Source: an uncultured Mollicutes bacterium
GTDB taxonomy: Bacteria > Bacillota_I > Bacilli_A > RF39 > UBA660
Direction: 5' to 3'
Length of the DNA stretch: 64,000 nt
NCBI GenBank assembly: GCA_947652375.1
Contig: CANTCS010000003.1
Coordinates: 4,914 to 68,913, forward strand
In this document: positions 1 through 64,000 of the stretch, piece after piece
Position numbering within the stretch: position 1 is the stretch's first letter
Layout of the letters: every line of letters starts with the position of its first letter
Notes under the pieces: generated by a model
Database searches by the model: none
Told to the model about the DNA's origin: nothing
Seen by the model: the letters and a program-made list of their open reading frames with translations, nothing else
Made by a program: the position numbers and the translations under genes

Positions 1-189
1 TTAGATAGAATTGAGGCACTTAAAAGAAAGTATAATATAAATTTTATTTCAGTAGCAGAAAATATTGATTCAATAAATAAAAAAGAAGAATCTGAATGTT
101 TTTTTGCAATTCGTCAATGTATGAGAGATCAATATAGAGAATCGATTAGAGCAGGGAGAAGATTTACAAAAGAAAGAATGGAGAGATGA
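1..189 (+). CDS. 3' end of a short serine-recombinase ORF (resolvase catalytic domain only); 5' end lies outside the window
   Basis: Frame 1 reads LDRIEALKRKYNINFISVAENIDSINKKEESECFFAIRQCMRDQYRESIRAGRRFTKERMER, then TGA at 187-189. The FISVAENIDS and MRDQYRESIR blocks align with IISVNDNVDS and LMNENYSRDLSKK of the two downstream large serine recombinases. The ORF stops before any recombinase or zinc-ribbon domain. Confidence 0.5.
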   Translation, partial: LDRIEALKRKYNINFISVAENIDSINKKEESECFFAIRQCMRDQYRESIRAGRRFTKERMER

Positions 190-203
190 TTTAATTGGTA
201 AAA

Positions 204-311
204 ATGTTAGTGATGGCACTATTAGTAATGATAGTGTCTTTTTTATATGCAGTGTGTCGTATTTCTAGTAATTGTTCTAGACTAGAGGAAATGGAGGGTA
301 AAGATGACTAA
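204..311 (+). CDS. possible 35-aa hydrophobic micro-ORF (hand-translated, not in ORF track)
   Basis: ATG at 204 gives MLVMALLVMIVSFLYAVCRISSNCSRLEEMEGKDD, ending at TAA 309-311. It has one TM-like stretch and overlaps the next ORF start by 8 nt. No clear RBS. Confidence 0.2.
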   Translation: MLVMALLVMIVSFLYAVCRISSNCSRLEEMEGKDD

Positions 312-579
312 GGAAGATATTGAAGCATTATCAGAAAAATTAAAAAGGTGTAGAGAAATACCTTTGGATGAAGTTAATCCAGATGATGTTGATGAAATAA
401 CAGATATAAAAATAGATAAAAGAAAATCAAGTAATGAAAGAATACTTGATTTTTTAAATAAGGTCAAAAATCCTTATATTTTTAAAGTTAAAGGTAAATT
501 AGTAAGAATAAGGTTTTCTGATACTGATAAAACAGCAGATGACTGCTTAACAAATGTACTGAAAAACTTATATAGATAG
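304..579 (+). CDS. small mobile-element-associated protein; family typically found just upstream of large serine recombinases in Clostridia-type elements (I recall it as DUF6870-like, unverified)
   Basis: GGAGGG RBS lies upstream of ATG 304. Motif ERILDFLNKVKNPYIFKVKGKLVRIRFSDTDKT. Sits directly before the recombinase pair. Confidence 0.55.
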   Translation: MTKEDIEALSEKLKRCREIPLDEVNPDDVDEITDIKIDKRKSSNERILDFLNKVKNPYIFKVKGKLVRIRFSDTDKTADDCLTNVLKNLYR

Positions 580-667
580 TCAAGTCTATAAAATTAAAAT
601 TTCCACCTTCGTAAAAAAATTAAATTTGAATTATGATTTGATTGTAATTTGAAAGGAGGAGGTGAAA

Positions 668-2377
668 ATGGCAGGTCGTGGTAACAAAAAGCAAAGTAGA
701 ACAAATGATGAAAATAGAAAATGGTCATTTGGTGTATATGGAAGAAGATCGTTTGATGATGGCGAAAATAGTGAGTCTTACACAATAAAAAATCAAAAAG
801 CATTGATAGAATCATATTTAGAAAATAAGCCTAACATTGTTATTGAAGATTATTATGTTGATGATGGCTATACTGGTACTAATTTTGATAGACCGGGATT
901 TAAAAGATTACTGCAAGATGTAGTAAATGGAAAAATAAATGGAATTATAGTAAAAGATTTATCAAGATTAGGAAGAAACCATAGAGAAGTTGGTAAATAT
1001 ATTGAAGAAATATTCCCCATCTATGATATACGAATTATTTCTGTAAATGATAATGTAGATTCTTATTTAGATCCAGAGTCAATAAGCAGTTTAATAGTAC
1101 CAGTAAAAAATCTTATGAACGAAAACTATTCAAGAGATTTATCTAAAAAGGTTGCTAGTGCTTATGAAACAATGGCAAAAAATGGTCAGTTTGTTGCCGG
1201 AACAACTCCTTATGGATATATGTTAGACCCAGAAGATAAACACCATTTAATAATAGATCCTAATGAAGTTGATATAGTTAAAAAAATATTTGAAATGGCT
1301 TTATCTGGAAATGGTCGTCCTACGATTTGCCAGTATCTTAATGATAATGGAATTTTATGCAGAAAGGAACTTCAAAGAAGAAAGAAAAGAAAATTAACAT
1401 TAGACCCATTTGAGATAAGGTCACAATATTTATGGAGTACATCTACGATTGGAAGAATGCTTCATAATGAATCATATATTGGAAATCTAGTTCAATTAAA
1501 AACAACAAGAGCAACTTTTGGTAGTAAAAAATTTGTTACTAAAGATGAAGAAGAATATATCCGTTCTGAAAATACACACGAAGCAATTATATCAAAAGAA
1601 GATTTTTATAAAATACAAAAGATAATAAAGCAAAATGATAAAAAGAAAGTACACAATTCTCCAATGTCATATTCAATATTTAATGGAAAATTGAAATGTG
1701 CAGACTGTGGTAGAGCAATGACAAAACAAGAAGATACGAGAGGGAAAAGGCAACTTTCTAATTATTTCTGTATGAGTTATTTACAAGTAAGCAAATCTTG
1801 CTCATCACACAAGATAAAAACAAGTGAGTTAGAAAGTTCGGTTTTAGAGGCAATTCAAGTGCAAGTAAAATTAGTAATAGAGTTAGAAAGAAGTTTATCT
1901 AAATTGTATTTTAAGAATAATCAAGGCTCTATGGAAAATGAATATAAAAATAATGTAAAAATTGCAGAATTAAAAATATCTAATTTAAAAGAACAAAAAA
2001 GAAAATATTACGAGGAATGGAAATTTAACAAACTAGAAAAAAGTGAGTTTATGAAATTATCTGAAGAAATAGAGTCCAAAATTAGTAAGTTAAATGAAGA
2101 TATAGAAATATACACATCAACATATAGAGAAAATGTTAAAAAAATTAGAAAAAATGATTATTGGATAGGTCATTATAAAAGAAATAGAAAGATTAAAAGT
2201 CTTTCAAAAGAAGTTTTAGATGAACTTATTGATGTCATTTATGTTAATAAAGATAAAACTTTGGATATTAAATTCAAATACCAAGACGAATACGAAAGTT
2301 TAGTAAATTATTTAAAGGAAGGAGTAATAAAAAATGAAAAAGTGGACATTGGGAGTTTATCGCAGGCGTTCATTTGA
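668..2377 (+). CDS. large serine recombinase (integrase), copy 1
   Basis: Resolvase domain present (VYGRRSFDD catalytic-Ser context, DDGYTGTNFDRPGF, IIVKDLSRLGRN). It also has a recombinase domain, a zinc ribbon (KCADCG...YFC) and a long K/E-rich coiled-coil tail. The AGGAGG RBS favours ATG 668 over the GTG 662 in the track. Confidence 0.9.
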   Translation: MAGRGNKKQSRTNDENRKWSFGVYGRRSFDDGENSESYTIKNQKALIESYLENKPNIVIEDYYVDDGYTGTNFDRPGFKRLLQDVVNGKINGIIVKDLSRLGRNHREVGKYIEEIFPIYDIRIISVNDNVDSYLDPESISSLIVPVKNLMNENYSRDLSKKVASAYETMAKNGQFVAGTTPYGYMLDPEDKHHLIIDPNEVDIVKKIFEMALSGNGRPTICQYLNDNGILCRKELQRRKKRKLTLDPFEIRSQYLWSTSTIGRMLHNESYIGNLVQLKTTRATFGSKKFVTKDEEEYIRSENTHEAIISKEDFYKIQKIIKQNDKKKVHNSPMSYSIFNGKLKCADCGRAMTKQEDTRGKRQLSNYFCMSYLQVSKSCSSHKIKTSELESSVLEAIQVQVKLVIELERSLSKLYFKNNQGSMENEYKNNVKIAELKISNLKEQKRKYYEEWKFNKLEKSEFMKLSEEIESKISKLNEDIEIYTSTYRENVKKIRKNDYWIGHYKRNRKIKSLSKEVLDELIDVIYVNKDKTLDIKFKYQDEYESLVNYLKEGVIKNEKVDIGSLSQAFI

Positions 2378-3920
2378 TGAAAAAGGCGAAGAAGAATCAA
2401 ATAGTGTCGTTAATCAAAAGAAACTTATAGATGATTATTTAGTTGACAAGAATGATATAATCATATATAAAGACTATGTTGATGATGGTTATACTGGAAC
2501 TGATTTTAATAGACCTGCATATAAGAGAATGCTTAATGATATAAAGAAGAAAAAAATAAATGGTATTATAGTAAAGGATTTATCAAGATTAGGAAGAAAT
2601 TATATAGAAGTAGGTAATTTTATTGATGAGATAGTACCAGAATATGGTTTAAGATTTATTTCAGTAAATGATAATGTGGATTCTTTTAAAAATCCTAATG
2701 TGATGGATTCACTAGAAATACCTTTTAAAAATCTTATGAATGAAAGTTATTCTAAAGATTCATCAAAGAAAATGCGTTCATCACTGAAAGCAAGTAAAAA
2801 GTCTGGTAATTTTATTGGTAAAACTGCTCCTTTTGGTTATTTGAAAGATCCAGAAGATGTGCATAAACTAATCATTGATAAAGACGCTGCTAATATTATT
2901 AAAAGAATATTTGATTTAGCCTTAAAAGGTAAGAGTAAACAGGAAATAGTAGAAGAATTAACAAATAATAATATTTTAACACCTAGTGTTTATTTGAAAG
3001 AAAAACATAATATAAAGGTCAGCAGGATTAGTCATAAATGGAATACCAAAATGCTTGATACTATATTACAGAATAAAACATATATTGGTTCTCTTGTTCA
3101 ATGTAAAAGAACTAGAATAAGTCATAAAACACACAATATGGTAAGAGTTGCAGAAGATGAATGGGTTATTTCAAACGAACGACACAATGCAATTATTAAA
3201 GAAGAAGTTTTTAATCAAGTACAAGACATTTTATATAATAGAAATGTTAGAGTTAATAAGAAAGGAAAATTTTATAAATATACTGGATTTTTAAAATGTT
3301 CTGAATGTGGTGGAAATTTATATAGACTTACTAAAATCAAACACAAAAAGGAAAAAGTTTTTTACTATTGCAGTACCTATATTAACACAAAACAATGTAA
3401 TAAACACTATATTCAAGAAAAAGAACTTGATGAGATTGTTTTAAAGACATTAAACCAACACATAGAACTGATATGTGATATAAGTGCAAAAATAGAAGAT
3501 ACAATATCATTTTCAAAAGCAGAATATAATTCTGAATTAAGAAAAATCAGAATAAATGAAATTAACAAAGAATTAGAGAAAAACCACAAATTGCTAGATG
3601 AATTAAAGAAAGATTATAAGTGTGATTTCATTTCAGAAAATGACTATGATGAATTTAAACAAAAATACTTGTATGAGATAAATAAACTAAATTTAGAAAA
3701 AGAAGATTTAAACAAGAGTAAAATAAATTCATACAATTTAGATTGGATAAATCAATTTAAGAAAATTGGAAAAATAGAAGTTGTTGATAGAAATATTGTA
3801 GATAGTTGCATTGAAAATATAATTGTTAATGATGAAAAAGGAGTAGAGATAATTTTTAGATATAATGACCAATATAAATTTGCAGAAAGGTATCTGAAAA
3901 GTCAAAATGATGTGGTATAA
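2334..3920 (+). CDS. large serine recombinase (integrase), copy 2; overlaps copy 1 by 44 nt
   Basis: VYRRRSFDE, DDGYTGTDFNRPAY, IIVKDLSRLGRN, zinc ribbon KCSECGG...YYC, coiled-coil tail. AAGGAAGGAG RBS precedes ATG 2334. It shares near-identical nucleotide tracts with copy 1 (for example about 941-980 versus about 2559-2600). Confidence 0.9.
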   Translation: MKKWTLGVYRRRSFDEKGEEESNSVVNQKKLIDDYLVDKNDIIIYKDYVDDGYTGTDFNRPAYKRMLNDIKKKKINGIIVKDLSRLGRNYIEVGNFIDEIVPEYGLRFISVNDNVDSFKNPNVMDSLEIPFKNLMNESYSKDSSKKMRSSLKASKKSGNFIGKTAPFGYLKDPEDVHKLIIDKDAANIIKRIFDLALKGKSKQEIVEELTNNNILTPSVYLKEKHNIKVSRISHKWNTKMLDTILQNKTYIGSLVQCKRTRISHKTHNMVRVAEDEWVISNERHNAIIKEEVFNQVQDILYNRNVRVNKKGKFYKYTGFLKCSECGGNLYRLTKIKHKKEKVFYYCSTYINTKQCNKHYIQEKELDEIVLKTLNQHIELICDISAKIEDTISFSKAEYNSELRKIRINEINKELEKNHKLLDELKKDYKCDFISENDYDEFKQKYLYEINKLNLEKEDLNKSKINSYNLDWINQFKKIGKIEVVDRNIVDSCIENIIVNDEKGVEIIFRYNDQYKFAERYLKSQNDVV

Positions 3921-3982
3921 TATATAAGGAAAAACACTTGAATTTTGTTATAAAAAAATGGTGCGAAAGGAGTAGATTTAAA

Positions 3983-4864
3983 ATGAGTAATAATGAAACA
4001 CAAGGGGGGTTTAATAAAAGTGTAATCAACTGGTTCCCTGGTCACATGGCTAAAACAAAAAGAGAAATAAAAGAAAAATTAAATTTAATTGATATTGTGT
4101 ATGAAGTGATTGATGCTAGAATGCCTATTTCATCTAAAATTTTAGATATTAATGATTTAATTAAAGATAAAATGCGTATTTTAGTAGTAACAAAGTATGA
4201 TTTATGTGATAAATTGGAAACAGATAAAATATTAAAAAAATATGAAGAAGAAGGATATAAGGTTCTACCAGTAGATTTAATGAATAGTAATGGAGTTTCT
4301 TCGCTTATAAATATGACAAAAGATATTATGAAAAATATTAATAATGGAAGAGTTGTAAAAGGAATGAAAGAAAGAAGTGCACGTGTTTTAATTGTTGGTG
4401 TACCTAATGTTGGGAAAAGCACTTTAATAAATAGATTGGTAGGAAAAAAATCAGCAGGTGTAGGTAATACGCCAGGTTTTACCAAAAGTTTAAGTTGGAT
4501 AAGAGTTAATAAAGATATTGAGCTTTTAGATTCACCAGGAATTCTATGGCCTAAATTAGAAAATCAAGAAGAAGCTCATATTTTGGCAGCTTTTTCAGCA
4601 ATTAAAGAAGAAATTCTAAATATTGATGCTATTGCGTGTTTTATTATTAAAACATTATTTAAACTTTATCCTGAAAAATTGGAAAGTAGATATGGTATTA
4701 CTAAATTAGATGATGATTTAATAGAAGTGTATGATACTATTGCGATGAAGCGAGGAGCATTATCTCGTGGTGGGGTTGCTGATTATGAAAAGGTTTCAAA
4801 TATAGTAATTAAGGATTTAAAAAATAATTATTTTGGAAATTTAACATTTGACCGTTTAACATAA
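3983..4864 (+). CDS. rbgA: ribosome biogenesis GTPase A (YlqF/RbgA)
   Basis: INWFPGHMAKT..., circularly permuted GTPase motifs (VVTKYDL, GVPNVGKSTLINRL, DSPGILWPK). The AAGGAG RBS supports ATG 3983, so the track start at 3938 is probably an upstream extension. Confidence 0.9.
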   Translation: MSNNETQGGFNKSVINWFPGHMAKTKREIKEKLNLIDIVYEVIDARMPISSKILDINDLIKDKMRILVVTKYDLCDKLETDKILKKYEEEGYKVLPVDLMNSNGVSSLINMTKDIMKNINNGRVVKGMKERSARVLIVGVPNVGKSTLINRLVGKKSAGVGNTPGFTKSLSWIRVNKDIELLDSPGILWPKLENQEEAHILAAFSAIKEEILNIDAIACFIIKTLFKLYPEKLESRYGITKLDDDLIEVYDTIAMKRGALSRGGVADYEKVSNIVIKDLKNNYFGNLTFDRLT

Positions 4865-4904
4865 TTAAATATTTTTTTTCATAAAAATTTGTGATAAGAT
4901 AAAT

Positions 4905-5555
4905 ATGGAGATGTTAGCTATGGATACAGATATAGAGAATGACAATTATAAATATGAAAGAGAGCTTCGTAAAAAAGGAATTACTTTAATAGCAGGTGTT
5001 GATGAAGTAGGAAGAGGTCCTTTAGTAGGGCCTGTTGTAGCAGCTTGTTGTATTTTACCAGAAAAATTTAATTTAAAAGGCCTTACAGATTCAAAAAAAC
5101 TAAGTGAAAAAAAACGTGATTTTTTTTATGAGGAAATAAAAAAACAAGCAATTTCTTATGGAATAGGAATTATTGATGAGCGAAAAATAGATGAAGTAAA
5201 TATTTATGAAGCAACAAAACTGGCTATGATTGATGCCGTTAAAAATATGGATGTTAAACCTGAACATATTTTAATTGATGCTATGCCATTAGAATTAGAT
5301 ATTCCAACAACAAGTATTATCAAAGGAGATTTAAAAAGCATTACAATTAGTGCTGCTAGTGTTTTAGCAAAAGTTACTAGAGATAGAATGTTAATAGAAT
5401 TAGATAAAAAATATCCGATGTATGATTTTAAAAATAATAAAGGGTATCCAACGAAAAAACATCTTGCAGCACTTTTAAAATATGGTATTATATCTGAGCA
5501 TAGAAAAAGTTATGGTCCTGTAAAAAATTATATAGAAAATAAGGTAGAAATGTGA
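4905..5555 (+). CDS. rnhB: ribonuclease HII
   Basis: [31 protein letters not shown], and conserved position after rbgA. Confidence 0.9.
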
Positions 5556-6172
5556 GAGTTGTTGAGGAAATAATCAATGAGTATAGGATTAAAAAATATG
5601 GTGAATTAGCTCTTGATTTAAAAACATCTCATTTAATGCTTATAGGTGGAAGAGCAGAAGACGGAATAAAGATAGAAAAATTATTAATAGCTAGTAAAGG
5701 GAATTTTTATAGGTATCAAGAAATTATTCAAGAAAAATTATTAGAAGATTATAATGTTGATTTTTTAGATTTTTCATTGATAATGGGAAAATTTTTGGGA
5801 ATATATAATTTATATTGTTATATAGACATCAATAAAGAAATAAGAAAAAAGATTATTAATAATAAATTAATTACTAAAAAAAATGTACAAAATATTATAA
5901 CAAATAATGTTAGAGATATTTTTACTTATTTAGCGAGTAAATTTAATATTACATTTAATGATTTTAAAAAGTTTCTTGCTTCAATTTATATAATTCATGA
6001 TGATTATTCACTTTATAATTATCCTTTATTTTTTGAATTAGCTTATATTTTAATGGGAAATTATTTATTTTTAGAATTTAATAATCTTTCTAATGGTTTT
6101 ATCGGTTGTGAAGATAGTATTGATTTTTTTCATAAAATGAATAAATCTTATAATTTTGTTCGAAAAGTTTAA
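5552..6172 (+). CDS. hypothetical protein (206 aa)
   Basis: Long ORF. Its GTG start overlaps the rnhB stop (ATGTGA). No recognisable motifs. Confidence 0.5.
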
Positions 6173-6288
6173 TTTTTCGAGTATAATAAAAATATAAAAC
6201 TTAAATACATCAGTTTTAGAAATTAATTTAAGAGTTTATAGATATCTCTTTGAAAAATCTAAATATTAAAGAATGAGGATGTGTTTAC

Positions 6289-8310
6289 ATGGCAAAGAAA
6301 TTGGTTATAGTGGAAAGTCCTAGTAAAAGTAAAACTATAGGGAAATATTTAGGTGATGAATATAAAGTTGTGTCTTCGGTTGGTCATATACGAGATTTGG
6401 CAACTACTGGTCAATATGGATTTGGTGTGGATATTGAAAATGGATTTAAGCCGAACTATATTCCAATTAAAGGAAAAAGTGGAGTAATAAAAGAATTAAA
6501 AAAAGATGTCAAAGATAGCGAAATAGTATATCTAGCAAGCGATCCCGATCGAGAAGGAGAGGCAATTGCTTGGCATTTAAAAGATGCTTTAGGAATAAAA
6601 GATAATAATTATAAAAGAGTTCTATTTAATGAAATTACTCATGATAAAGTAATTGATGCTATTAATCATCCTACAGTTATTGATGATAATTTGGTTAAAA
6701 GTCAAGAAACAAGAAGAATTTTAGATAGGATTATTGGATTTAGATTATCTAAATTATTACAAAGCAAAATAGGGGCTAAGAGTGCAGGAAGGGTACAAAG
6801 TGTAGCTTTAAAGTTAATAGTTGATCGAGAAAGAGAAATAGAGGCTTTTAAACCTGAAGAATATTGGACAATAACTGCAATTTTTCCTGAGTATGAAGCT
6901 AATTTATTTAAATATAAAAAAGATGATATCGAACTCCATTCTGAGGATGAAGCTAACAAAGTATTGGATGCTTTAAGTGAAAAATATTCTGTTGAATCAA
7001 TTGAAAAGAAAGAAAAAGCAAAACATAGTAAATTTCCATTTATTACTTCTACTTTGCAACAAGAGGCTTCTACTAAACTAGGTTTTCCAGCTAGGAAAAC
7101 AATGAGTATAGCTCAAAAATTATATGAGGGTATTGATTTAGAGAATGAGACTGTTGGTCTTATTACATATATGAGAACAGATTCTATTCGTTTGTCAGAT
7201 GATTTTATAAAACCAGCAATGAAATATATTGAAGAAAATTATGGAAAAAAATATGTAGGTTTTATAAAAAAAGGAAAGAAAAAAGAAAATGTTCAAGATG
7301 CACATGAAGCGATTAGACCAACTAGTGTTATAAGAGAACCTCTTAAAATAAAAGAGTACTTAAGTGATGATGAATTTAAACTTTACAGTTTAATTTATAA
7401 AAGAACACTAGCTTCTTTAATGAGTGATGCTATTGTTAATCAAACAACTATTATATTTGATAATAATGATTATAAATTTAAAACTACAGGAAGTATTTTA
7501 ATATTTGATGGATATTTAAAAATTTATAAAGATTATGAAAATTCTGAAGATAAAATATTACCAGAAATTGGTGATAGTGAAGTTTGCACAACAACAGATG
7601 TTGATTGTAGCCAACATTTTACTAAACCACCTGCAAGATATAGTGAAGCAAAACTTATTAAAGAAATGGAAGAGTTAGGTATTGGAAGACCTTCTACTTA
7701 TGCAACTATCATAGATACTATTAAAAGTAGAAATTATGTAATTTTAGAAGAAAAGAAGTTTAAACCAACAGAAATGGGAGTTGAAACAACTGATAAACTT
7801 CAAGAGTTTTTTAATGATTTGATAAATACTGAGTATACAAGAGATATGGAAAATGATCTAGATAATATTGCTGATGGAAAATTAATATGGAATGAGTTAT
7901 TGGACAAATTTTATAATCTATTTGAACCCCGTGTAAAAAATGCTTTCAGTGACATGGAGAAGAAAGCTCCTGAGGAGGCTGGTGAGGATTGCCCAGAGTG
8001 TGGAAATCCTTTAGTAATAAGAAAGGGAAGGTATGGAGATTTTGTAGCTTGTAGTAATTATCCTGAATGCAAATATATAAAGAAAGAAGAAAAAGAAGTA
8101 ATTGAAATTATGGATTGTCCTTTGTGTGAGGGGAAAATAATTGAAAAACCTACTCGCCGAGGCAAAGTTTTTTATGGTTGTAATAATTATCCTAAATGTA
8201 AGTTTGCAACTTGGGATAAACCAACAGGAGAAATGTGTCCAGAATGTGGAAAATATTTAGTACAAAAAAAAGATAAAATAAAATGTAGTGAATGTGAATA
8301 TGAGAAGTAG
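6289..8310 (+). CDS. topA: DNA topoisomerase I
   Basis: Toprim VIVESPSKSKTI and DPDREGEAIAWH, active-site region YMRTDS, three C-terminal Cys4 zinc ribbons. Confidence 0.95.
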   Translation: MAKKLVIVESPSKSKTIGKYLGDEYKVVSSVGHIRDLATTGQYGFGVDIENGFKPNYIPIKGKSGVIKELKKDVKDSEIVYLASDPDREGEAIAWHLKDALGIKDNNYKRVLFNEITHDKVIDAINHPTVIDDNLVKSQETRRILDRIIGFRLSKLLQSKIGAKSAGRVQSVALKLIVDREREIEAFKPEEYWTITAIFPEYEANLFKYKKDDIELHSEDEANKVLDALSEKYSVESIEKKEKAKHSKFPFITSTLQQEASTKLGFPARKTMSIAQKLYEGIDLENETVGLITYMRTDSIRLSDDFIKPAMKYIEENYGKKYVGFIKKGKKKENVQDAHEAIRPTSVIREPLKIKEYLSDDEFKLYSLIYKRTLASLMSDAIVNQTTIIFDNNDYKFKTTGSILIFDGYLKIYKDYENSEDKILPEIGDSEVCTTTDVDCSQHFTKPPARYSEAKLIKEMEELGIGRPSTYATIIDTIKSRNYVILEEKKFKPTEMGVETTDKLQEFFNDLINTEYTRDMENDLDNIADGKLIWNELLDKFYNLFEPRVKNAFSDMEKKAPEEAGEDCPECGNPLVIRKGRYGDFVACSNYPECKYIKKEEKEVIEIMDCPLCEGKIIEKPTRRGKVFYGCNNYPKCKFATWDKPTGEMCPECGKYLVQKKDKIKCSECEYEK

Positions 8311-8328
8311 CTATACTTCTTTTTTTTT
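8303..8328 (+). terminator. rho-independent terminator of topA
   Basis: AGAAGTA-gcta-TACTTCT hairpin overlaps the stop codon and is followed by T8. Confidence 0.7.
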
Positions 8329-8340
8329 GCTATAATAAAT

Positions 8341-9045
8341 TTGGTGATGGTTATGCGAAAATATTATTTAGTAGCAAGATATACACAAGACAATAGTTTA
8401 GATATAATTAAGCTAAATAAAAAATGGTATAATAAAGCAAATGAAGATGAATTTTCTAAAGCTAATTCTTTGGAAGCAATTGATTTAATAACAACGCGTT
8501 TTTCATCTCCTACAGAAATGATTAAAAGAATGGGAAAAAAATATTTAAAAAGTTCAGATGTAGATTTATTTATAGCTTACAAAAAAAATGAAACAGAATT
8601 GTTTTTCTATGAAATTATTTATAATACAAGCTCAAATATAAATAATTTTAGAGAAATTGCTAAGGCAAGTTTAGAACAGGAATATAAAAGTGTACAAGAA
8701 CAAATTCAAAAAATTTATGAAAAGTTAGCATATCAATTATTTAATAATTATAGTTATCAAAAATATTATCAGAAAGACTTTTATTTTCTAAATAACTGTT
8801 TTAAAAATCTATATGATGATTGTGAAAGTATAAAAGACTTTTTAGAAGTTCCTTATATAAATCATTGGATGCTATCAAATTATCTAATGATTAGAGAAGC
8901 GGTTAGAAATTTGGAAAAATCAATTACAAAAGGTAATTGTAGTAGACAAAGAGAAGAAATAGTTTCTAAATTATTAAAGAAAATGGATATTAATTATGTT
9001 GATGGGCAATATGATTTATTTGATTTAGGATTAAAAAAAAGTTAG
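8341..9045 (+). CDS. hypothetical protein (about 232 aa; start ambiguous among TTG 8341, ATG 8347 and ATG 8353)
   Basis: Long ORF in the backbone position between topA and xerC. No motifs recognised. Confidence 0.5.
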   Translation: MVMVMRKYYLVARYTQDNSLDIIKLNKKWYNKANEDEFSKANSLEAIDLITTRFSSPTEMIKRMGKKYLKSSDVDLFIAYKKNETELFFYEIIYNTSSNINNFREIAKASLEQEYKSVQEQIQKIYEKLAYQLFNNYSYQKYYQKDFYFLNNCFKNLYDDCESIKDFLEVPYINHWMLSNYLMIREAVRNLEKSITKGNCSRQREEIVSKLLKKMDINYVDGQYDLFDLGLKKS

Positions 9046-9069
9046 TATAAAATTTGATTTTAAAGTGAG

Positions 9070-9978
9070 ATGTTTATGAATGAAAAAATTATTAGAGAAT
9101 ATTTAGATTATTTGAAATATCAAAAAAATTATTCTAATTATACAGTGAATAGTTATAAAAATGATATTTTAGAATTTTTTGATTATTTAAGTAGTGAGGG
9201 TTTGAATTATAAAAATATTGAATATAGTGATATAAGGTTTTATTTAGTATTTTTAAATGAAAAGAAGAAAGATACAAATAATTCTATTTCTAGAAAACTT
9301 AGTTCTTTAAGAGGTTTTTATAAATATTTAGCTAATCAAAATATTATTAAGACAAATGTTTTTTCTTTGGTTAAAGGACCTAAAAAAAGTAAAAAATTAC
9401 CTAGATATTTTGAATATAATGAGTTAGAAGAATTATTTAATGTTTCTGATAAAAGATCTCCATTAGGACAAAGGAATGCACTGATAATTGAGTTATTATA
9501 TGCGACGGGAGTTCGTATTGGAGAGTTAGTAAATATTAAAATAAAGGATATCGATTTAAATAGAAGATGTATTTTAATACTTGGAAAGGGTAATAAAGAA
9601 AGATATGTTACATATGGGGAATATTGTCAAGAGGCATTAAATTTATACTTAAATGATGGTTATAAAAATCTTTCTTTACAAAAAAACGAATATTTATTAT
9701 TAAATAATAGAGGTGGACAATTAACTGAAAGAGGTGTTAGATTTATACTTGATGAGGTAATAAAAAAAACAAGTATTAAGAAAAAAATATCTCCACATAT
9801 GATTAGACATAGTTTTGCAACACATTTATTAAATGAGGGATGTGATTTATTAACTGTGCAAAAATTACTAGGACATGAAAGTATTAAAGCTACACAAATT
9901 TATACTCATGTTACTACTGAGAGATTAAAAGAAGTCTATTACAATTCTTTTCCAAGAGCCAAGATTGATAAAAAATAG
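9070..9978 (+). CDS. xerC: tyrosine recombinase XerC/XerD family (CodV-like position)
   Basis: N-terminal SAM-like core-binding domain. Catalytic residues in ATGVRIGEL, HMIRHSFATHLL, LLGHESIKATQIYTHV. Confidence 0.85.
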   Translation: MFMNEKIIREYLDYLKYQKNYSNYTVNSYKNDILEFFDYLSSEGLNYKNIEYSDIRFYLVFLNEKKKDTNNSISRKLSSLRGFYKYLANQNIIKTNVFSLVKGPKKSKKLPRYFEYNELEELFNVSDKRSPLGQRNALIIELLYATGVRIGELVNIKIKDIDLNRRCILILGKGNKERYVTYGEYCQEALNLYLNDGYKNLSLQKNEYLLLNNRGGQLTERGVRFILDEVIKKTSIKKKISPHMIRHSFATHLLNEGCDLLTVQKLLGHESIKATQIYTHVTTERLKEVYYNSFPRAKIDKK

Positions 9979-10078
9979 GAAAAACTTTCTTTTAATGCTA
10001 GAAATTATAGATAAAGACTTTAAATTTTTTTCTTAATTCGTTATAATAATATTAATTCAAAAAAGGATGTGGTCTTTT

Positions 10079-10315
10079 ATGAATTATGAATTTACATCTA
10101 TCGATGAGTTGTTTGATAGAGTAAAACCAGCACTTCACGCAAAAGAAGTTGAATTCTTACGATTAGGATATAAAAATGTAAAATATATTGATATTTGGAA
10201 GTATTTAATTGAAAGTAAGTGGAGATATGGAAAAAATTTGATGCTCTCGGAAATAGTTAATGATATCTTGCATGCAGATATAAAAAAAATTAATGAGTAT
10301 TTAAAGAATATATAG
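10079..10315 (+). CDS. comN: post-transcriptional regulator ComN/YrzD-like
   Basis: Small ORF directly upstream of secDF, as in Bacillus. Sequence FDRVKPALHAKEVEFLRLGY...IWKYL. ATG 10079 has better RBS spacing than track start 10067. Confidence 0.6.
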   Translation: MNYEFTSIDELFDRVKPALHAKEVEFLRLGYKNVKYIDIWKYLIESKWRYGKNLMLSEIVNDILHADIKKINEYLKNI

Positions 10316-10362
10316 AAGAACATGTTTTTTATGATAAAATAAATATTTAGAGGTGAGGTAAA

Positions 10363-12639
10363 ATGAAAAAGAAAAAAGATAAGAAGAAAAAAGTTATTAT
10401 TACTTCTGGCTTTTTAGGCTTGTTAGTGATTTTAATTTGTTTTTTATTTATTCCATTATTTAATGATTTAAAATTTGGTCTTGATTTACAAGGTGGTTTC
10501 GAAATATTTTATAAGGCTGAATCTGTTGATGGTTCAAAAATGACTAGTGAAAAATTAACAGCAACATATAAAACATTAAGTAAAAGAATTGATAGTTTAG
10601 GGGTTAGTGAGCCAGAGATTATTATAGAAGGTAATGACAAAATACGTGTTAAGCTTGCAGGTGTTAAAAATCCTGAAGAGGCAAGAAGTCAATTATCTAC
10701 AGTAGCAACTTTATCTTTTAGGGATACTAATAATAAGTTATTAATGTCTAGTGATGTTTTAAAAGCTGGAGGAGCTAAAGTTAGTCAAGATTCTGCAGGA
10801 AATCCAGCGGTATTATTGACTGTTAAAGATAAAGATAAATTTTTTGAAGTAACAAGTAAAATAAGTAGTCAGGAGAATAATCAAATTGTAATATGGTTAG
10901 ATTATAACCCTTTACGAGATAGTTATGAAAAAGAGAAAACACAATGTGGAACTAGTGGTTCTAATTGTCTTAGTGCAGCAAGTGTTTCACAAGGTTTTGC
11001 AAGTGATGTAATTATTCAAGGTAATTTTACACAAGATGAAGTTAATAATTTAGTTGATTTAATTAATAGTGGATCTCTTCCAAGTAAATTGTCAGAAATA
11101 TCATCTAATACTGTGGGAGCATCTTTTGGTGATCAAACATTAAAAACAACTTTGATAGCTGGAATTATTGCGATAGTTGGAATTATGGTTATTTTAATTT
11201 TTATTTATCATTTTACAGGCTTTATTTCAGCAGTATCAATGATGATTTATACTTTTTTAGTATTTTTAGTTTTCTGGTTAGTAGGTGGTGTTTTAACACT
11301 TCCAGGAATTGCAGCTTTAGTTTTAGGTATAGGTATGGCGGTTGATTCTAATGTCATAACATTTGCTAGAATTAGAGAAGAATTACTAAAAGGAAAAAGC
11401 TTGCCTAGTGCATTTAAAGAAGGATCTAAATCTAGTTTTAGTGCAATTATGGATTCAAATATTACGACAATTATTGTTGCGCTTATTATGTTTATATTAG
11501 GTGAATCAAGTATTAAAGGTTTTGCAACAATGTTAATTATTACAATAATAGTTACAATGATAACTATGGTATTTTTAACTAGAATTTTATTAAATTTATT
11601 TGTTAAAACAGAATTTTTTAATGATAAAATTAATTTATTTATAAATATTAATAAAAATGACATTCCAGATGTGAGTAAAAATGAAGAAGCTAAGCCAAAT
11701 AAGTTTAATAAAGTTAATTTTTTAAAAAATAAAAAAGTTTGTATTGGACTTTCGGTTTTTATAATAGTTTTGGGAGTAATATTTATAGGAGTAAAAGGAT
11801 TAAATCTTGGAATTGATTATAAAGCAGGAACAGAAATTACAATTGTTAGTGAAAATAAAATAAATAAGACTAAAATAGAAAAAGATTTAAAAGATATTAA
11901 TCTTATTAGTAATAAAATTAATATTTCAGAAAATGAGGTTAGTGTCATTATAGATGAAGCACTTAACGGAAATGAAGTTAAAGAAGTAAATCAATATTTT
12001 GAAGATAAATATGAGGCAAAAGTAAATATTGGAGTTGTTTCTAATATTGTTCAAAAAGAACTTATAAAAAATGCTATTTTAGCAGTTTTGATAGCACTTA
12101 TTGGAATTATTGTTTATGTTTCATTAAGATTTAGATTTAGTTATGCTTTAGGTGGTGTTATTGCTCTTATCCATGATGTTTTAATTATATTTAGTTTATT
12201 TGCAATATTTAGATTAGAAGTTAACTCTATGTTTATAGCTGCCATTCTTGCAATTATTGGATATTCTATTAATGATACTATTGTTTCATTTGATAGAATT
12301 CGTGAGAATTTATCCAAATATGATTGGAAAAAAGTAACTTATGAAAAATTTGAAAATATATGTAATTTAAGTATTCAAGAAACTTTTACAAGAACATTAT
12401 ATACTACAATAACTACTTTGTTACCTGTTGTGATACTTCTGTTGTTGGGGTCAAAAGAAATATTTACATTTAATATGGCTATGCTATTTGGTCTTATTGC
12501 AGGTACATATTCTTCAATTTTTATTGCTACTATTGTATTTATTAAAATTGAGAAAAAAAATATAGGTAAAAATTTAAAAATAAAAAAAGAATATAAAGAT
12601 GATTTAACTGAAAAAAGTATTAAAGGTATAAATTGTTAG
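10363..12639 (+). CDS. secDF: fused protein-export membrane protein SecDF
   Basis: 758 aa. LGLDLQGGF at the N-terminus, two six-TM SecD/SecF halves, IALIHDVLI and INDTIVSFDRIRE motifs. Confidence 0.9.
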   Translation: MKKKKDKKKKVIITSGFLGLLVILICFLFIPLFNDLKFGLDLQGGFEIFYKAESVDGSKMTSEKLTATYKTLSKRIDSLGVSEPEIIIEGNDKIRVKLAGVKNPEEARSQLSTVATLSFRDTNNKLLMSSDVLKAGGAKVSQDSAGNPAVLLTVKDKDKFFEVTSKISSQENNQIVIWLDYNPLRDSYEKEKTQCGTSGSNCLSAASVSQGFASDVIIQGNFTQDEVNNLVDLINSGSLPSKLSEISSNTVGASFGDQTLKTTLIAGIIAIVGIMVILIFIYHFTGFISAVSMMIYTFLVFLVFWLVGGVLTLPGIAALVLGIGMAVDSNVITFARIREELLKGKSLPSAFKEGSKSSFSAIMDSNITTIIVALIMFILGESSIKGFATMLIITIIVTMITMVFLTRILLNLFVKTEFFNDKINLFININKNDIPDVSKNEEAKPNKFNKVNFLKNKKVCIGLSVFIIVLGVIFIGVKGLNLGIDYKAGTEITIVSENKINKTKIEKDLKDINLISNKINISENEVSVIIDEALNGNEVKEVNQYFEDKYEAKVNIGVVSNIVQKELIKNAILAVLIALIGIIVYVSLRFRFSYALGGVIALIHDVLIIFSLFAIFRLEVNSMFIAAILAIIGYSINDTIVSFDRIRENLSKYDWKKVTYEKFENICNLSIQETFTRTLYTTITTLLPVVILLLLGSKEIFTFNMAMLFGLIAGTYSSIFIATIVFIKIEKKNIGKNLKIKKEYKDDLTEKSIKGINC

Positions 12640-12649
12640 TTGAGGGGAG

Positions 12650-14809
12650 TTGAGTTCTTTGTCAAAAAATAGAGATGATATTAAGTTTGAAGATATCTTA
12701 GAAAAAGTGAATAAATATATAGACGATGAAGAACAAATTAAAGTTATAAAAAAAGCTTATGAATTTGCTAGAGAAAAACATGATGGTCAATATAGAAAAA
12801 GTGGAGAGGCTTACATTTATCATCCGATGAATGTAGCCTTAATTCTTACTACAGTTTGTGCTGACTATGAAACAATTTCAGCAGGATTTCTTCATGACGT
12901 TTTAGAAGATTGTGATTGTTCTACTGAAGAGATGGAGGAATATTTTGGTAAAAGCATTACTAAACTTGTTCAAGGTGTAACGAAACTTTCTAAAATTCAT
13001 TTTTCTACTGAAAATGAATATTTAATTGATTATTATAAGAAAATTATTGTTGGAATGAGCGAAGATGTTAGAGTTATAATAATTAAGCTTTGTGATAGAT
13101 TGCATAATATGCGAACTTTGTGGGCGATCCCTGAGGATAGACAAAAGGTAAAGGCTCATGAAGCACTTGATATTTTAGCGCCTATTGCTCATCATTTAGG
13201 AATTCATAAGATTAAAAGTGAATTAGAAGATCTTTCTCTTAGATATTTGAAACCAGATGTTTTTTATGATATTGCTGAAAAATTAAATAAAACAAAAATT
13301 GAACGAGATAAAACTGTTTATGATATGCAAAAAGAAGTTACTGATTTATTAATTGAATATCATATTCCTCATGAAATAAAAGGAAGAGCTAAAAGTATTT
13401 ATAGTATTTATAATAAACTTGATAAAGGTAAGAAATTTAGTGATATCTACGATTTATTAGCACTTAGAATATTAGTTAAAACAGAACAAGAATGTTACTT
13501 AGCGTTAGGTTTAATTCATTCTAAATTTAGACCTTTACCAAAAAGATTTAAAGATTATGTCGCTATGCCTAAACCTAATATGTATCAATCACTTCATACT
13601 ACGGTTTTTGGAATAGATGGGTATTTGTTTGAAATTCAAATACGTACATATGAGATGGATGAAGTTGCGGAAAATGGTATAGCTAGTCATTGGTCTTATA
13701 AAGAAAATGGCAGTAAAATAACTGCCAATATTCAAACTACTACAGAACAAAAATTACAATTTTTTAAATCAATTATTGATTTAAGTCATGACAAAATGAG
13801 TAGTGAAGAATTTGTTAATAGTGTTAGAGATGAGGTATTAAATAATAATATTTATTGTTTTACTCCTAAGGGAGATGTAATTGAATTACCAAAGGGAGCA
13901 ACACCAATCGATTTTGCTTATAAAATTCATACAAAAGTTGGTGAAACAACAGTTGGAGCAATAGTTAATAATAATATTGTACCTTTAAGTTATGAATTAC
14001 AGGATAATGATATAGTCAAAATTAATACTAGTAAAAATTCTACTCCATCTAAAGAATGGATTAATATTGTAAAAGCTACGGCGACAAAAAATAAGATAAA
14101 AAGTTTCTTTACAAAAAATGAAAGAGAAATTTATATTGAACGTGGTAAATATATTTTAGAAAAAGAATTGCGGAAACAAAAAATTGGTTTTAATGAGTTC
14201 ATTAATGAAACTAATATTTTTACTATTTGTCAAGATACTAAGCTTGATGATTTAGAGGATATTTATTTAAATATAGGAAATGGAAAATTTACTGGTAATG
14301 GGATTATTAATATAATTAATAAACAAGATGATGATGTAACTCCTAAAATAGTCAAAATTGCCGATAAAGATATTGATGCAGATATCATTGTAAGTGGCAT
14401 TGATAAAGTTAAAGTTAATCTTGCTAATTGTTGTAATCCTGTTTTTGGAGATCCGATAGTTGGCTATATTTCGAAAGGGAATGGTATTAAAGTCCATCGT
14501 CTACATTGTCATAATTTGGAAATGCTAGAGGATAGAACTCTTGATGTTAAATGGAATACTAATATTAATAAGCGGTATATGACATCTCTTTTAATACATA
14601 CTAATGATTCAAATAATCATATGCTAGATTTAATTAAATTAATTTCTTCAATAAATGTTAATGTTGATGGAATTAAAACAATGGGAAAGGCTGAAAAAAT
14701 AATATATGAAGTTGAGTGTTATGTTACAGGATTAGAACAGTTAAATAAACTCATTTTATCTATTAATAACTATGAATATGTTGAAAAAGTTGAAAGGACT
14801 ATGAGATGA
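12650..14809 (+). CDS. relA: bifunctional (p)ppGpp synthetase/hydrolase Rel
   Basis: TTG start with GAGGGGA RBS. HD hydrolase domain (YIYHPMNVA, LHDVLED), synthetase domain (YDLLALRILV, MYQSLHTTV), and TGS and ACT-like C-terminal domains. Confidence 0.9.
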   Translation: MSSLSKNRDDIKFEDILEKVNKYIDDEEQIKVIKKAYEFAREKHDGQYRKSGEAYIYHPMNVALILTTVCADYETISAGFLHDVLEDCDCSTEEMEEYFGKSITKLVQGVTKLSKIHFSTENEYLIDYYKKIIVGMSEDVRVIIIKLCDRLHNMRTLWAIPEDRQKVKAHEALDILAPIAHHLGIHKIKSELEDLSLRYLKPDVFYDIAEKLNKTKIERDKTVYDMQKEVTDLLIEYHIPHEIKGRAKSIYSIYNKLDKGKKFSDIYDLLALRILVKTEQECYLALGLIHSKFRPLPKRFKDYVAMPKPNMYQSLHTTVFGIDGYLFEIQIRTYEMDEVAENGIASHWSYKENGSKITANIQTTTEQKLQFFKSIIDLSHDKMSSEEFVNSVRDEVLNNNIYCFTPKGDVIELPKGATPIDFAYKIHTKVGETTVGAIVNNNIVPLSYELQDNDIVKINTSKNSTPSKEWINIVKATATKNKIKSFFTKNEREIYIERGKYILEKELRKQKIGFNEFINETNIFTICQDTKLDDLEDIYLNIGNGKFTGNGIINIINKQDDDVTPKIVKIADKDIDADIIVSGIDKVKVNLANCCNPVFGDPIVGYISKGNGIKVHRLHCHNLEMLEDRTLDVKWNTNINKRYMTSLLIHTNDSNNHMLDLIKLISSINVNVDGIKTMGKAEKIIYEVECYVTGLEQLNKLILSINNYEYVEKVERTMR

Positions 14810-15240
14810 GAGTCTTAGTACAAAGAAGTGGGAATGCCAGTGTTAGTGTTGATAACAGAATTGTAGGTAGTATAAATGATGGATTAGTTCTTCTAGTTGG
14901 TTTCACTGAAGGTGATAATATTGAAAAAATCCAAAACATGGTAAAAAAAATTATTAATCTTCGAATATTTCCAGATGAAGCCGATGTTATGAATAAAAAC
15001 ATTATGGACTTTGGAGGAAGTATCTTATCTATTTCCCAGTTTACCTTATATGGTGATGCAGCAAAAGGAAATAGACCTAGTTATATAAAAGCATTAAAAA
15101 ATGATGAAGCAGTTAAGTTATATCAATTATTTAATGAAGAACTTTCAAAACATATAAAAGTCGAAACAGGAATATTTGGAGCAGATATGATAGTAAATAT
15201 ATCTAATATTGGTCCAACAACAATTATGTTAGAAAAATAA
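14806..15240 (+). CDS. dtd: D-aminoacyl-tRNA deacylase
   Basis: MRVLVQR..., SQFTLYGD..KGNRPSY. ATGA overlap with the rel stop. Confidence 0.9.
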   Translation: MRVLVQRSGNASVSVDNRIVGSINDGLVLLVGFTEGDNIEKIQNMVKKIINLRIFPDEADVMNKNIMDFGGSILSISQFTLYGDAAKGNRPSYIKALKNDEAVKLYQLFNEELSKHIKVETGIFGADMIVNISNIGPTTIMLEK

Positions 15241-15247
15241 ATTTAGA

Positions 15248-15276
15248 TTGTTTAATTTAAATTTGTAAGGTATAAT
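15248..15276 (+). promoter_or_regulatory. sigma-A-type promoter of the hisS-aspS leader
   Basis: TTGTTT (15248-15253), 17-nt spacer, TATAAT (15271-15276). Confidence 0.5.
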
Positions 15277-15282
15277 AAGTTT

Positions 15283-15470
15283 ATCTTCTTAGGAAAGAGT
15301 AGTTTTATTTAATATTTTTAGAGAAAGTATGTTTGGTGTAAATACTTAATTTATATAAAATGAAGACATCCTAAAAAATAGAAGCGTGTAACTACGATAG
15401 AGGTTATTAAGAGTAAAAAAATAAGGTGGCACCACGGAGTAATTCGTCCTTAGAGGGTCATCTTTTTTAT
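15283..15470 (+). promoter_or_regulatory. T-box leader (tRNA-sensing transcription attenuator) controlling hisS-aspS
   Basis: Stem I elements AGAGA and AGTA, distal GGTGTAA. Specifier-loop context is GAA-GAC-A (GAC at 15365-15367). T-box core AAGGTGGCACCACGG at 15423-15437. AAGGTGGC can alternatively pair with GTCATCTT, which is followed by a T-run (15461-15468). Confidence 0.8.
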
Positions 15471-15501
15471 TTTAAAATAAACAATAAAATAGGAGGAATT
15501 T

Positions 15502-16878
15502 ATGATACAAAAACAAAAAGGATGTAATGATATTTTTGGAAGAGAAGCAAAAATATGGAAATATGTAGATACAATTATTGATACAATGATGGAAAAATAT
15601 AATTATAATTATATTCGTACTCCAATTATTGAAGCAACAGAATTATTCCACAGAGGAATTGGCGAAACTACTGATGTTGTGATTAAAGAAAGTTATGACT
15701 TTCAAGACAAAGGTGGTAGAAATATTTCTTTAAGACCTGAGGGAACAGCAGGAGTTGTTAGAAGTTATATAGAAAACAAAATGTTTGGTGACTCAAATCA
15801 ACCAGTTAAAGTATATTATAATGGGACAATGTATAGATATGAACGACCTCAAAGTGGAAGAGATAGAGAATTAACTCAATTTGGTATGGAAGTTTTAGGA
15901 AGTGATGATCCACTATCAGATGCAGAAGTTATCTCCTTAGCTGTAAATATTTATAAAATATTAGGTTTAAAAGAAATAAAAGTTAATATTAACTCTTTAG
16001 GAGATAATGAATCACGTACTAATTATCGAAATGCATTAATAGAATACTTCAAACCCCATATAAGTAATTTTTGTGAAGACTGTAGAGAAAGATTAGAAAA
16101 AAATCCATTACGAATTTTAGACTGCAAAGTAGATAAAGAAAATACTATTTTAAAAAACGCTCCAAAAACAATTGATTATTTGAATGAAGAAAGTCGTATT
16201 AGATTTAATAAAGTTCAAGAATATTTAGATATAATGCAAATTGATTACGAAATAAATCCAACTATTGTTAGAGGGCTTGACTATTATAATCATACAGTTT
16301 TTGAAATAGAAGCTAAAGTTGAAGGTTTTGGTTCTAATAATGTTTTAGGTGGTGGAGGACGTTATAATGGTCTTGTAAATCAATTAGATGGTCCAGATAC
16401 TCCATGCGTTGGCTTTGCTTGTGGTTTAGGTAGACTTGTAAAAGCACTTGAACTTGAAAAAGTAAAAATGCCTATCGTAGAAGATATAGATTTATTCTTA
16501 ATGTATGTAAATGAAGATGAGAAAAAATATGCTGCCTATCTTTCTCAAGAGCTAAGACTTGCTGGATTTATTGTTGATACAGAATATACTGGTAGAGCTC
16601 TAAAAGGACAATTTAAACAAGCAGATAGATTAAATGCTAAATTTACTTGTGTTTTAAATAGTGAAGATTTAAACAATAATGAAATAAAAATTAAAAATAA
16701 TGAAACTAAAACAGAAGAGATTATAAGTTTAGATGTTTTAATTTATTATTTAGATGAACAAATTTCTGCTTTAGAGGCTGATGATAATGAATGTGGTTGT
16801 GATACAAACCATTGTCATGATGAAAAACACGAATGCAGTGGAGAATGTGGTGGTAAATGTCATTGTCATGATGAGTAA
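15502..16878 (+). CDS. hisS: histidine--tRNA ligase with an extra 33-aa Cys/His-rich C-terminal tail
   Basis: Class II motifs RPEGTAGVVR, YRYERPQSGRDRE, GGGRYNGL. Tail is ADDNECGCDTNHCHDEKHECSGECGGKCHCHDE (nt 16777-16875). Confidence 0.9.
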   Translation: MIQKQKGCNDIFGREAKIWKYVDTIIDTMMEKYNYNYIRTPIIEATELFHRGIGETTDVVIKESYDFQDKGGRNISLRPEGTAGVVRSYIENKMFGDSNQPVKVYYNGTMYRYERPQSGRDRELTQFGMEVLGSDDPLSDAEVISLAVNIYKILGLKEIKVNINSLGDNESRTNYRNALIEYFKPHISNFCEDCRERLEKNPLRILDCKVDKENTILKNAPKTIDYLNEESRIRFNKVQEYLDIMQIDYEINPTIVRGLDYYNHTVFEIEAKVEGFGSNNVLGGGGRYNGLVNQLDGPDTPCVGFACGLGRLVKALELEKVKMPIVEDIDLFLMYVNEDEKKYAAYLSQELRLAGFIVDTEYTGRALKGQFKQADRLNAKFTCVLNSEDLNNNEIKIKNNETKTEEIISLDVLIYYLDEQISALEADDNECGCDTNHCHDEKHECSGECGGKCHCHDE

Positions 16879-16896
16879 AAGAAAGGATTTTAGAAT

Positions 16897-18216
16897 ATGA
16901 AAAGTATAAGCATTAATGAATTAAAAAACTATTTTAATCAAGAAATTACAATTAGTGGATTTGTTGATAATATCAGGAACTTACAATGGGTACAATTTAT
17001 AATTCTTAGAGATAATACTGGTAAAGTTCAAATTACTATTGAAAAAAGTGAAGAAAATAATAAAGAAATGGTAGAATTATTTGAAAAACTTCCACTTGAA
17101 AGTACTATTAAAGTAACTGGTAAAATATTAGACTCTCCTAAAGTAAAATTAAATGGTATGGAAATCATTCCAACTAATATTGAGGTTACAAGTAAAAGTG
17201 ATGAAGAACTACCTTTTAATTTTAAAGATTTAGATGGAGTTAATTTAGATACAAGATTAGATTATCGTTTTATTGATTTAAGAAATGATAAAAATAATTT
17301 TTTATTTCAAGTGCAATCAACACTTGTAAAATATATGAGAGAATATTTATATAATAATAATTTTACAGAAATTCATACACCAAAATTTATTGGAGCAGCA
17401 AGTGAATCGGGAGCTGATGTTTTTGAAGTTAAATATTTTGATAGAGTAGCTTATTTAGCACAAAGTCCTCAATTTTATAAGCAAATGGCTATGGCATCAG
17501 GACTTAATAAAATATTTGAAGTCGCTCCTTGCTTTAGAGCAGAAAATTCAAATACTAGTCGACATGCAACTGAGTTTACATCTTTTGATGTAGAATTCTC
17601 ATATATTGATAGTTACGAAGATGTCATGAATTTAGAAGCAGAAATGTTAGCGTATGCGATAGAAAAAACTAATGAAATCCATAAAGATAAAATAAAAGAA
17701 TTATTTAATATAGAATTAAAGGTCCCAAAACTTCCATTTCCAAGTATGAAACTTGCAGATATTTATGAAGAATTAGAGAATAGATATAACTATAAAGTAG
17801 CCGAAGAAGAAAAAAATGATTTAACTACTGAAGCAGAAAGACTTTGTTATAAACTATCACAAGAGAAATTTGGACATGATTTCTTATTTGTAACAGATTT
17901 TCCAGCAGAAAAAAGAGCTTTTTACCATATGAGAGATGAAGAAGGTCATTTAATGGGATATGATCTTTTATGGAGAGGAACAGAAATAACAACAGGAGCA
18001 GAAAGAGAACATAGATATGAAGAAATAGTTAAGAATGCCAAAGAAAAAGGTCTAGAAGAAGATGTTAAATTTTATTTAGAATTCTTTAAATATGGTTGTC
18101 CTCCACATGGTGGCTTTGCAATTGGAATTGATAGATTAACAATGTTATTATTAAATATTCCAAGTGTAAAAGAAACTCAATTCTTATTTAGAGGACCAAA
18201 TAGATTAAATCCATAA
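16897..18216 (+). CDS. aspS: aspartate--tRNA ligase, short archaeal/eukaryal-type (no GAD insertion domain)
   Basis: 439 aa. N-terminal OB fold, FRAENSNTSRHATEFTSFD, GGFAIGIDRL. This is about 150 aa shorter than bacterial-type AspRS. Confidence 0.85.
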   Translation: MKSISINELKNYFNQEITISGFVDNIRNLQWVQFIILRDNTGKVQITIEKSEENNKEMVELFEKLPLESTIKVTGKILDSPKVKLNGMEIIPTNIEVTSKSDEELPFNFKDLDGVNLDTRLDYRFIDLRNDKNNFLFQVQSTLVKYMREYLYNNNFTEIHTPKFIGAASESGADVFEVKYFDRVAYLAQSPQFYKQMAMASGLNKIFEVAPCFRAENSNTSRHATEFTSFDVEFSYIDSYEDVMNLEAEMLAYAIEKTNEIHKDKIKELFNIELKVPKLPFPSMKLADIYEELENRYNYKVAEEEKNDLTTEAERLCYKLSQEKFGHDFLFVTDFPAEKRAFYHMRDEEGHLMGYDLLWRGTEITTGAEREHRYEEIVKNAKEKGLEEDVKFYLEFFKYGCPPHGGFAIGIDRLTMLLLNIPSVKETQFLFRGPNRLNP

Positions 18217-18240
18217 AGTTACTTTTTTGTAACTTTTTTC
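18215..18240 (+). terminator. rho-independent terminator of hisS-aspS
   Basis: AAAGTTAC-tttttt-GTAACTTT followed by a T-run. Confidence 0.65.
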
Positions 18241-18302
18241 TTTTAGTTCTTTAATTAAAATAATTATTTTGATATACTATTATATAGTAAAGGTGGATAC
18301 TA

Positions 18303-18893
18303 ATGGCAAAACTTAAAAAGTTGAAATTGAAAGATATAAATCGAAATAGTGCTATAGAAAAAAAATATACGATAAATAAAATAAAAAGACAAGAATTAAA
18401 GTATACTATTTTTCTTGTGGTCTTTTTTATGCTAACTTTTTGTTTTATCGGTTATAAATTATTATTTATAAATCAAGATGATTTAGTTTTAAATGCTAAT
18501 AATAATTCAATTAAAAGTTTAGGGTTTTCTTCCTCAACAGTTTTATTAACTAAAGAAGATTTTTTTGATGATAAAGATTTTTTGAAATCGAAAAATTATC
18601 TTTTACAAATTGATAATTATAATAGAAATGATATAGAGTTCCAAGTTTTATTTAGAGAAGATTATGATGCTATAAAAAAATGTGGTTGTATTAATTCTAA
18701 TAATATTATTAAGTATAGTATTGACAATAAAACTACAAATTTTTTGGATAATAACAAAGTAATATTTAGAGGTAAAATAAAATCTAATAGTAGTAATGAG
18801 ATTCTAGTTAGAGTTTGGTTTAGTAAAGAAAATAAAATAAATGATGAACTTCATTTTCATGGAGAGTTTGAATTAGAACAAATAAAAGGCTAA
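18303..18893 (+). CDS. hypothetical N-terminally membrane-anchored protein (196 aa)
   Basis: K-rich N-terminus, one TM (IFLVVFFMLTFCFIGYKLLFI), then a polar beta-rich region containing NYLLQIDNYNRNDI. Confidence 0.5.
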   Translation: MAKLKKLKLKDINRNSAIEKKYTINKIKRQELKYTIFLVVFFMLTFCFIGYKLLFINQDDLVLNANNNSIKSLGFSSSTVLLTKEDFFDDKDFLKSKNYLLQIDNYNRNDIEFQVLFREDYDAIKKCGCINSNNIIKYSIDNKTTNFLDNNKVIFRGKIKSNSSNEILVRVWFSKENKINDELHFHGEFELEQIKG

Positions 18894-18905
18894 ATTAAGC
18901 CTTTT
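18884..18905. terminator. bidirectional hairpin between convergent genes
   Basis: AAAAGGCT-aaatta-AGCCTTTT overlaps both stop codons. Confidence 0.55.
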
Positions 18906-19668
18906 ATTCATTTAGAAAACTATTAATAATTTTATTTGTTAGATCTGGGTAGTTTAAATATGAAAAATGGTTACTATTTTTATAGACAATTATTTCAGAG
19001 TTTTTAATAAGTTTTTTTATAAGCAAACCATCTTTTAATGGTGTATCTGGATCATTTTCTCCCCATATTATTAATGTTTCAGTTTCTATATTTTTATAAT
19101 ATTTTCGTAAGTCTTCTTTTATAATATTTTGAAAAGTTTTTTTCATGGATAGAGGAATGTTTTTATAGTCAGCAGATGCAAAAAGTAATAATAGTTTTTG
19201 ACGAAATTTTTCTTGTTTTATTTTTGGCAATAAGTAGGTTAATTTTTTTAATATTTTATAAATTTTTTCTTTAAGAAAAATTTTTAATTTTTTTCTTCGT
19301 TTGATTCCTGCTACATCTATTAATATTATTTTTTTAAATTTTAGTTTATAAAATCCTTCAAGTATTGAAGTTATTCTTCCTCCAAATGAATGAGCTATAA
19401 TAATAGGTTTTTTTATATTAAGCTTTTTTAAAAATGAATTTATTATAAAAGCATAATCATAGATATTTAATTCTTTTTCTAATATTTTACTATTTCCAAA
19501 TCCAGGATAGTCAACTATATATATTGTATAATCTTGCTCTTTTAAATTATTGATAATATTATAGAATGTATTTCTGGTATTTCCCCATCCAGGGAGAATT
19601 AAAATATTATTATTTCCATCTCCATGTTTTTCATAATAGATGGAAATATTATTTGACTTAAAATACAT
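18904..19668 (-). CDS. alpha/beta-fold hydrolase
   Basis: ILILPGWGN, nucleophile elbow AHSFGG, C-terminal NSNHF histidine region. Confidence 0.7.
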   Translation of the reverse strand: MYFKSNNISIYYEKHGDGNNNILILPGWGNTRNTFYNIINNLKEQDYTIYIVDYPGFGNSKILEKELNIYDYAFIINSFLKKLNIKKPIIIAHSFGGRITSILEGFYKLKFKKIILIDVAGIKRRKKLKIFLKEKIYKILKKLTYLLPKIKQEKFRQKLLLLFASADYKNIPLSMKKTFQNIIKEDLRKYYKNIETETLIIWGENDPDTPLKDGLLIKKLIKNSEIIVYKNSNHFSYLNYPDLTNKIINSFLNE

Positions 19669-19726
19669 TTAATCACCTATATTATGGTATGATAATTGTA
19701 AAAAAGTGTTAAAAAAGTTAAAAGGC

Positions 19727-19755
19727 TTGTAACTAAATATCTTTCTTGTTATAAT
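19727..19755 (+). promoter_or_regulatory. sigma-A-type promoter of the structured RNA
   Basis: TTGTAA (19727-19732), 17-nt spacer, TATAAT (19750-19755). Confidence 0.55.
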
Positions 19756-19761
19756 AATATT

Positions 19762-19941
19762 ATCAGATAAATACGAACGGGTACTTTTAAAACCGACTAA
19801 ATTAACGATACGGGAGTTTTGATCAACTATTGGTGTTGAATACTTAATTATTATTAAGGATCCTAAAGATAGTGTAAGAACACCCACCTGGACTAAGGAC
19901 AGGTTTTATCGTTTGCCTTTGACGTTTTATCTGATTTTTTT
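19762..19941 (+). ncRNA. ssrS: about 180-nt structured RNA with 6S-RNA-like architecture (candidate ssrS)
   Basis: 5' ATCAGATAAA(T)ACG pairs with 3' CGTTTTATCTGAT, which is followed by a T-run. Internal TAAAACC pairs with GGTTTTA. An apical hairpin forms from TGGTGTT and AACACCCA. The RNA starts 7 nt after a consensus -10. The 72-aa minus-strand ORF called here looks spurious. Confidence 0.5.
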
Positions 19942-19993
19942 GTTGTGTTTTTTTTGTGTGTATGGTAGAATATGCTAATATGAGGTGAGCCTT

Positions 19994-20809
19994 ATGTTAA
20001 TATTACCTATTGTTAATAGAAGAAGAGTTCTTAATACAAAAATTGAACTTAGAAATAAATCAAAAGTTAAATCTAGAGTAAATTATGAAGATACTAGTAA
20101 AAGTGATATTATTGTAAATAGAGAGAAATTTTCAGAGTCTAGTTTTAAAAATTCTAGGGATATTAATGCTCCTATTGATTTTATTAGAAGTAAATCACTG
20201 CTTTATCCAAGAGATTTTTTGGTAACAACTAAAGAAGAAAGAAATACTAAGTTTTATGATGTTTATAGAGTAGCACAGCCTCCTAAAAAGGTTAATTCTA
20301 ATTTAGATAAATTATATAGTAAAGTTATTTTAGATTTACTTAATGAAATTCCTGGTGAAAATCATAGGGGTAGATATATTTCATTTGAAGATTTAGGAAT
20401 TGGAGATAATTTAACGGATGATAAAATCGCTATTTTACAAAGAATCGTTAAAGATGAAAAAGATTTAGCAAAATGGCCGATTTTATTTGAGGAAGCTGGT
20501 ATTGCAGATTTAAAAGATACAATTGATTTTGTAAAGAATTTTGAATGTACTGTTATAACAGATACTACGATACCAGAGGAAAGTTTATATGATACTTTAA
20601 CTGCTCTATCAAATCTTAAAACTAGAGATTATAAAAATTTAAAAAGATATTATGATATAGCAAAATCTAATGCAGAGATTTATACTAAAATTTCTTATAT
20701 TAATAAAATTTTATATGATAAACCTTTGACTTTAATTCAATCTAAATCGCAAAAACAAAAGCAATTAGTTAAAAAGATGGATGAGACGGAGTGTAGTAAG
20801 GTTGCATAA
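19994..20809 (+). CDS. hypothetical protein (about 271 aa)
   Basis: GAGGTGA RBS sits 5 nt before ATG 19994 (track start is GTG 19985). Basic N-terminus. No motifs recognised. Confidence 0.5.
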   Translation: MLILPIVNRRRVLNTKIELRNKSKVKSRVNYEDTSKSDIIVNREKFSESSFKNSRDINAPIDFIRSKSLLYPRDFLVTTKEERNTKFYDVYRVAQPPKKVNSNLDKLYSKVILDLLNEIPGENHRGRYISFEDLGIGDNLTDDKIAILQRIVKDEKDLAKWPILFEEAGIADLKDTIDFVKNFECTVITDTTIPEESLYDTLTALSNLKTRDYKNLKRYYDIAKSNAEIYTKISYINKILYDKPLTLIQSKSQKQKQLVKKMDETECSKVA

Positions 20810-21485
20810 ATTTAATAGATTTGAAAAAATTATAGGCAATGAAAATTTGAAGCTTATAAATAGTAAAAGTGTTTTGATTTTAGGTTGTGGTGGAGTAGGA
20901 GGATATGTAGCGGAAGCATTAGCTAGAAGTAATATTGGGAAACTTATTTTGGTTGATTTTGATATTATTGAAGAGACTAATATTAATAGACAAATAATTG
21001 CTTTAGATTCTACTGTGGGTAAAAAGAAAATAGATGTTTTAGAAGAAAGAATTAAAGATATAAATAAAGAATGTCAGATTATAAAAATTGATACTTTTAT
21101 AGATTCTAAAAATATTGATTTAATTTTTATGGAAGATTTTGATTTTTTAGTAGATGCTTGTGATACTGTCTCTACTAAAAAAGAGATTATAAAAAAATGT
21201 TTGAGAAAAAAGAAAGATTTTATTTCTAGTATGGGAACTGGTAATAAATTAGATCCTACAAAATTAGAAATTATAGATATTAGAAAAACAATTAATGATC
21301 CTTTAGCTAGAATTATTAGAAAATTTATAAAAGATGAGGGAATAAAGGAAAAGATAAATGTTTTAACTAGTAAGGAACTACCTATAAAAACAGGAGAGAG
21401 AATACCTGGGTCTACAGCATTTGTTCCAAGTGTAGGAGGACTTTTAATAGCTAGTTTCATAATTAATAGGTTAATTAAATTTTAG
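20781..21485 (+). CDS. tcdA: ThiF/E1-like tRNA threonylcarbamoyladenosine dehydratase (TcdA/YrvM family)
   Basis: ILGCGGVGGYVAEALARSNIGKLILVDFDIIEETNINRQ. Gene lies in the aspS-downstream neighbourhood, as yrvM does in Bacillus. Confidence 0.75.
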   Translation: MRRSVVRLHKFNRFEKIIGNENLKLINSKSVLILGCGGVGGYVAEALARSNIGKLILVDFDIIEETNINRQIIALDSTVGKKKIDVLEERIKDINKECQIIKIDTFIDSKNIDLIFMEDFDFLVDACDTVSTKKEIIKKCLRKKKDFISSMGTGNKLDPTKLEIIDIRKTINDPLARIIRKFIKDEGIKEKINVLTSKELPIKTGERIPGSTAFVPSVGGLLIASFIINRLIKF

Positions 21486-21493
21486 GGGGAAAT

Positions 21494-22474
21494 ATGAAAG
21501 ATTATTCAAATATTGTTTTATCAATTATTACAAAAAATGGAGAAGAATATAATTTAAAATCGTCTACTCATGATTCTAAACATGTTTTTGCATTTTTACG
21601 TTTAATTGAAGAAATGAAGTGTGATAAATTTAATTTAAAAGAATACATTAAAAATAATAAAATGACTATTACAGGTTTTGAAATATCAAAATATTTATCT
21701 TCTTTAGGAAATGTTGTTTTTGTACATACTGATGTTAATAATAAATTTTTAAATAGAAGAGAAGCATCCATTTTGTTACCAGAAAATATTCGAGAAGTGC
21801 AATGTAAAAAATGTCTGGAAATGTTTAAAAATATAGAAGATTTCAAAAAATATATAGGGATTGTTTATAAAAATAAAATGAAAAAAATGAATTTTAGAAA
21901 AATAAATTTTGATGAATGTGAAAAGCTTTTATCAAAAATAAAAGATTTATCAAAAGAAACATTATTTGATAAAAATTCACTTTATTTAATTTTAGAAAAT
22001 GGGGAAGTTGTAACTTTGCCGAGAAAAATAGAAAAAAATCATAGTTCAGCATTTAGATGATTAGAGAAGATTATTCCAAACTTATTTTTAGATTTTTCAT
22101 TAGAAAATAAAGGTGGTTATGAAATTTCTTGTTATCTTGCAGCGAATGGAAAAGTGGTATTATGGACATCTGATATAAATAATCCTGAAATACAAATAAT
22201 GACAATTCCAAAGTTAATGTCTACAGAACAATGTTTATCATTAAAGAGAGTATTTACATCAATAGATTCTAGTAAGCCTCTTTATGTTTCTTCAGCATGT
22301 TATAAAAATAAAGTTTTTTCAAAAATAAAAGTTGAGACTGTTGCAAATTCTGGTGATTTTTCTAATACAAATGTTAAATTAAGAAAATATATAGAAAATA
22401 ATTTATCGATAAATGAGTTAACACTAGAGGAATTTGATCTAGATTTTGAACATTTAGAATATGTAAAAAAATAA
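21494..22474 (+). pseudogene. two-repeat hypothetical gene interrupted by a single in-frame TGA (22058-22060)
   Basis: Track ORFs 21494-22060 and 22154-22474 are in the same frame, and no other stop occurs in 22061-22153. The internal repeat alignment runs straight across the TGA: AFLRLIEEM versus AFR*LEKII, and TGFEISKYLSSLGNVVFVHTD versus GGYEISCYLAANGKVVLWTSD. Confidence 0.55.
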
Positions 22475-22500
22475 AAATATTGGATTTTCCAATATTTTTT
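22474..22500. terminator. bidirectional terminator between the hypothetical gene and lexA
   Basis: AAAATATTGGA-ttt-TCCAATATTTT, flanked by A and T runs. Confidence 0.7.
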
Positions 22501-23117
22501 TAAAGAGCTCTATATAAACCAATTACTTTTCCTAAAATGGTTACTTCTTTTAGTATTATAGGTTCCATAGTATCGTTTTCGGGTTGAAGTCTAAAATAGC
22601 CATTTTCTTTATAAAAGGTTTTTACTGTTGCTTCTCCCTCTGTATTCATTGCTACTACAGTTTCCCCATTTTTTGCGGTGTTTTTTTTCTCTACAATTAA
22701 AATATCTCCATCATAAATGCCGACATTAATCATTGATTCACCACTAACTTTTAAGGTAAATACTTCGTTTTTTGCTGTGATTAAATTTGCTGGTAAACTA
22801 AAATATTCATCAGGTGTTTCGATAGCTTCTATTGGAGTACCTGCTGTGACTTTACCAAGTAAAGGAACATCAATTATATTTTCATTCTTTTCTAAAAATT
22901 CATTAGGCACAAGTATTTCGATTGTTCTATTTTTATTGTCGTTCTTTTTAATATATCCTTTTTCTTCCAATTTTTTTAAATGAAAATGGATTGTTGCAGG
23001 AGATGATAAATTAGCTTCCTCACCAATTTCTCTAACAGTAGGTGGATAACCGTTTTTTGCAATTAACTTTTTTAAAACTTTAAGAATAAAATTTTGTCTT
23101 CCAGTTAATTTTTCCAT
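22500..23117 (-). CDS. lexA: LexA repressor
   Basis: N-terminal winged HTH (PTVREIGEEANLSSPATIHFHLKKLEEKGYI), Ala-Gly cleavage site (KVTAGTP), S24 peptidase Ser/Lys (SGESM ... VKTF). Confidence 0.9.
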   Translation of the reverse strand: MEKLTGRQNFILKVLKKLIAKNGYPPTVREIGEEANLSSPATIHFHLKKLEEKGYIKKNDNKNRTIEILVPNEFLEKNENIIDVPLLGKVTAGTPIEAIETPDEYFSLPANLITAKNEVFTLKVSGESMINVGIYDGDILIVEKKNTAKNGETVVAMNTEGEATVKTFYKENGYFRLQPENDTMEPIILKEVTILGKVIGLYRAL

Positions 23118-23165
23118 TACATTTCCTCCTTATAATGATAGTTTATCATTTTTTTTGTAAATTGT

Positions 23166-23179
23166 CAAACAAACGTTTA
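23166..23179. promoter_or_regulatory. degenerate Cheo/SOS-box-like site next to a candidate lexA promoter
   Basis: cAAACaaacGTTTa versus CGAAC-N4-GTTCG (3 mismatches). It abuts a minus-strand TTGACA (23163-23168), 17-nt spacer, TAAACT. Confidence 0.25.
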
Positions 23180-23188
23180 ATAAAAGAA

Positions 23189-23217
23189 TTGACACGAACT
23201 AATATTCGATATATAAT
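23189..23217 (+). promoter_or_regulatory. promoter with an embedded LexA (Cheo/SOS) box
   Basis: TTGACA (23189-23194), 17-nt spacer, TATAAT (23212-23217). The spacer holds CGAACTAATATTCG (23195-23208), which matches 9 of 10 palindromic positions of CGAAC-N4-GTTCG. Confidence 0.6.
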
Positions 23218-23246
23218 TAAAATATAATTTTGAAAGGAGAATTTTT

Positions 23247-23384
23247 ATGAAAAAAGTGTTGAAAGAATTTGTAATTATTTTAGGAGTGTATATTATTTTT
23301 ACTTTATATTTATTTGTTGTTAGTGAAAGAATCGAAAGATTAGAGGAAAATAATAATTATAATTCTATAAAAATATCTAAATGA
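23247..23384 (+). CDS. 45-aa single-TM micro-protein divergent from lexA (candidate SOS-induced division inhibitor; positional analogue of YneA/SosA)
   Basis: Hand-translated as MKKVLKEFVIILGVYIIFTLYLFVVSERIERLEENNNYNSIKISK. AAAGGAG RBS lies 8 nt upstream. It sits directly downstream of the SOS-box promoter. Not in the ORF track. Confidence 0.5.
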   Translation: MKKVLKEFVIILGVYIIFTLYLFVVSERIERLEENNNYNSIKISK

Positions 23385-23420
23385 GACATTATTTATGTTA
23401 TAATATATGCAGGTGATTGA

Positions 23421-26030
23421 ATGAAGAAGATAATTTTAGTAGATGGTAATAATCTTTTATTTAGAAGTTATTATGCTACTGCATACCAAGGGGTCATTAT
23501 GAGAAATTCTAAAGGATTTCCAACTAATGCGTTGTACGGATTTGTAAATATGATGAATAAAATTATAAAAGAGGAAGATCCTAATTATATTGTGGTGGCT
23601 TTTGATAAAGGAAAAACTTTTAGACATGATAAATATGATAGTTACAAAGCTGGCCGTTCTGAAATGCCTAATGAATTACGAGAACAATTTCCAAAAGCAA
23701 AAGAAGTACTTAATGCGATGGGAATAAAACATTATGAAATAGATAATTATGAAGCAGATGATATTATTGGAACACTTGCTAAAGTAGTTGATGAGGAAGA
23801 TGAGTTTGTTGCAACAATTATAAGTAGTGATAAAGATTTATTACAATTAATTAGTGATGAAGTAACTGTTAAGTTGTTAAAACAAAGTGGTCATATAATG
23901 ATGGATAAGGAAGAGTTTAGAAATACTTATCAAGTTGATCCTATAAAAATGATTGATTTAAAAGCATTAATGGGGGATGCTAGTGATCATATACCAGGAG
24001 TTAAGGGAATTGGAGAGAAAACAGCTATAAATCTTTTAGCTAAATATAACAGTTTAGATGGTGTTTACGAGAATCTTCAAAATATTCCAGTAAAAACTAA
24101 AGAAAAGCTTGAAAATGATAAAAATAATGCATATATGAGTTATGATTTAGCGACAATTTATAAAGAAGTACCAATAGATTTCTCTTTAGATGATTGTATA
24201 TATAATGGCTTTAAACCAAATGAGTTTAAAAAGATATTAGAAGAATTAGAGTTTTATTCTTTATTAAAAAAAATAGATTTTAATATAAATAATGATACAA
24301 TTGTATCTCAAAAGAAAGATGACAATATCATTATTAAAAATATGAGTGATTTTCAGAATAAAGAATTTTCTTTTTATTTAGAAACTAGAGGATCTATTTA
24401 TAGTAAAGGTGATGTTTTAGGTATCGGTATCTATGATGGAGAAAATGGTTATTTTATATCCAAAGATGAAATAAAAAATTATAGTTTTATATTTCATTCT
24501 AATTTAAAAAAATCTACTTATGATTTGAAAAAAAGTATAGTTGTTTTAAATAAATATGGATTAACTATTAAAAATGTAGACTATGATACTATGATTGCAA
24601 CATATTTATTAGATTATGTAGTTAAAGATGATATAAGTTTTATTGCAAGAAGTTTTGATATTACTTTTAAAACTCATGAAGAATTGTATGGTACTGATAA
24701 AAAACCTAAAGAGATTGAAGAAGAAGAGCTAAAAGAAATATGCTGTAGAAAAGCAAAATTTATTTATGATACAAAAGATGAAATAATAAAAGAATTAGAA
24801 GAAAATGGAGAAATTGATTTATTTAATAAAATTGAAATGCCTTTAGCAAGTGTTTTAGCTGATATGGAAAATACAGGAGTTAAAGTCAATAAAGAATATT
24901 TAGAGCAAGTAGAAAATGATTTAAAAGAACAGATGGATAGATTAGAACAAGAAATTTATCAAGATGCTAATATGGAATTTAATATTATGAGTCCTGCACA
25001 ATTATCAAAAGTATTATTTGAACATTTATTAATAAAATATCCAAAAAGAGTAAAAGATAACAAATTCTCAACTAGTAAAGATATTTTAGATAAAATTGTA
25101 GATGAGCATCCAATAGTAAATAAAATATTAGAATATCGAACTTTATCAAAGTTATATACAAATTATGCTGTAGGTTTAAAATCGGAAATTAGAGAAGATG
25201 GTCGAATTCATACCATATTTACTCAAACATTAACAAGAACAGGTCGACTTTCAAGTATAAGTCCTAATTTACAAAATATTCCTGCTAGAGCAGAATATTC
25301 TCGCTTAATTAGGAAAGCTTTTGTTCCAGATGAAAATTCTGTAATTCTTTCAAGTGATTATTCACAAGTAGAACTTAGGATTTTTGCTCATATGAGTAAT
25401 GCATCGAATTTAATGCAAGCTTTTATAGAAGAAAAAGATATACATACTCAAACAGCTGCAGATATTTATAAAATTCCAATAGAATATGTTACTAAAGATA
25501 TGCGAAGAAATGCCAAAGCAGTTAATTTTGGAATTCTTTATGGAATTAGTAGTTTTGGTTTATCAGAAGATTTAGGAGTTGATATTGTAACGGCTAAAGA
25601 TTTTATTGATAATTATTTAGAAACATATCCAGGGATAAGAGAATATATGGATAATAAAAAAGCTGAGGCTTATAAAAATGGATATGTTGTAACTTTAATG
25701 AATAGAAAAAGAGTTATTGAAGAATTGAAAAATAAAAATTATATGATTAGAAGTAGTGGAGAAAGAATTGCACTAAATACTCCAATTCAGGGAACAGCAG
25801 CTGACATCTTAAAAAAAGCTATGGTTGAAATTTTCGAAGAATTTAAAAAACGTAATTTAAAAAGTAAAATGCTCATACAAGTTCATGATGAGTTAGTTTT
25901 CAATGTTTTAAAAGATGAATTAGATATTGTTAAAAGTATAGTAAAAGAAATAATGGAAAATACATTTAAATTAAATGTTCCATTAAAAGTAGATATAGAA
26001 GTTGGAAGTAATTGGTATGAAGCAAAATAG
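23421..26030 (+). CDS. polA: DNA polymerase I
   Basis: 5'-nuclease domain (LVDGNNLLFRSYYA), 3'-5' exo-like domain, pol motifs DYSQVELRI, RRNAKAVNFGILYG, QVHDELVF. Confidence 0.95.
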   Translation: MKKIILVDGNNLLFRSYYATAYQGVIMRNSKGFPTNALYGFVNMMNKIIKEEDPNYIVVAFDKGKTFRHDKYDSYKAGRSEMPNELREQFPKAKEVLNAMGIKHYEIDNYEADDIIGTLAKVVDEEDEFVATIISSDKDLLQLISDEVTVKLLKQSGHIMMDKEEFRNTYQVDPIKMIDLKALMGDASDHIPGVKGIGEKTAINLLAKYNSLDGVYENLQNIPVKTKEKLENDKNNAYMSYDLATIYKEVPIDFSLDDCIYNGFKPNEFKKILEELEFYSLLKKIDFNINNDTIVSQKKDDNIIIKNMSDFQNKEFSFYLETRGSIYSKGDVLGIGIYDGENGYFISKDEIKNYSFIFHSNLKKSTYDLKKSIVVLNKYGLTIKNVDYDTMIATYLLDYVVKDDISFIARSFDITFKTHEELYGTDKKPKEIEEEELKEICCRKAKFIYDTKDEIIKELEENGEIDLFNKIEMPLASVLADMENTGVKVNKEYLEQVENDLKEQMDRLEQEIYQDANMEFNIMSPAQLSKVLFEHLLIKYPKRVKDNKFSTSKDILDKIVDEHPIVNKILEYRTLSKLYTNYAVGLKSEIREDGRIHTIFTQTLTRTGRLSSISPNLQNIPARAEYSRLIRKAFVPDENSVILSSDYSQVELRIFAHMSNASNLMQAFIEEKDIHTQTAADIYKIPIEYVTKDMRRNAKAVNFGILYGISSFGLSEDLGVDIVTAKDFIDNYLETYPGIREYMDNKKAEAYKNGYVVTLMNRKRVIEELKNKNYMIRSSGERIALNTPIQGTAADILKKAMVEIFEEFKKRNLKSKMLIQVHDELVFNVLKDELDIVKSIVKEIMENTFKLNVPLKVDIEVGSNWYEAK

Positions 26031-26045
26031 AAGAGGTGAGGAAAA

Positions 26046-26867
26046 ATGCCAGAAAAACCAGAAGTTATTACAGTAGTTAAAAATTTAAGAACTATTTTAT
26101 TAGGGAAAAAAATTACAAAATGTAATGTTTATTGGGATAATATTATAGCCAGTCCTACAACTGATGAATTTAAAGAAAAAATTATTACACAAACAATTAA
26201 TGATATTACTACAAGAGGAAAGTTTATTGTGATGTCGTTAGATGATTATTCTTTATTAGTACATTTAAGAATGGAAGGGAAGTTTATGTTTAGAAAAAAA
26301 GGAGAACCTTTGGGTAAACATGAACATGTAGAATTAATTTTAAATGATGATACAAGTTTCCGATTTCATGATACAAGAAAGTTTGGCAAAATGTATTTAA
26401 TAGATAAAGATAAAACATATTCTACAAAACCATTATCAGATTTAGGATTAGAATATGATGATAAAAGTCTTACAAAAGAATATCTTTATGAAAAAATTAA
26501 TAAAAAAAGATTACCAATTAAAACAATTCTGTTGGATCAAAGTATAATTACTGGTATTGGAAATATTTATGATGATGAAATTTTATTTATGAGTGCAATT
26601 AATCCAAATCGAAAAGCTTGTGATGTTTCAATTGAAGAATGCCAAAAAATTATAGATAATTGTCGAATAGTTTTGGCAAAAGCTATTAAATTAGGTGGAA
26701 CAACAATTAAAAGTTTTACTTCAAGTGAAGGAGTCCATGGTCTTTTTCAAAATGAATTGTTAGTTCATGGTAAGGCGGGAGAATTGTGTCCTAAATGTAA
26801 TAATATATTAATAAAGACAAAAATAGGAGGAAGAGGAACTCATTTTTGTGAATTTTGTCAAAAATAA
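26046..26867 (+). CDS. mutM: formamidopyrimidine-DNA glycosylase
   Basis: N-terminal MPEKPEV, H2TH region, C-terminal zinc finger CPKC...CEFC. Confidence 0.9.
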   Translation: MPEKPEVITVVKNLRTILLGKKITKCNVYWDNIIASPTTDEFKEKIITQTINDITTRGKFIVMSLDDYSLLVHLRMEGKFMFRKKGEPLGKHEHVELILNDDTSFRFHDTRKFGKMYLIDKDKTYSTKPLSDLGLEYDDKSLTKEYLYEKINKKRLPIKTILLDQSIITGIGNIYDDEILFMSAINPNRKACDVSIEECQKIIDNCRIVLAKAIKLGGTTIKSFTSSEGVHGLFQNELLVHGKAGELCPKCNNILIKTKIGGRGTHFCEFCQK

Positions 26868-26873
26868 AAAGAT

Positions 26874-26898
26874 TCTAAAATTTATTTTAGATTTTTTT
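26874..26898 (+). terminator. terminator of polA-mutM
   Basis: TCTAAAAT..ATTTTAGA inverted repeat followed by T7. Confidence 0.55.
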
Positions 26899-27105
26899 AT
26901 ATTTATATATTATAGAATAATAAACAGTTATTTCTTTAGAAAAGTAGTATATTTTTACTTAGATAATAATCAAATAATAAAAAATATAAAAATAATATAT
27001 AAAGATTCTTTTGTTTTAATTGACTTTATAAGAATAAAACATTGTAATTTTAATTTAAAAATGTTATAATATGCAATAAATTTTGAATAAAGAGGAGAAA
27101 TTAAT

Positions 27106-27885
27106 ATGCAAAAAGTAGCATTTTTAACCCCAAATAACGAAAGATTTGAAATGAATTATTGGGAAGTAGAAGAATTTTGCCAAAAAACATGTTTAAAAGA
27201 AGAAAATAAAGCATCATTTGAAGAATTTAGTACAAAGTATACTTATTTTACACCATATTTTGATTATGTTATGGAAGTTAAAAAATATATATTTTTTAAT
27301 TGTTTGTTTAATAAAGAGCATTGTTTAATATTTAATGATGACGCTTATTATTTTTCAAGTATTATTGGAAGTACTTATAGTGATACTATTAATAATTTCA
27401 AATTTTTAATAGAGTATTTAGATTATAGTGATTTAACAAAAATATCTGATGAAGAATTAGATATAAAATTACAAAAACCTGAATATACTGATGATTGTGT
27501 AATTGACCCTAACTGTATTGGAATGATGAGCAAATCTTCTGTTGGGAGTGATTATGGATCTCATGTTGTTACAGGTGCAACTGTCCTAAATCACTTATTG
27601 TCAAAATCTCGAATTATAACAGAAGATTATTGGAAATATATTAATCAGTATGAAGAAATTTACTATGAAGATTTTGGAATAGATTATCTTGTTGAAAGAT
27701 TAGGATTTTTAAGAGTTGCATGTAGAGATTGCTATCCTATTATTCTTAATAATGAGAAAGTTTTGAGTTCGGATTGTAAAAAAATTTGTGATGATGCAAA
27801 AAGATTATACAAATATGTTATTAACGATATGGATGGTGAAAATTCAGAAATTTATAAGGAATATCAAAAAACTATTTTGAAATAG
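27106..27885 (+). CDS. hypothetical protein (259 aa, Cys-containing, acidic)
   Basis: GAGGAG RBS and a long ORF. No motifs recognised. Confidence 0.5.
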   Translation: MQKVAFLTPNNERFEMNYWEVEEFCQKTCLKEENKASFEEFSTKYTYFTPYFDYVMEVKKYIFFNCLFNKEHCLIFNDDAYYFSSIIGSTYSDTINNFKFLIEYLDYSDLTKISDEELDIKLQKPEYTDDCVIDPNCIGMMSKSSVGSDYGSHVVTGATVLNHLLSKSRIITEDYWKYINQYEEIYYEDFGIDYLVERLGFLRVACRDCYPIILNNEKVLSSDCKKICDDAKRLYKYVINDMDGENSEIYKEYQKTILK

Positions 27886-27953
27886 TGTATTACTATTGTC
27901 AATTTTATAATTTTATGATAAAATTACTAAAGTGTTTATAGGGAGGTATTTTA

Positions 27954-29366
27954 ATGAAAAAAACAAAAATAGTATGTAGTATAGGTCCTGCTTCTAATAA
28001 GCCAGATGTAATGGAAAAAATGGTTTTAGCAGGAATGAATGTTGCAAGAATTAACTTTACTCATGCAACATTAGAAGAAAGAAAAATGGCAACCGATTCA
28101 GTTCGTGAAGTTAGAGAACGTACAGGACAAAATATAGCAATTCTTTGGGATACTAAAGGTCCAGAGTTTCGTAGTGGAATGTTAGAAAATGATTCTATTG
28201 AATTAATTCCAGGTAACACAATACGTCTTGTAAAAGAGAATTTATTGGGTAATCAAGAGAGAATAACTGTTAATCATCCTGAAGCGATTGATAGTTTAAA
28301 TGTTGGAAATTGCATATTACTTGAAAATGCTAAAATGAAACTAGAAGTTATTAGTAAAGAAGAAGATGGTGTTACTTGTAAAGTTGTTCTTGGTGGAACT
28401 TTAGGAAACAAAAAAAGTTTAAGTGCTCCAGGAATCAAATTAGATATTCCATATGTAAGTGATTTAGATCGCGAAGATATTAAATATGCTTGTGAACATG
28501 GTGGAGAATATTTAGCAATTTCTTTTGTATCTTGCAAAGAAGATGTATTAGAAATAAAAGAAATTTTAAAAGAACATAATCGTGAAGATTTACAAATTAT
28601 TTGTAAAATTGAAAGTCAATTAGGTATTGATAATTTAAGAGATATCTTAACAGTCTCAGATGGTGTAATGATTGGTCGAGGAGATTTGGGAACAGAAATT
28701 CCAAGTGAAGAAGTTCCTCATGCTCAAAAATTAATGATAAATATTTGTCGTGATATGGGTAAAGTTGTTATTACAGCTACTGAAATGTTAGAAACAATGA
28801 TGGAAAATAGCCGTCCAAAAAGAGCAGAAACTTCAGATATTGCTAATGCTGTTTTAGATGGTACAGATGCAGTTATGTTAAGTGGTGAAACAACTGTAGG
28901 AAAACATCCAATTGAAACAGTTCAAGCAATGGCTGATATATGTGAGGTTGCTGAAAAATATGTTAAATTTGATTACATTACTGGTAGAGAGTCAACTGAT
29001 AGTACTGCCTCTGCAATAGCAGAAAGTGTTGTAGAGAGTTCTAATCGTTTAAGTGCCAAATTAATTTGTGCATCAACAATAAGTGGAACAACTGCTAGAT
29101 TAATTAGTAACTTGAAACCAAATGCTTTAATTTTAGGATTATGTCCAGATGAGAAGACTGGTAGAAGATTAGCCCTAAATTGGGGTGTATATCCAGTTAC
29201 TATGCCAATATTCAATTCAACTGATGAAATTTTAACAGAAAGTATTAATAAAGCTAAAGAATTTATGGATTTAGAAAAAGGTGACATTGTTGTAACTACA
29301 GGAAGTTTTCCAAATACAGGTGATGCTCATCCTACAAATTTAATGAAAATTGAAGAAATTAAGTAA
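27954..29366 (+). CDS. pyk: pyruvate kinase
   Basis: KIVCSIGPAS, ARINFTHAT, DTKGPEFR, MIGRGDLGTEIP, TEMLETM. Confidence 0.95.
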   Translation: MKKTKIVCSIGPASNKPDVMEKMVLAGMNVARINFTHATLEERKMATDSVREVRERTGQNIAILWDTKGPEFRSGMLENDSIELIPGNTIRLVKENLLGNQERITVNHPEAIDSLNVGNCILLENAKMKLEVISKEEDGVTCKVVLGGTLGNKKSLSAPGIKLDIPYVSDLDREDIKYACEHGGEYLAISFVSCKEDVLEIKEILKEHNREDLQIICKIESQLGIDNLRDILTVSDGVMIGRGDLGTEIPSEEVPHAQKLMINICRDMGKVVITATEMLETMMENSRPKRAETSDIANAVLDGTDAVMLSGETTVGKHPIETVQAMADICEVAEKYVKFDYITGRESTDSTASAIAESVVESSNRLSAKLICASTISGTTARLISNLKPNALILGLCPDEKTGRRLALNWGVYPVTMPIFNSTDEILTESINKAKEFMDLEKGDIVVTTGSFPNTGDAHPTNLMKIEEIK

Positions 29367-29381
29367 CTAATACAAAATGAG

Positions 29382-29411
29382 AGTAGATACAAAAATGTAT
29401 TTACTTTTTTA
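29382..29411 (+). terminator. terminator of pyk
   Basis: AGTAGATACA-aaaa-TGTATTTACT (one G-U pair) followed by T5. Confidence 0.65.
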
Positions 29412-29495
29412 TATGAAGTAATATGATATCACTATTTTGTTACCTAAACAAAGTACAAATATTTACGGATATTTTTATTTTCTAAAATATATACA

Positions 29496-29532
29496 TAAAA
29501 AAATCTTTTCATTTTAAATTTATGAAAAGATT
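29496..29532 (-). terminator. terminator of the tmcAL-gmk operon
   Basis: Perfect 11-bp inverted repeat AATCTTTTCAT/ATGAAAAGATT, followed on the minus strand by a T-run. Confidence 0.65.
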
Positions 29533-29576
29533 ATTAATATTTATATATTAATAAGGATATAAGATTTATGAATTGT

Positions 29577-30272
29577 TTATACAATTTTATCACCAAGACC
29601 TCTATTGTCAAATTCTTCGTCCTTCATCAGTAATTCATGAATCTCTTCTTCTTTAGTATCAAGGAAAACTTCCTCAATTCGATCAACACGACATTTTTCT
29701 GCTTTAATAATCGCTTCTACTTTATTTATCGCTTCATTTAAATCATCATTTACAACTACATAATTATATTTAGTTACTTCGTTGATTTCGGTATAAGCTG
29801 TATGAAATCTTTCGATTATTTTTTCAGTACTATCAGTATTTCTTTTCTTTAATCTTTCAATTAATATTTTTATTGAAGGAGGCATAATAAAAATAAATAA
29901 AGCTTCAGGAATTAATTTTTTAATATTACTAGCTCCCTCAATTTCAATTTCTAAAATTACATCAATTCCAGCATTCAATTTTTCTTTAATAAATTCTTTA
30001 GGAGTTCCATAGTAGTTTCCTACATAATTAGTATATTCTAGAAAGTAGCCTTCTTTTATTTTTTGTTCAAATTCTTCTTTAGTTATAAAATTATAAGTTT
30101 CACCAGGAATATCATTTGCTCTAATGGCACGAGATGTTGAAGATACTGATAACCATCTTCCTTTGCTATCATTTTTTAAAAGTCCAGCAATAACACTTCC
30201 TTTACCTCCACCACTAGGTGAGGAGATAACAATTAACTGTCCAGTTTTTTTCTCTTTAATCATTTTTATCAC
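29577..30272 (-). CDS. gmk: guanylate kinase
   Basis: P-loop SSPSGGGKGS, SVSSTSRAIRANDIPGETYNF, YYGTPK. Confidence 0.85.
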   Translation of the reverse strand: MIKMIKEKKTGQLIVISSPSGGGKGSVIAGLLKNDSKGRWLSVSSTSRAIRANDIPGETYNFITKEEFEQKIKEGYFLEYTNYVGNYYGTPKEFIKEKLNAGIDVILEIEIEGASNIKKLIPEALFIFIMPPSIKILIERLKKRNTDSTEKIIERFHTAYTEINEVTKYNYVVVNDDLNEAINKVEAIIKAEKCRVDRIEEVFLDTKEEEIHELLMKDEEFDNRGLGDKIV

Positions 30273-31407
30273 CTTTTACATATATTATTTTTTCGAATTC
30301 TTTTTTTACTAAATTCTTATTATTTACTATATCATAAATTTTAGTTGTAGTAATTTCAAAATTTAACATTTCATCTTTTTCTTTTGTAATTTTACTTATT
30401 AAAGGAATATCCAGTTCTTTTTTGATAGTTTTTAAGTAATTTCTTCCTAATTCATTAAAACCTAAGATCCTAAGATATTTAATTTCATTAAAAAGTTTAG
30501 CTCTTTCTTTTGTAAAATTACATAAAATATGTAATAACATTCTACTTATTCTATTGTAAGTATATCTTTTACTTTTTATAAGTTTTATTAATTCTTCATA
30601 ATTTGTGGCTTTAGTTATTTCTTTTTTTATTACTTTATCTATTCCCTCATCAACAGTTTGATAAATAGTTAAATCATTTTCCGTTAAAAGTTTATATTTT
30701 AAAATAGAGAAATAATCATCTATAAAATGTAAATCATTTAAATAAGGAATAACTTCTTTAGGTATGTGATTTAGAACAGATTTCTTCTTTTTTAAAGTTT
30801 CTCTTATTGAAGTTGCACTTGAGTAGGTTATATTTAGGTTTGTTTCATGATAATTGTTTATTCTTTTAATTGTTTCAGATTGAATTTGATAATTATTTTT
30901 AATTATTGTTTTCAAATAACTTATGCCTAATAAATCATTAGGAGTATCTATTTTTTTACCAGTTAAATCATAGATAGAATTTGCTATTGCTGTTGGATAG
31001 TTATTACCCATTTTAGAATATATTTTTACTAGTTTATCAAATTCTTCATTATTTATTTGTGTTTCTGCTATTAATTTTAAATCATTTATATTATTAGATT
31101 CACTTCCAAAAATAACTTTATCAACTTTTAATTTTTCAAGAATTGTTATAGCTCCATAACTAAAATAATCAGCTGATTGAGTGGCAAAAGAATAAGGTAA
31201 TTCTATTACTAAATCTATTCCTAATTTTAAGGCTATTTCAGTTCTTTTCCACTTATCAATAATAGTTATATCTCCTCTTTCTGTAAAGTTACCGTTCATT
31301 ACTAAAACTATTACATGATTTGGATATTGAGTTTTGATTTTTTTTAAATGATATAGATGACCATTATGAAAAGGATTATACTCTGCAATTATTCCAATTG
31401 AATTCAT
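30256..31407 (-). CDS. tmcAL: YlbM/TmcAL-family nucleotidyltransferase (tRNA-Met cytidine acetate ligase)
   Basis: GIIAEYNPFHNGHLYHL N-terminal HIGH-like motif, about 380 aa. Confidence 0.7.
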   Translation of the reverse strand: MNSIGIIAEYNPFHNGHLYHLKKIKTQYPNHVIVLVMNGNFTERGDITIIDKWKRTEIALKLGIDLVIELPYSFATQSADYFSYGAITILEKLKVDKVIFGSESNNINDLKLIAETQINNEEFDKLVKIYSKMGNNYPTAIANSIYDLTGKKIDTPNDLLGISYLKTIIKNNYQIQSETIKRINNYHETNLNITYSSATSIRETLKKKKSVLNHIPKEVIPYLNDLHFIDDYFSILKYKLLTENDLTIYQTVDEGIDKVIKKEITKATNYEELIKLIKSKRYTYNRISRMLLHILCNFTKERAKLFNEIKYLRILGFNELGRNYLKTIKKELDIPLISKITKEKDEMLNFEITTTKIYDIVNNKNLVKKEFEKIIYVKGDKND

Positions 31408-31842
31408 ATTATCCCTCTTCCCTTTTTTTGTATTTTAACATACTAGGAAATTTATGACAATTATTTTTTAGGCGAATAATTATTAAATTTGAAAATTATA
31501 AATTTTTTTGAAATATATTTGATAAAATAAAAAAATTATTAAATATGGAGTGATGAGAAATAAGTTTAAGTATAGATAGAGATTTTACTACTATTTTAAT
31601 TTTAAAAACAAGAAAATCTAAATGTGTTATTTTTTAAATACTTTTATTCATTATTTAAGAATTTGGAGAGATATTTTCAATTATAATGAATAATGTACAT
31701 TCAAAAGTAATTTTAGATAAATATTATTTTTATTTTATTAAAGTGATATTCTTCTATTTTTATCTTTTTTAGAATATATTTAGTTTAGATGTATTAAATT
31801 AGTTTTTAAAATGTGTTATAATTTAGTTATGGAGTGATATGA

Positions 31843-32919
31843 ATGAGAGTTGTTGTTGTGGCTGGAGGAACTGGTGGACATATTTATCCAGCAATTGCGA
31901 TTATTAATAAAATTAAAGAAAAAGATAATTCTAGTAAATTTTTATATATTGGTACTAAAGATCGAATGGAGAAAGATATTGTACCTAATTTAGGAATAAA
32001 GTTTGTAGGTATTGAGATGCAAGGCTTGAATAGAAAAAATATTTTTTCTAACATTAATGTTTTAAAGAAATTTAGATTAGCTATAAAAAAAGCAAGTCAA
32101 GAGATCGAAAAATTTAAACCAGATATAGTTATAGGAGCTGGAGGATATATAACTGCACCTGTTTTGTATGCTGCACATAAATTAAAAATTCCAGTATTAA
32201 TACACGAACAAAATTCTATTCCTGGCGTTTCTAATAAATTTATTGGGAGATTTGCAGATAGAATATGTGTTTCTTTACCAAATAGTGTAAATTATTTTCC
32301 AAAGGATAAGGTTATATATACAGGAAATCCTCGTAGTGAGGAAATTGTTAAAGTCAGAAAGACTTCAAAAAGTAAGTTGGGATTTGATAAAAATAAAAAA
32401 TTAGTAGTTATTGTAATGGGTTCACTTGGAAGTACTACAATGACTAAGAAAATTAAAGATTTAATTCCAGAATTTAATACTAAAAATTATCAAGTATTAG
32501 TTATTACAGGAAAAGGTTATTATAATCAATATAAAAATTTAGATATTTCTAGTAATATAAAGATAATTCCTTTTATGGATGATTTGATAAATTTACTTAA
32601 AGATTCTGATTTGATTATTTCTCGTGCTGGAGCATCTACTATTGCAGAAATTACCGCTATTGGACTTCCAGCTATATTAGTGCCATCTCCTTATGTTACA
32701 AATAATCATCAATATAAAAATGCAAAAGAATTGATGGATGTAGGAGCTTGTTTAATTGTTAAGGAAGAGGAATTTTCTAAAGAAAAAATTATAAAAGAAA
32801 TCGATAAATTATTTGATGATAAAGAAGCTTATGATATAATGTCTAAGAATAGTAAAAAATTGGGGATCGATGATTCGGCAACTAGAATTTATGAAGAAAT
32901 AAGAAAGTTATCTGGGTGA
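31843..32919 (+). CDS. murG: UDP-GlcNAc:lipid I N-acetylglucosamine transferase
   Basis: GGTGGHIYPAIA, HEQNSIPG, SRAGASTIAE. Confidence 0.9.
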   Translation: MRVVVVAGGTGGHIYPAIAIINKIKEKDNSSKFLYIGTKDRMEKDIVPNLGIKFVGIEMQGLNRKNIFSNINVLKKFRLAIKKASQEIEKFKPDIVIGAGGYITAPVLYAAHKLKIPVLIHEQNSIPGVSNKFIGRFADRICVSLPNSVNYFPKDKVIYTGNPRSEEIVKVRKTSKSKLGFDKNKKLVVIVMGSLGSTTMTKKIKDLIPEFNTKNYQVLVITGKGYYNQYKNLDISSNIKIIPFMDDLINLLKDSDLIISRAGASTIAEITAIGLPAILVPSPYVTNNHQYKNAKELMDVGACLIVKEEEFSKEKIIKEIDKLFDDKEAYDIMSKNSKKLGIDDSATRIYEEIRKLSG

Positions 32920-32923
32920 TAAG

Positions 32924-33832
32924 ATGAATAAATTAGTTGAAATGATAAAAGAAAATAATATTGGTAAAGTAGAAGAAAATGTTTCTTTAAAAAAATATAC
33001 TACTTACCGTGTTGGTGGTATTGCAAGATATGTTGTCTATCCCAAAAATGTTAGTAAGCTTATTTCACTAATTAAATATTTAAAAAATTTTAAAATTAAA
33101 TATAAAATTCTTGGAAAAGGGTCTAATTTATTATTTAGTAATTCATTATATGATGGTGTTTTAATTAAACTTGATTGCTTTGATGACTTAGAATTTTTTT
33201 CAAAGAATAAAGTACGTGTAGGAGCAGGAGTTTCATTAATTAAACTTAGTATTTTAGCAGCGAAAAGAGGACTTGCTGGTCTTGAATTTGCTTCAGGTAT
33301 ACCTGGTAGTATTGGAGGAGCAGTATTTATGAATGCTGGAGCATATAAATCAGATATGGGTTATATTGTTGAATCTGTAAAAGTGTTGACTCCAGAATAT
33401 AAAGTAATTCTTTTGGAAAACAAAGAGATGAATTTTCATTACAGAACTTCTTATTTGCAAACACATCCTGGATATATTTGTCTTGAAGTTATTTTAAAAC
33501 TTCAAAAGGGAAAGAAAGATGCAATAGAAGAGGTAATTTCAGAAAGAAAAAAAAGAAGATTAGAGTCGCAACCTTTAGAATTTCCATCTGCAGGAAGTGT
33601 TTTTAGAAATCCAGAAAATAGTTATGCAGGAGAATTAATTGAAGAACTAGGTCTTAAAGGATTAAAAAAAGGTGGAGCAATGATTAGTGATAAACATGCT
33701 AATTTCATTGTTAATTATAAAAATGCTGAAAGTGAAGATATAAAATATTTAATAGAATTATGTCAAAAAAAAGTATATGAAAAATACCAAATTGAACTAA
33801 AATGTGAGCAAGAATTTGTTAATTGGGAGTAA
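32924..33832 (+). CDS. murB: UDP-N-acetylenolpyruvoylglucosamine reductase
   Basis: FAD-binding domain with YRVGG and GKGSNLL, SGIPGSIGGAVFMNAGAY, SAGSVFRNP. Confidence 0.9.
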   Translation: MNKLVEMIKENNIGKVEENVSLKKYTTYRVGGIARYVVYPKNVSKLISLIKYLKNFKIKYKILGKGSNLLFSNSLYDGVLIKLDCFDDLEFFSKNKVRVGAGVSLIKLSILAAKRGLAGLEFASGIPGSIGGAVFMNAGAYKSDMGYIVESVKVLTPEYKVILLENKEMNFHYRTSYLQTHPGYICLEVILKLQKGKKDAIEEVISERKKRRLESQPLEFPSAGSVFRNPENSYAGELIEELGLKGLKKGGAMISDKHANFIVNYKNAESEDIKYLIELCQKKVYEKYQIELKCEQEFVNWE

Positions 33833-33834
33833 TT

Positions 33835-34524
33835 ATGGCAAAAAAGATAGTAAGAAAGAAGAAACTAAAAATTTTTAATTTTCTAATTAGTCTCTTAATT
33901 TTAATTGGACTATCTTTTTCTGTTTATATATTATTTCAGATGCCTATTAAAAATATCATTATAAAAAATACTAGTTATTTAAATGATGACTATATATTAG
34001 AGATAGGTAAATTAAAAAATTATCCTAAATTTTTATTAGAAAGAAATAAAAAAATTTCAGCAAGAATTTTACAATCTCCTTATGTTGAAAAGGTTTCTAT
34101 AAAAAAGAAATGGGATTTTTTATTAGAAATTACTATTGTTGAAAATAAACCTTTATTTTTAGATTTAAATGAAAATAAATATATTTTTTCTAAAGATAAG
34201 GAGACTAAAGAGGATGAAATAAGTAAAAATTTTAGGGTTCCACGATTAATTAATCATGTTCCTGATAAAAAATATGAGAAGTTTATAAAGGAAATGAAAA
34301 AACTAAAGAAAGATACATTATCTAAGATTTCAGATATAGAATATCAACCTAATGAGTATGATAAAGATAGATTTCTTTTATATATGGATGATGGAAATAT
34401 GGTATATTTAACTTTAACAAAGTTTAAGATGATAAATCATTATAACGAAGTTTTAAGTCAGCTTGAAAATCATAAAGGTATTTTATACTTAGATAATGGA
34501 AATCATTTTCAAATTAAGGAGTAG
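33835..34524 (+). CDS. divIB: cell division protein DivIB/FtsQ
   Basis: Basic N-terminus, one TM, POTRA-like IKNIIIKNTSYLNDDYILE. Sits after murB. ATG 33835 has a GGGAG RBS (track start is TTG 33823). Confidence 0.75.
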   Translation: MAKKIVRKKKLKIFNFLISLLILIGLSFSVYILFQMPIKNIIIKNTSYLNDDYILEIGKLKNYPKFLLERNKKISARILQSPYVEKVSIKKKWDFLLEITIVENKPLFLDLNENKYIFSKDKETKEDEISKNFRVPRLINHVPDKKYEKFIKEMKKLKKDTLSKISDIEYQPNEYDKDRFLLYMDDGNMVYLTLTKFKMINHYNEVLSQLENHKGILYLDNGNHFQIKE

Positions 34525-34527
34525 TTT

Positions 34528-35898
34528 ATGATAAAAGAATTTATAAAGAAAAATATTAAATACTTGTTTTTATTTATATTATTCTTTTTTTGTATACAAT
34601 TCTTTTATGCGGTTTTTTCTCAAGATCAAATTTATAATTATGGTTTTAGTTATGCTATTAGTAGAGGAGAAGTTCCTTATAGAGATTTTAATATGATTAT
34701 TCCACCAATGGGAGCTTTTATTTATGCGATACCTCTATTAATTGGAGGTTCTTATTTAGAGTTTAATTTATTTCAATCATTTCTTTTATGTGTGTTATTC
34801 TTTTATTTATTTAAATTATATGATGAAAAAGCTTGGTTTATATTGTTTGTTTTGATGATTATAGTTCCATTACCTTTAGTTTCTATTTTATTTCAAGGGT
34901 ATAATTTCTTATTGATTTTAGAATTTGTGATTTTATTATATTTAGAGAAAAATAAAAAAAGTGATTATTTGATCGGAATTTTATTAGGTGTAGCTATTTT
35001 GACTAAACAAACTGTAGGAATTCTATTATGTTTATCAACTTTTGTTTATTTAATAAAAGATTATAAGAAATTTATTAAAAGAATTATAGGGTTATTTATA
35101 CCATGTTTAATCTTTTTTATATATTTAATTTTAACTAAATCTTTTACTGCTTTTTTTGATTTATGTTTTTTAGGAATGTTTGATTTTACTAAAAAGAATG
35201 GGGGATTTAGAAAATATTTAAGTGATTTTTCTTTTTACTTATTTATGATTGAAATAATAGGACTTTGTTTCTTAATGATAAAATATCGTAAAGATGAAAA
35301 TACTTTAAGAGAATTGGTTTATATATTTTTATTTTCATCGATTGCTGTTCCATTATTCGATTATCTTCATGTAGTTTATTTTACTTTTGTTTTTTTATTA
35401 TTTTTTGTTGGAAAAATTAAAATTAGTGAAAAATATAAATGGGGAATAAATGTTTATATTTTATCAAGTGTTGTTGGGGTAGTGTGGTTTTTATTCTTTT
35501 ATAATTTTAAAATGCCTAATATAGAAAATTATAATAATTTTAAATGGTTTATTTGTACAGAAAAAAATAGTAAAGAATTTGCAATGATAATTTCTTATAT
35601 GAAAAAGAGACCTAATACAATTTTATTATCAGAAAATACATATCTTATTAAAATAATTTTGGATAGAGAAATAAATTACTTTGATTTACTTAATTATGGT
35701 AATCATGGTTATAATGGGTCTAATAAATTAATTAGTATGCTTAATAAAGAGAAAGACAAATATCTTTTAGTTAATATGGAAGCTTATAAAAGAAAAAATT
35801 TAAGACAACAGTTTAATAAAGAAGTTATTGAATATGTGTTGAAGAATTATCAAAAAGTAGATAAACTAGGAGTTTATGATATTTATTATAAGGAGTGA
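34528..35898 (+). CDS. polytopic membrane protein, paralogue 1 of 3 (possible GT-C-like transferase; function unknown)
   Basis: 456 aa. Multiple TM segments followed by a polar C-terminal domain. Shared blocks: YGFSYAISRGEVPYRDFN, LLYLEK....DYLIG..LGVAILTKQTVG, FFDLCFLGMFDF, VPLFDYLH, INYFDLLNYGNHGYNG. Confidence 0.75.
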   Translation: MIKEFIKKNIKYLFLFILFFFCIQFFYAVFSQDQIYNYGFSYAISRGEVPYRDFNMIIPPMGAFIYAIPLLIGGSYLEFNLFQSFLLCVLFFYLFKLYDEKAWFILFVLMIIVPLPLVSILFQGYNFLLILEFVILLYLEKNKKSDYLIGILLGVAILTKQTVGILLCLSTFVYLIKDYKKFIKRIIGLFIPCLIFFIYLILTKSFTAFFDLCFLGMFDFTKKNGGFRKYLSDFSFYLFMIEIIGLCFLMIKYRKDENTLRELVYIFLFSSIAVPLFDYLHVVYFTFVFLLFFVGKIKISEKYKWGINVYILSSVVGVVWFLFFYNFKMPNIENYNNFKWFICTEKNSKEFAMIISYMKKRPNTILLSENTYLIKIILDREINYFDLLNYGNHGYNGSNKLISMLNKEKDKYLLVNMEAYKRKNLRQQFNKEVIEYVLKNYQKVDKLGVYDIYYKE

Positions 35899-37253
35899 TT
35901 TATTTGAAAAAAGTTGTTAGAAATTTATTAATATTTTTGGGGATATTTTTGGTTTCTTTTTTATTCATTCATGTTTTAGGGTTTGTTAATGGTTATGGAG
36001 ATCCTATTAATAGTTATGGTTTTGCAAAAGCTATAAAAATGGGAGAAATTCCTTATCTAGATTTTAATACTATTTCGACTCCTTTGTATGCTTTTTATCA
36101 AGCTCTATTTTTATTTATATTTGATGACTTTATTATGATAAATGTTTCTCAAGCTATTCTTATAACTTTTAGTGTAATAATACTTTATAAATTATTTGGT
36201 AAAAAAAGTTTCCTTTTATTAATTGTAGTAGCTTTTTTCCATTATAAAAATATTGTTGCTACTTATAATTATTTGAGTTTATTTATGATAATTCTTTTAA
36301 TATATTTAGAAAAAGAATATGCCGATAAAGATTATTTAATAGGATTTGTAATTGGTCTTTCTATTTTAGCGAAACAAACAGTAGGATGTTTCATGATAAT
36401 TCCTTCATTGTTATTTTATTTTAAAAATAGAGAAAAAATTTTAAAAAGATTTAGAGGATTTTTAATTCCTTGTTTTGTGTTTTTCTTTTATTTAATTTTT
36501 AATAAAACTGTATTTCAATTTTTTGACTTATGTCTATTTGGTTTGTTTGATTTTTTGACTAAAAATGGTGTTGGTGGAGGTCATATAAATTTAGGGTGGC
36601 TTATTTTTACAATAATAACTTTTCTTTTAGCTTTATTTTTACTTATAAAAAATAAAAAAGATATTAATAATTATTATTTAATATCAGGAGTATTATTTGC
36701 TATTCCATTATTTGATATAACGCATTTTTCTTTTTGGTTTACTTGTTTTTTAATAATGCTTTTACCATATATAAAAAAATATAGTAAAGTATTAATTACT
36801 GTTGGAATAGCTATGTCAATAACTTTAATGTTTTTAGATTTTTCTTTTTCTACTTTAAAATTAGATCTATGTATTACTAAAGATTTAAAGCATTTTAAGT
36901 ATAATTTGTATCGGAAAGATTTTTATGATGCAAATATTATTGTTGATAAATTTGTTAATACTTATGATGACCCTGTTGTTATAGGTTACTTTTCTATGAG
37001 ACATTCGATTGTAAATGACAAAAAAATTTCATATTTTGATGTTTTATATGATGGTAATTATGGATTTAATGGAATTGATAAGATGAAAAAGAAAATTGAT
37101 AAAATGCATAATCAAATATTTATTGTTTCTAAAATAGATTATAATTCTAAAGATGAGTTTTCGCAATTTTCTAAGAGTTTAGCCAAATATGTAATGGATA
37201 ATAATACTAAAATAGATTCGAAATATGGTTTTGATGTTTATTACAAAAAATAA
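35895..37253 (+). CDS. polytopic membrane protein, paralogue 2 of 3
   Basis: 452 aa. GTG start overlaps the stop of paralogue 1. Blocks: YGFAKAIKMGEIPYLDFN, LIYLEKEYADKDYLIG...LSILAKQTVG, FFDLCLFGLFDF, IPLFDITH, ISYFDVLYDGNYGFNG. Confidence 0.75.
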   Translation: MIYLKKVVRNLLIFLGIFLVSFLFIHVLGFVNGYGDPINSYGFAKAIKMGEIPYLDFNTISTPLYAFYQALFLFIFDDFIMINVSQAILITFSVIILYKLFGKKSFLLLIVVAFFHYKNIVATYNYLSLFMIILLIYLEKEYADKDYLIGFVIGLSILAKQTVGCFMIIPSLLFYFKNREKILKRFRGFLIPCFVFFFYLIFNKTVFQFFDLCLFGLFDFLTKNGVGGGHINLGWLIFTIITFLLALFLLIKNKKDINNYYLISGVLFAIPLFDITHFSFWFTCFLIMLLPYIKKYSKVLITVGIAMSITLMFLDFSFSTLKLDLCITKDLKHFKYNLYRKDFYDANIIVDKFVNTYDDPVVIGYFSMRHSIVNDKKISYFDVLYDGNYGFNGIDKMKKKIDKMHNQIFIVSKIDYNSKDEFSQFSKSLAKYVMDNNTKIDSKYGFDVYYKK

Positions 37254-37308
37254 TAGTTGTTAAAATAGAATTTTTCTATTACTAATTTTCTTTTTAAGAG
37301 GTGGTATC

Positions 37309-38682
37309 ATGCAATTTTTTAAAAGATTTTTTGAAATTATTTATAAATATAGAAATTTACTTTTCATTTTTATTTTTGCATTTTTTGCTATGAGTTTCTT
37401 TTTTAGTTCTATTGATGGAGATGTATTATGGAATTATGGTTTTAGTTATGCAATAAGTAAAGGAGAAATACCTTATTTAGATTTTAATATGATTATTACA
37501 CCATTTTATCCGATGTTCAATGCGATATTTCTTAAAATATTTTCAAATAATATATTAGTATTTTATATAATTAATAGTTTTTTAATTACGTTGATGTTTA
37601 ATCTGTTATTTAAAATGTTTAACTATAAAACATGGATATTATTTCTATTTTTATTTTTTCCTTTACCTGCGGTAGTATTTCCTACTTATAATATGTTATT
37701 AATATTTTTGGTTCTATTACTTATTTATTTAGAAAAAAATGATGGAAATGATTATCTTATTGGAATTATTTTGGGTATTTCTATTTTAACAAAACAAACT
37801 GTAGGCTGTTTTTTGTGTTTACCAAGTTTATTTTATTTTTATAAAAATTGTAAGAAAATTGGTAAAAGAATAACAGGTTGTTGTATTATTTGTAGTATGT
37901 TCTTTTTATATTTATTATTTTGTGGGAATTTAGAAGAGTTTTTCTCTTTATGTTTCTTAGGAATGCTTGATTTTCATAAAGCCAATACTAGAGTTTTTAA
38001 TATATTTTTCTTTTTAACTCTTTTAATGGATTTTATTATTATATATAAAATAGTAAAAGATAAGAGAAATATTAATAATTGGTATGTATTATGTTTTTCT
38101 ATAATCAATGTTCCTTTATTTGATGTTAATCATTTTGAATATTTTTTATTTTTATTTTTGGCATTATTTTTAGAAAAACTTACTATTTATAAAAAACAAT
38201 TATGTTATTGTAGTTTACTTTTTTCTTTATGTTATATATTTATATTTTTTTATAATACTGTTGGATTTAGTATAAGTTATCCTAATCATTATAATAATTT
38301 TGAAGTAAGGCTTTTATATAATAAAAATGGGGAATTTGCTATTAGGGATAGATTAAATAAATATATAAATAAGAATAAAAATAATAATATTGTATTGCTT
38401 AGTAGTGAGGCTTATTTTTATAAGATTACTAATGAAATGGATATTAATTATTTTGATTTATTAAATAAAGGTAATCATGGTTATAATGGAACTAAAAGAA
38501 TGATTAATAAAATTAGAGAGATGCCTAAAGGGACAAAATTTATTTTAGATTATGGTGAATTTAAAAAGAAAGATAGATATCAAAGACAACAAATTAATAA
38601 AGAAATTATGAAATATGTAATTGATAATGGTAAATTAATTGATGAGTTTGACTGTTTTAGAGTTTATAAATTAGCTAATTAA
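37309..38682 (+). CDS. polytopic membrane protein, paralogue 3 of 3
   Basis: 457 aa. Blocks: YGFSYAISKGEIPYLDFN, LIYLEKNDGNDYLIG...ISILTKQTVG, FFSLCFLGMLDF, VPLFDVNH, INYFDLLNKGNHGYNG. Confidence 0.75.
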   Translation: MQFFKRFFEIIYKYRNLLFIFIFAFFAMSFFFSSIDGDVLWNYGFSYAISKGEIPYLDFNMIITPFYPMFNAIFLKIFSNNILVFYIINSFLITLMFNLLFKMFNYKTWILFLFLFFPLPAVVFPTYNMLLIFLVLLLIYLEKNDGNDYLIGIILGISILTKQTVGCFLCLPSLFYFYKNCKKIGKRITGCCIICSMFFLYLLFCGNLEEFFSLCFLGMLDFHKANTRVFNIFFFLTLLMDFIIIYKIVKDKRNINNWYVLCFSIINVPLFDVNHFEYFLFLFLALFLEKLTIYKKQLCYCSLLFSLCYIFIFFYNTVGFSISYPNHYNNFEVRLLYNKNGEFAIRDRLNKYINKNKNNNIVLLSSEAYFYKITNEMDINYFDLLNKGNHGYNGTKRMINKIREMPKGTKFILDYGEFKKKDRYQRQQINKEIMKYVIDNGKLIDEFDCFRVYKLAN

Positions 38683-38760
38683 ATATATTGTTTTTTTAAA
38701 ATTATTTTACAAAAGATTAATTTACTAGTATAATTTAATTTAAAGATAGGAGTTGCATAT

Positions 38761-39999
38761 ATGAATAATATTTATACTGGAATAGATCTAGGTACTGATA
38801 GTATAAAGATTGTTGTTTGTGAAAAAGTTAAAAGTAAATTTTATGTTTTAGCTTCTGTTAGCAGTCCTTCTATGGGAATAAAAAATGGGTTTATAATCGA
38901 TACTAAGTTAGCTATTAGTAGTGTTAAAAATGCTTTGCGTCAAATTAATGAGATGTTAGGTATTAAGATTACAAAAGCGATTGCTTGTATTCCATCTTTA
39001 AATTGTCAAATGAATATTGTAGTTGGCTCTACTAGTATTATTGATTATAATGATATTACTGGAGTTGATGTAAGTAATGTTTTACTTGATGCGATTAAAG
39101 GGCAAGATTTTACTAATGAAGAGTTAGTAACTGCTATGCCGATTAGTTTTACTATAGATGATAATAATTGTGTTAATGATCCTAAGGGGATGAAAGGAAG
39201 TATTTTAGAGGCTAGAGTGGTTATTAGTACAACAGCTAAGGAGCCTTTATATAGAATATTAGAGGTTTTAAAATTAAGTGGAATTGAAACGGTAGATATT
39301 GCTTATAATTCAGTTGGTGATTATTTTTCTATTAGAAATAAAAAGTATGATGAATTAGTAGGAGCAATTATTAATATTGGAGAAGAAAGTACAAATATTA
39401 GTATTTTTAATAAAGGGATTCAAATCAAAAATAAGTTATTACCAATAGGAAGTAATAATGTTGATAAAGATATTTCTTATGCTTTTAAAACTAAGCCTAA
39501 AGAATCTCGTAAAATGAAGGAAGAATTTGCGGTTTGTATGGCTAGTTATGCAGATACTAATGATTTATATGAAATAAAGACAAAAAATGGTGAAAAAAAA
39601 GAAATTAATCAAGTTAATTTATCTAAAGTTGTTGAGGCAAGAATGAGAGAAATATTAAAACTTGCGAAAAATGAGATAAAAAACTTAACAAAAAGAGAAA
39701 TACGTTATATAATTATAACAGGTGGCTTAAGCGAAATGGCTGGATTTCAATATTTAGTGGAACAAGAGTTAGGTTTTGTTGCTAAAGTATGTAATCTATC
39801 GACTATAGGAATAAGACACAATAAATATAGTAGTTGCTTTGGAATTGCTAAATATTTTGATAGTAAATTAAAGCTTAGAGGAAAGCAGTATAATATGATT
39901 AATAGTGATGATATTAATACTCTTTTATCTGTAGATTCTACAATTACTAGTAATGAAAATATGTTAAGTAGAGTGTTTGGACACTTCTTTGATAATTAA
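38761..39999 (+). CDS. ftsA: cell division protein FtsA
   Basis: Actin-like ATPase (GIDLGTDSIKIVV, IITGGLSEMAGF), directly upstream of ftsZ. Confidence 0.9.
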   Translation: MNNIYTGIDLGTDSIKIVVCEKVKSKFYVLASVSSPSMGIKNGFIIDTKLAISSVKNALRQINEMLGIKITKAIACIPSLNCQMNIVVGSTSIIDYNDITGVDVSNVLLDAIKGQDFTNEELVTAMPISFTIDDNNCVNDPKGMKGSILEARVVISTTAKEPLYRILEVLKLSGIETVDIAYNSVGDYFSIRNKKYDELVGAIINIGEESTNISIFNKGIQIKNKLLPIGSNNVDKDISYAFKTKPKESRKMKEEFAVCMASYADTNDLYEIKTKNGEKKEINQVNLSKVVEARMREILKLAKNEIKNLTKREIRYIIITGGLSEMAGFQYLVEQELGFVAKVCNLSTIGIRHNKYSSCFGIAKYFDSKLKLRGKQYNMINSDDINTLLSVDSTITSNENMLSRVFGHFFDN

Positions 40000-40011
40000 G
40001 GAGGAAAAGGT

Positions 40012-41139
40012 ATGATAGGTGGATTAGAAATGGATCAATTAGCAAAAATCAAGGTCATCGGTTTAGGTGGTGGCGGAGGTAATGCTATTAATAGAATGGT
40101 TGAGTCTGGAGTTAAAGGGGTAGAATTTATTGCTGCTAATACTGACTTACAAGTTTTAAATTCATCAAAAGCTGATGTTAAGATTCAAATAGGAGCTAAT
40201 TTAACAGATGGACTTGGAGCAGGTGGAAAGCCTGAAGTTGGTAAAGAGTCTGCGGTTGAATCTAAGAAAGAGATTGAAGAAGCTTTAAGTGGAGCTGATA
40301 TGGTGTTTATTACTGCTGGAATGGGTGGTGGAACTGGAACTGGAGCTGCAGCAGTTGTTGCAGAAATAGCTCAAGCACTAGGAGCACTTACAGTTGCAAT
40401 TGTTACAAAGCCATTTTCTTTTGAGGGAAAGAGAAGAATGGAAAATGCAAATGTTGGTCTTGAAGATTTAAGAAAACATGTGGATACATTAATTGTTATT
40501 CCAAATGATAGATTGAGAGAAATAATTGATAAATCGACTCCAATGCTTGAAGCATTTAAAGAAGTAGATAATGTTCTACGTCGAGGAGTTCAATCTATAT
40601 CGGATTTAATAGCTGTTGTTGGTCTTGTTAACTTAGATTTTGCGGATGTAAAAGCAGTTATGGAGAAAAGTGGTCGTGCAATTATTGGTATTGGTATTGG
40701 TATGGGTGAGGAACGTGCATTGGAGGCTGCAAAGCAAGCTGTGTCTTCGCCACTTCTTGAAACTTCAATTGAGGGAGCAACTGATGCAATAATTAATATT
40801 ACAGGTGGTGTTAATTTAACTTTATTTGAAGCTGAGCAAGCTGCAGAGGTGGTTAGAAGTGCTGCTAATACAGATATTAATACAATTTTCGGTTCAGTTA
40901 TTAATGAAAATCTAAATGATGAAGTTATTGTTACAGTAATTGCAACTGGATTTGATAAAGCAAAGAAAGCTATTCCAGAGCCAATTCATAATACGCCTTC
41001 TCCAACGACAAGAAGAATTCCAATTAGAGAAGATTTTACTTATCAACCAGAAATTTTAGTTGACGATGATAGTGATATTGATGGTACAAGTAATGTGGAT
41101 ATCGAAATGCCTTCATTTTTAAGAGATAGAAATTTTTAA
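40012..41139 (+). CDS. ftsZ: cell division protein FtsZ
   Basis: [32 protein letters not shown]-terminal DIEMPSFLR peptide. Confidence 0.97.
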
Positions 41140-41171
41140 AAAAATTTATCTCTTTTTTTATTTAAAGATAT

Positions 41172-41197
41172 AAAAAAAACAACTTAATGTTGTTTTC
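41172..41197. terminator. bidirectional terminator between ftsZ and the arginase gene
   Basis: AAAACAAC-ttaat-GTTGTTTT with a preceding A-run. Confidence 0.6.
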
Positions 41198-42101
41198 AAT
41201 ATAAAGTCTTTTGTTCCCATTTCTTTTTGTTTTCTGCTGCTCTAATAACTTGAGCTAAAAGATTTAAAGCAATTTGCTCTGTTTTTCGATTTATGTCTCG
41301 TAACGGGTTAAACTCTACTAAGTCATAAGAAAGTACATCATTCATATGATTAATAATATATTCATTTATTTTCATTGCTTCTTCTTCAGTAAGTCCGTCA
41401 AATTCGGGAATTGAAACACCAGGAGCTATGTCTGGATCAATTACATCTAAGTCGTAACTTATATGAATTCCTCTGGTTTTATATCCCGCAATTTTAAATG
41501 CTTCATCCATGACTTTTTCAATCCCTTTTTCTTTAATATCTTCTGTTGAAAAAACTGTTACGCCTGCATATCTAACATTGTCTTTTTCGGCTTCGTCAAT
41601 ACTTCTTGCGCCAATAATAACAGTTTTAGATGGTTGGATTATTTTACCATTATGGTAATATCTTAATTCACTTGTCTTGTAACCATTGATTGCTGCTAAA
41701 GGAAGACCATGAATATTACCAGTAACAGTAGTTTCAAAAGTATTATAATCAGTATGGGCATCTATCCAAATCATTCCGACGTCAATATTTACTTTAGCAG
41801 AAGCTAAGGCAGATGCTATTGCAACTGAGTGGTCGCCACCTATTAAAATAGGAAAATACTCTTCTTTTATTTTGTCGACTATATTTTTATAAAGATTAGA
41901 GTTAAATTTCTCTATTTCATATTCATTTTTTCGACGGTCAGAAAGATTTCTACTTTTAATAATATTTTCATCTTTTTGAAACATCATGCTTTCTCCTTTA
42001 TAGAAAGCTTTTAAATCATTCATTAATTGAGCTGGACCTAGGTGTGCTCCATCAATATTAACACCAAGATCTGTTCCAGCTCCGAAAATCATAGTTCTCA
42101 T
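41196..42101 (-). CDS. rocF: arginase-family ureohydrolase (arginase-like)
   Basis: GGDHSVAIAS, WIDAHTDYNT, TGNIHGLPLA, SYDLDVIDP. Confidence 0.7.
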   Translation of the reverse strand: MRTMIFGAGTDLGVNIDGAHLGPAQLMNDLKAFYKGESMMFQKDENIIKSRNLSDRRKNEYEIEKFNSNLYKNIVDKIKEEYFPILIGGDHSVAIASALASAKVNIDVGMIWIDAHTDYNTFETTVTGNIHGLPLAAINGYKTSELRYYHNGKIIQPSKTVIIGARSIDEAEKDNVRYAGVTVFSTEDIKEKGIEKVMDEAFKIAGYKTRGIHISYDLDVIDPDIAPGVSIPEFDGLTEEEAMKINEYIINHMNDVLSYDLVEFNPLRDINRKTEQIALNLLAQVIRAAENKKKWEQKTLY

Positions 42102-42198
42102 TTTATCACCTTAAATAATTTTATCTTAAAATTTAATTTATATCAAGGAAAAGCTTTGATTTATAAAAAAAATACTGTATAATAATGGTGGTGATACA

Positions 42199-43647
42199 AT
42201 GAAAAAATTGAATGAAATTTACCCTGAAATTGGAGTAGATACTTTAATAAAATCTGTTAAAATAAATTCAAAAGAAGTAGAAAAGGGAGATTTATTTGTA
42301 TGTACTATGGGAGTTACTGCAGATAGGCATGATTTTATTGATGATGCGATTGCTCATGGAGCTAGTGCTATAATTGTAAGTAAAGATATTTCTAAAAAAT
42401 CAGTTCCAATTATTAAAGTTCCTAATACTAATAAAGAATTACCTTATTTATGTCAGAAATTTTATGATTATCCTGATAAAAAACTGAAAATGATTGGGGT
42501 TACTGGAACGGATGGAAAAACAAGTGTTGCAACAATTGTCCAAACATTAATTGGTAGTGATTTATGTGGGTATATTGGAACCAATGGAAGAAGTTGTGCT
42601 AAATTTAGTGGAGATAATCCTAATACAACGCCAGATGTACATTTTTTGTATTCTTATCTTGATGAGTTTGTAAAATATGGATGTAAATATGTTTCTTTGG
42701 AAGCAAGTAGTGAAGCTTTTTATAGAGGGAGAATGCCTAGTTTTCAATTTGATATAAGTGCTTATACTAATATAACTTCAGAACATTTAAATATTCATGG
42801 TAGTTTTGAGAATTATTTAGAGTCCAAATTAATGTTATTTAAGCAAACTAAAAAGGATGGCTTTTGTATTTTAAATTGTGATGATCCTTATTATGAACAA
42901 GTTAAAGCTGTTTGTAATGGAAAAGTTTTGACTTATGGGAAAAGGGATGATGCTGATTTAAAGATTTTAGAATATAAGGTTTTTCCAAATCATACTGATA
43001 TTACTTTAAAATATAAAGATGAAGAAATAAAAATAGATAGTCCTTTAATGGGGGATTTCAATGTTTATAATTTGGCTTGTGCAATTTTGTGTGTTGTTGC
43101 TAATGGATTTAGTATAGAGAGTATTTTAGAGAAGATAAAGAATATAAAAATTAGTGGAAGATTAGAGCTTTTAAAAACAAATACACCTTATTCTGTAATG
43201 GTTGATTATGCTCATACGCCTAATGGAATAACAAAATTACTTAATTTTGTACATACGCTTGATATAAAACGAAGTATAGTAGTTATAGGTCAGGCAGGAG
43301 AGAGGGATTATTTGAAAAGACCAAAGGTTGGAAATGTGGTAGTTGAAAATGCTAGCTATGCTATTTTTACTTATGAAGATCCAAGAAGTGAGGATCCGAA
43401 AATGATTTGTGAAGATATAATTAAAGAGCTTAAGGAGACACATAACAATTATGAAATTGTAATAGATAGGCGAGAAGCAATTAATAAGGCGATTAATATG
43501 GCAACACCAGGAGATATGGTTTTAATTCTTGGAAAGGGAAATGAAACTTATCAAAAATTAAAAAATGAAACAATATATTTTAATGATATAGAGGAAGCTT
43601 ATAATGCAGTGGCTTCTAGAAAATTGAAAGAAGAAGTTACAAATTAG
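42199..43647 (+). CDS. murE: UDP-N-acetylmuramoyl-L-alanyl-D-glutamate ligase (MurE)
   Basis: GVTGTDGKTS, Mur ligase middle and C-terminal domains, EDPRSEDP in place of the DNPR-type motif. Confidence 0.85.
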   Translation: MKKLNEIYPEIGVDTLIKSVKINSKEVEKGDLFVCTMGVTADRHDFIDDAIAHGASAIIVSKDISKKSVPIIKVPNTNKELPYLCQKFYDYPDKKLKMIGVTGTDGKTSVATIVQTLIGSDLCGYIGTNGRSCAKFSGDNPNTTPDVHFLYSYLDEFVKYGCKYVSLEASSEAFYRGRMPSFQFDISAYTNITSEHLNIHGSFENYLESKLMLFKQTKKDGFCILNCDDPYYEQVKAVCNGKVLTYGKRDDADLKILEYKVFPNHTDITLKYKDEEIKIDSPLMGDFNVYNLACAILCVVANGFSIESILEKIKNIKISGRLELLKTNTPYSVMVDYAHTPNGITKLLNFVHTLDIKRSIVVIGQAGERDYLKRPKVGNVVVENASYAIFTYEDPRSEDPKMICEDIIKELKETHNNYEIVIDRREAINKAINMATPGDMVLILGKGNETYQKLKNETIYFNDIEEAYNAVASRKLKEEVTN

Positions 43648-43750
43648 TGACTTTTTTTTGTAATTTAATTTTTGTGGCTTTTTAAAATATTGTTTTAAAA
43701 AGCTAATGCTTAAATTTAATTAGTATGTTATATTTATATATGGTGGTAAA

Positions 43751-44209
43751 ATGTTTAAAAAAATATTAAAATTTAGCATGATACTTTTATGTATGGGAAC
43801 AATATTTATGTTTTCTTCCGAAAATTCTTCTCAATCCAGTAAAAAGAGTAGTTTGATAGTATCAAAAATAAGTGATAATTTTTTAAGTGATAAATTGAAT
43901 GATAAAAAAAGAAAGGCTTATATAAGCATAATTACTTTCATGGTTAGAAAAAGTGCTCATTTCTTAATATATTTTCTTTTGGGGGTCCTTTTAATTAATT
44001 TTATTAAAGAATTTACAATGATTAATTATAAAAGTGTATTATTAGCTATCTTTTTAGCATTTTTATATGCTTGTAGTGATGAATTTCATCAGTTATTTAT
44101 TGATGGACGTAGTTGTGAATTTAGCGATGTTTTAATTGATACCTTTGGAGCAGTGGTTGGTTGTCTTATATATTCTAAAATAGATAAACTTAGGAGGAAA
44201 AATATATGA
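43751..44209 (+). CDS. VanZ-like membrane protein
   Basis: Four TM segments. CSDEFHQLFIDGRSCEFSDVLIDTFGAVVG. Confidence 0.65.
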   Translation: MFKKILKFSMILLCMGTIFMFSSENSSQSSKKSSLIVSKISDNFLSDKLNDKKRKAYISIITFMVRKSAHFLIYFLLGVLLINFIKEFTMINYKSVLLAIFLAFLYACSDEFHQLFIDGRSCEFSDVLIDTFGAVVGCLIYSKIDKLRRKNI

Positions 44210-45615
44210 ATAAGAAAAAACAGTTAGCTAAGAATACTATAATAATTTTTTTTGGTAAAGTTTGTACGCAATTAATATCTTTCTTTTTATTACCTTTATA
44301 TACAGCCTATTTAAATACTTATGAGTATGGGGTTGTTGATTTAATTCAAACATATGTAACTTTATTGGTTCCAATTATTACTTTAGAACTAGAAATGAGT
44401 ATTTTTAGATATTTAGTAGATGTCCGTAATAATAAAAAAGCGGCAAATACTCTTATTAGTAATAATTTTTTTGTATTATTTTTAAGTTTAACAATTTTTT
44501 CTATAATTTACGGAATTGTTGGTTGTTTTGTAGAAATTCCTTTTAAATTATTAATTTGGATTGATGTTATAGTTTGTGTTTTATCAGGGAATTTTTTACA
44601 AGTTGCTAGAGGATTTGGAAAGACTTTAGATTATTCGGTTAGTTGCATTTTAACAGGAATTACAACGGTTGTTTCTAATATTTTTCTAATTTGTTTTATA
44701 AGAATGGGTGCTTCAGGAATGATTATTTCAATGGCTTTGGCTAACGGAATTTGTTCTTTATATTTATTTTTGAAGCTTAAGCTTTATAAATTTATTAGCT
44801 TTAAAATAATTGATTTTAAATTATTAAAAGATATGTTTAAATATTCTGTTCCACTAATACCTAATGGAGTTAGTTGGTGGATAGTTAATGTCAGTGATAG
44901 AAGTATAATTTCTTGGGTTCTTGGAGCTTCTTATAATGGGCTTTATGCTATCAGTAATAAATTTCCAACAATTATTTCTAGTTTGACAGGTATTTTTAAT
45001 TTGAGTTGGGCGGAGTCAGCTGCACTTCATATAGAAGCAGAAGATCGTGATGAATTTTTTTCAGAAATTACTAATACAGTTATTAAGCTTTTTACAGCTC
45101 TTGGAGTAGGAATGCTTGCTTGTATGCCGTTTGTTTTTCCTTTACTTATCGATAATAAATATAGAGAAGCTTATAATTATATTCCATTTTTAGTACTAGG
45201 AACAGTATTTAATGTAGCTATTTGCTTGTATAGTCAGGTTTACTTAGCTAAAAAATTATCTAAGCAAGTAGCAACTACTGCAATAATAGGTGCTGTTATT
45301 AATATTCTTATTAATGTAATATTTATAAAAAAAATTGGTTTATATGCAGCTAGTTTATCGACAGCAATTGCTTATTTTGTTATGATGGTATATCGTCATA
45401 TTGATTTAAAAAAATATATTAATATTAAAATAGAAAAAGGTTTAATAATTAAAACTATACTTATTTTTGGATTTGAATTAATAATTTACTTCCAAAAAAA
45501 CATTTTTTGTTATATAATAGGGCTAATTGTTGTATGTACTTATGCAATTTTATTAAACAAAAGTTTTATCAAAGCCTTATTTTTACCAATTTTAAATAAA
45601 ATTAAAAGAGCTTAA
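44206..45615 (+). CDS. MOP/Wzx-type polysaccharide (oligosaccharide) flippase family protein
   Basis: 469 aa with about 12-14 TM segments. N-terminal LAKNTIIIFFGKVCTQLISFFLLPLYTAYL. ATGA overlap with the vanZ-like gene. Confidence 0.6.
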   Translation: MNKKKQLAKNTIIIFFGKVCTQLISFFLLPLYTAYLNTYEYGVVDLIQTYVTLLVPIITLELEMSIFRYLVDVRNNKKAANTLISNNFFVLFLSLTIFSIIYGIVGCFVEIPFKLLIWIDVIVCVLSGNFLQVARGFGKTLDYSVSCILTGITTVVSNIFLICFIRMGASGMIISMALANGICSLYLFLKLKLYKFISFKIIDFKLLKDMFKYSVPLIPNGVSWWIVNVSDRSIISWVLGASYNGLYAISNKFPTIISSLTGIFNLSWAESAALHIEAEDRDEFFSEITNTVIKLFTALGVGMLACMPFVFPLLIDNKYREAYNYIPFLVLGTVFNVAICLYSQVYLAKKLSKQVATTAIIGAVINILINVIFIKKIGLYAASLSTAIAYFVMMVYRHIDLKKYINIKIEKGLIIKTILIFGFELIIYFQKNIFCYIIGLIVVCTYAILLNKSFIKALFLPILNKIKRA

Positions 45616-45637
45616 TAAATAAAATTAGGGGGATTTT

Positions 45638-46066
45638 ATGGAAAATCAAGGGATATCTAAAAGATGCGATTATTTTGAACAATTAATTTCAATTAATCAA
45701 TTTCAACAAAAAAAGCTAAGAAAAAATATCGAGAAATTAAAAAAGTTTCAAGAAATATACGTAGTGTTATTTAATAGGATTCTTTCAATTAACAAATATT
45801 TTATAATGCTTAGAAATAATTTTTTAACAGCTTGTGTTAGTGAAAAAAATAATTTAAATTTAAATAATATTAATGAGTTAATTAATAATTCTTACTTTAA
45901 TATGGAAAATAATAAAAAAGAAATTGAGCTGTTAATATTGAAATTAAAAGAATTAGAAGAAAGAGAAAAAATATACAAACAGGAATTAAAAAATATTTCT
46001 GCTAGAGAATTTTTTAGTAAAAATCGACAGGAAAATCGAGCATTTGTTAGAGAATTTAGAGTCTAA
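45638..46066 (+). CDS. hypothetical coiled-coil protein (142 aa)
   Basis: GGGGGA RBS and K/E/N-rich heptad-like sequence. No motifs. Confidence 0.45.
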   Translation: MENQGISKRCDYFEQLISINQFQQKKLRKNIEKLKKFQEIYVVLFNRILSINKYFIMLRNNFLTACVSEKNNLNLNNINELINNSYFNMENNKKEIELLILKLKELEEREKIYKQELKNISAREFFSKNRQENRAFVREFRV

Positions 46067-46093
46067 TGGAATTAATGAGAGTTAAACATTTTT

Positions 46094-46122
46094 AGATATT
46101 TTGATAAAAATCGACATATAAT
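46094..46122 (+). promoter_or_regulatory. candidate mother-cell (sigma-E/sigma-K type) promoter of sigK
   Basis: AGATATT (46094-46100), 14-nt spacer, CATATAAT (46115-46122). Compare with the sigma-E pattern as I remember it: xxATAxx, 14 nt, CATACAxT. Confidence 0.35.
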
Positions 46123-46138
46123 TTCTTAGGAGGATTAT

Positions 46139-46828
46139 ATGTTTTTATTTGAAATTATTAAAAATTTATTCTGTTTTACAGGTAGTTATTCGAATGATGT
46201 CTTTTTAGAACCTTTAACTACAGAAGAGGAAGAAGAGTGTATAAAAAGAAAAATGGAGGGAGATTTAGAAAGTCGTAATAAACTTATTGAACATAATCTA
46301 AGGTTAGTTGCTCATATTGTTAAAAAGTTTGATAGTAAATATTCTGATACTGATGATTTAATAAGTATTGGAACTATTGGATTAATAAAGGGGATTGATA
46401 CCTTTGTACCTGAGAAAAATGCTAAGATAACAACATATTGTGCTAGATGTATAGAGAATGAAATTCTTATGTTTTTTAGAAAATCAAATAAATATAGTAA
46501 AGATATTTCAATTAATGAATCGATAGGATATGATAAAGAGGGAAATGAAATAGCTATTCAAGACGTTTTAAAAACTGATAATATAGATTTTTGTGAGGAA
46601 ATAGAATTAAAGGATAATATTAAATTACTTAATAAATATATGAATGTATTATCTCCTAGAGAAAAGGAAATAATAATTAATAGATATGGTTTGGATGAGC
46701 ATGATGAAGAAACACAAAAAAGTATTTCTAAAAAGATGGGGATAAGTAGGAGCTATGTATCAAGAATAGAAAAAAGGGCTTTAACAAAATTATTAAGAGA
46801 GTTTATTAAAAATAATAACTTAAACTAA
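46139..46828 (+). CDS. sigK: sporulation sigma factor K (pro-sigma-K), uninterrupted
   Basis: Strings shared with B. subtilis SigK as I remember it: LIEHNLRLVAHIVKKF, DLISIGTIGLIKGI, ARCIENEILM, DKEGNEI, GISRSYVSRIEKRAL. Hydrophobic N-terminal pro-sequence MFLFEIIKNLFCFTGSY. Confidence 0.8.
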   Translation: MFLFEIIKNLFCFTGSYSNDVFLEPLTTEEEEECIKRKMEGDLESRNKLIEHNLRLVAHIVKKFDSKYSDTDDLISIGTIGLIKGIDTFVPEKNAKITTYCARCIENEILMFFRKSNKYSKDISINESIGYDKEGNEIAIQDVLKTDNIDFCEEIELKDNIKLLNKYMNVLSPREKEIIINRYGLDEHDEETQKSISKKMGISRSYVSRIEKRALTKLLREFIKNNNLN

Positions 46829-46875
46829 TTATTAATATTTTTTCTTGGACTAATTAAATATTTGAAATGCTTAAG

Positions 46876-46900
46876 AAATAGATTAAAATATCTATTTTTT
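46876..46900 (+). terminator. terminator of sigK
   Basis: AAATAGAT-taaaat-ATCTATTT followed by a T-run. Confidence 0.5.
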
Positions 46901-46960
46901 AATTAATCTTTTAAATAGACTTATTAGAAAAATTATATTATAATTGTTACAGGTGATTTA

Positions 46961-47479
46961 ATGGGGATTTTTAAACCTAAGATGTATAAGAAAAATATAT
47001 TTGATATAGATTATGAAAAATTAAAAGAAATTGGAATAACTTGTTTAATTTTTGATCTTGATAATACTTTAGGACTTCTTGAACATAAGAGATGTCCAAG
47101 AAACACTAAAAAATTAATTAAAGGTTTGCAAAAAGATTTTTTAGTTTTAATTAATTCTAATAATACAAGAGAAAGAATTAATCCATATTTGAAAGATTTA
47201 GGAGTAGGAGGGGTATCTTTTAGTTTAAAACCTTTAACTAGAGGACTGCGTAAGATAAAAAAAGATTATCACTTAAAGAAAAAAGAAATGTGTATGATAG
47301 GTGATCAAATTGTTACAGATGTTTTATCAGGTAATAGATTTAAAATTTATACTATATTAGTTGACCCTTTAGGAGAAAAAGATTTGAAAATTACAGGATT
47401 AAATAGAAAAATTGAAGCTAAAATAGTAGCAAGGTATGAAAAAAGAGGTTTATTCGAAAGGGGGAAATATTATGGATAA
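46961..47479 (+). CDS. yqeG: YqeG-family HAD phosphatase
   Basis: LIFDLDNTL, GDQIVTDV. Position upstream of yqeH. Confidence 0.8.
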   Translation: MGIFKPKMYKKNIFDIDYEKLKEIGITCLIFDLDNTLGLLEHKRCPRNTKKLIKGLQKDFLVLINSNNTRERINPYLKDLGVGGVSFSLKPLTRGLRKIKKDYHLKKKEMCMIGDQIVTDVLSGNRFKIYTILVDPLGEKDLKITGLNRKIEAKIVARYEKRGLFERGKYYG

Positions 47480-48485
47480 TAAGGAAAAACGTTGTAATGG
47501 TTGTGGTATTTTATTACAAGATGAAAATGTTTTACAAGAGGGATATACTACTAATTTAGAAAATGATATTTGTCAAAGATGTTTTAGAATGAAAAATTAT
47601 GGTGAATATCAAATTGTTACTAAATCTAATGATGAATATTTAAAGATTTTAAAAAGTGTTGGAGAAACTAAAGATTTAGTATTATATATTACTGATTTAT
47701 TAAATTTAGAAAAAAATATTGAAACAATTAGAACAGTTATTTCAAACAAAATGATTTTAGTTTTAAATAAAAAAGATGTTTTACCTAAATCAGTAAAAGA
47801 AACTAAGTTAATTAATTATTTAGCATCAAAAGATATTCATTTTGAAGAAGTAATTGTTGTTAGTGTTAATAAAAATTATAATATTGATTATTTATTAAAA
47901 AGAATTAAATATTTTCAAACAAGTAAAAATGTCTATGTAGTGGGACATACAAATGCTGGTAAAAGTAGTTTAATTAATAAGCTTATTAAAAATTATTCTG
48001 ATAAGACTCAAGAACTTACAATGAGTCCCTTGCCATCAACAACTCTTAATACTTTAACAATAGAAATAAATGATTATTTAACTCTTATTGATACTCCGGG
48101 ATTAGTAGATGTTGGTTCAATTTTAAATTATGTTGATGAAAAAATGGTTAAAAAAATATCTGCTAAAAAAGAAATAAAACCGAGAACTTATCAGTTAAGA
48201 AAAAATCAGTCTATTATAATTGAAGATATAATGAGAATTGATTATATTGATGGAGAAAAAAATAGTTTTACATTATATATTTCTAATGATTTAAAAGTAA
48301 AAAGATTATTAAATTTATTTAATAATAATGATTTAAAAGATAAAAGTAAAATTACATATGAAATGAAATATGATGAAGATTTAGTGATAAATGGTCTTGG
48401 TTTTATTAAAATTGTTAATAAAGGTACTATAGAAGTTTATATTGATAAAGATATTGAGACTTTTACAAGGAAAAGTTTAATCTAA
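47472..48485 (+). CDS. yqeH: ribosome biogenesis GTPase YqeH
   Basis: N-terminal zinc finger CNGCG...CQRCF, circularly permuted GTPase (LNKKDVLP, GHTNAGKSSLINKL, DTPGL). ATG 47472 overlaps the end of yqeG. Confidence 0.85.
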   Translation: MDNKEKRCNGCGILLQDENVLQEGYTTNLENDICQRCFRMKNYGEYQIVTKSNDEYLKILKSVGETKDLVLYITDLLNLEKNIETIRTVISNKMILVLNKKDVLPKSVKETKLINYLASKDIHFEEVIVVSVNKNYNIDYLLKRIKYFQTSKNVYVVGHTNAGKSSLINKLIKNYSDKTQELTMSPLPSTTLNTLTIEINDYLTLIDTPGLVDVGSILNYVDEKMVKKISAKKEIKPRTYQLRKNQSIIIEDIMRIDYIDGEKNSFTLYISNDLKVKRLLNLFNNNDLKDKSKITYEMKYDEDLVINGLGFIKIVNKGTIEVYIDKDIETFTRKSLI

Positions 48486-48543
48486 AATATATTTTTAAGT
48501 TTAATTTAGAAAAATATGTTATATTTATAATGAGGGTGAGAAA

Positions 48544-49320
48544 ATGAAAAATAAAAAGTGGTTAAAATGGGTTTTAATTGGATTTGTTGTAATTGTAGTG
48601 GCTTTTTTAGGTCTTTGTGGTTATTGGGTGATTGAAGATTTAAAACAAGAGGAAATATTAAAGCAAGAGATAATAAATTATTCTAATAGAAATTTAGAGA
48701 CAGATGATTTTACGGTTACTGTTAAAACTTCGGGAGATTATGCTTATGTAGAAGAGGCGATTAAAAAATATTATAAAGAATTAAGTGATAATATTAAAGG
48801 AATGAATAAATATTTAACAGATGATGACTTTATGACTCTTCTAGCTCCTAATAATTTAGCAAATGATCGACCAAGTTATACTAATAGTCAAAATAAATTA
48901 AAAAATACAAAAGAAAATTTGAATAAATATTTGGAAGCTATTAATAAGTTATGTGATGAAAAAACAATAAAAAGTTTAATCGATAAAGATAAACTTGAAG
49001 ATTATGATTATTATTATGATTTTTATTTAAAGTTGATGTATACTGAGAAAGATAAAAAAGCTTTGGCTGATTTAAGAAATCAAATGGATTCAATATTAAA
49101 ACAGTTAAATCAGTTTTTGGATAAGGCTTCAGAAATTTTAGTCTTCTTAGAAAAAAACGATTCTTTAATACAATATGAAAATAATAAATTATATTTTAAT
49201 TCAACTGAATCACTTAATCAATATAATAAGTTAATTAATGAATTACAATTAATGGCTAAAAATTTTACAACTAATAATTATTCTAAACCAAATAATGATA
49301 AAAAGGTGTCTGAGGTTTAA
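48544..49320 (+). CDS. hypothetical N-anchored coiled-coil protein (258 aa)
   Basis: GAGGGTGAG RBS, one N-terminal TM, K/E/N-rich remainder. Confidence 0.5.
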   Translation: MKNKKWLKWVLIGFVVIVVAFLGLCGYWVIEDLKQEEILKQEIINYSNRNLETDDFTVTVKTSGDYAYVEEAIKKYYKELSDNIKGMNKYLTDDDFMTLLAPNNLANDRPSYTNSQNKLKNTKENLNKYLEAINKLCDEKTIKSLIDKDKLEDYDYYYDFYLKLMYTEKDKKALADLRNQMDSILKQLNQFLDKASEILVFLEKNDSLIQYENNKLYFNSTESLNQYNKLINELQLMAKNFTTNNYSKPNNDKKVSEV

Positions 49321-49323
49321 AAG

Positions 49324-49350
49324 CAAGTCAAGGGGATGACTTGTTTTTTT
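49324..49350 (+). terminator. rho-independent terminator
   Basis: CAAGTCA-agggga-TGACTTG followed by T7. Confidence 0.7.
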
Positions 49351-49430
49351 GTCAATTGGTGTAAAACGACTAAAATTTTGTTTTTTAGATATTTACTTTT
49401 TAAAACTATTTTTGTAATATAATAATAAGT

Positions 49431-49456
49431 AGTGGTTGATAGTGGTGAAAAGTGGG
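49431..49456 (+). promoter_or_regulatory. MraZ operator: three direct repeats at 10-bp spacing
   Basis: AGTGGT (49431), AGTGGT (49441) and AGTGGG (49451) lie immediately upstream of the mraZ ATG. This matches the known GTGG[TG]/TGGGN x3, 10-bp-period MraZ boxes. Confidence 0.65.
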
Positions 49457-49465
49457 GGATGAAAA

Positions 49466-49903
49466 ATGTTTATTGGAGAATATCATCATACAATAGACAA
49501 TAAGGGAAGGATTATTATTCCTGCTAAATTTCGTGAAGAATTAGGGGATAATTTTATTATTACTAGGGGAATAGAGTCTTGCCTTTTTGTTTATCCGCTT
49601 GAGAATTTTAATAGAATTACTGATAAATTAGCTTCATTGCCTTTCACTAAAAAAGATGCGAGAAATTTTAGTCGTTTCTTTATGTCAGGTGCTACGAATG
49701 TAGAATTAGATAAACAGGGTCGTGTCAATGTGGCTATTCCATTAATTGATTATGCACATATAGAAAAAGATTGTGTTATAATTGGAACTGGTGATAGACT
49801 TGAGATTTGGTCACAAGAAAATTGGGAAAGTTTCTTTAATTCTAGTATTGAAAATATGTCAGACATAGCTGAAAATTTATTTAATGAAAGTGTGGATTTA
49901 TAA
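49466..49903 (+). CDS. mraZ: transcriptional regulator MraZ
   Basis: Two MraZ/SpoVT-AbrB repeats (DNKGRIIIPAKFR and DKQGRVNVAIP). Confidence 0.9.
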   Translation: MFIGEYHHTIDNKGRIIIPAKFREELGDNFIITRGIESCLFVYPLENFNRITDKLASLPFTKKDARNFSRFFMSGATNVELDKQGRVNVAIPLIDYAHIEKDCVIIGTGDRLEIWSQENWESFFNSSIENMSDIAENLFNESVDL

Positions 49904-50832
49904 TGGAAAAACATATAAGTGTATTACTAAAAGAGTCTATTTCCTCCCTAAATTTAGACGATAATAGTATTATTGTTGATGCAACACTTGGCTATGGAGG
50001 ACACAGTAGTAACATCTTAGATAGAATAAATAAGGGGTATTTGTTCGCCTTTGACCAAGATAGTGAAGCTATTCGGCATAGTACCAGTCGCTTAAGTGAG
50101 ATTGGTACTAACTTCACTATCATAAAAAGTAATTTTGTACATATGAAAAAGGAACTTGAAAAACTGGGTGTTAAAGAAGTAGATGGAATTTTATTTGATT
50201 TAGGAGTATCTTCACCACAACTTGATGATGTAGAACGAGGTTTCTCATTTCATAAAGATGCAAAACTTGATATGAGAATGGATAGGGAACAAAAATTATC
50301 TGCTTATGAAGTTGTTAATGAATATAAGAAAGAAGATTTAGCTTTTATTTTTAAAAAATATGGAGAAGATAAATTTGCTAATAATATAGCTAAAAAAATT
50401 GTTGATTATAGAAATAGTAAACCGATAGAGACTACTTTAGAATTAGTAGAAATTATTAAAACTGCTGTTCCACTTAAGTTTCGCAAAGATAAACATCCAG
50501 CTCGACAAATTTTTCAAGCTATTAGAATAGAAGTAAATCACGAATTAGATGTAATAGAACCAGCGCTTGAGCAAGCTTTAGAGTTAATTAAAATAGGTGG
50601 AAGAGTTGCGGTTATAACATTTCATTCGTTAGAAGATAGAATAGTTAAAAACTATTTTAAAAAAAAGTGTATGATTGATGATAAAGTTAAAGGGATGCCT
50701 AATATACCATTAGAATATTTACCGGATTATAAATTGGTTGTTAATAAAGCAATTATACCAAGTGATGAGGAAGTTGAATATAATCCTCGAGCTAGAAGTT
50801 CAAAGCTTAGAGTGATAGAAAAAGTTAAATAG
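49903..50832 (+). CDS. rsmH: 16S rRNA (cytosine1402-N4)-methyltransferase
   Basis: HISVLLKE, DATLGYGGHS, FDLGVSSPQLD, ITFHSLEDR. Confidence 0.9.
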   Translation: MEKHISVLLKESISSLNLDDNSIIVDATLGYGGHSSNILDRINKGYLFAFDQDSEAIRHSTSRLSEIGTNFTIIKSNFVHMKKELEKLGVKEVDGILFDLGVSSPQLDDVERGFSFHKDAKLDMRMDREQKLSAYEVVNEYKKEDLAFIFKKYGEDKFANNIAKKIVDYRNSKPIETTLELVEIIKTAVPLKFRKDKHPARQIFQAIRIEVNHELDVIEPALEQALELIKIGGRVAVITFHSLEDRIVKNYFKKKCMIDDKVKGMPNIPLEYLPDYKLVVNKAIIPSDEEVEYNPRARSSKLRVIEKVK

Positions 50833-50845
50833 GAGATGATTTTAG

Positions 50846-51145
50846 ATGAGAAAGGTAAAAAAAAGATTGAAGATGTCAAAGTTTGAAAAATTATTATATT
50901 CTTTAGCTCTTTTCTTATTAGTAGTATCACCAGTATTAACAGTTTTTTCGAAAGCTACTTTAGCAGAAATTAATTTTGAGGTTGAAAAACAAAAAAAAGA
51001 GATTGATAAGCAGAAGAAAACTAATGAATCGCTTGCGATGACAATAGATGAACTTGCATCTTTAACAAAAATACAAGAAGTTGCAGAACAACAAGGTTTA
51101 AGTTATAATAATAGTAATATAAAAACTATTGTAGAAGATAACTAA
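50846..51145 (+). CDS. ftsL: cell division protein FtsL
   Basis: Small bitopic protein (TM followed by a coiled coil) between rsmH and the PBP gene. Confidence 0.7.
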   Translation: MRKVKKRLKMSKFEKLLYSLALFLLVVSPVLTVFSKATLAEINFEVEKQKKEIDKQKKTNESLAMTIDELASLTKIQEVAEQQGLSYNNSNIKTIVEDN

Positions 51146-51157
51146 GGATGTGATATT

Positions 51158-53305
51158 TTGAAAAGTAAAAGACGAGGAAATAATATTAAATATCCAAGAG
51201 TAATTATATTAGTTTCTCTTCTTTTATTTTGTTTAATGATTTTTAGAGTAATAGATTTAGGATTATCTAAAAAAATTGATGGAATAAATATAAAAAACTT
51301 AGCAAGTCAAAGAACGACTAGAACTGATGTTGTTTCAGCGAAAAGAGGTTCAATATATTCAAGTAATGGTGAAGTACTTGCACAAAATGTTTCATCTTAT
51401 AAGTTAATTGCATATCTTGATCCTAAAAGAACTACTGATAAAAAAAAACCACAACATGTTGTAAATAAAGATGAAACAGCAGAAAAACTTGCTCCTATAC
51501 TGGGGATGGAAAAAGAAGAGGTTTTAAAATATTTAAATAAAGAAAATATTTATCAGACAGAATTTGGTAGTAAGGGTAAGGGACTTAATGAGCTTACAAA
51601 AAAGAAAATAGAGAATTTAAATTTATCAGGACTTGATTTTATAGAAAGTTTTAAAAGATATTATCCAAAGGGAGATTTCTCATCTTATACCGTTGGTTAT
51701 GCTAAAAATGAAAATGATGAAAGCTCTACTATTAAAGGGGAGATGGGAATTGAGAAACAATATGATACAATTTTAAAAGGAGAAAATGGTTATACTTCGT
51801 ATCAAAAAGATTTAAAAGGATATAAAATTTCTAATACTCCTGTGATGAAAAAAGATGCTATTCAAGGAAAAGATATTTATCTTACTATTGATTCTAATAT
51901 TCAGTTTTTTATAGAACAAGCTCTTAATAATGCAGATAAAGATTTTGATTGGGAATTTTTTCATATAACAATTCTGGATGCTAAGAGTGGGGCTGTTTTA
52001 GGAACAGCAACTTCGCCATCTTTTGATCCGAATAAAAGAGATATTTCTAATTATTTAGATATGTTAGTAGCTTCTCCTTATGAACCTGGCTCTACTATGA
52101 AAACTTTTACATATATGGCAGCTATGGAAAATGGAGTTTATAATGGAAATGAAACTTATAAATCAGGTGTTTATGTTACAAATGATGGTACAGAAATAGG
52201 TGATTGGAATCGTGGTGGTTGGGGAATTATCTCCTATGATAAAGGTTATGCTATGAGTAGTAATGTTGGAGTTATTAATATTATTAATAAACATATGTCG
52301 AGTGTGATGCTTAGACAATATTTTAAAAAATTGGGATTTGGTAAAAAGACTGGCATTGAACTTCCAAATGAATCTCGGGGAAATTTAGAGTTTAAATATG
52401 AGACGGAAGTTTATAATGCGGGATTTGGACAAGGTATTACAACTACGCCAATTCAAAATGTGAAAGCTATGACACCTCTGACAAATGATGGAATGTTATT
52501 AGAACCATTTATTGTTTCTAAAATTGTAAATTCGGAAACGGGAGAAGTTGATTTAGAAAATAAAAGAGAAGAAATTGAAAGAGTGGCATCAACTAATACG
52601 GTAAATAAAATGATTCAATTAATGGATGATTGTGTAAATGGAGATGGAAATACAGGAAGTGGGTATAAAATTAATGGAGAAGAATTGATAGGAAAAACTG
52701 GAACAGCTCAAATTGCTAATACAAAAGGAGGAGGTTACTTAGATGGGAAAGAAGATATTATTTCTTCCTTTTCAGGAATATATCCAAAGAGTGATCCTCA
52801 AATTATAATTTATGCTTCTGTAAAAAGGCCTACAGCTGGTAGTCAAAAACCTATTAGTAATGCTATTAAAGAGATAGTTACAAATATTTCTAAATATTAT
52901 GGAAATAGTGATAGTGCAGAGTCTTCTATAGAAATAAAAGATTATAAATTACCAAGTTTAGTAAATAAGAAAATAGATGCAGTAAAATTATTCTTAGATA
53001 GTAGACAAATAAAATATATTATTATTGGAAATGGCGAAAAAGTTATAAAACAATCACCTAATAAAAATAATGTTATTACAACAAATGATATAGTCTTTTT
53101 AATAACTAATGATGCAAATATTACAGTTCCTGATGTGGTGGGATTATCTTCAAAAGTGGCTAATGATTTATTAAAAAAATTAGGTTTAAAAGTTAAGTTA
53201 GAGGGAGTTGGATATGTTACAGAACAATCAGTTTCTCAGTCAACTCCAATAACAGAGGGAATGGAAATAATTCTTAAATTAGCTCCTAAATATAATGTTG
53301 AGTAG
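51158..53305 (+). CDS. class B penicillin-binding protein (FtsI/PBP2B/SpoVD type) with two PASTA domains
   Basis: TTG start, N-terminal TM, transpeptidase motifs STMK, SSN and KTGT, two C-terminal PASTA-like repeats. Confidence 0.9.
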   Translation: MKSKRRGNNIKYPRVIILVSLLLFCLMIFRVIDLGLSKKIDGINIKNLASQRTTRTDVVSAKRGSIYSSNGEVLAQNVSSYKLIAYLDPKRTTDKKKPQHVVNKDETAEKLAPILGMEKEEVLKYLNKENIYQTEFGSKGKGLNELTKKKIENLNLSGLDFIESFKRYYPKGDFSSYTVGYAKNENDESSTIKGEMGIEKQYDTILKGENGYTSYQKDLKGYKISNTPVMKKDAIQGKDIYLTIDSNIQFFIEQALNNADKDFDWEFFHITILDAKSGAVLGTATSPSFDPNKRDISNYLDMLVASPYEPGSTMKTFTYMAAMENGVYNGNETYKSGVYVTNDGTEIGDWNRGGWGIISYDKGYAMSSNVGVINIINKHMSSVMLRQYFKKLGFGKKTGIELPNESRGNLEFKYETEVYNAGFGQGITTTPIQNVKAMTPLTNDGMLLEPFIVSKIVNSETGEVDLENKREEIERVASTNTVNKMIQLMDDCVNGDGNTGSGYKINGEELIGKTGTAQIANTKGGGYLDGKEDIISSFSGIYPKSDPQIIIYASVKRPTAGSQKPISNAIKEIVTNISKYYGNSDSAESSIEIKDYKLPSLVNKKIDAVKLFLDSRQIKYIIIGNGEKVIKQSPNKNNVITTNDIVFLITNDANITVPDVVGLSSKVANDLLKKLGLKVKLEGVGYVTEQSVSQSTPITEGMEIILKLAPKYNVE

Positions 53306-53313
53306 GTGTTTAT

Positions 53314-54180
53314 ATGAAGAGGAAATTATTAATTATTTTAGAAATAATAGTTATTATATTTGCATCTCTTTATTATTTAGTAAAAGAAGTAATACCTGAA
53401 TATAAAAAGAATAAAGGTTCAAGTGATGGTTTTGTTAATACAAAAATAATTTCTAATACAATTGAATTTAAAATAAATAATAATGTTAATTTTGCAATTT
53501 TATTAACTGAAGATAATCAGTTAGAACATATTTTATTTTTTGATGAAAAATCTTTATGTTTGTATAATAAAAATATTGAGAATAAAAAAATAGCGGAATC
53601 TTTAGAAATAATAATTAAATTGTTAATTGAAAATAATTTTTTAGATAGTTTTTCAAATTTAGAAATAATAAGATATGAAAATGATAATTATGTGGAATTT
53701 TTAAATGTTTTATCAATAATACTTAAGAAATATGAAATAAATTGTAAAGTTATTGAGACAGTTAAAAATCTTGAAGATAAAGTTCAAGAATTAGATTTGG
53801 ATTATGAGGAATTTAGTGCTTTAATAAATTTAGATTATTATTCTAAAGAGATAATAAAAGAATATAAAAGTAAAGAAAAGCATTTTAAGAATGAGAAATT
53901 AAATTATGATAATGCAATTACTTTTACAAATAATGTTTATAAAAAACTTGAAAAGTACATTAAAGATAGTAATATTCAAAATCTTGACAAGGATAATACA
54001 GAATTATTAATTACGATGATACCTAGTGATAGTAATGGTAATTATTATCCTACTGATAAGAGTTGGTATTTAGTTGATAGTGGTAAGGTTTATGCTTATA
54101 TTGAACTTATTTATAATAATCAAAGTTTTGGGTACTGTTATAATGGTTCAATTGATTTAGTAAAAGAAGGTGTATGTTAA
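53314..54180 (+). CDS. hypothetical N-anchored protein (288 aa)
   Basis: One N-terminal TM. No motifs. Follows the PBP gene after 8 nt. Confidence 0.5.
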   Translation: MKRKLLIILEIIVIIFASLYYLVKEVIPEYKKNKGSSDGFVNTKIISNTIEFKINNNVNFAILLTEDNQLEHILFFDEKSLCLYNKNIENKKIAESLEIIIKLLIENNFLDSFSNLEIIRYENDNYVEFLNVLSIILKKYEINCKVIETVKNLEDKVQELDLDYEEFSALINLDYYSKEIIKEYKSKEKHFKNEKLNYDNAITFTNNVYKKLEKYIKDSNIQNLDKDNTELLITMIPSDSNGNYYPTDKSWYLVDSGKVYAYIELIYNNQSFGYCYNGSIDLVKEGVC

Positions 54181-54708
54181 ATGGTGAAAATGATTAATAT
54201 AAGAAATAGTATTATAGCGATTCTTTGTGGGACTATAATATTTATGGCGATTGGTTTTATGGTTTTATCGGTAAGACTTGATAATAAAAATAAAGAGATT
54301 AATAGTTATAAAGTTATTTTTAAAGAGGTAATTAAAGATTCTTCAACTAGAGGTGGAAATATTGAACCAAAGGGATTAGTGGATATTGCTGCTAATGGTA
54401 AAGAGTTAGATATGAATTTTACTTTATATAATGCTAATGATGAATTAAGTTATATAATTAAGATTAAAAATGAGGGGACAGTTAAGGCTAGGATAGTTGA
54501 TTTATTAGGAAGTCCCGATTATCAAAATGTTGAATATAAATACATTATTGATCCTGTTGTAATAACTTCTAATAATTTGGTAAAAAAGGAACTTGCTCCT
54601 TTAGAGGAGATAGATTTAAAAATTTCAGTTAAATATAGTCCATCAATAAAAACTGGGGTGAGAACTTTTAATTATAAATTAGGTTTAATTACAGAATTTG
54701 TAAATTGA
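54181..54708 (+). CDS. hypothetical N-anchored beta-rich protein (175 aa)
   Basis: Starts directly after the upstream stop. One TM, then SYIIKIKNEGTVKARIVDL-type beta strands. Confidence 0.5.
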   Translation: MVKMINIRNSIIAILCGTIIFMAIGFMVLSVRLDNKNKEINSYKVIFKEVIKDSSTRGGNIEPKGLVDIAANGKELDMNFTLYNANDELSYIIKIKNEGTVKARIVDLLGSPDYQNVEYKYIIDPVVITSNNLVKKELAPLEEIDLKISVKYSPSIKTGVRTFNYKLGLITEFVN

Positions 54709-55015
54709 TATTAATATTTTCCTTTATTTTTACTTGTTTTTTGGGATTAAATTCTAAGTGAATTTTATGAAAATGTAGTGAAATATAATATTGGTGATGA
54801 CTTAATAGGAAAAGTGATTTGTTATTACAAGAGTAAAAGTTATATCTTTTTGTGAGAATTATTTAAAAGATACAATGTATGGGATAAAAAGCGCTTGACA
54901 GAGAAAATTATATGATATATATTTTTAATAGAATAAAAGTTTTAAATGGAGTATGTTGCTAGTTTATAATTTTATTCTTTTATTTTCTTTTAAATTAAAA
55001 GGAGGCTGATTTTTT

Positions 55016-56227
55016 TTGAAAATAAATATTACTGAAGCAATGCCAGGAATGGTTCTTGATAAACCTGTTGTAAGAGGGAATGTAATATTAGTAGAAAAGG
55101 GAGAAACTTTATCTTTGCCTTTAATTGATAAATTAGAAAAGCGTTTTAGAATAGAAACTATTGATATCGTTTCTAATGAAAAAACAGAGGTTGATAGTAA
55201 TAGTAATACAATTAGTGAGCAATTAATTAGATCTACAAAAACAGCGTTATTAGAATATGATGCTACAAAAATTGAAGAAAATGCATCTTCAATGGTATCG
55301 GCAATTTTAAAAAATGTTGATTTTAATGGTAGTTTTTCTAATTTGAAATTTAATTTAGAAGCTTGTAAAGATAAAACAGATGAAATAGATGCTTGCTTAG
55401 ACCACTCAATTAGAGTAGCAACTTTTTCTATAATTTTGGCTTATCTATATAATGAAAGAATTAAAAGAGATGTAAGAGAATTAAGTGAATTGAAATTAAG
55501 ATTAATAGATTATCGTGATATTACTATTGCAAGTTTGTTACATGATAGTGGGCAATTTAATCAAAGTGAAGAAATTTTGAAAATGGTTAAAGCTTTAACT
55601 AAAACTACAAAATTAGTTAATATGCTTTATAACATTAATGATATTCCTACGGATAGATTTGATAATAAATATAAAGAGTTTTATTCTTTTTGTGTAGCAA
55701 CTAAGCTTTATGATATTAATTATGATATGCGATATATGATTTTATTTTCTGATGAAAATGAAAATAATACTGGTCCTTTAAAACCAAAAGCTTTTGATGA
55801 TAAAAAAACTCATAGATGTGTTGTAGGAGCAAAAATTATTCGTCTTGTTAATCTTTATGATAACTATTTATCGCATTGTATTAATAATGGGGATGGCTTA
55901 GAAAATATAGTAGCAATATTGGGACAAGCTTCTATTAATGGAGTAGTTAATAAACAACTAACTGATCTATTTTTAGAAAATATTCCAATTTATCCAGTAG
56001 GAACTAAAGTTGTTCTTTCTAATGGTGAAAGGGCGGTTGTTGTAAAACCTTTTACTGGGTATACTTATGCTTCGAGACCAGTAGTTAGATTACTAAATAG
56101 TAATAAAATTGTTCGATTAAATGAAGAAAATTCAATAGTAATTTTGGGTGTTGCTGATGAAAATGTTGATATGGTTGTTAATGACCAATTGAAAGATGTT
56201 GATACTCATATTTCAAAGAGAAGATAA
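55016..56227 (+). CDS. HD-domain protein with HD-GYP-like architecture but a degenerate HHE/GYP region
   Basis: TTG start after an AAAGGAGG RBS. N-terminal MPGMVLDKPV..G..L..KG domain, HD residues (LDHSIRVA, LLHDSGQ), C-terminal YPVGTKVVLSNGERAVVV. Where HHExxDGxGYP would be expected, the sequence reads FSDENENNTGPLKP. Confidence 0.6.
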   Translation: MKINITEAMPGMVLDKPVVRGNVILVEKGETLSLPLIDKLEKRFRIETIDIVSNEKTEVDSNSNTISEQLIRSTKTALLEYDATKIEENASSMVSAILKNVDFNGSFSNLKFNLEACKDKTDEIDACLDHSIRVATFSIILAYLYNERIKRDVRELSELKLRLIDYRDITIASLLHDSGQFNQSEEILKMVKALTKTTKLVNMLYNINDIPTDRFDNKYKEFYSFCVATKLYDINYDMRYMILFSDENENNTGPLKPKAFDDKKTHRCVVGAKIIRLVNLYDNYLSHCINNGDGLENIVAILGQASINGVVNKQLTDLFLENIPIYPVGTKVVLSNGERAVVVKPFTGYTYASRPVVRLLNSNKIVRLNEENSIVILGVADENVDMVVNDQLKDVDTHISKRR

Positions 56228-56417
56228 TTCTTTTCTTTTTTTCTTTTTAGATTTAATAGATTGCTTGACATCTAAATAAATGTATTATATATTTTGACTA
56301 TATAATAAATTATCTTTAAATAGTCTTTTATGTATAGAATGGATTAATTTCTTAAAATAATTTTTTAAAAGATTTATTAGTTATTGTATTATTTTTAGTT
56401 AATGGGAGATTTAAATT

Positions 56418-56870
56418 ATGATAGATAAATTATTGGATGAGGCTATTAATGAAGCTAAAATTGGAGTTATGGAAAAACATGGAGGTCCATTTGGTGCAGT
56501 AATTGCGGATTCTCAGGGAAATATTATTAGTAGGGGACACAATGAAGTTTTAGTTAGCCATGATCCAACTATGCATGCGGAAGTTAATGCGATTAGAAAA
56601 GCTTGTCAAAAATTAAAAACAACTGATCTATCTCAGTATGTAATCTATAGTAGTTGTGAGCCTTGTCCAATGTGTTTGTCTGCTATAATTTGGGCTAATA
56701 TAAAAGTAATGTATTTTGGGGCGACTAGAAAAGATGCTGATAAAATTGGTTTTAAAGATAATATTATTTATGAATTCCTTGCTCATAAAAATCAAATTCT
56801 TAAATCTAATTATATATCGAAGATAGAATGTAGTGAAATGATGGAGAAGTATGAGGGGGAAATTTATTAA
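56418..56870 (+). CDS. guaD: guanine deaminase (CDA-fold, GuaD type)
   Basis: GGPFGAVI, HAEVNAIRKA, CEPCPMCLSAI. About 150 aa. Confidence 0.8.
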   Translation: MIDKLLDEAINEAKIGVMEKHGGPFGAVIADSQGNIISRGHNEVLVSHDPTMHAEVNAIRKACQKLKTTDLSQYVIYSSCEPCPMCLSAIIWANIKVMYFGATRKDADKIGFKDNIIYEFLAHKNQILKSNYISKIECSEMMEKYEGEIY

Positions 56871-57364
56871 TGCCAAAGATGAAAAAAAAGCATAAAAAAT
56901 TTTTAAATAGTTATAATATATTACTAATTGTATTTATTCTTTTAATAATATTAGTTTTATTTTTGAGTTTTTTGATTTATAGAAAAAAGAAAGAAAACGA
57001 GGGGAAAATTGTTGCTAATATATTAATTCCATTAGTAATTAAGGAAAAAGATAGAAATTTGAGTCTAAATGCAATTGAGTTAGTAAATAAAGATGATTAT
57101 ATTTTAAAAATTACTAATTATCGTGGAGATAATATTAATAGTGAAGAAATGCCTTATAATATTACTATAACAAATAATTCTAAATTAAAGGTTTTTGTAA
57201 GAAAAGATTCAAGTAAAGATAATTTAATGATTGATCAAAAAGCTACTACTATTACTGATTTAAATTTAAAGGCTAAAAAGAAGCAAGAAGATTATTATTT
57301 TATTAAAATAACAGGGAAAAATGCTAAAAAAGATGATAAAATAAATATTACAGTAACAAGTTAG
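56870..57364 (+). CDS. hypothetical N-anchored beta-rich protein (164 aa)
   Basis: K-rich N-terminus, one TM, DYILKITNYRGDNI motif resembling NYLLQIDNYNRNDI of ORF 18303-18893. Confidence 0.5.
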   Translation: MPKMKKKHKKFLNSYNILLIVFILLIILVLFLSFLIYRKKKENEGKIVANILIPLVIKEKDRNLSLNAIELVNKDDYILKITNYRGDNINSEEMPYNITITNNSKLKVFVRKDSSKDNLMIDQKATTITDLNLKAKKKQEDYYFIKITGKNAKKDDKINITVTS

Positions 57365-57382
57365 ATAATTTAAATTATGAGG

Positions 57383-57405
57383 GTCAATATAATTGACTTT
57401 TTTTT
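57383..57405 (+). terminator. weak AT-rich terminator
   Basis: GTCAAT-ata-ATTGAC followed by T8. Confidence 0.45.
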
Positions 57406-57456
57406 ATTAAAATGTTAAACTATAAAGGGATAATTGAAGAATTAGGAGGATTTAAG

Positions 57457-57747
57457 ATGGATGATACAGCGATATATAATGGAGAAAAAGTAATTTTAGA
57501 AAAAAATAATGAAGAAGTTGAATGTGATGTGTTATTTACTTTTGATTGTGAAGATACAATGAGATCTTATGTCGGTTATACTGATCATAGTATGGGAAAA
57601 AATGGTCGAAAAAATATTTATGTATCTAGTTATAGTCCTTTTGATAAGAAACAAGAACTTGTGAATGTAACAGATGAAAGAGAACTTGCAATGATAGCTG
57701 AAGTTTTAGAAGAAATAGATGAGAGTACAGAACAAAAAAGTAAGTAA
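57457..57747 (+). CDS. DUF1292-family small acidic protein
   Basis: GGAGG RBS before ATG 57457 (track start is 57412). Pattern ...EVECDVLFTFDCED...YVGYTD......IYVSSY....ELVNVTDERELAMIAEVLEE. Confidence 0.6.
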   Translation: MDDTAIYNGEKVILEKNNEEVECDVLFTFDCEDTMRSYVGYTDHSMGKNGRKNIYVSSYSPFDKKQELVNVTDERELAMIAEVLEEIDESTEQKSK

Positions 57748-57758
57748 GGAGTTTAATT

Positions 57759-60700
57759 ATGGAAGAATTTGATTTTTTTGATACGGATTATGATGAGAAG
57801 ATTTTAGCAAAGCAAATAATAAGAATAGATCAGAAGTTTAAAGATCTAGAAGATGCTAGAAATATTATTTTTGAAAAATTAGAAGAGAGTGGTAATTTTT
57901 TTGAAAATAGTGAAAATTTAAGTATAAAGTGTAAAATTGTTGAAGAACAAGAAGATGGTTATCTATTAGATGTTACTGTACTAGAAGAAACTGTAGTTAA
58001 AGTTCCTTACAAAATAGAGAAAGAAGAAGTTTTTAGTGGTTCATTTACTTTAGAAAATGGAATGACTGAAGAAGAACAAAAAAGAAAAGTATTTGAATTA
58101 ATGATGGCAGATGGTATACAAATTGTTGGTACTAAATATGATATTCAATATGATGAGATACTTGATGAAGATAGGGAAACAAAAATAAATTTTGTGGTAA
58201 GTAAGGGAGTAAATATTAATAGTAGTAAACCAGAAATTATTTATAAAGAAATTTCTAAAGGTAAGATTGTGCCAGTTTATAGCTTTAATGAAGATATCTA
58301 TCTGGGAAAAATAAAAATTGAGGAATTACAAGAAGTAAGTTCAGAAAATGAACGATCAAATTTAATGTTAGAAAAAGCAAGGCTTGATGGAATTGAGATA
58401 GATAATTTAACTAATTTAGTTATTGGTATTTCTGGATATAATGATGATTTTATTACATATGTTATTTCAAAAACAAATGAAATAGAGGCAATAGTAGAGC
58501 AAGCGAGATTACAAAAGGATGAAATAATTGAGACATCTGTAGTAGGAACTGGTAGTATTGATTTTGGGGAATCAATAGAAGCAGCTGTACAAAGAAATAG
58601 TGGGATAGATATCCGAAGTAGTGCTAATTATATCATTATTTTTGATGAAACTCATACACAAAAATATACTTTACATAAAGTAAGTATAAAAAAGAATAAT
58701 ATGACAATCCCTAGTTCTTTACTTTTAAATACTTTAAATAGTGAATTGTCTTCGAATCAATTGAAAGAGATAGATTTTGATATTGAAAAATTACATCAGG
58801 AAATTGTAGAATTAGAACACACACTTTCATCTAGTTTTAACAAATTAATAGAACGAGAGGATAAAATTAGTCAAATACTTGATAAAGATTTATTATTGAG
58901 TGATGATGAGATCGTAAGTTTATATGAAAAATATTATAATGAGCAACGAGAAGATTATTTAAATAAAATTTTATTAGAAAGAAGAATTAAAGAAAAAAAC
59001 AAGAAATTAAAGAGACTTTTAAAATTAAAGAAGAAAAAAGAAAAGGAATTATTAACAGCAAAAGAGATGGGATTATCTTTAGATGAATATTTAGATATAG
59101 TAAATATTGTAGAAGATAATGGTTTCTTTAAGAAGATGTTAGATCAACTTGAAATTGGCAATATTCTTGAAAAAGATTCAGAAGAAAGATCTAGAAAAGA
59201 TAAAAAAATTCTAAGAAAAGTAAAAAAAGAAATTATTGAAGAAATAGCTTTAAGATATAAGAAAGATAATTTACCAATTTTAGAAATAGTTGAGGAATTA
59301 TTTGATTTAGATGTTTCAAATGGAAATGCACTAGAAAATGTTAGTGTTTTATATGATCCAAGTTCAGAAGTTACTATAGTCGAAGAACCTAAAACTTATA
59401 ATACTCAACTTGCTGAAATAGAAAGAATAGAAAAAAATGTAGCAAGTTTACCAGAAAAAGTTGTTAATGTTGGAGCTACAGGCGAGTATGAACCTTTAAA
59501 AGCTCCAGATGATATGGTAGAGGTTTATGATAATAATGTTATTTTATATGAAGATTCAATAAACTCGAATTTCTATGTTAATGAGAGAATTCTTAAGTTA
59601 TTTAATATAGAAAAAAGTGATGATGAAATTTCTATTAATGATGAAATTCTATATCGAATAGAGTATGATGATGCTCAATTTATTATGAATAATGCTAGTA
59701 GTAACTCTTATTCTTATACTAGAGTTGAAATAGTAGAAGAAGATAAAACAGAAGAGGATGCAGAAGATATTTTTGAAGATGATCAAGATAATCTAGAAAA
59801 GATTACTATTTATGTTGATCGAGTTACTGGTGAGTTTTATGCTAAAAAGTATGTATTTATAAGATTTAATGCGGTAGCTTCAAACCAAGTTATTATTAAT
59901 GATAAGACATGCTATAAACTTGATTTAGAAGATTTTAGATTTATTGCCGATAATTTTAATAATGAATATTCACCTTATGTTTTAGATTATCAATATGTAG
60001 ATATCAAAAGGGAAGAAGATTCCTTACATAATGATGATAAAAATGAAGAAGTTATAATGACTTTCTACAGAGATTTAAATGATAATAATCAGATTTATGT
60101 TTCAACAGAAATTTTAAATCTATTTGAATTAACTCCTAATAATGAGGAAATTGAAATAGATGATGAACGTTGTTATAAATTAAGTAATGATGCAGTTCAA
60201 TTAATTACTAATATAGCTAAGAAAAGTGAAAATCCAAAATATATAATTAAATTTGAGAATATAAGTATAAATAAGAAAGTTAGACCTCATGTTGAAACTG
60301 TTCTTAATAAACTAACAGAAAATTTAGATATTGGTGCTAAAGATTATAAAAGATTTACTGCTAGTAATATAAAGGTTTCTAAAGAGTTTGTTAAGGAATT
60401 AAAATCTGGTAATTATTTATATAATATTGTTCATATAATTCCTTCTCTTGCGAAAGCAACTTTTAAATTTCTTCGTAAATTATGTGCTAAATTATTTCTT
60501 TCTAAACGTGGAAAGAAAGTAATGTTAGAATTAGAGCGAAGATTAAATGAAGAGTTAACTGAGGAAGAGATTGAAGTTTTATTTGACGAATATAAGGGAA
60601 CTCAATTAAAGACAGATATGAATAATCAGATTAATGGAATGATTTTAAAAAAATTAAGACAGCATGGTTTAGAAAAAGTTGAAAAATTAAATGATGCAAT

Positions 60701-62063
60701 AAAAGATGATTATTCTAATTTATTTACTTTATTAGGATCAATAAAAACTATTGATAGAGAAAAACAATATGATGATTTAACCGAAAAAGAATTTAATGCT
60801 TTAGAATTAGAAAAAAAAAGTTTAATTGATCAAGCTGCAGAAAGAATTAAAAATATATTAATTTGTAGAAAAGATGCTAATAATTTGTTATCTGGAGGAG
60901 TTCACGGTTTAGAAGAGGATTTCAAAGCTGTTGCAACAAAACTTTCTTATGTTGGAATGCGATTTGCAAAAAATAATAAATTTGATAATGAATTACAACA
61001 TGAGTTAAGTGAGTATGGTAGTGGAATTACTAGAGCTTTAGAGAATGGTGATAATGAAGCACTTTTGGAAAATTTTATGGGTTTGGAGAGTTGTTATTTT
61101 GATAATACTAAAATAAAGACTGGACTTACTGGTAAAAGAAGTGTTGGTAGTAAATATTATTCTCCTTTAGCTGAACAGTTTGATTATCGTGATGATCCGT
61201 TCATTAGAGATATTTTTACAACAGTAGCGTTATCTTCTTCTATGGTTAGTATGGTTAATTCTTATAGAGTTCATCAAATAGAGGCTAATGAAGTTTTAGC
61301 AAAACAACAAAGTGAAGTAGAGAAGGTTAATAATTCTTATGATTATATTGATCAAGCTTCATCAGAAATTAGTAATAATAAAGATATAATTCAAGAGGGG
61401 TTAAAAGCTCAGTCTCATCAAGATGTTTTGACATCTGCGACAACAATAGAAAGATCTGCTTTAGATATGAATAATTGGAGTTTTAATAATGCGTATCATC
61501 AAGCAGATGATTTAGGACATAATTTTTATAATCAATTTCATCAAAATGTTACTAACAGCATAAATGATATAACATCTAAATATGGAAACGGAACAATCGA
61601 TCAGTTTGAAGCTCTTCAAAGTATTACTGATATTGCGAATAATGCTCAAAGTTCTTTAATTAAAGTTTGTAATGAATGTAGTGGAATAATGAAAACTTAT
61701 GCAGAGAATCATCCTAATTTTGATTTAAGAGGTATTCAAGAGTCTTTAGATTATATTTTAGAGCATCCTGATGCTTTAAGTAAAATGAATCAAGCAATGA
61801 CAGATACGATAAAAATAAGTAATGGTTTACAAGGATTAAGTAAGAATCATATAGAGGCTTTATCAAGTTTACCAAGTGATATTTTATCAACAGTTGTGTG
61901 TGCTGCTTCTGCAGCAGGCTTGGCCCTTAATGTTTCTCATTCATTAAATAAAAAATATTTAAAAAAGAATGATTATAGAAATGATGTTGTTGAAATGATG
62001 GAACAATATTTAAATGGTTTTGATTATCAAGATAATGAAAATGAATTAGCAAAAAAGAGATAA
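57759..62063 (+). CDS. orphan 1,434-aa acidic repeat-containing protein with a C-terminal hydrophobic anchor
   Basis: GGAG RBS and no signal peptide. Four PepSY-like alpha/beta modules (aa about 20-310), a K/E coiled coil (aa about 330-500), three repeats of about 75 aa (aa 587-838), a helical C-terminal region and a single TM ILSTVVCAASAAGLALNV (nt 61881-61934). Confidence 0.8.
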   Translation: MEEFDFFDTDYDEKILAKQIIRIDQKFKDLEDARNIIFEKLEESGNFFENSENLSIKCKIVEEQEDGYLLDVTVLEETVVKVPYKIEKEEVFSGSFTLENGMTEEEQKRKVFELMMADGIQIVGTKYDIQYDEILDEDRETKINFVVSKGVNINSSKPEIIYKEISKGKIVPVYSFNEDIYLGKIKIEELQEVSSENERSNLMLEKARLDGIEIDNLTNLVIGISGYNDDFITYVISKTNEIEAIVEQARLQKDEIIETSVVGTGSIDFGESIEAAVQRNSGIDIRSSANYIIIFDETHTQKYTLHKVSIKKNNMTIPSSLLLNTLNSELSSNQLKEIDFDIEKLHQEIVELEHTLSSSFNKLIEREDKISQILDKDLLLSDDEIVSLYEKYYNEQREDYLNKILLERRIKEKNKKLKRLLKLKKKKEKELLTAKEMGLSLDEYLDIVNIVEDNGFFKKMLDQLEIGNILEKDSEERSRKDKKILRKVKKEIIEEIALRYKKDNLPILEIVEELFDLDVSNGNALENVSVLYDPSSEVTIVEEPKTYNTQLAEIERIEKNVASLPEKVVNVGATGEYEPLKAPDDMVEVYDNNVILYEDSINSNFYVNERILKLFNIEKSDDEISINDEILYRIEYDDAQFIMNNASSNSYSYTRVEIVEEDKTEEDAEDIFEDDQDNLEKITIYVDRVTGEFYAKKYVFIRFNAVASNQVIINDKTCYKLDLEDFRFIADNFNNEYSPYVLDYQYVDIKREEDSLHNDDKNEEVIMTFYRDLNDNNQIYVSTEILNLFELTPNNEEIEIDDERCYKLSNDAVQLITNIAKKSENPKYIIKFENISINKKVRPHVETVLNKLTENLDIGAKDYKRFTASNIKVSKEFVKELKSGNYLYNIVHIIPSLAKATFKFLRKLCAKLFLSKRGKKVMLELERRLNEELTEEEIEVLFDEYKGTQLKTDMNNQINGMILKKLRQHGLEKVEKLNDAIKDDYSNLFTLLGSIKTIDREKQYDDLTEKEFNALELEKKSLIDQAAERIKNILICRKDANNLLSGGVHGLEEDFKAVATKLSYVGMRFAKNNKFDNELQHELSEYGSGITRALENGDNEALLENFMGLESCYFDNTKIKTGLTGKRSVGSKYYSPLAEQFDYRDDPFIRDIFTTVALSSSMVSMVNSYRVHQIEANEVLAKQQSEVEKVNNSYDYIDQASSEISNNKDIIQEGLKAQSHQDVLTSATTIERSALDMNNWSFNNAYHQADDLGHNFYNQFHQNVTNSINDITSKYGNGTIDQFEALQSITDIANNAQSSLIKVCNECSGIMKTYAENHPNFDLRGIQESLDYILEHPDALSKMNQAMTDTIKISNGLQGLSKNHIEALSSLPSDILSTVVCAASAAGLALNVSHSLNKKYLKKNDYRNDVVEMMEQYLNGFDYQDNENELAKKR

Positions 62064-62066
62064 ATG

Positions 62067-62096
62067 AAAGCTATTAGTTTACTAATGGCTTTTATT
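62067..62096 (+). terminator. terminator after the 1,434-aa ORF
   Basis: AAAGCTATTAGT-tt-ACTAATGGCTTT (12 bp, one G-U pair) followed by T-rich sequence. Confidence 0.6.
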
Positions 62097-62143
62097 TATA
62101 AATTAGGATTTGAATCTATATTTTTTAAAGGTTGGTGGATGTT

Positions 62144-64000
62144 TTGAAAAATAAAAAGAATGGTGGATTTACATTAATAGAATTACTTGCGGTAATAGTT
62201 ATTTTGGGAATTCTTATAGTAGTTACAGTTCCTTCTTTATCTAGATTAATAAAGAAGACTAAAGATGAAAATAGAGAAAGTAGTAGAAATACTTTAGAAA
62301 TGGCTGCTAAAAGTTATGCGGAAAATAATAAAAAAGTTTTGCCAAAAAGTATTGGTGAAATTAAAACGATTAAGATAGCTGATTTAAAGAATGCAAATTT
62401 TTTAAAAGAAGATATTAAAAGTGCTGATAAAGAATCATGTATGAAAAATTCTTATGTTAAAATTTTTAAATATGATAAAGATAAATATAATTTTGTAACT
62501 TATTTGTATTGTGGTGATGAAGTTCCTGATGAGGATGATGAGAAATATAATTCAAAAATTGCGATAAGTTTTACTGATGGTAATGATCAGGAACTTGATA
62601 TAGCTAAAAATAAAGTAACTTCTGCAAAAGTTAAGATTAAGTTTGAAAGTGGTTTAGATCAAGCGAAAGAAAAAGTTGGTTTACATGGTTATAATTATAT
62701 TATTCGTGTAAAATATACTGATGATAAAGATTATTTAGAAATATATAATTCGGGTTCCATTAATGCTTATGGAAAAGAGGTAATTGAAGTAAATAAAAAT
62801 ATTTCTAAGTATATTGATATTAAAGGCGCAACAGATATAGAAGTAATTGCTGAAGTTTATGATAGAGCTGGTAATTATAAAAAATTACAAAAAAGAGCTA
62901 AATATAAAGACAAAGAAGCTCCAAAATGTGGTGAAGTTATTGGTGAAGCTATAGATGAGAATGATTGGGATGGTAGTATTAAAAGAAGAACTATTTCTGT
63001 TAAGTGTTTTGATGAGGGTGGAAGTGGTTGTATTAAAGATACTTTTACAAAAACTTTTACAAAAGAGACTGAATGGGATTATATTACAATAAAAGATAAT
63101 GCAGGAAATAGTGCTAAATGTAAAGTTAGGGTTAATTTAGATTGGACGCCTCCTAGTTTAATTATAAAAGCCTTTAAAAAAGGAACAAATGAAGAAGTTG
63201 GTGAGGCTCATGCAGATGCAGATAAAAAAAATGAGGAGCTAAAAAAATATAAAAATGGTTATGGTAATGATAATTGGTTAAATAAAGCTAACTATCCTAA
63301 TGGAATATATTATAAGGTTATTGTCGATGAAGATAATACTATTGGGAAATTAACAACTAATAAAACAGGATTATTAAAAAGTTCTACTGATGTTAAAGTT
63401 TTAGATTTTAATAATTATCCAAATAATTTTGACAATATTAGAGAATTTACTTTTACAGAAGATGGTTATAGAAATGCTAAATATAGCTTAATGGATAAGG
63501 CTAAGAATGAAGTTACAATTAGTATAACAGCTGCAATTGATAGGGTAGCTCCAACTACTCCAATTGTTAGATTTTGGAAAAAGAAATCAATAGTGAATAT
63601 TACTAGTTCAGCTGGGTTAACAGAATCATACTCTCCTGGAACTTTGAATAATGAATCTTGGTCTAATAAATTTTTATTTGTTGAGGCTACAGGCTCTACG
63701 GATGCAATTTCTCAACTTAATGGTTATCGATATAAAATAGGCAGTAATCCAGAAGGAAATGGTTCATTTTATAATTTCAATAGTAATGTTAAAAATCAAA
63801 GTATTCAATTTAAGGCGTGTGATAATGCAGGAAATTGTTCAGGCTTTGTTCCTGGTAATGGTAATAATTTGATTTCTATTGATACTACTCCTCCGAAGTG
63901 TACCATAAATACTACACCAGATGGTTATATAAGTGGTAAATGGACTAATCAAGATGTTAAAGTGACAGCAACGTGTAAGGATACTGTAAGTGGCTGTACA
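62144..64000 (+). CDS. giant modular type IV prepilin-like protein (at least 619 aa, 3' end outside the window)
   Basis: Not in the ORF track. Hand translation from TTG 62144 (or in-frame GTG 62135) to 64000 meets no stop. N-terminus is MKNKKNGG|FTLIELLAVIVILGILIVVTVP, a class III signal with Glu at +5. It is followed by Ig-like modules bounded by D..(A/P)P and carrying D.AGN and C.D..SGC motifs. Confidence 0.8.
   Translation, partial: MKNKKNGGFTLIELLAVIVILGILIVVTVPSLSRLIKKTKDENRESSRNTLEMAAKSYAENNKKVLPKSIGEIKTIKIADLKNANFLKEDIKSADKESCMKNSYVKIFKYDKDKYNFVTYLYCGDEVPDEDDEKYNSKIAISFTDGNDQELDIAKNKVTSAKVKIKFESGLDQAKEKVGLHGYNYIIRVKYTDDKDYLEIYNSGSINAYGKEVIEVNKNISKYIDIKGATDIEVIAEVYDRAGNYKKLQKRAKYKDKEAPKCGEVIGEAIDENDWDGSIKRRTISVKCFDEGGSGCIKDTFTKTFTKETEWDYITIKDNAGNSAKCKVRVNLDWTPPSLIIKAFKKGTNEEVGEAHADADKKNEELKKYKNGYGNDNWLNKANYPNGIYYKVIVDEDNTIGKLTTNKTGLLKSSTDVKVLDFNNYPNNFDNIREFTFTEDGYRNAKYSLMDKAKNEVTISITAAIDRVAPTTPIVRFWKKKSIVNITSSAGLTESYSPGTLNNESWSNKFLFVEATGSTDAISQLNGYRYKIGSNPEGNGSFYNFNSNVKNQSIQFKACDNAGNCSGFVPGNGNNLISIDTTPPKCTINTTPDGYISGKWTNQDVKVTATCKDTVSGCT

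Follow-up and report, generated by a model that had tools for sequence, protein, structure and literature searches.

Among described GT-C enzymes, ArnT (GT83; PDB 5F15/5EZM) is an undecaprenyl-phosphate-L-Ara4N:lipid A transferase, while PimE (GT87; PDB 9DM5/9DM7) is a polyprenyl-phosphate-mannose:PIM4 alpha-1,2-mannosyltransferase. The three-component systems of Firmicutes comprise (i) a GT2 enzyme (GtrB, CsbB or PgfS), (ii) a GtrA-type flippase and (iii) a GT-C protein (YfhO, PgtC2 or PgfM1), and teichoic acids are among the known targets of these systems, as are proteins of the wall or of division (PMC12041528). Contrary to what the initial annotation of the present locus stated, divIB and ftsA are not normally contiguous in Firmicutes, and the slot between them commonly contains envelope-related accessory genes (PMC6827917, PMC12157513). 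The usual occupants in Bacillota, ylxW-ylxX-sbp, are co-transcribed with murB-divIB, and accessory functions in the envelope or division have been proposed for them (PMC6827917, PMC12157513).

We analyzed a 64-kb stretch of DNA (the window) from an uncultured bacterium of the order RF39, in which this slot is occupied by an array of three tandem genes, X1, X2 and X3. Members of this order are predicted to possess peptidoglycan and to lack standard WTA/LTA synthesis (PMC10868615), and uppS is present in most of their genomes (10.1101/2020.01.21.914887). The region contains the following features, some of them assigned through orthologues in L001, a closely related locus:

31843-32919, plus strand: murG, opening the co-oriented block and conserved ahead of the array at most loci; the L001 orthologue contains Glyco_transf_28 and Glyco_tran_28_C
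32924-33832, plus strand: murB, assigned by synteny and by the L001 orthologue (FAD_binding_4 and MurB_C)
33823-34524, plus strand: divIB/ftsQ (POTRA_1, E 5.7e-10; FtsQ_DivIB_C, E 7.4e-5)
34528-35898, plus strand: X1 (456 aa), predicted GT-C-fold paralogue of subfamily D, from a clade that is mostly first after divIB
35895-37253, plus strand: X2 (452 aa), predicted GT-C-fold paralogue of subfamily C, with a possible start at TTG 35904
37309-38682, plus strand: X3 (457 aa), predicted GT-C-fold paralogue of subfamily D, from a clade that adjoins ftsA in the closest relatives
38706-38734, plus strand: sigma-70-like promoter match (TTTACA-17-TATAAT) in the X3-ftsA gap, a consensus match only
38761-39999, plus strand: ftsA, assigned by synteny and by the L001 orthologue (SHS2_FTSA/FtsA)
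40012-41139, plus strand: ftsZ, assigned by synteny and by the L001 orthologue (Tubulin/FtsZ_C)

The start of X1 lies 3 nt past the divIB stop codon, in agreement with the initial annotation, and its Shine-Dalgarno sequence (AAGGAG) is placed within the last divIB codons. The 4-nt overlap of X2 with X1 described earlier holds if translation begins at GTG 35895, but this codon directly abuts an AAGGAG sequence; TTG 35904, spaced 9 nt from that sequence, may be the true start. The genes are tightly packed either way. The promoter-like site in the X3-ftsA gap matches at 11 of 12 positions and is the best of the region. The co-transcription with division genes originally suggested needs amending: the coupling of the array is to murG-murB-divIB, and ftsA is preceded by its own gap and promoter-like site. 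The 64-kb window contains no GtrB-type donor synthase, GtrA flippase or LtaS-like gene, and no YlxW/YlxX-like ORF is present between its divIB and ftsA genes.

X1, X2 and X3 are full-length paralogues, whose coordinates and lengths were correctly given from the outset. X2 and X3 align with X1 end to end (32% and 42% identity, respectively), and pairwise BLASTP comparisons gave E values of about 1e-53 to 4e-83 (174-253 bits), whereas in a control with 100 shuffled versions of X3 the score against X1 reached a maximum of 22.7 bits. All of the conserved motif blocks quoted previously were found in the sequences, although a recount of the first block gave 19 (not 20) of 25 positions identical between X1 and X3. 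The architecture of a hydrophobic body followed by a polar C-terminal domain was also recovered, with sizes of about 317 and 140 aa instead of 330 and 110 aa. The nearest relatives of X1 are the first-position copies of loci L023, L029 and L030 (57-60%), X2 is closest to second-position copies, in L029, L023 and L030 (60-63%), and X3 to the third copy of L001 and the second copy of L002 (59-61%).

A survey of 74 related species-level loci from RF39-type gut Bacilli MAGs, gathered by the presence of the X family, revealed the order divIB-X(1-5)-ftsA in 59, with three copies as the mode; a further nine are consistent with this order but interrupted by contig ends. Among X-bearing loci, the array between divIB and ftsA is therefore standard in this uncultured gut order, and the triplet is not special to the genome studied. 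Triplication, initially presented as a property of the system, is one state of a copy number that varies from 1 to 5, the copies being drawn from about five subfamilies whose combinations change between loci. The initial annotation had also named, as a finding that would refute its proposal, that the triplet is a routinely annotated component of dcw clusters in the lineage. This holds by half: the array is routine there (59 of 74 loci), but nobody has annotated it, and we found no name for the X proteins in the literature or databases. The median gap is 3 nt both between divIB and X and between successive X genes (38% of the latter overlap). Between the last X copy and ftsA, 60 nt or more intervene in 65/65 loci, and 23 of these gaps contain a strict promoter match. 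Six stray X copies were found outside the slot; two adjoin genes of Ig-like surface proteins, one of them with a sortase, and the others adjoin unrelated genes (RmuC, ABC-F, aldehyde dehydrogenase).

At the fold level, modeling assigns the X proteins to GT-C, as their layout had originally suggested. The AlphaFold model of X3 (pLDDT 92.6, pTM 0.91) was compared with the PDB using Foldseek, and ranks 1-12 were occupied exclusively by GT-C enzymes (ArnT, ALG9, PglB, DPY19, ALG12, PIG-U and PimE), with noise below. The leading match, ArnT 5F15, has a modest E value of 3e-3 (probability 1.0, TM 0.56), the query being a predicted structure. No curated threshold was reached by X1-X3 in Pfam, and NCBIfam gave no match at all. 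Sub-threshold Pfam similarities were found for X1 (GT87, E 2.7e-5, 24.5 bits, cutoff 25; PMT_2, E 0.011) and X2 (PMT_2, E 0.0022), the PMT_2 scores being 16-19 bits against a threshold of 26.1. Of 45 relatives, 23 match GT87 (best E 3.6e-8) and 17 match PMT_2 (best E 8.9e-9). A sequence-profile search of the PDB gave no match at E <= 10. A YfhO-type identity, one of the likenesses first proposed, is not supported, with no Pfam match whatever to this family; a SEDS-type polymerase was rejected (no FtsW/RodA Pfam match, and no RodA or FtsW structure among the matches).

Three segments of X3 are of particular relevance to its predicted topology:

37414-37494, plus strand: residues 36-62, predicted first extracytoplasmic loop (EL1) after TM1, with D38 and the PYxD58FN motif; candidate catalytic acid
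37792-37794, plus strand: K162 codon of the KQTVG motif; candidate polyprenyl phosphate binder, by analogy with PimE K195 (PMC12041525)
38260-38679, plus strand: residues 318-457, predicted alpha/beta domain at the C-terminus, outside the membrane, containing the invariant GN[HY]G motif

Residue conservation was counted over 203 X copies of about five subfamilies. Position 38 is acidic in all of them; Y127, K162 and P269 show 100% conservation, the figure for R187 and H275 is 99.5%, and G388, N389 and G391 occur in 203/203. Position 58 is occupied by Asp (189), Glu (9), Asn (4) or His (1), i.e. it is acidic in 97.5%; since five copies carry Asn or His, D58 may not be the catalytic base, and D38 is the stricter candidate. 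The summed K/R frequency is about 4.2 in both the N-terminus and loop 176-187, 2.8 in loop 248-258 and 2.2 in loop 290-300, but 1.1 in EL1 and 0 in loop 268-276. This distribution predicts a cytoplasmic N-terminus, an outward EL1 and, from the three K/R-rich loops, an outside C-terminal domain. The invariant acidic residue after TM1 and the extracytoplasmic C-domain of the initial annotation are thus both retained. Residues 63-176 fit two self-consistent topology models, and the side of the membrane on which K162, Y127 and E142/D148 lie is reversed from one model to the other. In the X3 model, EL1 helices 39-50 and 66-77 have the JM1/JM2 layout of GT-C_A enzymes, and helix 181-205 followed by a helix-bearing outside loop agrees with PimE as described (PMC12041525). 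The C-domain modeled alone has a pLDDT of 91.3, and a PDB search revealed no confident relative (best E 0.086). Identity between subfamilies amounts to 40-48% for EL1, TM2-7 and the JM3 loop, as against 26-27% for TM8-11 and the C-domain.

In L001 and L002, the two closest relatives, the gene after ftsZ encodes a PgfS/ArnC-type polyprenyl-phosphate glycosyltransferase of full length (E 1e-75 and 1e-40), with a C-terminal pair of TM helices. This GT2 enzyme is most similar to PgfS of the Streptococcus mutans protein-glycosylation operon (E 1e-75), a match below the equivalog cutoff, and ArnC matches equally over the full length. Its gene overlaps that of a polytopic protein, U614, without detectable relationship to X; U614, and not X, may therefore be the direct GT2 partner. 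In L001-L003 the X array itself includes a PssA-like enzyme and an enzyme of LtaS architecture.

Beyond the paralogy, lineage-wide synteny and variable copy number established above, and the fold class and outward loop and C-domain established by prediction, we consider it rather probable that X1-X3 are envelope glycosyltransferases that depend on polyprenyl-phosphate sugars and are expressed together with wall and division genes; the donor, catalytic residues and acceptor are those we infer below. They would be integral-membrane GT-C_A enzymes with about 11 membrane passes and the N-terminus inside. The active site would be formed by EL1 (D38, PYxD58FN), outward loops (Y127/N128, D221/N226, P269/D272/H275) and the outside C-domain (GN[HY]G). 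By analogy with ArnT, PimE and PglB, a polyprenyl-phosphate-linked sugar in the outer leaflet would be transferred to an acceptor outside the membrane, with the EL1 acid as the base and the leaving phosphate held by invariant K162 and H275. Translation in tight coupling with murG-murB-divIB implies that the enzymes would be made alongside the wall and division machinery. The subfamilies appear to keep the donor and catalytic module and to diverge in TM8-11 and the C-domain, so the sugars or linkages added to a common envelope acceptor most likely differ from copy to copy. Circumstantially, this acceptor is most likely a glycopolymer, either associated with the wall or anchored to a lipid, the standard teichoic acid pathways being predicted to be absent from the lineage. 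As it is standard across RF39 with 1-5 copies, the array is probably a wall-synthesis-linked system decorating the cell envelope.

It is unlikely that the X proteins are instead protein O-glycosyltransferases, which would use polyprenyl-phosphate sugars to modify the extracytoplasmic parts of proteins of the surface, of wall synthesis or of division. The precedents are PMT enzymes and streptococcal GtrB/PgtC2 and PgfS/PgfM1, GT-C systems that modify division and wall proteins (PBP1a, PrsA, LytR, PknB and FtsQ; PMC12041528), but the streptococcal ones are YfhO-family proteins, and X does not match that family. The PMT_2 matches of 17/45 relatives and the ftsZ-adjacent donor synthase nearest to PgfS are in line with this activity; the latter argument is weakened by the equivalog cutoff and the equal ArnC match. 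Similarly, the Ig-like surface proteins and sortase beside two of the six stray copies are offset by the unrelated neighbors of the remainder. DivIB, FtsL and PBP2B of the window have no Ser/Thr-rich disordered tails, and among the window proteins scanned S/T reaches at least 50% in a single tract, a short one in VanZ.

A direct action on lipid II or peptidoglycan, in which the glycan strand or the stem peptide would receive a sugar substituent at the septum, would account for the position of X between murG-murB-divIB and ftsA. The strict coupling to murG-murB-divIB across the lineage and a predicted active site facing outward, where nascent peptidoglycan emerges, fit this activity, which is nevertheless improbable: none of the characterized GT-C structural matches uses peptidoglycan as acceptor, X is not of the SEDS type, and 1-5 copies with subfamily turnover would be unexpected in a core peptidoglycan step. 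That X has a GT-C-like fold but is no transferase, acting as a divisome-associated scaffold, lipid-binding subunit or transporter, is very improbable. PIG-U, a non-catalytic GT-C-like subunit of the GPI transamidase, appears at Foldseek rank 10, and X meets no curated enzyme family threshold; against this, polar residues at the expected GT-C active-site positions are nearly invariant in 203 copies of about five subfamilies, the closest relatives carry an adjacent donor synthase, and no transporter fold was matched with meaningful probability.

Compared with described systems, the envelope glycosyltransferases that we propose resemble ArnT, the best structural match (probability 1.0, TM 0.54-0.56), in having a polytopic GT-C_A body with a soluble domain outside the membrane at its C-terminal end, in the acidic residue in the first outside loop and in weak PMT_2 similarity. 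However, identity to ArnT is about 9-10%, X is about 100 aa shorter, its C-domain has no confident structural relative, and it forms a multi-copy array in the dcw region of a Gram-positive-type host without lipid A. PimE represents the closest Pfam family (GT87; 23/45 relatives, X1 at 24.5 bits, just short of the 25-bit cutoff) and shares an EL1 with two juxtamembrane helices and, coincidentally, an Asp at position 58; the invariant Lys and His candidates of X would be the inferred equivalents of its K195 and H322 (PMC12041525). In mycobacteria, several GT-C paralogues build one lipoglycan. PimE is, however, a weak structural match (ranks 11-12, TM 0.24-0.30), and has 12 TM helices, with its N- and C-termini both in the cytoplasm, and lacks a soluble domain (PMC12041525), whereas the last 140 aa of X form an outside domain. 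The three-component systems share the proposed logic, in which a GT2 enzyme makes C55-P-sugar and a GT-C protein transfers the sugar outside, and the PgfS/ArnC-type GT2 beside ftsZ in the closest relatives adds to this likeness; they differ in that X has no YfhO match, the window has no GtrA/GtrB, and the GT2 of L001/L002 overlaps U614. Finally, ylxW-ylxX-sbp occupy the same slot as X (PMC6827917, PMC12157513) but are unrelated to it, encoding small DUF881-type proteins as against predicted GT-C enzymes of 450 aa.

The region between divIB and ftsA contains three full-length paralogous membrane-protein ORFs (X1, X2 and X3; the family is referred to as X), which are present exactly as described in the initial annotation of this part of the division/cell-wall (dcw) cluster. 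The genes are arranged in the window as follows:

31843-32919, murG, upstream of the array
32924-33832, murB, upstream of the array
33823-34524, divIB, directly before X1, with POTRA_1 and FtsQ_DivIB_C matches
34528-35898, X1, 456 aa
35895-37253, X2, 452 aa, GTG start
37309-38682, X3, 457 aa
38761-39999, ftsA, downstream of X3
40012-41139, ftsZ, downstream of ftsA

The X proteins align end to end with 32-42% identity, and pairwise BLASTP comparisons among them yielded E values of 1e-53 to 4e-83 (174-253 bits), compared with at most 22.7 bits for 100 shuffles. The conserved motifs quoted previously are all real, although the first block is identical at 19 of its 25 positions, not 20. X1 does start 3 nt after the divIB stop codon, and AAGGAG sits within the last divIB codons. 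The overlap of X2 with X1, also reported earlier, amounts to 4 nt if GTG 35895 is used; this codon directly abuts AAGGAG (window 35889-35906), whereas TTG 35904 has the better, canonical 9-nt Shine-Dalgarno spacing. The X2 protein may therefore be 3 residues shorter, in which case it would not overlap X1. A gap of 55 nt separates X2 from X3, for which there is a separate AGAGGTGG. The G+C content of the array is 20-21%, versus 23-37% in the flanks, because of hydrophobic AT-rich codons. As a sign of horizontal transfer this value was rejected as uninformative, the array being common to the whole lineage.

One genome per GTDB species was scanned, which revealed 73 loci containing X genes; a contig look-up added one more. 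Their titles name uncultured gut 'Bacilli', 'Tenericutes', 'Mycoplasma sp. CAG:877' and Ca. Faecimonas MAGs, with a few evident mis-binnings; Ca. Faecimonas (GTDB genus CAG-877) has been assigned to the order RF39 (PMC8035907). The order murG-murB-divIB-X(n)-ftsA-ftsZ was found in 59 of the 74 loci and 9 more, cut by contig ends, are consistent with it, while 6 loci carry X copies outside the dcw region. The copy number in the 59 complete arrays is distributed as follows:

1 copy, 4 loci
2 copies, 18 loci
3 copies, 23 loci
4 copies, 5 loci
5 copies, 9 loci

The gap between the divIB stop codon and the first X gene has a median of 3 nt (n=62, IQR 3-5), and the same median separates consecutive X genes (n=130), 38% of which overlap. 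The gap between the last X gene and ftsA has a median of 68 nt (n=65) and is never shorter than 60 nt; 23 loci have a strict sigma-70-like match there. Of the promoter-like sites in this region of the window, the one that scores best (TTTACA-17-TATAAT, 11/12) occupies 38706-38734, and no terminator-like hairpin was found between divIB, the array and ftsA. The spacing, the promoter-like site and the lack of such a hairpin indicate that the array is probably part of the murG-murB-divIB unit, with ftsAZ probably having additional transcription of their own.

The assumption that divIB and ftsA are normally contiguous is incorrect: in B. subtilis ylxW-ylxX-sbp lie between them (PMC6827917), and ylxW/ylxX follow ftsQ in many Bacillota (PMC12157513). 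Rather than being peculiar to this genome, the arrangement described here is conserved in an uncultured gut order, where it varies in composition and has gone unannotated.

Several other features of the window were also recorded. An extended -10-like element (TGTGTTATAAT; window 31800-31842) lies ~25 nt upstream of the murG start, in the divergent intergenic region of 435 bp. The murG-murB-divIB-X operon could plausibly be transcribed from this element, which is not among the top promoter matches. A second dcw fragment (49466-53305), which on inspection of the translations by eye reads as mraZ, rsmH, ftsL and the gene of a class B PBP of 715 aa, is placed ~8 kb downstream of ftsZ and not upstream of murG; therefore the cluster is split and reordered. 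No ftsW, mraY or murD is visible in the window. After murE (43751-45615) come genes for a VanZ-like protein (E 2e-24) and for a MOP-family flippase (Polysacc_synt E 3e-16, with weak similarity to MurJ); no Ser-rich tract other than that of VanZ occurs in the window. Among the 21 related loci reaching far enough, the VanZ gene is present in 18 and the flippase in 12. Two tandem, overlapping large serine recombinase genes (662-2377 and 2334-3920), the first confirmed by Resolvase, Recombinase and Zn_ribbon_recom matches and the second alike by eye, may mark the edge of an integrated element. A 1,434-aa ORF (57759-62063) has no Pfam match at E <= 0.001, and the same scan assigned no family to eight further mid-sized ORFs of the window.

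The AlphaFold model of X3, generated from a 45-sequence alignment, has a pLDDT of 92.6 and a pTM of 0.91. In a Foldseek search of the PDB, ranks 1-12 were occupied exclusively by GT-C enzymes: ArnT 5F15 (E 3e-3, prob 1.0, TM 0.56), followed by ALG9, PglB, DPY19, ALG12, PIG-U and PimE. The matches to ArnT and PglB, both classed as GT-C_A in the study of PimE (PMC12041525), have a prob of 1.0 and TM of 0.45-0.56, while the non-GT-C matches have a prob of at most 0.5, the list falling to GPCRs and transporters with a prob of at most 0.1. The earlier suggestion of a GT-C fold is thus supported, and the X3 model argues for assignment of the X proteins to the GT-C_A fold at the superfamily level. 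A SEDS polymerase (FtsW/RodA) was rejected: there is no FTSW_RODA_SPOVE Pfam match for X1-X3 or their relatives, and no RodA/FtsW chain among the 50 Foldseek matches listed.

In a Pfam scan, only sub-threshold matches, all to GT-C families, were obtained for X1 and X2, and none for X3. GT87 (PF09594) matched X1 (24.5 bits, E 2.7e-5; gathering threshold 25 bits) and neither X2 nor X3; PMT_2 (PF13231) matched X1 (16.4 bits) and X2 (18.7 bits), below its gathering threshold of 26.1 bits, and not X3. When 45 diverse relatives were scanned individually, GT87 matched 23 (best E 3.6e-8) and PMT_2 17 (best E 8.9e-9) at E <= 0.01. The YfhO profile (PF09586) matched none of X1-X3 even at E <= 1 and none of the 45 relatives; the YfhO-type likeness proposed initially is not supported. 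Membership of GT87, PMT_2 or YfhO is not supported, each failing a defining test. NCBIfam gave nothing for X1, X2 or X3, and searches of PDB chain sequences with 3- and 45-sequence profiles gave nothing at E <= 10.

A search of 5.8 billion proteins returned 284 relatives, all of ~445 aa and unnamed, many with a precomputed GT87 match; no source names were obtained for eight NCBI relatives. An exhaustive profile search yielded 2,131 clusters (50% identity) at E <= 1e-3 and 663 at E <= 1e-30, with nearly all of the matches full length. We found no description of the family in the literature consulted. A phage origin or serotype-converting module was rejected, as there was no match in 50,697 phage records or IMG/VR.

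Hydropathy and charge were averaged over 203 full-length X copies (residue numbers are those of X3). TM1 (17-33) is preceded by a K/R-rich N-terminus (summed frequency ~4.2) and followed by 30 residues with almost no K/R, which contain D38 and PYxD58FN. Further K/R-rich loops (176-187, 4.2; 248-258, 2.8; 290-300, 2.2) alternate with K/R-poor loops containing C215/D221/F222/N226 and P269/D272/H275; the final TM (301-316) precedes the C-terminal domain. This alternation places the acidic loop and the C-domain outside, the latter as suggested in the initial annotation. Every self-consistent topology model agrees, which answers the check for a cytoplasmic Asp, named at the outset as evidence that would speak against the hypothesis. 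Two models satisfy the positive-inside rule for residues 63-176: in the first (11 passes) Y127/N128 and K162 are outside and E142/D148 inside, and in the second these are reversed. The 11-pass model, which would fit the 7-TM GT-C_A module, is favoured. In the X3 model, helices 39-50 and 66-77 both belong to the first extracytoplasmic loop (EL1), which connects TM1 to the following TM helix, and helix 181-205 leads into an outside loop that itself bears a helix. The two loops correspond to JM1/JM2 and to what follows TM7 in the GT-C_A module of PimE (PMC12041525).

Position 38 is acidic in 100% of the 203 copies. Position 58 is Asp in 93%, Glu in 4.4% and Asn/His in 5 copies (acidic in 97.5%), which makes D38 a stricter candidate for the catalytic acid than D58, pointed to previously. 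Y127, G152, K162, F222, P269, G388, N389 and G391 are invariant (100%); for R187 and H275, conservation is 99.5%. H275 is outside in all topology models and R187 lies in a cytoplasmic K/R loop, while the side of K162 differs between the two models. In PimE, D58 is the base, and K195 and H322 act on the phosphate (PMC12041525); by analogy, the EL1 acid would be the base and K162/H275 phosphate ligands.

The C-domain folded alone with a pLDDT of 91.3 and has no significant structural relative in the PDB (best E 0.086, partial Rossmann-like matches); a match to the C-domain of AglB (TM 0.40, prob 0.33) was rejected as not significant. Between subfamilies, EL1, TM2-7 and the JM3 loop share 40-48% identity, versus 26-27% for TM8-11 and the C-domain, a pattern suggestive of a conserved donor/catalytic module joined to a variable acceptor module.

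Average-linkage clustering (~38% identity) distinguished five main subfamilies, A (72 copies), B (42), C (28), D (22) and E (22), and the recurrent array types are A, BA, AC, BAC, BEA, DCA and DGBAC. The array of the window is D-C-D, and those of L001 and L002, the closest loci as judged by FtsZ, FtsA, MurB and MurG identity (76-92%), are B-F-D and B-D-C. The proteins nearest to X1 and X2 (57-63%) are encoded by the copies in first and second position in L023, L029 and L030, which are more distant loci, and X3 shares only 59-61% identity with the ftsA-proximal copy of L001 and L002. The lower identities of the X proteins compared with those of the flanking genes indicate a faster turnover of the array than of its surroundings. 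As the genomes with a single copy show, one enzyme can be enough; this speaks for decoration or diversification and against an obligatory multi-step pathway.

The stray copies of the 6 loci have heterogeneous contexts, including a conjugative/pilus-type locus, RmuC, ABC-F and a Big_2 protein. The subfamily-D copy in L075:1-21347 (= L057) is located near genes for an Ig-like surface protein, a sortase, a T2SSE-type ATPase and TraC-like and TraG-like proteins, and this locus looks like a conjugative or pilus-type element. In L068 the stray copy directly follows the gene of the 872-aa Big_2 protein.

Potential partner genes were found in related loci, although no GtrB-type GT2, GtrA or LtaS-like gene was found in the window:

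L001:11439-13859 and L001:16433-19239 (same in L002), PssA-like, LtaS-architecture (sulfatase-fold), PgfS/ArnC-type GT2 and U614 (614-aa polytopic protein)
L030:15331-16743 (also L013, L020, L032, L035, L036, L041, L050, L069), ~470-aa ORF (Z) between the last X gene and ftsA

In L001 and L002, the gene immediately downstream of ftsZ codes for a 321-aa GT2. Its matches to PgfS (E 1e-75) and ArnC (E 1e-40) span the whole protein, which carries two TM helices at the C-terminal end. Enzymes of the PgfS/ArnC-type class make polyprenyl-phosphate sugars. Among the related loci, a GtrB/PgfS/ArnC-type GT2 beside ftsZ occurs in these two only, and no GtrA was seen. The GT2 gene overlaps that of U614, which has a soluble C-domain and, in hmmsearch and hhalign comparisons, no detected relatedness to X. 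A PssA-like CDP-alcohol phosphatidyltransferase and an LtaS-architecture protein are encoded inside the arrays of L001-L003. The window has a gene for none of these four proteins (GT2, U614, PssA-like, LtaS-architecture). In nine other loci, the last slot is occupied by the Z gene. The Z protein has the same architecture as X (a K-rich N-terminus, ~9-10 TM segments and a soluble C-domain with YYDYGGYL...FIDGRADLY), no Pfam match and no similarity to X detectable with hmmsearch or hhalign; it may be another GT-C-like enzyme.

Together with the X genes, these LtaS-like, PssA-like and other polytopic proteins suggest that the divIB-ftsA slot gathers outward-acting, lipid-donor-dependent envelope enzymes. 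By analogy, and with the GT2 beside ftsZ in L001 and L002 as indirect evidence, the donor of the X enzymes would be a polyprenyl-phosphate-linked sugar. Peptidoglycan is predicted to be present in RF39 and standard teichoic acid pathways to be absent (PMC10868615); considered with the contents of the slot, this points to a glycopolymer, either wall-associated or lipid-anchored, as the most likely acceptor. A serious rival is protein O-glycosylation, for which there are precedents in the streptococcal GtrB/PgtC2 and Pgf systems, acting on PBP1a, PrsA and FtsQ (PMC12041528). However, DivIB, FtsL and PBP2B of the window lack Ser/Thr-rich tails and the X family is not YfhO-like; given the lack of such tails, glycosylation of protein IDRs is kept only as a rival to the glycopolymer reading. 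Extending the latter, the array might form the core of a previously undescribed envelope pathway, in which a glycopolymer or lipoglycan is built from lipid-linked donors wholly outside the membrane; the pathway would be expressed along with the wall and division genes and would replace the missing RF39 teichoic acid pathways; cassette-like gain, loss and exchange of ~5 subfamilies, together with LtaS-like, PssA-like and other polytopic enzymes, would then create species- or strain-specific gut surface glycans. We consider this full scenario rather unlikely and put it forward tentatively.

RF39 is a widespread gut order with reduced genomes and no cultured members, whose envelope is known only from gene inventories (PMC10868615). 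The X array, conserved but variable in composition, and encoding putative outward-facing lipid-linked-sugar transferases within the murG-murB-divIB operon, is a concrete candidate for surface-glycan synthesis in this order and a candidate source of its variation between species. The slot that holds ylxW/ylxX/sbp in other Bacillota is occupied in the RF39 lineage by a different class of envelope genes. With at least 663 clusters at 50% identity, unnamed and situated between Pfam GT87 and PMT_2, the family would merit its own family model.

By analogy with characterized systems, the X proteins would work like ArnT, PimE or Gtr-type GT-C enzymes, yet outside those families. With ArnT, the best structural match (544-546 aligned columns), they share a TM body followed by a C-terminal domain, which is periplasmic in ArnT and predicted to lie outside in X. 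The architecture of PimE, with 12 TM helices, both termini cytoplasmic and no soluble domain (PMC12041525), is not matched: the X proteins are predicted to cross the membrane an odd number of times and to end in an extracytoplasmic domain of 140 aa, and PimE structures appear only at Foldseek ranks 11-12 (TM 0.24-0.30) against the X3 model.

What the first reader, a model, noticed from the sequence alone, without database searches (positions are those of the whole stretch)
57457..62096. Orphan 1,434-aa repeat-built, C-terminally anchored protein downstream of a DUF1292 gene
Seen in sequence: a single uninterrupted 4.3-kb ORF with a good RBS, no signal peptide and no nucleotide-binding motif that I can find. 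Its regions are:
- aa about 20-310: four similar modules of about 60-70 aa, each an acidic helix followed by G-I-x-I and then beta strands. Examples are TEEEQKRKVFELMMADGIQIVGTKYDIQYDE and SENERSNLMLEKARLDGIEIDNLTNLVIGISGY. These are PepSY-like in pattern.
- aa about 330-500: K/E-rich coiled coil.
- aa 587-838 (nt 59517-60272): three clear repeats sharing (F)Y(V/A)..(R/K/E)IL.LF........I.I(N/D)D...Y(R/K)(I/L)...D(A/F).(F/L)I.N.
- aa about 870-1370: a Q/N/S-rich helical region.
- nt 61881-61934: one hydrophobic segment, followed by a 38-aa basic/acidic tail.

A hairpin terminator follows at 62067-62096. I recognise no family for any part. The tail-anchored topology with a huge cytoplasmic portion is inference. 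It lies directly beside a giant prepilin-like gene, which may or may not be functionally linked given the terminator between them.
Basis: partly seen in the sequence, partly recalled or inferred. Interest (0 to 1): 0.6.

Follow-up and report, generated by a model that had tools for sequence, protein, structure and literature searches.

The report
Giant unknown protein paired with DUF1292
This is a real 1,434-residue gene, not an orphan: it belongs to an undescribed protein family of uncultured gut and rumen bacteria that is always encoded right behind a small DUF1292 protein, and its function is still untested.

Summary
The ORF (57759-62063, +, 1,434 aa) is real, intact in metagenome contigs from four studies, and under purifying selection (dN/dS about 0.17).

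It is not an orphan. A word-index search found 85 relatives. A profile of its C-terminal 594 residues found 329 clusters among 1.84 billion representatives. None of 50 members scanned has a Pfam domain.

The family is defined by a conserved all-helical C-domain (aa 841-1434). The N-terminal modules vary.

A specialised DUF1292 paralogue sits 11-18 nt upstream wherever the contig allows. The pair lies downstream of mraZ-rsmH-ftsL-pbp2B. The neighbouring pilin gene is not a conserved neighbour.

The tail-anchor idea is weak. The hydrophobic helix is only marginally hydrophobic across the family, and a second such helix lies about 200 residues upstream.

My best reading is a DUF1292-coupled cytoplasmic scaffold held at the membrane by its C-domain. 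That is inference.

This scan noted the same family before on another genome (e1-4552419).

The binding test between the two proteins never ran, because the tool's queue stayed full.

The parts
57457..57747 (+). DUF1292 gene (96 aa from the ATG at 57457; the mechanical ORF starts at 57412). It is the specialised paralogue that always precedes the large gene.
   Evidence: PF06949 scores 35.6 bits against a cut-off of 24. AGGAGG lies before the ATG at 57457. Fifteen orthologues are 52-69% identical. It is one of four DUF1292 copies in the genome.
57746..57751 (+). Ribosome-binding site AAGGAG of the large gene. It overlaps the DUF1292 stop codon, and the intergenic gap is 11 nt.
   Evidence: Read from the sequence. 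A gap of 11-18 nt with GGTGGTG or GGAGG is seen in 13 of 14 related loci.
57759..62063 (+). The large gene, 1,434 aa plus stop.
   Evidence: It is intact in contigs from four studies. Of 36 listed strain variants, 21 are synonymous and 15 non-synonymous.
58020..58172 (+). N-terminal module copy, aa 88-138.
   Evidence: Family profile E 8e-18. Aligned with homologous modules in A5.
58290..58448 (+). N-terminal module copy, aa 178-230.
   Evidence: Family profile E 4e-10.
58749..59516 (+). K/E/L-rich helical region with a conserved motif block, aa 331-586.
   Evidence: Composition. It is conserved in homologues at 23-36% identity, and a family consensus is visible in A1.
59538..59744 (+). Repeat 1, aa 594-662.
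   Evidence: Profile E 8e-17. The AlphaFold2 model has a core pLDDT of about 90.
59796..60014 (+). Repeat 2, aa 680-752.
   Evidence: Profile E 1e-23. Core pLDDT is above 90.
60057..60278 (+). Repeat 3, aa 767-840.
   Evidence: Profile E 1e-23. Core pLDDT is above 90.
60279..62060 (+). Conserved all-helical C-domain that defines the family, aa 841-1434.
   Evidence: It is 37-58% identical in 15 orthologues. A profile of it finds 329 clusters, and in all 150 listed hits it lies at the C-terminal end of the protein. Strain variants here are 10 synonymous to 1 non-synonymous.
61194..61268 (+). Moderately hydrophobic helix H1, aa 1146-1170, preceded by the invariant FDYRDDPF motif.
61872..61946 (+). 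Hydrophobic helix H2, aa 1372-1396, preceded by the conserved LPSD motif and followed by a basic stretch.
62060..62099 (+). An 18-bp A+T-rich hairpin followed by a U-rich tract. It looks like a terminator.
   Evidence: -20.4 kcal/mol, z = -5.2, and 0 of 200 shuffles fold as well. The consensus scan did not call it.

Best explanation
The gene encodes a member of an undescribed protein family found, among the genomes searched, in only one family of small-genome gut and rumen Bacilli. It works as a two-gene module with a dedicated DUF1292 paralogue encoded 11 nt upstream.

I think the large protein is a cytoplasmic 'beads-on-a-string' scaffold. Its variable N-terminal modules, a helical region and 1-10 copies of a roughly 70-residue alpha/beta repeat would hang from a conserved 590-residue helical C-domain. 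That domain would hold the protein at or in the cell membrane through two moderately hydrophobic helices (aa 1146-1170 and 1372-1396). The small acidic DUF1292 protein would bind it as a partner or chaperone. The module would act in cell-envelope growth or division.

SHOWN: the gene is real and under selection; the family and its domain layout; the fixed pairing with DUF1292; the conserved position downstream of the division/cell-wall genes.

INFERRED: cytoplasmic location, membrane attachment, physical binding to DUF1292, and any role in the envelope.
For: GENE AND SELECTION
- The gene is intact in contigs from four studies. One run shows a single in-frame 3-nt deletion.
- dN/dS is about 0.17. 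Variants in the C-domain are 10 synonymous to 1 non-synonymous.

FAMILY
- 85 relatives were found by word index.
- 83 of those 85 share the C-terminal stretch at 37-59% identity.
- 329 clusters have E <= 1e-3 and 221 have E <= 1e-30. The domain is always C-terminal.
- The repeat occurs in 1-10 copies in 122 of 219 family proteins.

PAIRING WITH DUF1292
- DUF1292 is directly upstream in 14 of 17 loci. Two of the other three are cut by a contig end and one is broken.
- It is also directly upstream in 5 of 5 more distant loci.
- The gap is 11-18 nt in 13 of 14 loci.
- Among 301 genomes of the same family, 17 carry the high-scoring DUF1292 paralogue (at least 91 bits; the next best is 83). Fourteen of these are among the 17 genomes positive for the large gene.
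- The other three are explained: one has a truncated form of the large gene, one has the gene cut by a contig end, and one contig ends 700 nt after DUF1292.

GENOMIC CONTEXT
- mraZ, rsmH, ftsL and a PASTA-bearing PBP2B lie upstream in the window.
- The order PBP2B, h288, h175, tm164, DUF1292, large gene is kept across genera.

LOCATION
- No signal peptide.
- No WXG100 or YukC/EssB marker in the genome.
- Net charge is positive after H2 (median +2) and negative before H1 (median -2).
Against: - The two hydrophobic helices are only marginally hydrophobic. Family medians are 1.33 and 1.21, and 11% and 9% of 214 members reach 1.6. They may be buried helices of a soluble bundle.
- The C-domain model is poor (mean pLDDT 61.9, pTM 0.42), and both helices fall in parts with pLDDT below 50.
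- The link to the envelope rests on gene order alone.
- A variable slot, which in the window holds an HD-like gene and a deaminase gene, separates the pair from the PBP2B group. A weak hairpin with a T-run lies between tm164 and DUF1292, so the pair may be its own transcription unit.
- The family is patchy: 17 of 301 genomes and 14 of 214 genera in its own family.
- Natural forms exist that lack most of the C-domain, so it is dispensable.
- No experiment or expression data exist.
Confidence: 0.4

Rival explanations
1. It is a soluble cytoplasmic structural or scaffold protein with no membrane insertion. The two 'hydrophobic' helices are core helices of a helical bundle or oligomerisation domain, and DUF1292 is its partner.
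For: Family median hydrophobicity of both helices is 1.2-1.3, below the usual 1.6. The helices are rich in Ala, Ser and Thr. The whole C-domain is predicted helical. The most conserved motifs have the lowest model confidence, which is what one expects for interfaces.
Against: In this protein H2 reaches 1.74. A conserved LPSD motif precedes it and a basic stretch follows it, as is typical of membrane helices. A conserved domain at the C-terminus with a variable N-terminus suits an anchor.
Confidence: 0.3
2. It is an exported surface protein (adhesin-like), released by a route that needs no signal peptide and possibly linked to the neighbouring pilin-type genes.
For: Some homologues have Pro/Thr-rich or acidic low-complexity linkers between repeats. 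Repeat copy number varies from 1 to 10. N-terminal strain variants are 11 synonymous to 14 non-synonymous. A giant prepilin-like gene follows in the window, and a pilin-like gene follows in 1 of 5 distant loci.
Against: There is no signal peptide. No WXG100 or YukC/EssB marker was found in a genome that is 93.6% complete. Pilin is not a conserved neighbour: 0 of 14 loci by motif and 0 of 17 by tblastn. A strong hairpin separates the two genes.
Confidence: 0.1
3. It tethers nucleic acid to the membrane, with the repeats acting as DNA- or RNA-binding units.
Confidence: 0.05
4. It is cargo of a phage or other mobile element, for example a tape-measure-like protein, a toxin or a defence protein.
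For: It is large, repetitive and patchily distributed. One genome has extra copies, one of them with internal stops.
Against: It has no PHROGs hit and no PADLOC hit. Its chromosomal position beside PBP2B is the same across genera. It is single-copy in this genome. No mobile-element genes appear in the flanks examined.
Confidence: 0.03

Closest known systems
Canonical DUF1292 (YrzB / UPF0473, PF06949) operon of Firmicutes: IreB/ReoM-like gene, ruvX, DUF1292, mltG
   Same: A small acidic DUF1292 protein is encoded directly upstream of a larger gene with an envelope link. This genome has the canonical arrangement as well, on another contig.
   Different: Here the downstream partner is the 1,434-aa protein, not MltG. 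The paired DUF1292 forms a separate high-scoring group (at least 91 bits against 83 or less for the other copies). My three literature searches found no functional study of DUF1292. I saw listings, plus one passage that merely names a DUF1292 gene.
Membrane-anchored helical division scaffolds of Firmicutes (EzrA, MapZ, DivIVA/GpsB type). Their properties are recalled, not from a call.
   Same: They are long, mostly helical cytoplasmic proteins encoded near division and cell-wall genes, and they are thought to organise other proteins at the membrane.
   Different: No profile of these families matches (Pfam and NCBIfam at E <= 1). In those proteins the anchor, where there is one, is N-terminal or central. 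They have no repeat modules of this kind and no DUF1292 partner.
Cytoskeletal giant proteins of the Mycoplasma terminal organelle (HMW1, HMW2, P200). Recalled, not from a call.
   Same: They are large, acidic, lack a signal peptide and are modular, with coiled coil and acidic or proline-rich linkers. They occur in small-genome relatives of Bacilli.
   Different: No sequence relation was seen in any search here. This organism has a cell wall: PBP2B and a Mur ligase are present. No specific comparison was run.
Tail-anchored membrane proteins
   Same: No signal peptide, a large N-terminal part, and a hydrophobic helix 41 residues from the C-terminus followed by basic residues.
   Different: The helix is only marginally hydrophobic across the family. 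A second similar helix lies about 200 residues upstream, so if both insert, the protein forms a hairpin with an outside loop rather than a tail anchor.
   Same: A helix followed by beta strands is suggested by the sequence pattern.
   Different: There is no Pfam match at E <= 1 and no PDB sequence match for the module profile (best E 0.53). The modules sit in a protein without a signal peptide. The module's fold was not predicted here.

Membership tests
Unnamed family of this protein (defined here by the C-domain) | A roughly 590-residue helical C-domain with invariant motifs (SGN.LYN.VH, GVHG.EEDFKA, FDYRDDPF, LPSD) at the C-terminal end | tested here: met
   The window protein matches the profile over positions 1-593 (E 2e-279). 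61 columns are invariant in 16 sequences.
Unnamed family of this protein (defined here by the C-domain) | A dedicated DUF1292 paralogue directly upstream | tested here: met
   The gap in the window is 11 nt. The pairing holds in 14 of 17 and 5 of 5 other loci.
DUF1292 (PF06949), for the upstream gene | Pfam profile match above the gathering score | tested here: met
   35.6 bits against a cut-off of 24, E 1.7e-8.
PepSY (PF03413), for the N-terminal modules | Pfam profile match | tested here: not met
   The whole protein matches 0 Pfam families at E <= 1.
PepSY (PF03413), for the N-terminal modules | PepSY fold (a helix packed on a beta sheet) | not tested
Tail-anchored membrane protein | A single clearly hydrophobic transmembrane helix near the C-terminus and no other | tested here: inconclusive
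   H2 scores 1.74 here, but the family median is 1.21. A second helix, H1, scores 1.26. No dedicated topology predictor was available.
Phage tail tape-measure or other phage protein | Match to a phage protein family profile | tested here: not met
   0 PHROGs families at E <= 1.
Known anti-phage defence proteins | Match to a PADLOC model | tested here: not met
   0 models at E <= 0.1 for the large protein, DUF1292 and tm164.
P-loop or Rossmann nucleotide-binding proteins | Walker A or GxGxxG motif | tested here: not met
   Neither pattern occurs in the 1,434 residues.
ESCRT-III / helical-hairpin proteins (top structural rows for the C-domain) | Fold match well above background that covers a domain | tested here: inconclusive
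Rho-independent terminator (hairpin at 62060-62099) | A stable stem-loop followed by a U tract | tested here: inconclusive
   A stable 18-bp stem (z = -5.2) with a U-rich 3' side is present. It is A+T-rich and the consensus scan did not call it.

The most novel reading that the evidence does not exclude
The DUF1292 paralogue and the giant protein form a previously undescribed two-protein module of the cell envelope or division apparatus in a large group of uncultured small-genome gut Bacilli. It is built from at least two folds without a solved counterpart: the roughly 70-residue repeat and the 590-residue helical domain. It would also give the first functional handle on DUF1292, a widespread Firmicute family with no known role, as an adaptor that works with the membrane-associated protein encoded behind it (MltG in the canonical operon, this protein here).
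Probability: 0.25. Interest if true: 0.7.

Novelty: new variant of a known kind. Interest (0 to 1): 0.45.

Why it matters
DUF1292 is conserved across Firmicutes next to ruvX and mltG, and my searches found no study of its function. A second, obligate pairing of a DUF1292 paralogue with an unrelated large protein suggests that DUF1292 proteins act with the product of the gene behind them. That idea can be tested directly.

The large protein is a sizeable 'dark' family: 329 clusters with no Pfam domain. It includes a confidently predicted repeat fold with no clear solved counterpart. It occurs in host-associated bacteria that have never been cultured, and it sits beside their division genes.

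If it is an envelope scaffold, it would be a lineage-specific addition to a machinery usually considered conserved. If it is not, it remains an ordinary conserved hypothetical protein.

Tried and rejected
PROFILE AND SEQUENCE SEARCHES OF THE WHOLE PROTEIN
- Pfam: nothing.
- NCBIfam: only chance-level rows, best E 0.024.
- PHROGs: nothing.
- PADLOC: nothing.
- PDB sequences with the single protein: best E 0.24.
- PDB sequences with the C-domain profile: best hits are designed proteins at E 0.003.
- PDB sequences with the N-module profile: best E 0.53.

ESM ATLAS
- C-domain: best score 0.75, an unnamed cluster.
- aa 1-330: no usable hit.

FOLD SEARCHES
- C-domain model, Foldseek against PDB: 0 hits at E <= 1e-3.
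- C-domain model, VIA-align: only a generic helical hairpin.
- Repeat model, Foldseek against PDB: 0 hits at E <= 1e-3.
- Repeat model, viral library: one uncharacterised giant-virus protein at E 7.7e-4 with TM 0.2.
- These blanks do not prove that the folds are new.

PROFILE-PROFILE AND PAIRWISE COMPARISONS
- DUF1292 against the repeats: probability 0.1.
- DUF1292 against the N-modules: probability 0.1.
- The 390-aa protein behind another DUF1292 copy against this protein: E 0.84.
- BLASTP of the protein against itself found no internal repeat at E <= 0.01. The repeats only showed with family profiles.

EXPRESSION
No RNA holder was listed among the public runs. This says nothing about expression.

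BINDING TEST
Complex prediction for DUF1292 with C-domain residues 1-320 never ran, because the queue was full at every attempt. Binding therefore remains untested.

PROMOTERS
The scan found 69 sites against 57.6 +/- 7.6 in shuffles. This is not informative.

LITERATURE
Searches for DUF1292, yrzB/UPF0473 and lmo1501 gave listings only. One passage merely names a DUF1292 gene as a neighbour. Two look-ups in PMC8528326 found the terms absent from its main text. Its supplements were not opened.
Full report
THE OBSERVATION

An AAGGAG sits 7 nt upstream and overlaps the stop codon of the preceding gene. That preceding gene matches DUF1292 (PF06949, 35.6 bits against a cut-off of 24). Its likely start is the ATG at 57457 behind an AGGAGG, which is the finding's start coordinate.

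The protein begins with an acidic stretch and has no hydrophobic leader. It carries no Walker A or GxGxxG motif. It is acidic overall, with D+E 19% against K+R 12%.

IS IT A REAL GENE?

Contigs from four public metagenome studies, mostly labelled mouse gut, cover the whole stretch without frameshifts. One run carries a single in-frame 3-nt deletion at 60027.

Of the 36 strain differences listed inside the coding region, 21 are synonymous and 15 are not. This gives dN/dS of about 0.17. Twenty-one further rows of that table were not shown to me. In the C-terminal 594 codons the split is 10 to 1, and in the rest it is 11 to 14.

So the gene is under purifying selection. Selection is strong on the C-terminal part and relaxed on the N-terminal part. 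No RNA run was listed, so expression is untested.

NOT AN ORPHAN

The word-index search returned 85 proteins of 969-2,064 residues at E <= 1e-135. They are unnamed or called 'hypothetical protein' from 'Bacilli bacterium' MAGs.

BLASTP shows what they share. In 83 of 85, the stretch from about aa 841 to the end matches at 37-59% identity. The N-terminal parts match at 20-43% identity, in shifted and repeated registers.

A profile of the C-terminal domain was built from 16 sequences and run over 1.84 billion representatives. It found 329 proteins at E <= 1e-3 and 221 at E <= 1e-30. In the 150 listed, the domain always sits at the C-terminal end, behind N-terminal parts ranging from none to about 1,400 residues.

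None of 50 members scanned has any Pfam domain.

ANATOMY

Family profiles confirm three repeats at aa 594-662, 680-752 and 767-840, with E-values of 8e-17 to 1e-23. The same unit occurs in 1-10 copies in 122 of 219 family proteins.

AlphaFold2 on an alignment of this region gives mean pLDDT 82.6, with repeat cores above 90. Each unit has the order beta-beta-alpha-beta-beta-alpha-beta.

The fold has no clear match:
- Foldseek against the PDB: best E 0.1.
- Viral library: only uncharacterised proteins.

No PepSY or other profile matches them.

The most conserved motifs are GVHG.EEDFKA and FDYRDDPF. They fall in the least confident parts of the model. That would fit interfaces, but it is only a hint.

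IS IT ANCHORED?

A second segment at aa 1148-1166 scores 1.26.

Across 214 family members the medians are 1.21 and 1.33, and only 9% and 11% reach 1.6. The stretch after the second helix is basic (median net +2), and the stretch before the first is acidic (median net -2). About 206 residues lie between the two helices.

If both helices insert, the protein would be a membrane hairpin with a Q/N/S-rich loop outside and everything else inside. If neither inserts, it is soluble. I cannot decide this with the tools at hand. 'Tail-anchored' as stated is not established.

NEIGHBOURS

The window upstream holds ftsA, ftsZ, a Mur ligase, a MurJ-like flippase, and then mraZ, rsmH, ftsL and a PASTA-bearing PBP2B. 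Three small proteins with N-terminal membrane anchors and no known family follow (h288, h175, tm164). An HD-like gene and a deaminase gene lie between them.

In 17 related loci from uncultured mouse, rabbit, sheep, yak, cattle-rumen and human gut MAGs, the order PBP2B, h288, h175, tm164, DUF1292, large gene recurs. DUF1292 lies directly upstream in 14 of 17. Two of the other three are cut by contig ends and one is broken. The gap between the two genes is 11-18 nt, with a GGTGGTG or GGAGG site, in 13 of 14.

Five more distant loci all show the pair.

The genome has four DUF1292 copies. One sits in the canonical arrangement of an IreB/ReoM-like gene, ruvX, DUF1292 and mltG.

The copy next to the large gene forms a distinct group. 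In 301 genomes of the same GTDB family, 17 have a match of at least 91 bits, and the next best is 83. Fourteen of these 17 are among the 17 genomes in which the C-domain was found. The other three are explained as follows:
- One has a truncated 611-aa form directly behind DUF1292.
- One has the large gene cut off by the contig end.
- One contig ends 700 nt after DUF1292.

One C-domain-positive genome without a high-scoring DUF1292 has a diverged copy, 36% identical, in the expected place. Two incomplete genomes were not checked.

The pilin gene is not part of this. None of 14 loci with downstream ORFs has a prepilin motif there. None of 17 matches the window's pilin by tblastn, and only 1 of 5 distant loci does. 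In the window, a stable hairpin lies between the two genes.

DISTRIBUTION

The C-domain was found only in the organism's own GTDB family:
- Class sample: 5 of 49 genomes of that family, against 0 of 350 genomes from 29 other families.
- Phylum sample: 2 of 16, against 0 of 383. The two samples overlap.
- Inside the family: 17 of 301 genomes and 14 of 214 genera.

These are samples of mostly incomplete MAGs, so the result is 'not found in those searched', not 'absent'.

Natural short forms keep DUF1292, the N-terminal parts and only the first 40-140 residues of the C-domain.

WHAT IT MOST LIKELY IS

The evidence is:
- a conserved C-terminal domain behind a variable N-terminus;
- no signal peptide;
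- no type VII secretion markers in the genome;
- a tightly coupled small partner gene;
- a fixed place beside the division and wall genes.

I read this as a cytoplasmic modular scaffold, attached to the membrane by its C-domain, that works with its DUF1292 partner in envelope growth or division (confidence 0.4).

The family, its layout, the pairing and the synteny are shown. Location, binding and role are inferred.

Rivals are a soluble scaffold (0.3), an exported surface protein (0.1), a nucleic-acid tether suggested by recurring but sub-threshold fold rows (0.05), and mobile-element cargo (0.03).

The one computation that could have tested binding, co-folding of DUF1292 with the C-domain, never ran because the tool's queue was full.

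COMPARISON AND NOVELTY

No described family fits the large protein.

The nearest known arrangement is the canonical DUF1292 operon, in which the small protein precedes MltG. This locus is a second, lineage-specific pairing of a DUF1292 paralogue with a different large protein. For that reason I class it as a new variant of a known kind rather than as categorically new.

My literature searches found no functional work on DUF1292 and none on this family.

This scan had already noted the same family on another genome (e1-4552419). Its reading, a linked pair and a candidate envelope scaffold, agrees with what I found independently here.

What this report adds:
- the family's size;
- selection data;
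- the repeat fold;
- the co-occurrence count;
- the truncated natural forms;
- the weakness of the membrane-anchor argument.

Noticed in passing
window 53314-54180, 54181-54708, 56870-57364: Three small proteins with an N-terminal membrane anchor and no Pfam family (288, 175 and 164 aa) follow PBP2B. They are conserved in the same order in most related loci, whether or not the large gene is complete.
   Followed up: partly
L034:8715-10550 (-); L028 and L029 behind DUF1292: Natural short forms of the large gene exist. One, in a genome of the same genus, is 611 aa with an N-module, the helical region, two repeats and only about 40 residues of the C-domain. Others are about 374-389 aa in another genus. 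All sit directly behind the paired DUF1292.
   Followed up: partly
L033:311-1480 (-) and L033:1489-1758 (-): Another DUF1292 copy in this genome is followed by a 390-aa acidic protein with tandem 'VEVAPVAESVEVPVSSEEVVP'-like repeats. That protein is unrelated to the large protein (E 0.84).
   Followed up: partly
L031: The genome also has the canonical operon: an IreB/ReoM-like gene, ruvX, DUF1292 and an MltG-like gene.
   Followed up: no
window 62132-64000: A giant prepilin-type gene (N-terminal methylation motif, more than 622 aa) runs off the window. No poly-G run is visible in the 36 nt upstream here.
   Followed up: no
window 57383-57410: A short hairpin (GTCAAT/ATTGAC) followed by a run of eight T lies between tm164 and DUF1292. 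It may be a weak terminator that sets the pair apart as its own unit. I saw it by eye only.
   Followed up: no
G448, contig C74: One genome of the family has extra matches to the C-domain on another contig. One of them has three internal stops, so it may be a decaying duplicate.
   Followed up: no
L009:9224-10000 and L004:9227-10003: Some homologues have long Pro/Thr-rich or Pro/Val-rich tandem linkers between the repeats and the C-domain. Such linkers are more usual in surface proteins.
   Followed up: no
L006 and L017 record titles: Two records that hold this Bacilli-type gene are labelled Muribaculaceae and Sangeribacter (Bacteroidota). This probably reflects binning or labelling errors.
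   Followed up: no
window 55016-56227: A 403-aa protein with only a faint HD-domain match (E 0.16) fills a variable slot between h175 and the deaminase gene. It is present in 1 of 17 related loci by tblastn.
   Followed up: no

Follow-up and report, generated by a model that had tools for sequence, protein, structure and literature searches.

At the 3' end of the window, a stretch of 64,000 nucleotides (C3:4914-68913; contigs C4, C9, C14 and C28 belong to the same genome) from an uncultured bacterium of the mouse gut, an open reading frame on the plus strand begins with what looks like a prepilin signal, continues into a series of beta-rich modules and is cut by the window end. The locus raises the question of whether its product is a modular pilin, and how such a protein would be displayed on the cell. 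Modular pilins are thought to explain many functions of simple type IV filaments and, to our knowledge, only a handful of them have been studied. We find it probable that this protein is a modular type IV pilin-like surface protein, exported by a class III signal peptide and displayed in one of the ways considered below.

Extent of the gene and its prepilin signal

The initial annotation had seen that the frame was still open at the window edge, and it does continue, for 639 bases on contig C3, to a stop at C3:69552 (window-equivalent 64639). The ORF is 835 aa long when counted from 62132 and 831 aa from TTG 62144, with no frameshift. Its omission from the program-made ORF list, also remarked on at the time, is explained because the frame runs past the window end and was flagged as 3' open. 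The description of the product as 'giant' did not hold, since a protein of 835 aa is large for a pilin only.

Three in-frame candidate start codons are present (TTG 62132, GTG 62135 and TTG 62144). From the sequence, TTG 62144 appears to be a likelier start than 62132 because a Shine-Dalgarno-like GGTGGA lies 4-5 nt ahead of it and because it agrees with the N-termini of homologues. The database record of the protein also starts at 62144 (831 aa, MKNKKNGGF...). The start includes the FTLIE segment and the frame is intact, and the possibilities that the true start lay downstream of this segment or that the frame was broken, both raised earlier, can be set aside. The terminator-like hairpin upstream (z = -8.4 relative to shuffles) suggests that the pilin-like gene is a separate transcription unit; it contains too few G-C pairs to be listed by the consensus terminator scan. 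The promoter-like site is weak evidence, because such sites are no commoner in this AT-rich DNA than in its shuffles. The 80 bases 5' of the gene contain no G run, so a poly-G promoter switch is not seen here. Another terminator-like hairpin was found by eye 3' of the pilin-like stop, at about 7557-7585 of L006, where the stop ends at 7553. The gene is single-copy in the genome. An alternative genetic code need not be invoked, as Trp is encoded by TGG and both the ORF and its neighbours are normal under table 11.

Table 1. Positions of the features at the locus, in window coordinates
Feature	Position	Strand	Basis and remarks
Terminator-like hairpin	62060..62099	+	Overlaps stop codon of upstream 1,434-aa gene; 18-bp stem, -19.1 kcal/mol
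Promoter-like TTTATA-16-TATATT	62095..62122	+	Consensus scan; just 5' of start codon
Shine-Dalgarno-like GGTGGA	62134..62139	+	Read from sequence
Leader peptide MKNKKNGG	62144..62167	+	Class III signal; predicted PilD cleavage after Gly-1
Mature N-terminus FTLIELLAVIVILGILIVVTV	62168..62326	+	Glu+5 at 62180-62182; predicted alpha1 (residues 15-65) inside span
Small globular head (residues 66-135)	62327..62536	+	AF2; C103 nearly invariant, C127 invariant
M1 (residues 136-259)	62537..62908	+	AF2 beta-sandwich, no Cys
M2 (residues 260-336)	62909..63139	+	4-Cys repeat; C266, C292, C300 and C330 all invariant
M3 (residues 337-469)	63140..63538	+	Larger beta module without Cys; AF2 pLDDT 81-96, mostly >=90
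M4 (residues 470-583)	63539..63880	+	Repeat-family member with insertion; terminal CDNAGNC
M5, first part (M5 = residues 584-659)	63881..64000	+	Cut at window end; M5 end at window-equivalent 64108
M6 (residues 660-731), M7 (residues 732-835), stop 64637-64639	Contig C3 beyond window	+	ORF, AF2 and hhalign

The class III signal noted initially proved to be real. The leader MKNKKNGG is basic and ends in Gly-1 at the cleavage point, and the mature sequence FTLIELLAVIVILGILIVVTV brings Phe+1, Glu+5 and a hydrophobic stretch; both Pfam N_methyl PF07963 (30.7 bits versus a cut-off of 21.2) and TIGR02532 (24.7 versus 16.3 bits) scored above their cut-offs. An alignment of 40 homologues showed Glu+5 (E17) to be invariant and Gly-1 (G12) to be at least 90% conserved, and the G-1/F+1/E+5 pattern was conserved in these homologues and in hundreds of family representatives. 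Two AF2 models gave a 51-residue alpha1 helix (residues 15-65), the long alpha1 expected of a pilin. The family profile matched alpha1 of the solved pilins Geopilin, PilE1, PilA, MshA and GspG with E values of 1e-12 to 1e-2, and its positions 2-67 aligned to solved alpha1 helices at 1e-12 to 1e-5. Glu+5 and alpha1 serve in pilins for the packing of subunit against subunit. The best NCBIfam matches were GspG and ComGC, both below cut-off; of the competence pilus models, ComGC (33.1 bits versus 75) and ComGE (30.1 versus 49) matched alpha1 only.

A predicted small head followed by seven predicted beta modules

The AF2 model (mean pLDDT 83.6) consists of the alpha1 helix, a small beta head and seven all-beta modules, M1 to M7 (Table 1). 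The head is predicted with strands at residues 77-81, 108-113 and 119-124 and a helix at 82-87, and its pLDDT is mostly 76-94, falling to 58-69 near residues 131-140. Foldseek with the model of residues 1-262 returned beta-sandwiches only, which correspond to M1, and no pilin was among the best 50 matches; a head-only profile searched against the PDB likewise found no pilin and gave spurious leucine-rich-repeat matches on the motif LPKxIG.

The protein had been described as modular, with Cys-containing Ig-like repeats, and this was borne out for five of the seven modules: M2, M4, M5, M6 and M7 form one homologous Cys-containing repeat family (hhalign probability 94-99%). The comparisons of M2 with M5 and M6 gave 98.9-99.2% and that of M4 with M5 gave 98.5%, and M2 is the most conserved module. 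M3 is repeat-like only in its last strand motif (88% with M2 over 33 columns). M1 shows no sequence relationship to the remaining modules (hhalign probability <1%) and resembled Ig-like or MG-like sandwiches in Foldseek (E 2e-4 and weaker). The repeats were not detected by BLAST self-comparison, and profile-profile comparison was needed to reveal them. At least four modules with a D-x-x-(A/P)-P opening had been proposed; these openers were found at residues 260, 337, 470 and 584, with two more beyond the window at 660 and 732. D-x-[AG]-G-N motifs occur at residues 244, 322 and 564 and, beyond the window, at 644, 717 and 826. The recurring Cys pattern is present in the protein, which has 22 Cys in total, but its spacings are PKC-24-KC and PKC-23-TC, not the 31 and 22 residues originally counted.

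When the whole protein and each module were searched against Pfam, only N_methyl passed its threshold, and HYR, Big_13 and Bact_surface_Ig-like remained below theirs. The best single-module scores were 14.2 bits versus 21.7 for HYR (PF02494) and 18.3 versus 27 for Big_13 (PF19077); some homologues reach the HYR or Big_13 threshold as whole proteins. No domain that would bind a ligand was recognised in the protein. Foldseek with the whole model gave Ig/MG/FN3-like domain arrays as its best matches (E 3e-9 to 1e-6), among them mastigoneme, alpha2-macroglobulins, GhpA, RTX-adhesin extenders and the HPI S-layer. The C-terminus (...YSVKDKAGNETKSS) has no LPXTG and no C-terminal hydrophobic segment or other anchor, unlike that of a sortase-anchored LPXTG fibrillar adhesin. 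As modelled, with seven predicted beta-sandwich modules after residue 135, the protein agrees with what Raynaud et al. 2021 define as a modular pilin.

Assembly machinery and possible modes of display

No pilus assembly genes had been recognised upstream in the window, and it had been argued that the machinery must lie downstream or elsewhere. Both points held: the profile search of contig C3 gave no T2SSE, T2SSF or A24 peptidase match, and the components were found on other contigs of the genome. A PilD-like prepilin peptidase (A24, 52.5 bits) lies on C28, adjoined by a PilC-like platform protein in which T2SSF matches twice in one 477-aa ORF, and a PilB/GspE-like ATPase (T2SSE, 393.6 bits; 590-aa ORF) is encoded on C4 between two pilin-like ORFs of 237 and 210 aa. 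The cognate peptidase, assembly ATPase and platform expected of a pilin are therefore all present, which also answers the earlier concern that the genome might lack them. Six other pilin-like ORFs were detected in the genome, all on contigs other than C3, and small pilins of 132-189 aa are encoded on C9 and C14. Across the genus, the A24 peptidase was detected in 33 of 36 genomes, and the three genomes that lack it reach a completeness of only 60-74%. The genome was also searched for PilM, PilN and a second, PilT-like ATPase, and none was found; a long retractile pilus is therefore unlikely. DsbA, DsbB and VKOR (PF13462, PF02600 and PF07884) are all absent from the genome.

The protein probably functions as an adhesin or spacer that is either carried by a short type IV filament or held by a membrane anchor. 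The leader would be cut by the PilD-like enzyme, and Phe+1 would probably be methylated by the same enzyme. The hydrophobic alpha1 would then either insert the protein into a type IV filament, which would be short and assembled by a minimal machine without PilM, PilN and PilT, or retain it in the membrane; within a filament it would most probably be a low-copy or tip subunit. If each Ig-like domain takes about 4 nm, the modules would form a rod of roughly 25-30 nm, which may project the more variable distal modules outward from the cell. The conserved base (alpha1, head and M2) would fit a constant mount, and the variable M3-M7 a diversifying exposed part.

The membrane-anchored form deserves to be weighed as an explanation of its own, in which the class III signal serves for export and anchoring only, alpha1 stays in the membrane after PilD cleavage and the rod of Ig-like modules extends through the wall with no filament formed. 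This is possible, if rather unlikely. The minimal machinery agrees with it, as do the lack of linkage between the gene and the assembly genes and the up to 21 paralogue matches per genome in relatives, seemingly too many for the tips of one pilus; non-pilin class III substrates are also reported, among them the sugar-binding proteins of the archaeal Sulfolobus bindosome (PMC3047682). On the other hand, Glu+5 does not vary and alpha1 shows the conservation of true pilins, where they have a packing role, the genome encodes an ATPase and a platform as well as candidate major pilins, and the bacterial modular pilins so far studied are filament subunits (PMC8179133).

Far less probable is that the protein is not of the pilin type at all and that its N-terminus is an ordinary signal-anchor resembling a prepilin signal by chance, or that the gene is an unexpressed relic. 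Neither Foldseek nor the head-only profile recovered a pilin fold for the head, and none of the RNA runs searched contains the gene, as this explanation would have it; yet two curated N-terminal motif models scored above cut-off, the G-1/F+1/E+5 pattern is conserved in the 40 homologues and in hundreds of family representatives, both the ORF and its syntenic orthologue are intact and the strain indels are in frame. We give least credence to a thick fibre in which the protein would be the repeated major subunit, with alpha1 in the core and the Ig-like rods as a bottle-brush surface: alpha1 does resemble that of major pilins and pseudopilins, including the sub-threshold GspG and ComGC, but a helical pilus would leave too little room for seven bulky modules per subunit, the pilins on C9 and C14 suit the major-pilin role, and the gene occurs in one copy, lacks a strong promoter signal and differs in sequence between strains.

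Known modular pilins and the family in gut Bacilli

The modular type IV pilin-like reading can be compared with several known systems. PilB (pilin plus vWA) and PilC (pilin plus lectin) are modular minor pilins of the type IV pili of Streptococcus sanguinis (Raynaud et al. 2021, PMC8179133). Like them, the protein comes from a monoderm, begins with a class III signal and a small pilin module followed by C-terminal non-pilin modules, and, as part of a type IV filament, would be expected to present a binding module. It differs in having seven beta-sandwich modules without a database signature instead of one functional domain, in being encoded outside a pil locus, in a genome without PilM, PilN and PilT, and in belonging to a multi-copy, fast-diverging family. 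The same survey contains IPR012902-FN3 architectures and a modular pilin from Candidatus Falkowbacteria that has 860 residues and 12 repeat motifs, which is similar in size and as a repeat array on a pilin module; both proteins are known from sequence. The modules described here are 4-Cys units of about 75 aa with sub-threshold HYR/Big_13 similarity, and the lineage is one of gut Bacilli MAGs. The suggestion that such a pilin would be an extreme case was not upheld, as 835 aa is less than 860 aa (PMC8179133) and the protein is small for its family, whose open frames reach 2,126 aa in the same genus.

CofB of ETEC and TcpB of Vibrio cholerae, large type IVb minor pilins located at the pilus tip (PMC8179133), also carry beta-repeat and beta-sandwich domains behind a pilin module, but they are diderm type IVb proteins that form tip trimers, and their genes are part of the pilus operon; our protein showed no detectable similarity in sequence to CofB or TcpB. 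In the Sulfolobus bindosome (PMC3047682), a prepilin-type signal is reported to mount large non-pilin surface proteins in a similar way by a small dedicated system of ATPase and membrane protein, whereas those proteins are archaeal substrate-binding proteins and not Ig-like rods, and the likeness is one of analogy only. SiiE BIg domains, RTX-adhesin extenders and the Deinococcus HPI S-layer were among the best Foldseek or PDB-profile matches and share the predicted tandem beta-sandwich rod. Those proteins, however, are exported by T1SS or Sec, are anchored differently and do not start with a pilin module.

Homologues were abundant, with 352 cluster representatives at E<=1e-30 and members of the family in 36 of the 36 genomes of the genus, and the genomes of relatives each contain many large paralogues. 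A single-protein query for related loci returned nothing and an alignment query succeeded. Mean identity is 45% in alpha1, 46% in the head and 48% in M2 versus 22-31% in M3-M7. Strain variants in mouse-gut assemblies showed only in-frame indels (15 nt and 9 nt), and in one of them a divergent sequence replaces the M5/M6 region. Among ten relatives there were no conserved neighbours around the paralogues; the small membrane proteins just 3' of these paralogues are mutually non-homologous, and none follows the pilin-like gene. The protein is a genuine member, of middle size and fairly ordinary, of a modular-pilin family that is very large in gut Bacilli; the protein is new and the modular-pilin kind was already known.

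More tentatively, the pilin module might be a general mount for large, fast-diversifying Ig-like rods, all served by one PilB/PilC/PilD machine without PilM, PilN and PilT, with Cys-rich modules that fold or bind metal without DsbA, DsbB or VKOR, in a lineage of wall-bearing, small-genome, uncultured gut Bacilli. This wider proposal seems doubtful to us as a whole. If it is true, mounting on a pilin module would be a distinct Gram-positive route of surface building beside sortase anchoring, with this gene as a small, single-locus example.

The gene offers a well-delimited, intact and mid-sized example, with a syntenic orthologue and strain-level variation of its modules, and at 835 aa its product is short enough to express and test. 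It raises the question of how four conserved Cys per exported module are handled in an anaerobe without recognisable disulfide-forming enzymes. Signature-based surveys miss this family because no database model covers its modules, which lack a Pfam signature above threshold. It is a modular-pilin family abundant in never-cultured gut Bacilli, and it probably shapes the attachment of these bacteria in the gut.

Extent of the gene and identity of its N-terminal module

In an ORF listing with open ends, the frame of the pilin-like gene began at position 62132 of the + strand and stayed open for 623 codons, up to the edge of the window; it was flagged '3open' and left out of the default ORF list, which explains why the initial annotation described it as missed by the ORF track. 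The open end reported there was real; on contig C3, of which the window covers positions 4914–68913, the frame closes at C3:69552. Counted from TTG 62132 the product has 835 aa, and residue numbers here follow that frame. The source genome has 1.59 Mb in 54 contigs at 25% G+C. A public protein collection holds the identical product starting at TTG 62144 (831 aa, MKNKKNGGF...). We took 62144 as the start because a GGTGGA site lies 4–5 nt before it and the resulting leader equals those of homologues in length (MKNKKGFTL, MFNNKKGFTL). The gene looks like a separate transcription unit. An 18-bp hairpin upstream (−19.1 kcal/mol, z = −8.4) overlaps the stop codon of the gene before it, and a hairpin with a T-run, spotted by eye, lies downstream, between the gene and a convergent ABC transporter.

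Pfam returned N_methyl alone (30.7 bits, cut-off 21.2) and NCBIfam returned TIGR02532 above cut-off, with sub-threshold matches to ComGC, GspG, ComGE and PilA confined to alpha1. An alignment of 40 homologues showed that Glu+5 (E17) and the head cysteine C127 are invariant, C103 is nearly so, and Gly-1 is conserved in at least 90%. The profile of these homologues matched alpha1 of pilins and pseudopilins with solved structures (E 1e-12 to 1e-2), and AlphaFold2 with alignment (mean pLDDT 83.6) predicted a helix followed by a small three-stranded head. A Foldseek search with a separate model of residues 1–262 (pLDDT 82.9) gave only matches to the beta-sandwich of the first module, with no pilin in the top 50, and a head-only profile search found no pilin; the pilin identity is therefore not based on a fold match. 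It rests on the signal, alpha1, the predicted helix and small-sheet layout, and the conserved cysteine pair.

Modules and cysteines of the pilin-like protein

Positions of the predicted parts of the pilin-like protein and of the loci discussed in the text. L006, L008, L009 and L012 are extracted stretches of contigs C3, C4, C13 and C8; L115 is the syntenic locus in one related species.
Feature	Position	Nature	Basis
Helix	residues 15–65	predicted helix	AlphaFold2
Head strands	residues 77–81, 108–113, 119–124	predicted small head	AlphaFold2
M1	residues 136–259	all-beta module	AlphaFold2
M2	residues 260–336	all-beta module	AlphaFold2
M3	residues 337–469	all-beta module	AlphaFold2
M4	residues 470–583	all-beta module	AlphaFold2
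M5	residues 584–659	all-beta module	AlphaFold2
M6	residues 660–731	all-beta module	AlphaFold2
M7	residues 732–835	all-beta module	AlphaFold2
M5/M6 stretch replaced in one run	residues ~618–716 (L006 ~6900–7194)	sequence <85% alike	
Overlapping ORFs	window 662–3920 (+)	571 and 528 aa	
Tandem membrane-protein ORFs	window 34528–38682 (+)	three paralogues, ~455 aa each	
ORF directly upstream	window 57759–62063 (+)	1,434 aa	
Block of high identity	C3:72425–76220 (L006 10425–14220), vs L115 13104–16899	three genes	
Tad/Flp-like locus	C8:29684–40183 (L012 3684–14183)		
ORFs beside PilB-like ATPase	L008 7881–10056 (C4)	153 and 533 aa	
Short paralogue	C10:23495–24274 (+)	259 aa	
Second large pilin-like protein	C13:16107–19589 (L009 8108–11590)	1,160 aa	

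When the model of the whole protein was compared with the PDB, the Foldseek matches, with E values of 3e-9 to 1e-6, were to arrays of Ig, MG or FN3-like domains, among them a mastigoneme, alpha2-macroglobulins, the Aureispira grappling-hook protein, RTX-adhesin extenders and HPI. The repeat region of the 40-homologue profile likewise matched the Ig-like HPI S-layer protein and SiiE-type BIg domains. Single modules fell below Pfam thresholds (Big_13, 18.3 bits vs 27; HYR, 14.2 vs 21.7), so the label of putatively Ig-like modules rests on the predicted fold and weak profile matches. By profile–profile comparison M2, M5 and M6 form one repeat family (probability 98.9–99.2%, E 1e-17 to 1e-19) to which M4 and M7 also belong; M3 has in common with it only the last strand motif, and M1 is unrelated to the other modules. 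The repeat unit of about 75 aa reads D-x-x-(A/P)-P-x-C ... C-x-D-x-x-S-G-C ... D-x-A-G-N-x-x-x-C. The motifs noticed in the initial annotation were all recovered, with the D-x-x-(A/P)-P opener and the D-x-[AG]-G-N motif each occurring six times in the full protein; the two cysteine spacings quoted with them had been miscounted, at 31 and 22 residues instead of 24 and 23. The sequence up to the stop codon contains no C-terminal anchor.

The repeat unit has four conserved cysteines, and the four of M2 are invariant among the 40 homologues. With 22 cysteines (2.63%; genome median 0.98%) the protein stands at the 95th percentile, and in absolute number it shares third place in the genome. Several exported proteins of this organism are cysteine-rich, yet the 93.6%-complete genome gave zero matches to DsbA/BdbD-like proteins (PF13462), DsbB (PF02600) or VKOR (PF07884). 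Spontaneous disulfides, metal sites or an as yet unrecognised oxidase are possible options for the repeat cysteines.

Assembly machinery and genomic surroundings

No assembly-machinery gene was found on C3. The genome does encode a prepilin peptidase and assembly machinery, the lack of which had been named as the main ground for rejecting a pilin, and they lie elsewhere, as had been guessed. On contig C28 a 477-aa PilC/GspF-like platform protein adjoins a 255-aa A24 peptidase with an N-terminal CxxC...CxxC segment, and on C4 two pilin-like ORFs, 237 and 210 aa long, are oriented divergently to a 590-aa PilB/GspE-like ATPase. A profile of the family N-terminus detected six further pilin-like ORFs in the genome (132, 143, 174, 189, 259 and 1,160 aa). 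PilN and a PilT-like ATPase were not found in the genome, nor was PilM save for a sub-threshold match on FtsA, so the machine is minimal; its composition is closer to Com/pseudopilus systems than to retractile type IVa pili.

The sole other T2SSE-type ATPase (CpaF-like, 514 aa) belongs to the Tad/Flp-like locus on C8, together with two TadB/C-like membrane proteins, two TadE-like small proteins, a CpaB-like protein, a sortase-like ORF and a 951-aa secreted protein whose 30 cysteines are the genome maximum; these roles were named by eye from translations, with a profile match (T2SSE) for the ATPase only. Beside the PilB-like ATPase on C4, two ORFs have in common a C-terminal module ending in LPFTGS and a hydrophobic tail, as in sortase-type pilins, and the shorter resembles a duplicate of the 3' part of the longer gene. 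The pilin module plus M1 (first ~250 residues) also exists by itself, in proteins of about 260 aa, one of them on C10 (30% identity to residues 5–250). Because the degenerate signal of the C10 protein (…KKKITLMELF…) has no Gly-1 or Phe+1, PilD may leave it uncleaved. The second large pilin-like protein, on C13 (N_methyl 32.9 bits), resembles that on C3 only over the first ~40 residues and has another, Asp/Glu-rich repeat body.

The pilin-like gene lies among housekeeping genes, with the mraZ–ftsZ division cluster upstream. In that cluster, the tandem membrane-protein ORFs stand between an ftsQ-like gene and ftsA and have the common motif ...YGFSYAIS... Near the window start, the overlapping ORFs with alike N-termini (…W.FGVY.RRSFD…) look, from the ORF list, like large serine recombinases, a hint of a mobile element. 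One related species has a syntenic version of the whole neighbourhood, in the order 403-aa ORF, deaminase, 167-aa ORF, DUF1292, 1,411-aa orphan, pilin-like gene and convergent ABC transporter. The large orphan is the orthologue of the 1,434-aa ORF, which has no Pfam match and no homologue near pilin-like paralogues in ten other relatives. Protein identity across the block varies sharply, from 49% for the orphan and 51% for the pilin-like gene to mostly 77–88% for the genes just downstream (70% for an ArsC-like protein). After ten genes at 49–88%, it jumps to 94–99.7% in a LysR-type regulator, a 540-aa ORF and a NADAR/DHH protein. The jump points to recent exchange or, alternatively, to hypervariability of the stretch around the surface-protein genes.

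Family and proposed mode of action

A word-indexed search yielded 63 relatives of 570–1,388 aa, almost all with N_methyl. An exhaustive search gave 352 cluster representatives with E<=1e-30, a number that rises to 1,301 with E<=1e-10; the longest reached 2,515 aa. Close homologues bear the generic NCBI name 'type II secretion system protein'. The MAGs that contain the relatives carry the labels Bacilli, Tenericutes or Mollicutes and derive from the guts of humans, mice, sheep, rabbits, chickens and reindeer. Matches occurred in each of the 36 other genomes of the genus, mostly several per genome, with open frames up to 2,126 aa and often in tandem pairs; 33 of the 36 had an A24 peptidase, and the three without it are 60–74% complete. 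Conservation drops along the protein, from 45–48% mean identity in alpha1, the head and M2 to 22–31% in M3–M7. The strain itself occurs in mouse-gut metagenomes, where other assemblies showed only in-frame indels in the gene (15 nt, 9 nt). Contigs of one such run carried, beyond the window end, a divergent M5/M6 stretch of similar length with both flanks matching the reference, which looks like strain-level module replacement.

Raynaud et al. sorted more than 1,200 modular pilins into 264 architectures; repeated domains occur in some, sizes go up to 860 aa, and many more were predicted to be hidden because their modules lack signatures (PMC8179133). The C3 protein is of this known modular kind and is an example of the hidden pilins predicted. 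At 835 aa it is smaller than the largest in that survey (860 aa; PMC8179133) and small within its own family, and is thus not the extreme case proposed initially. A literature text search returned no paper on the family.

For the protein, the analysis showed or predicted a class III signal, a long alpha1 and a rod made of seven beta-sandwiches, with no other anchor; a complete minimal peptidase/ATPase/platform set is encoded elsewhere in the genome. We propose that PilD-type cleavage would occur after Gly-1 and that alpha1 would dock the protein, as a subunit of low copy number or at the tip, into a short type IV filament, in line with the model put forward for PilB of S. sanguinis (PMC8179133). 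The rod would present the variable distal modules. An Ig-like domain is about 4 nm long, which would give a rod of about 25–30 nm. The main rival explanation is that alpha1 serves only as a membrane anchor, with no filament formed; the large number of paralogues per genome and the lack of PilM, PilN and PilT lean toward such anchoring, whereas the invariant Glu+5 and the pilin-like character of alpha1 lean against it. Both the family at large and the chemistry of its cysteines are more interesting targets than the single C3 gene.
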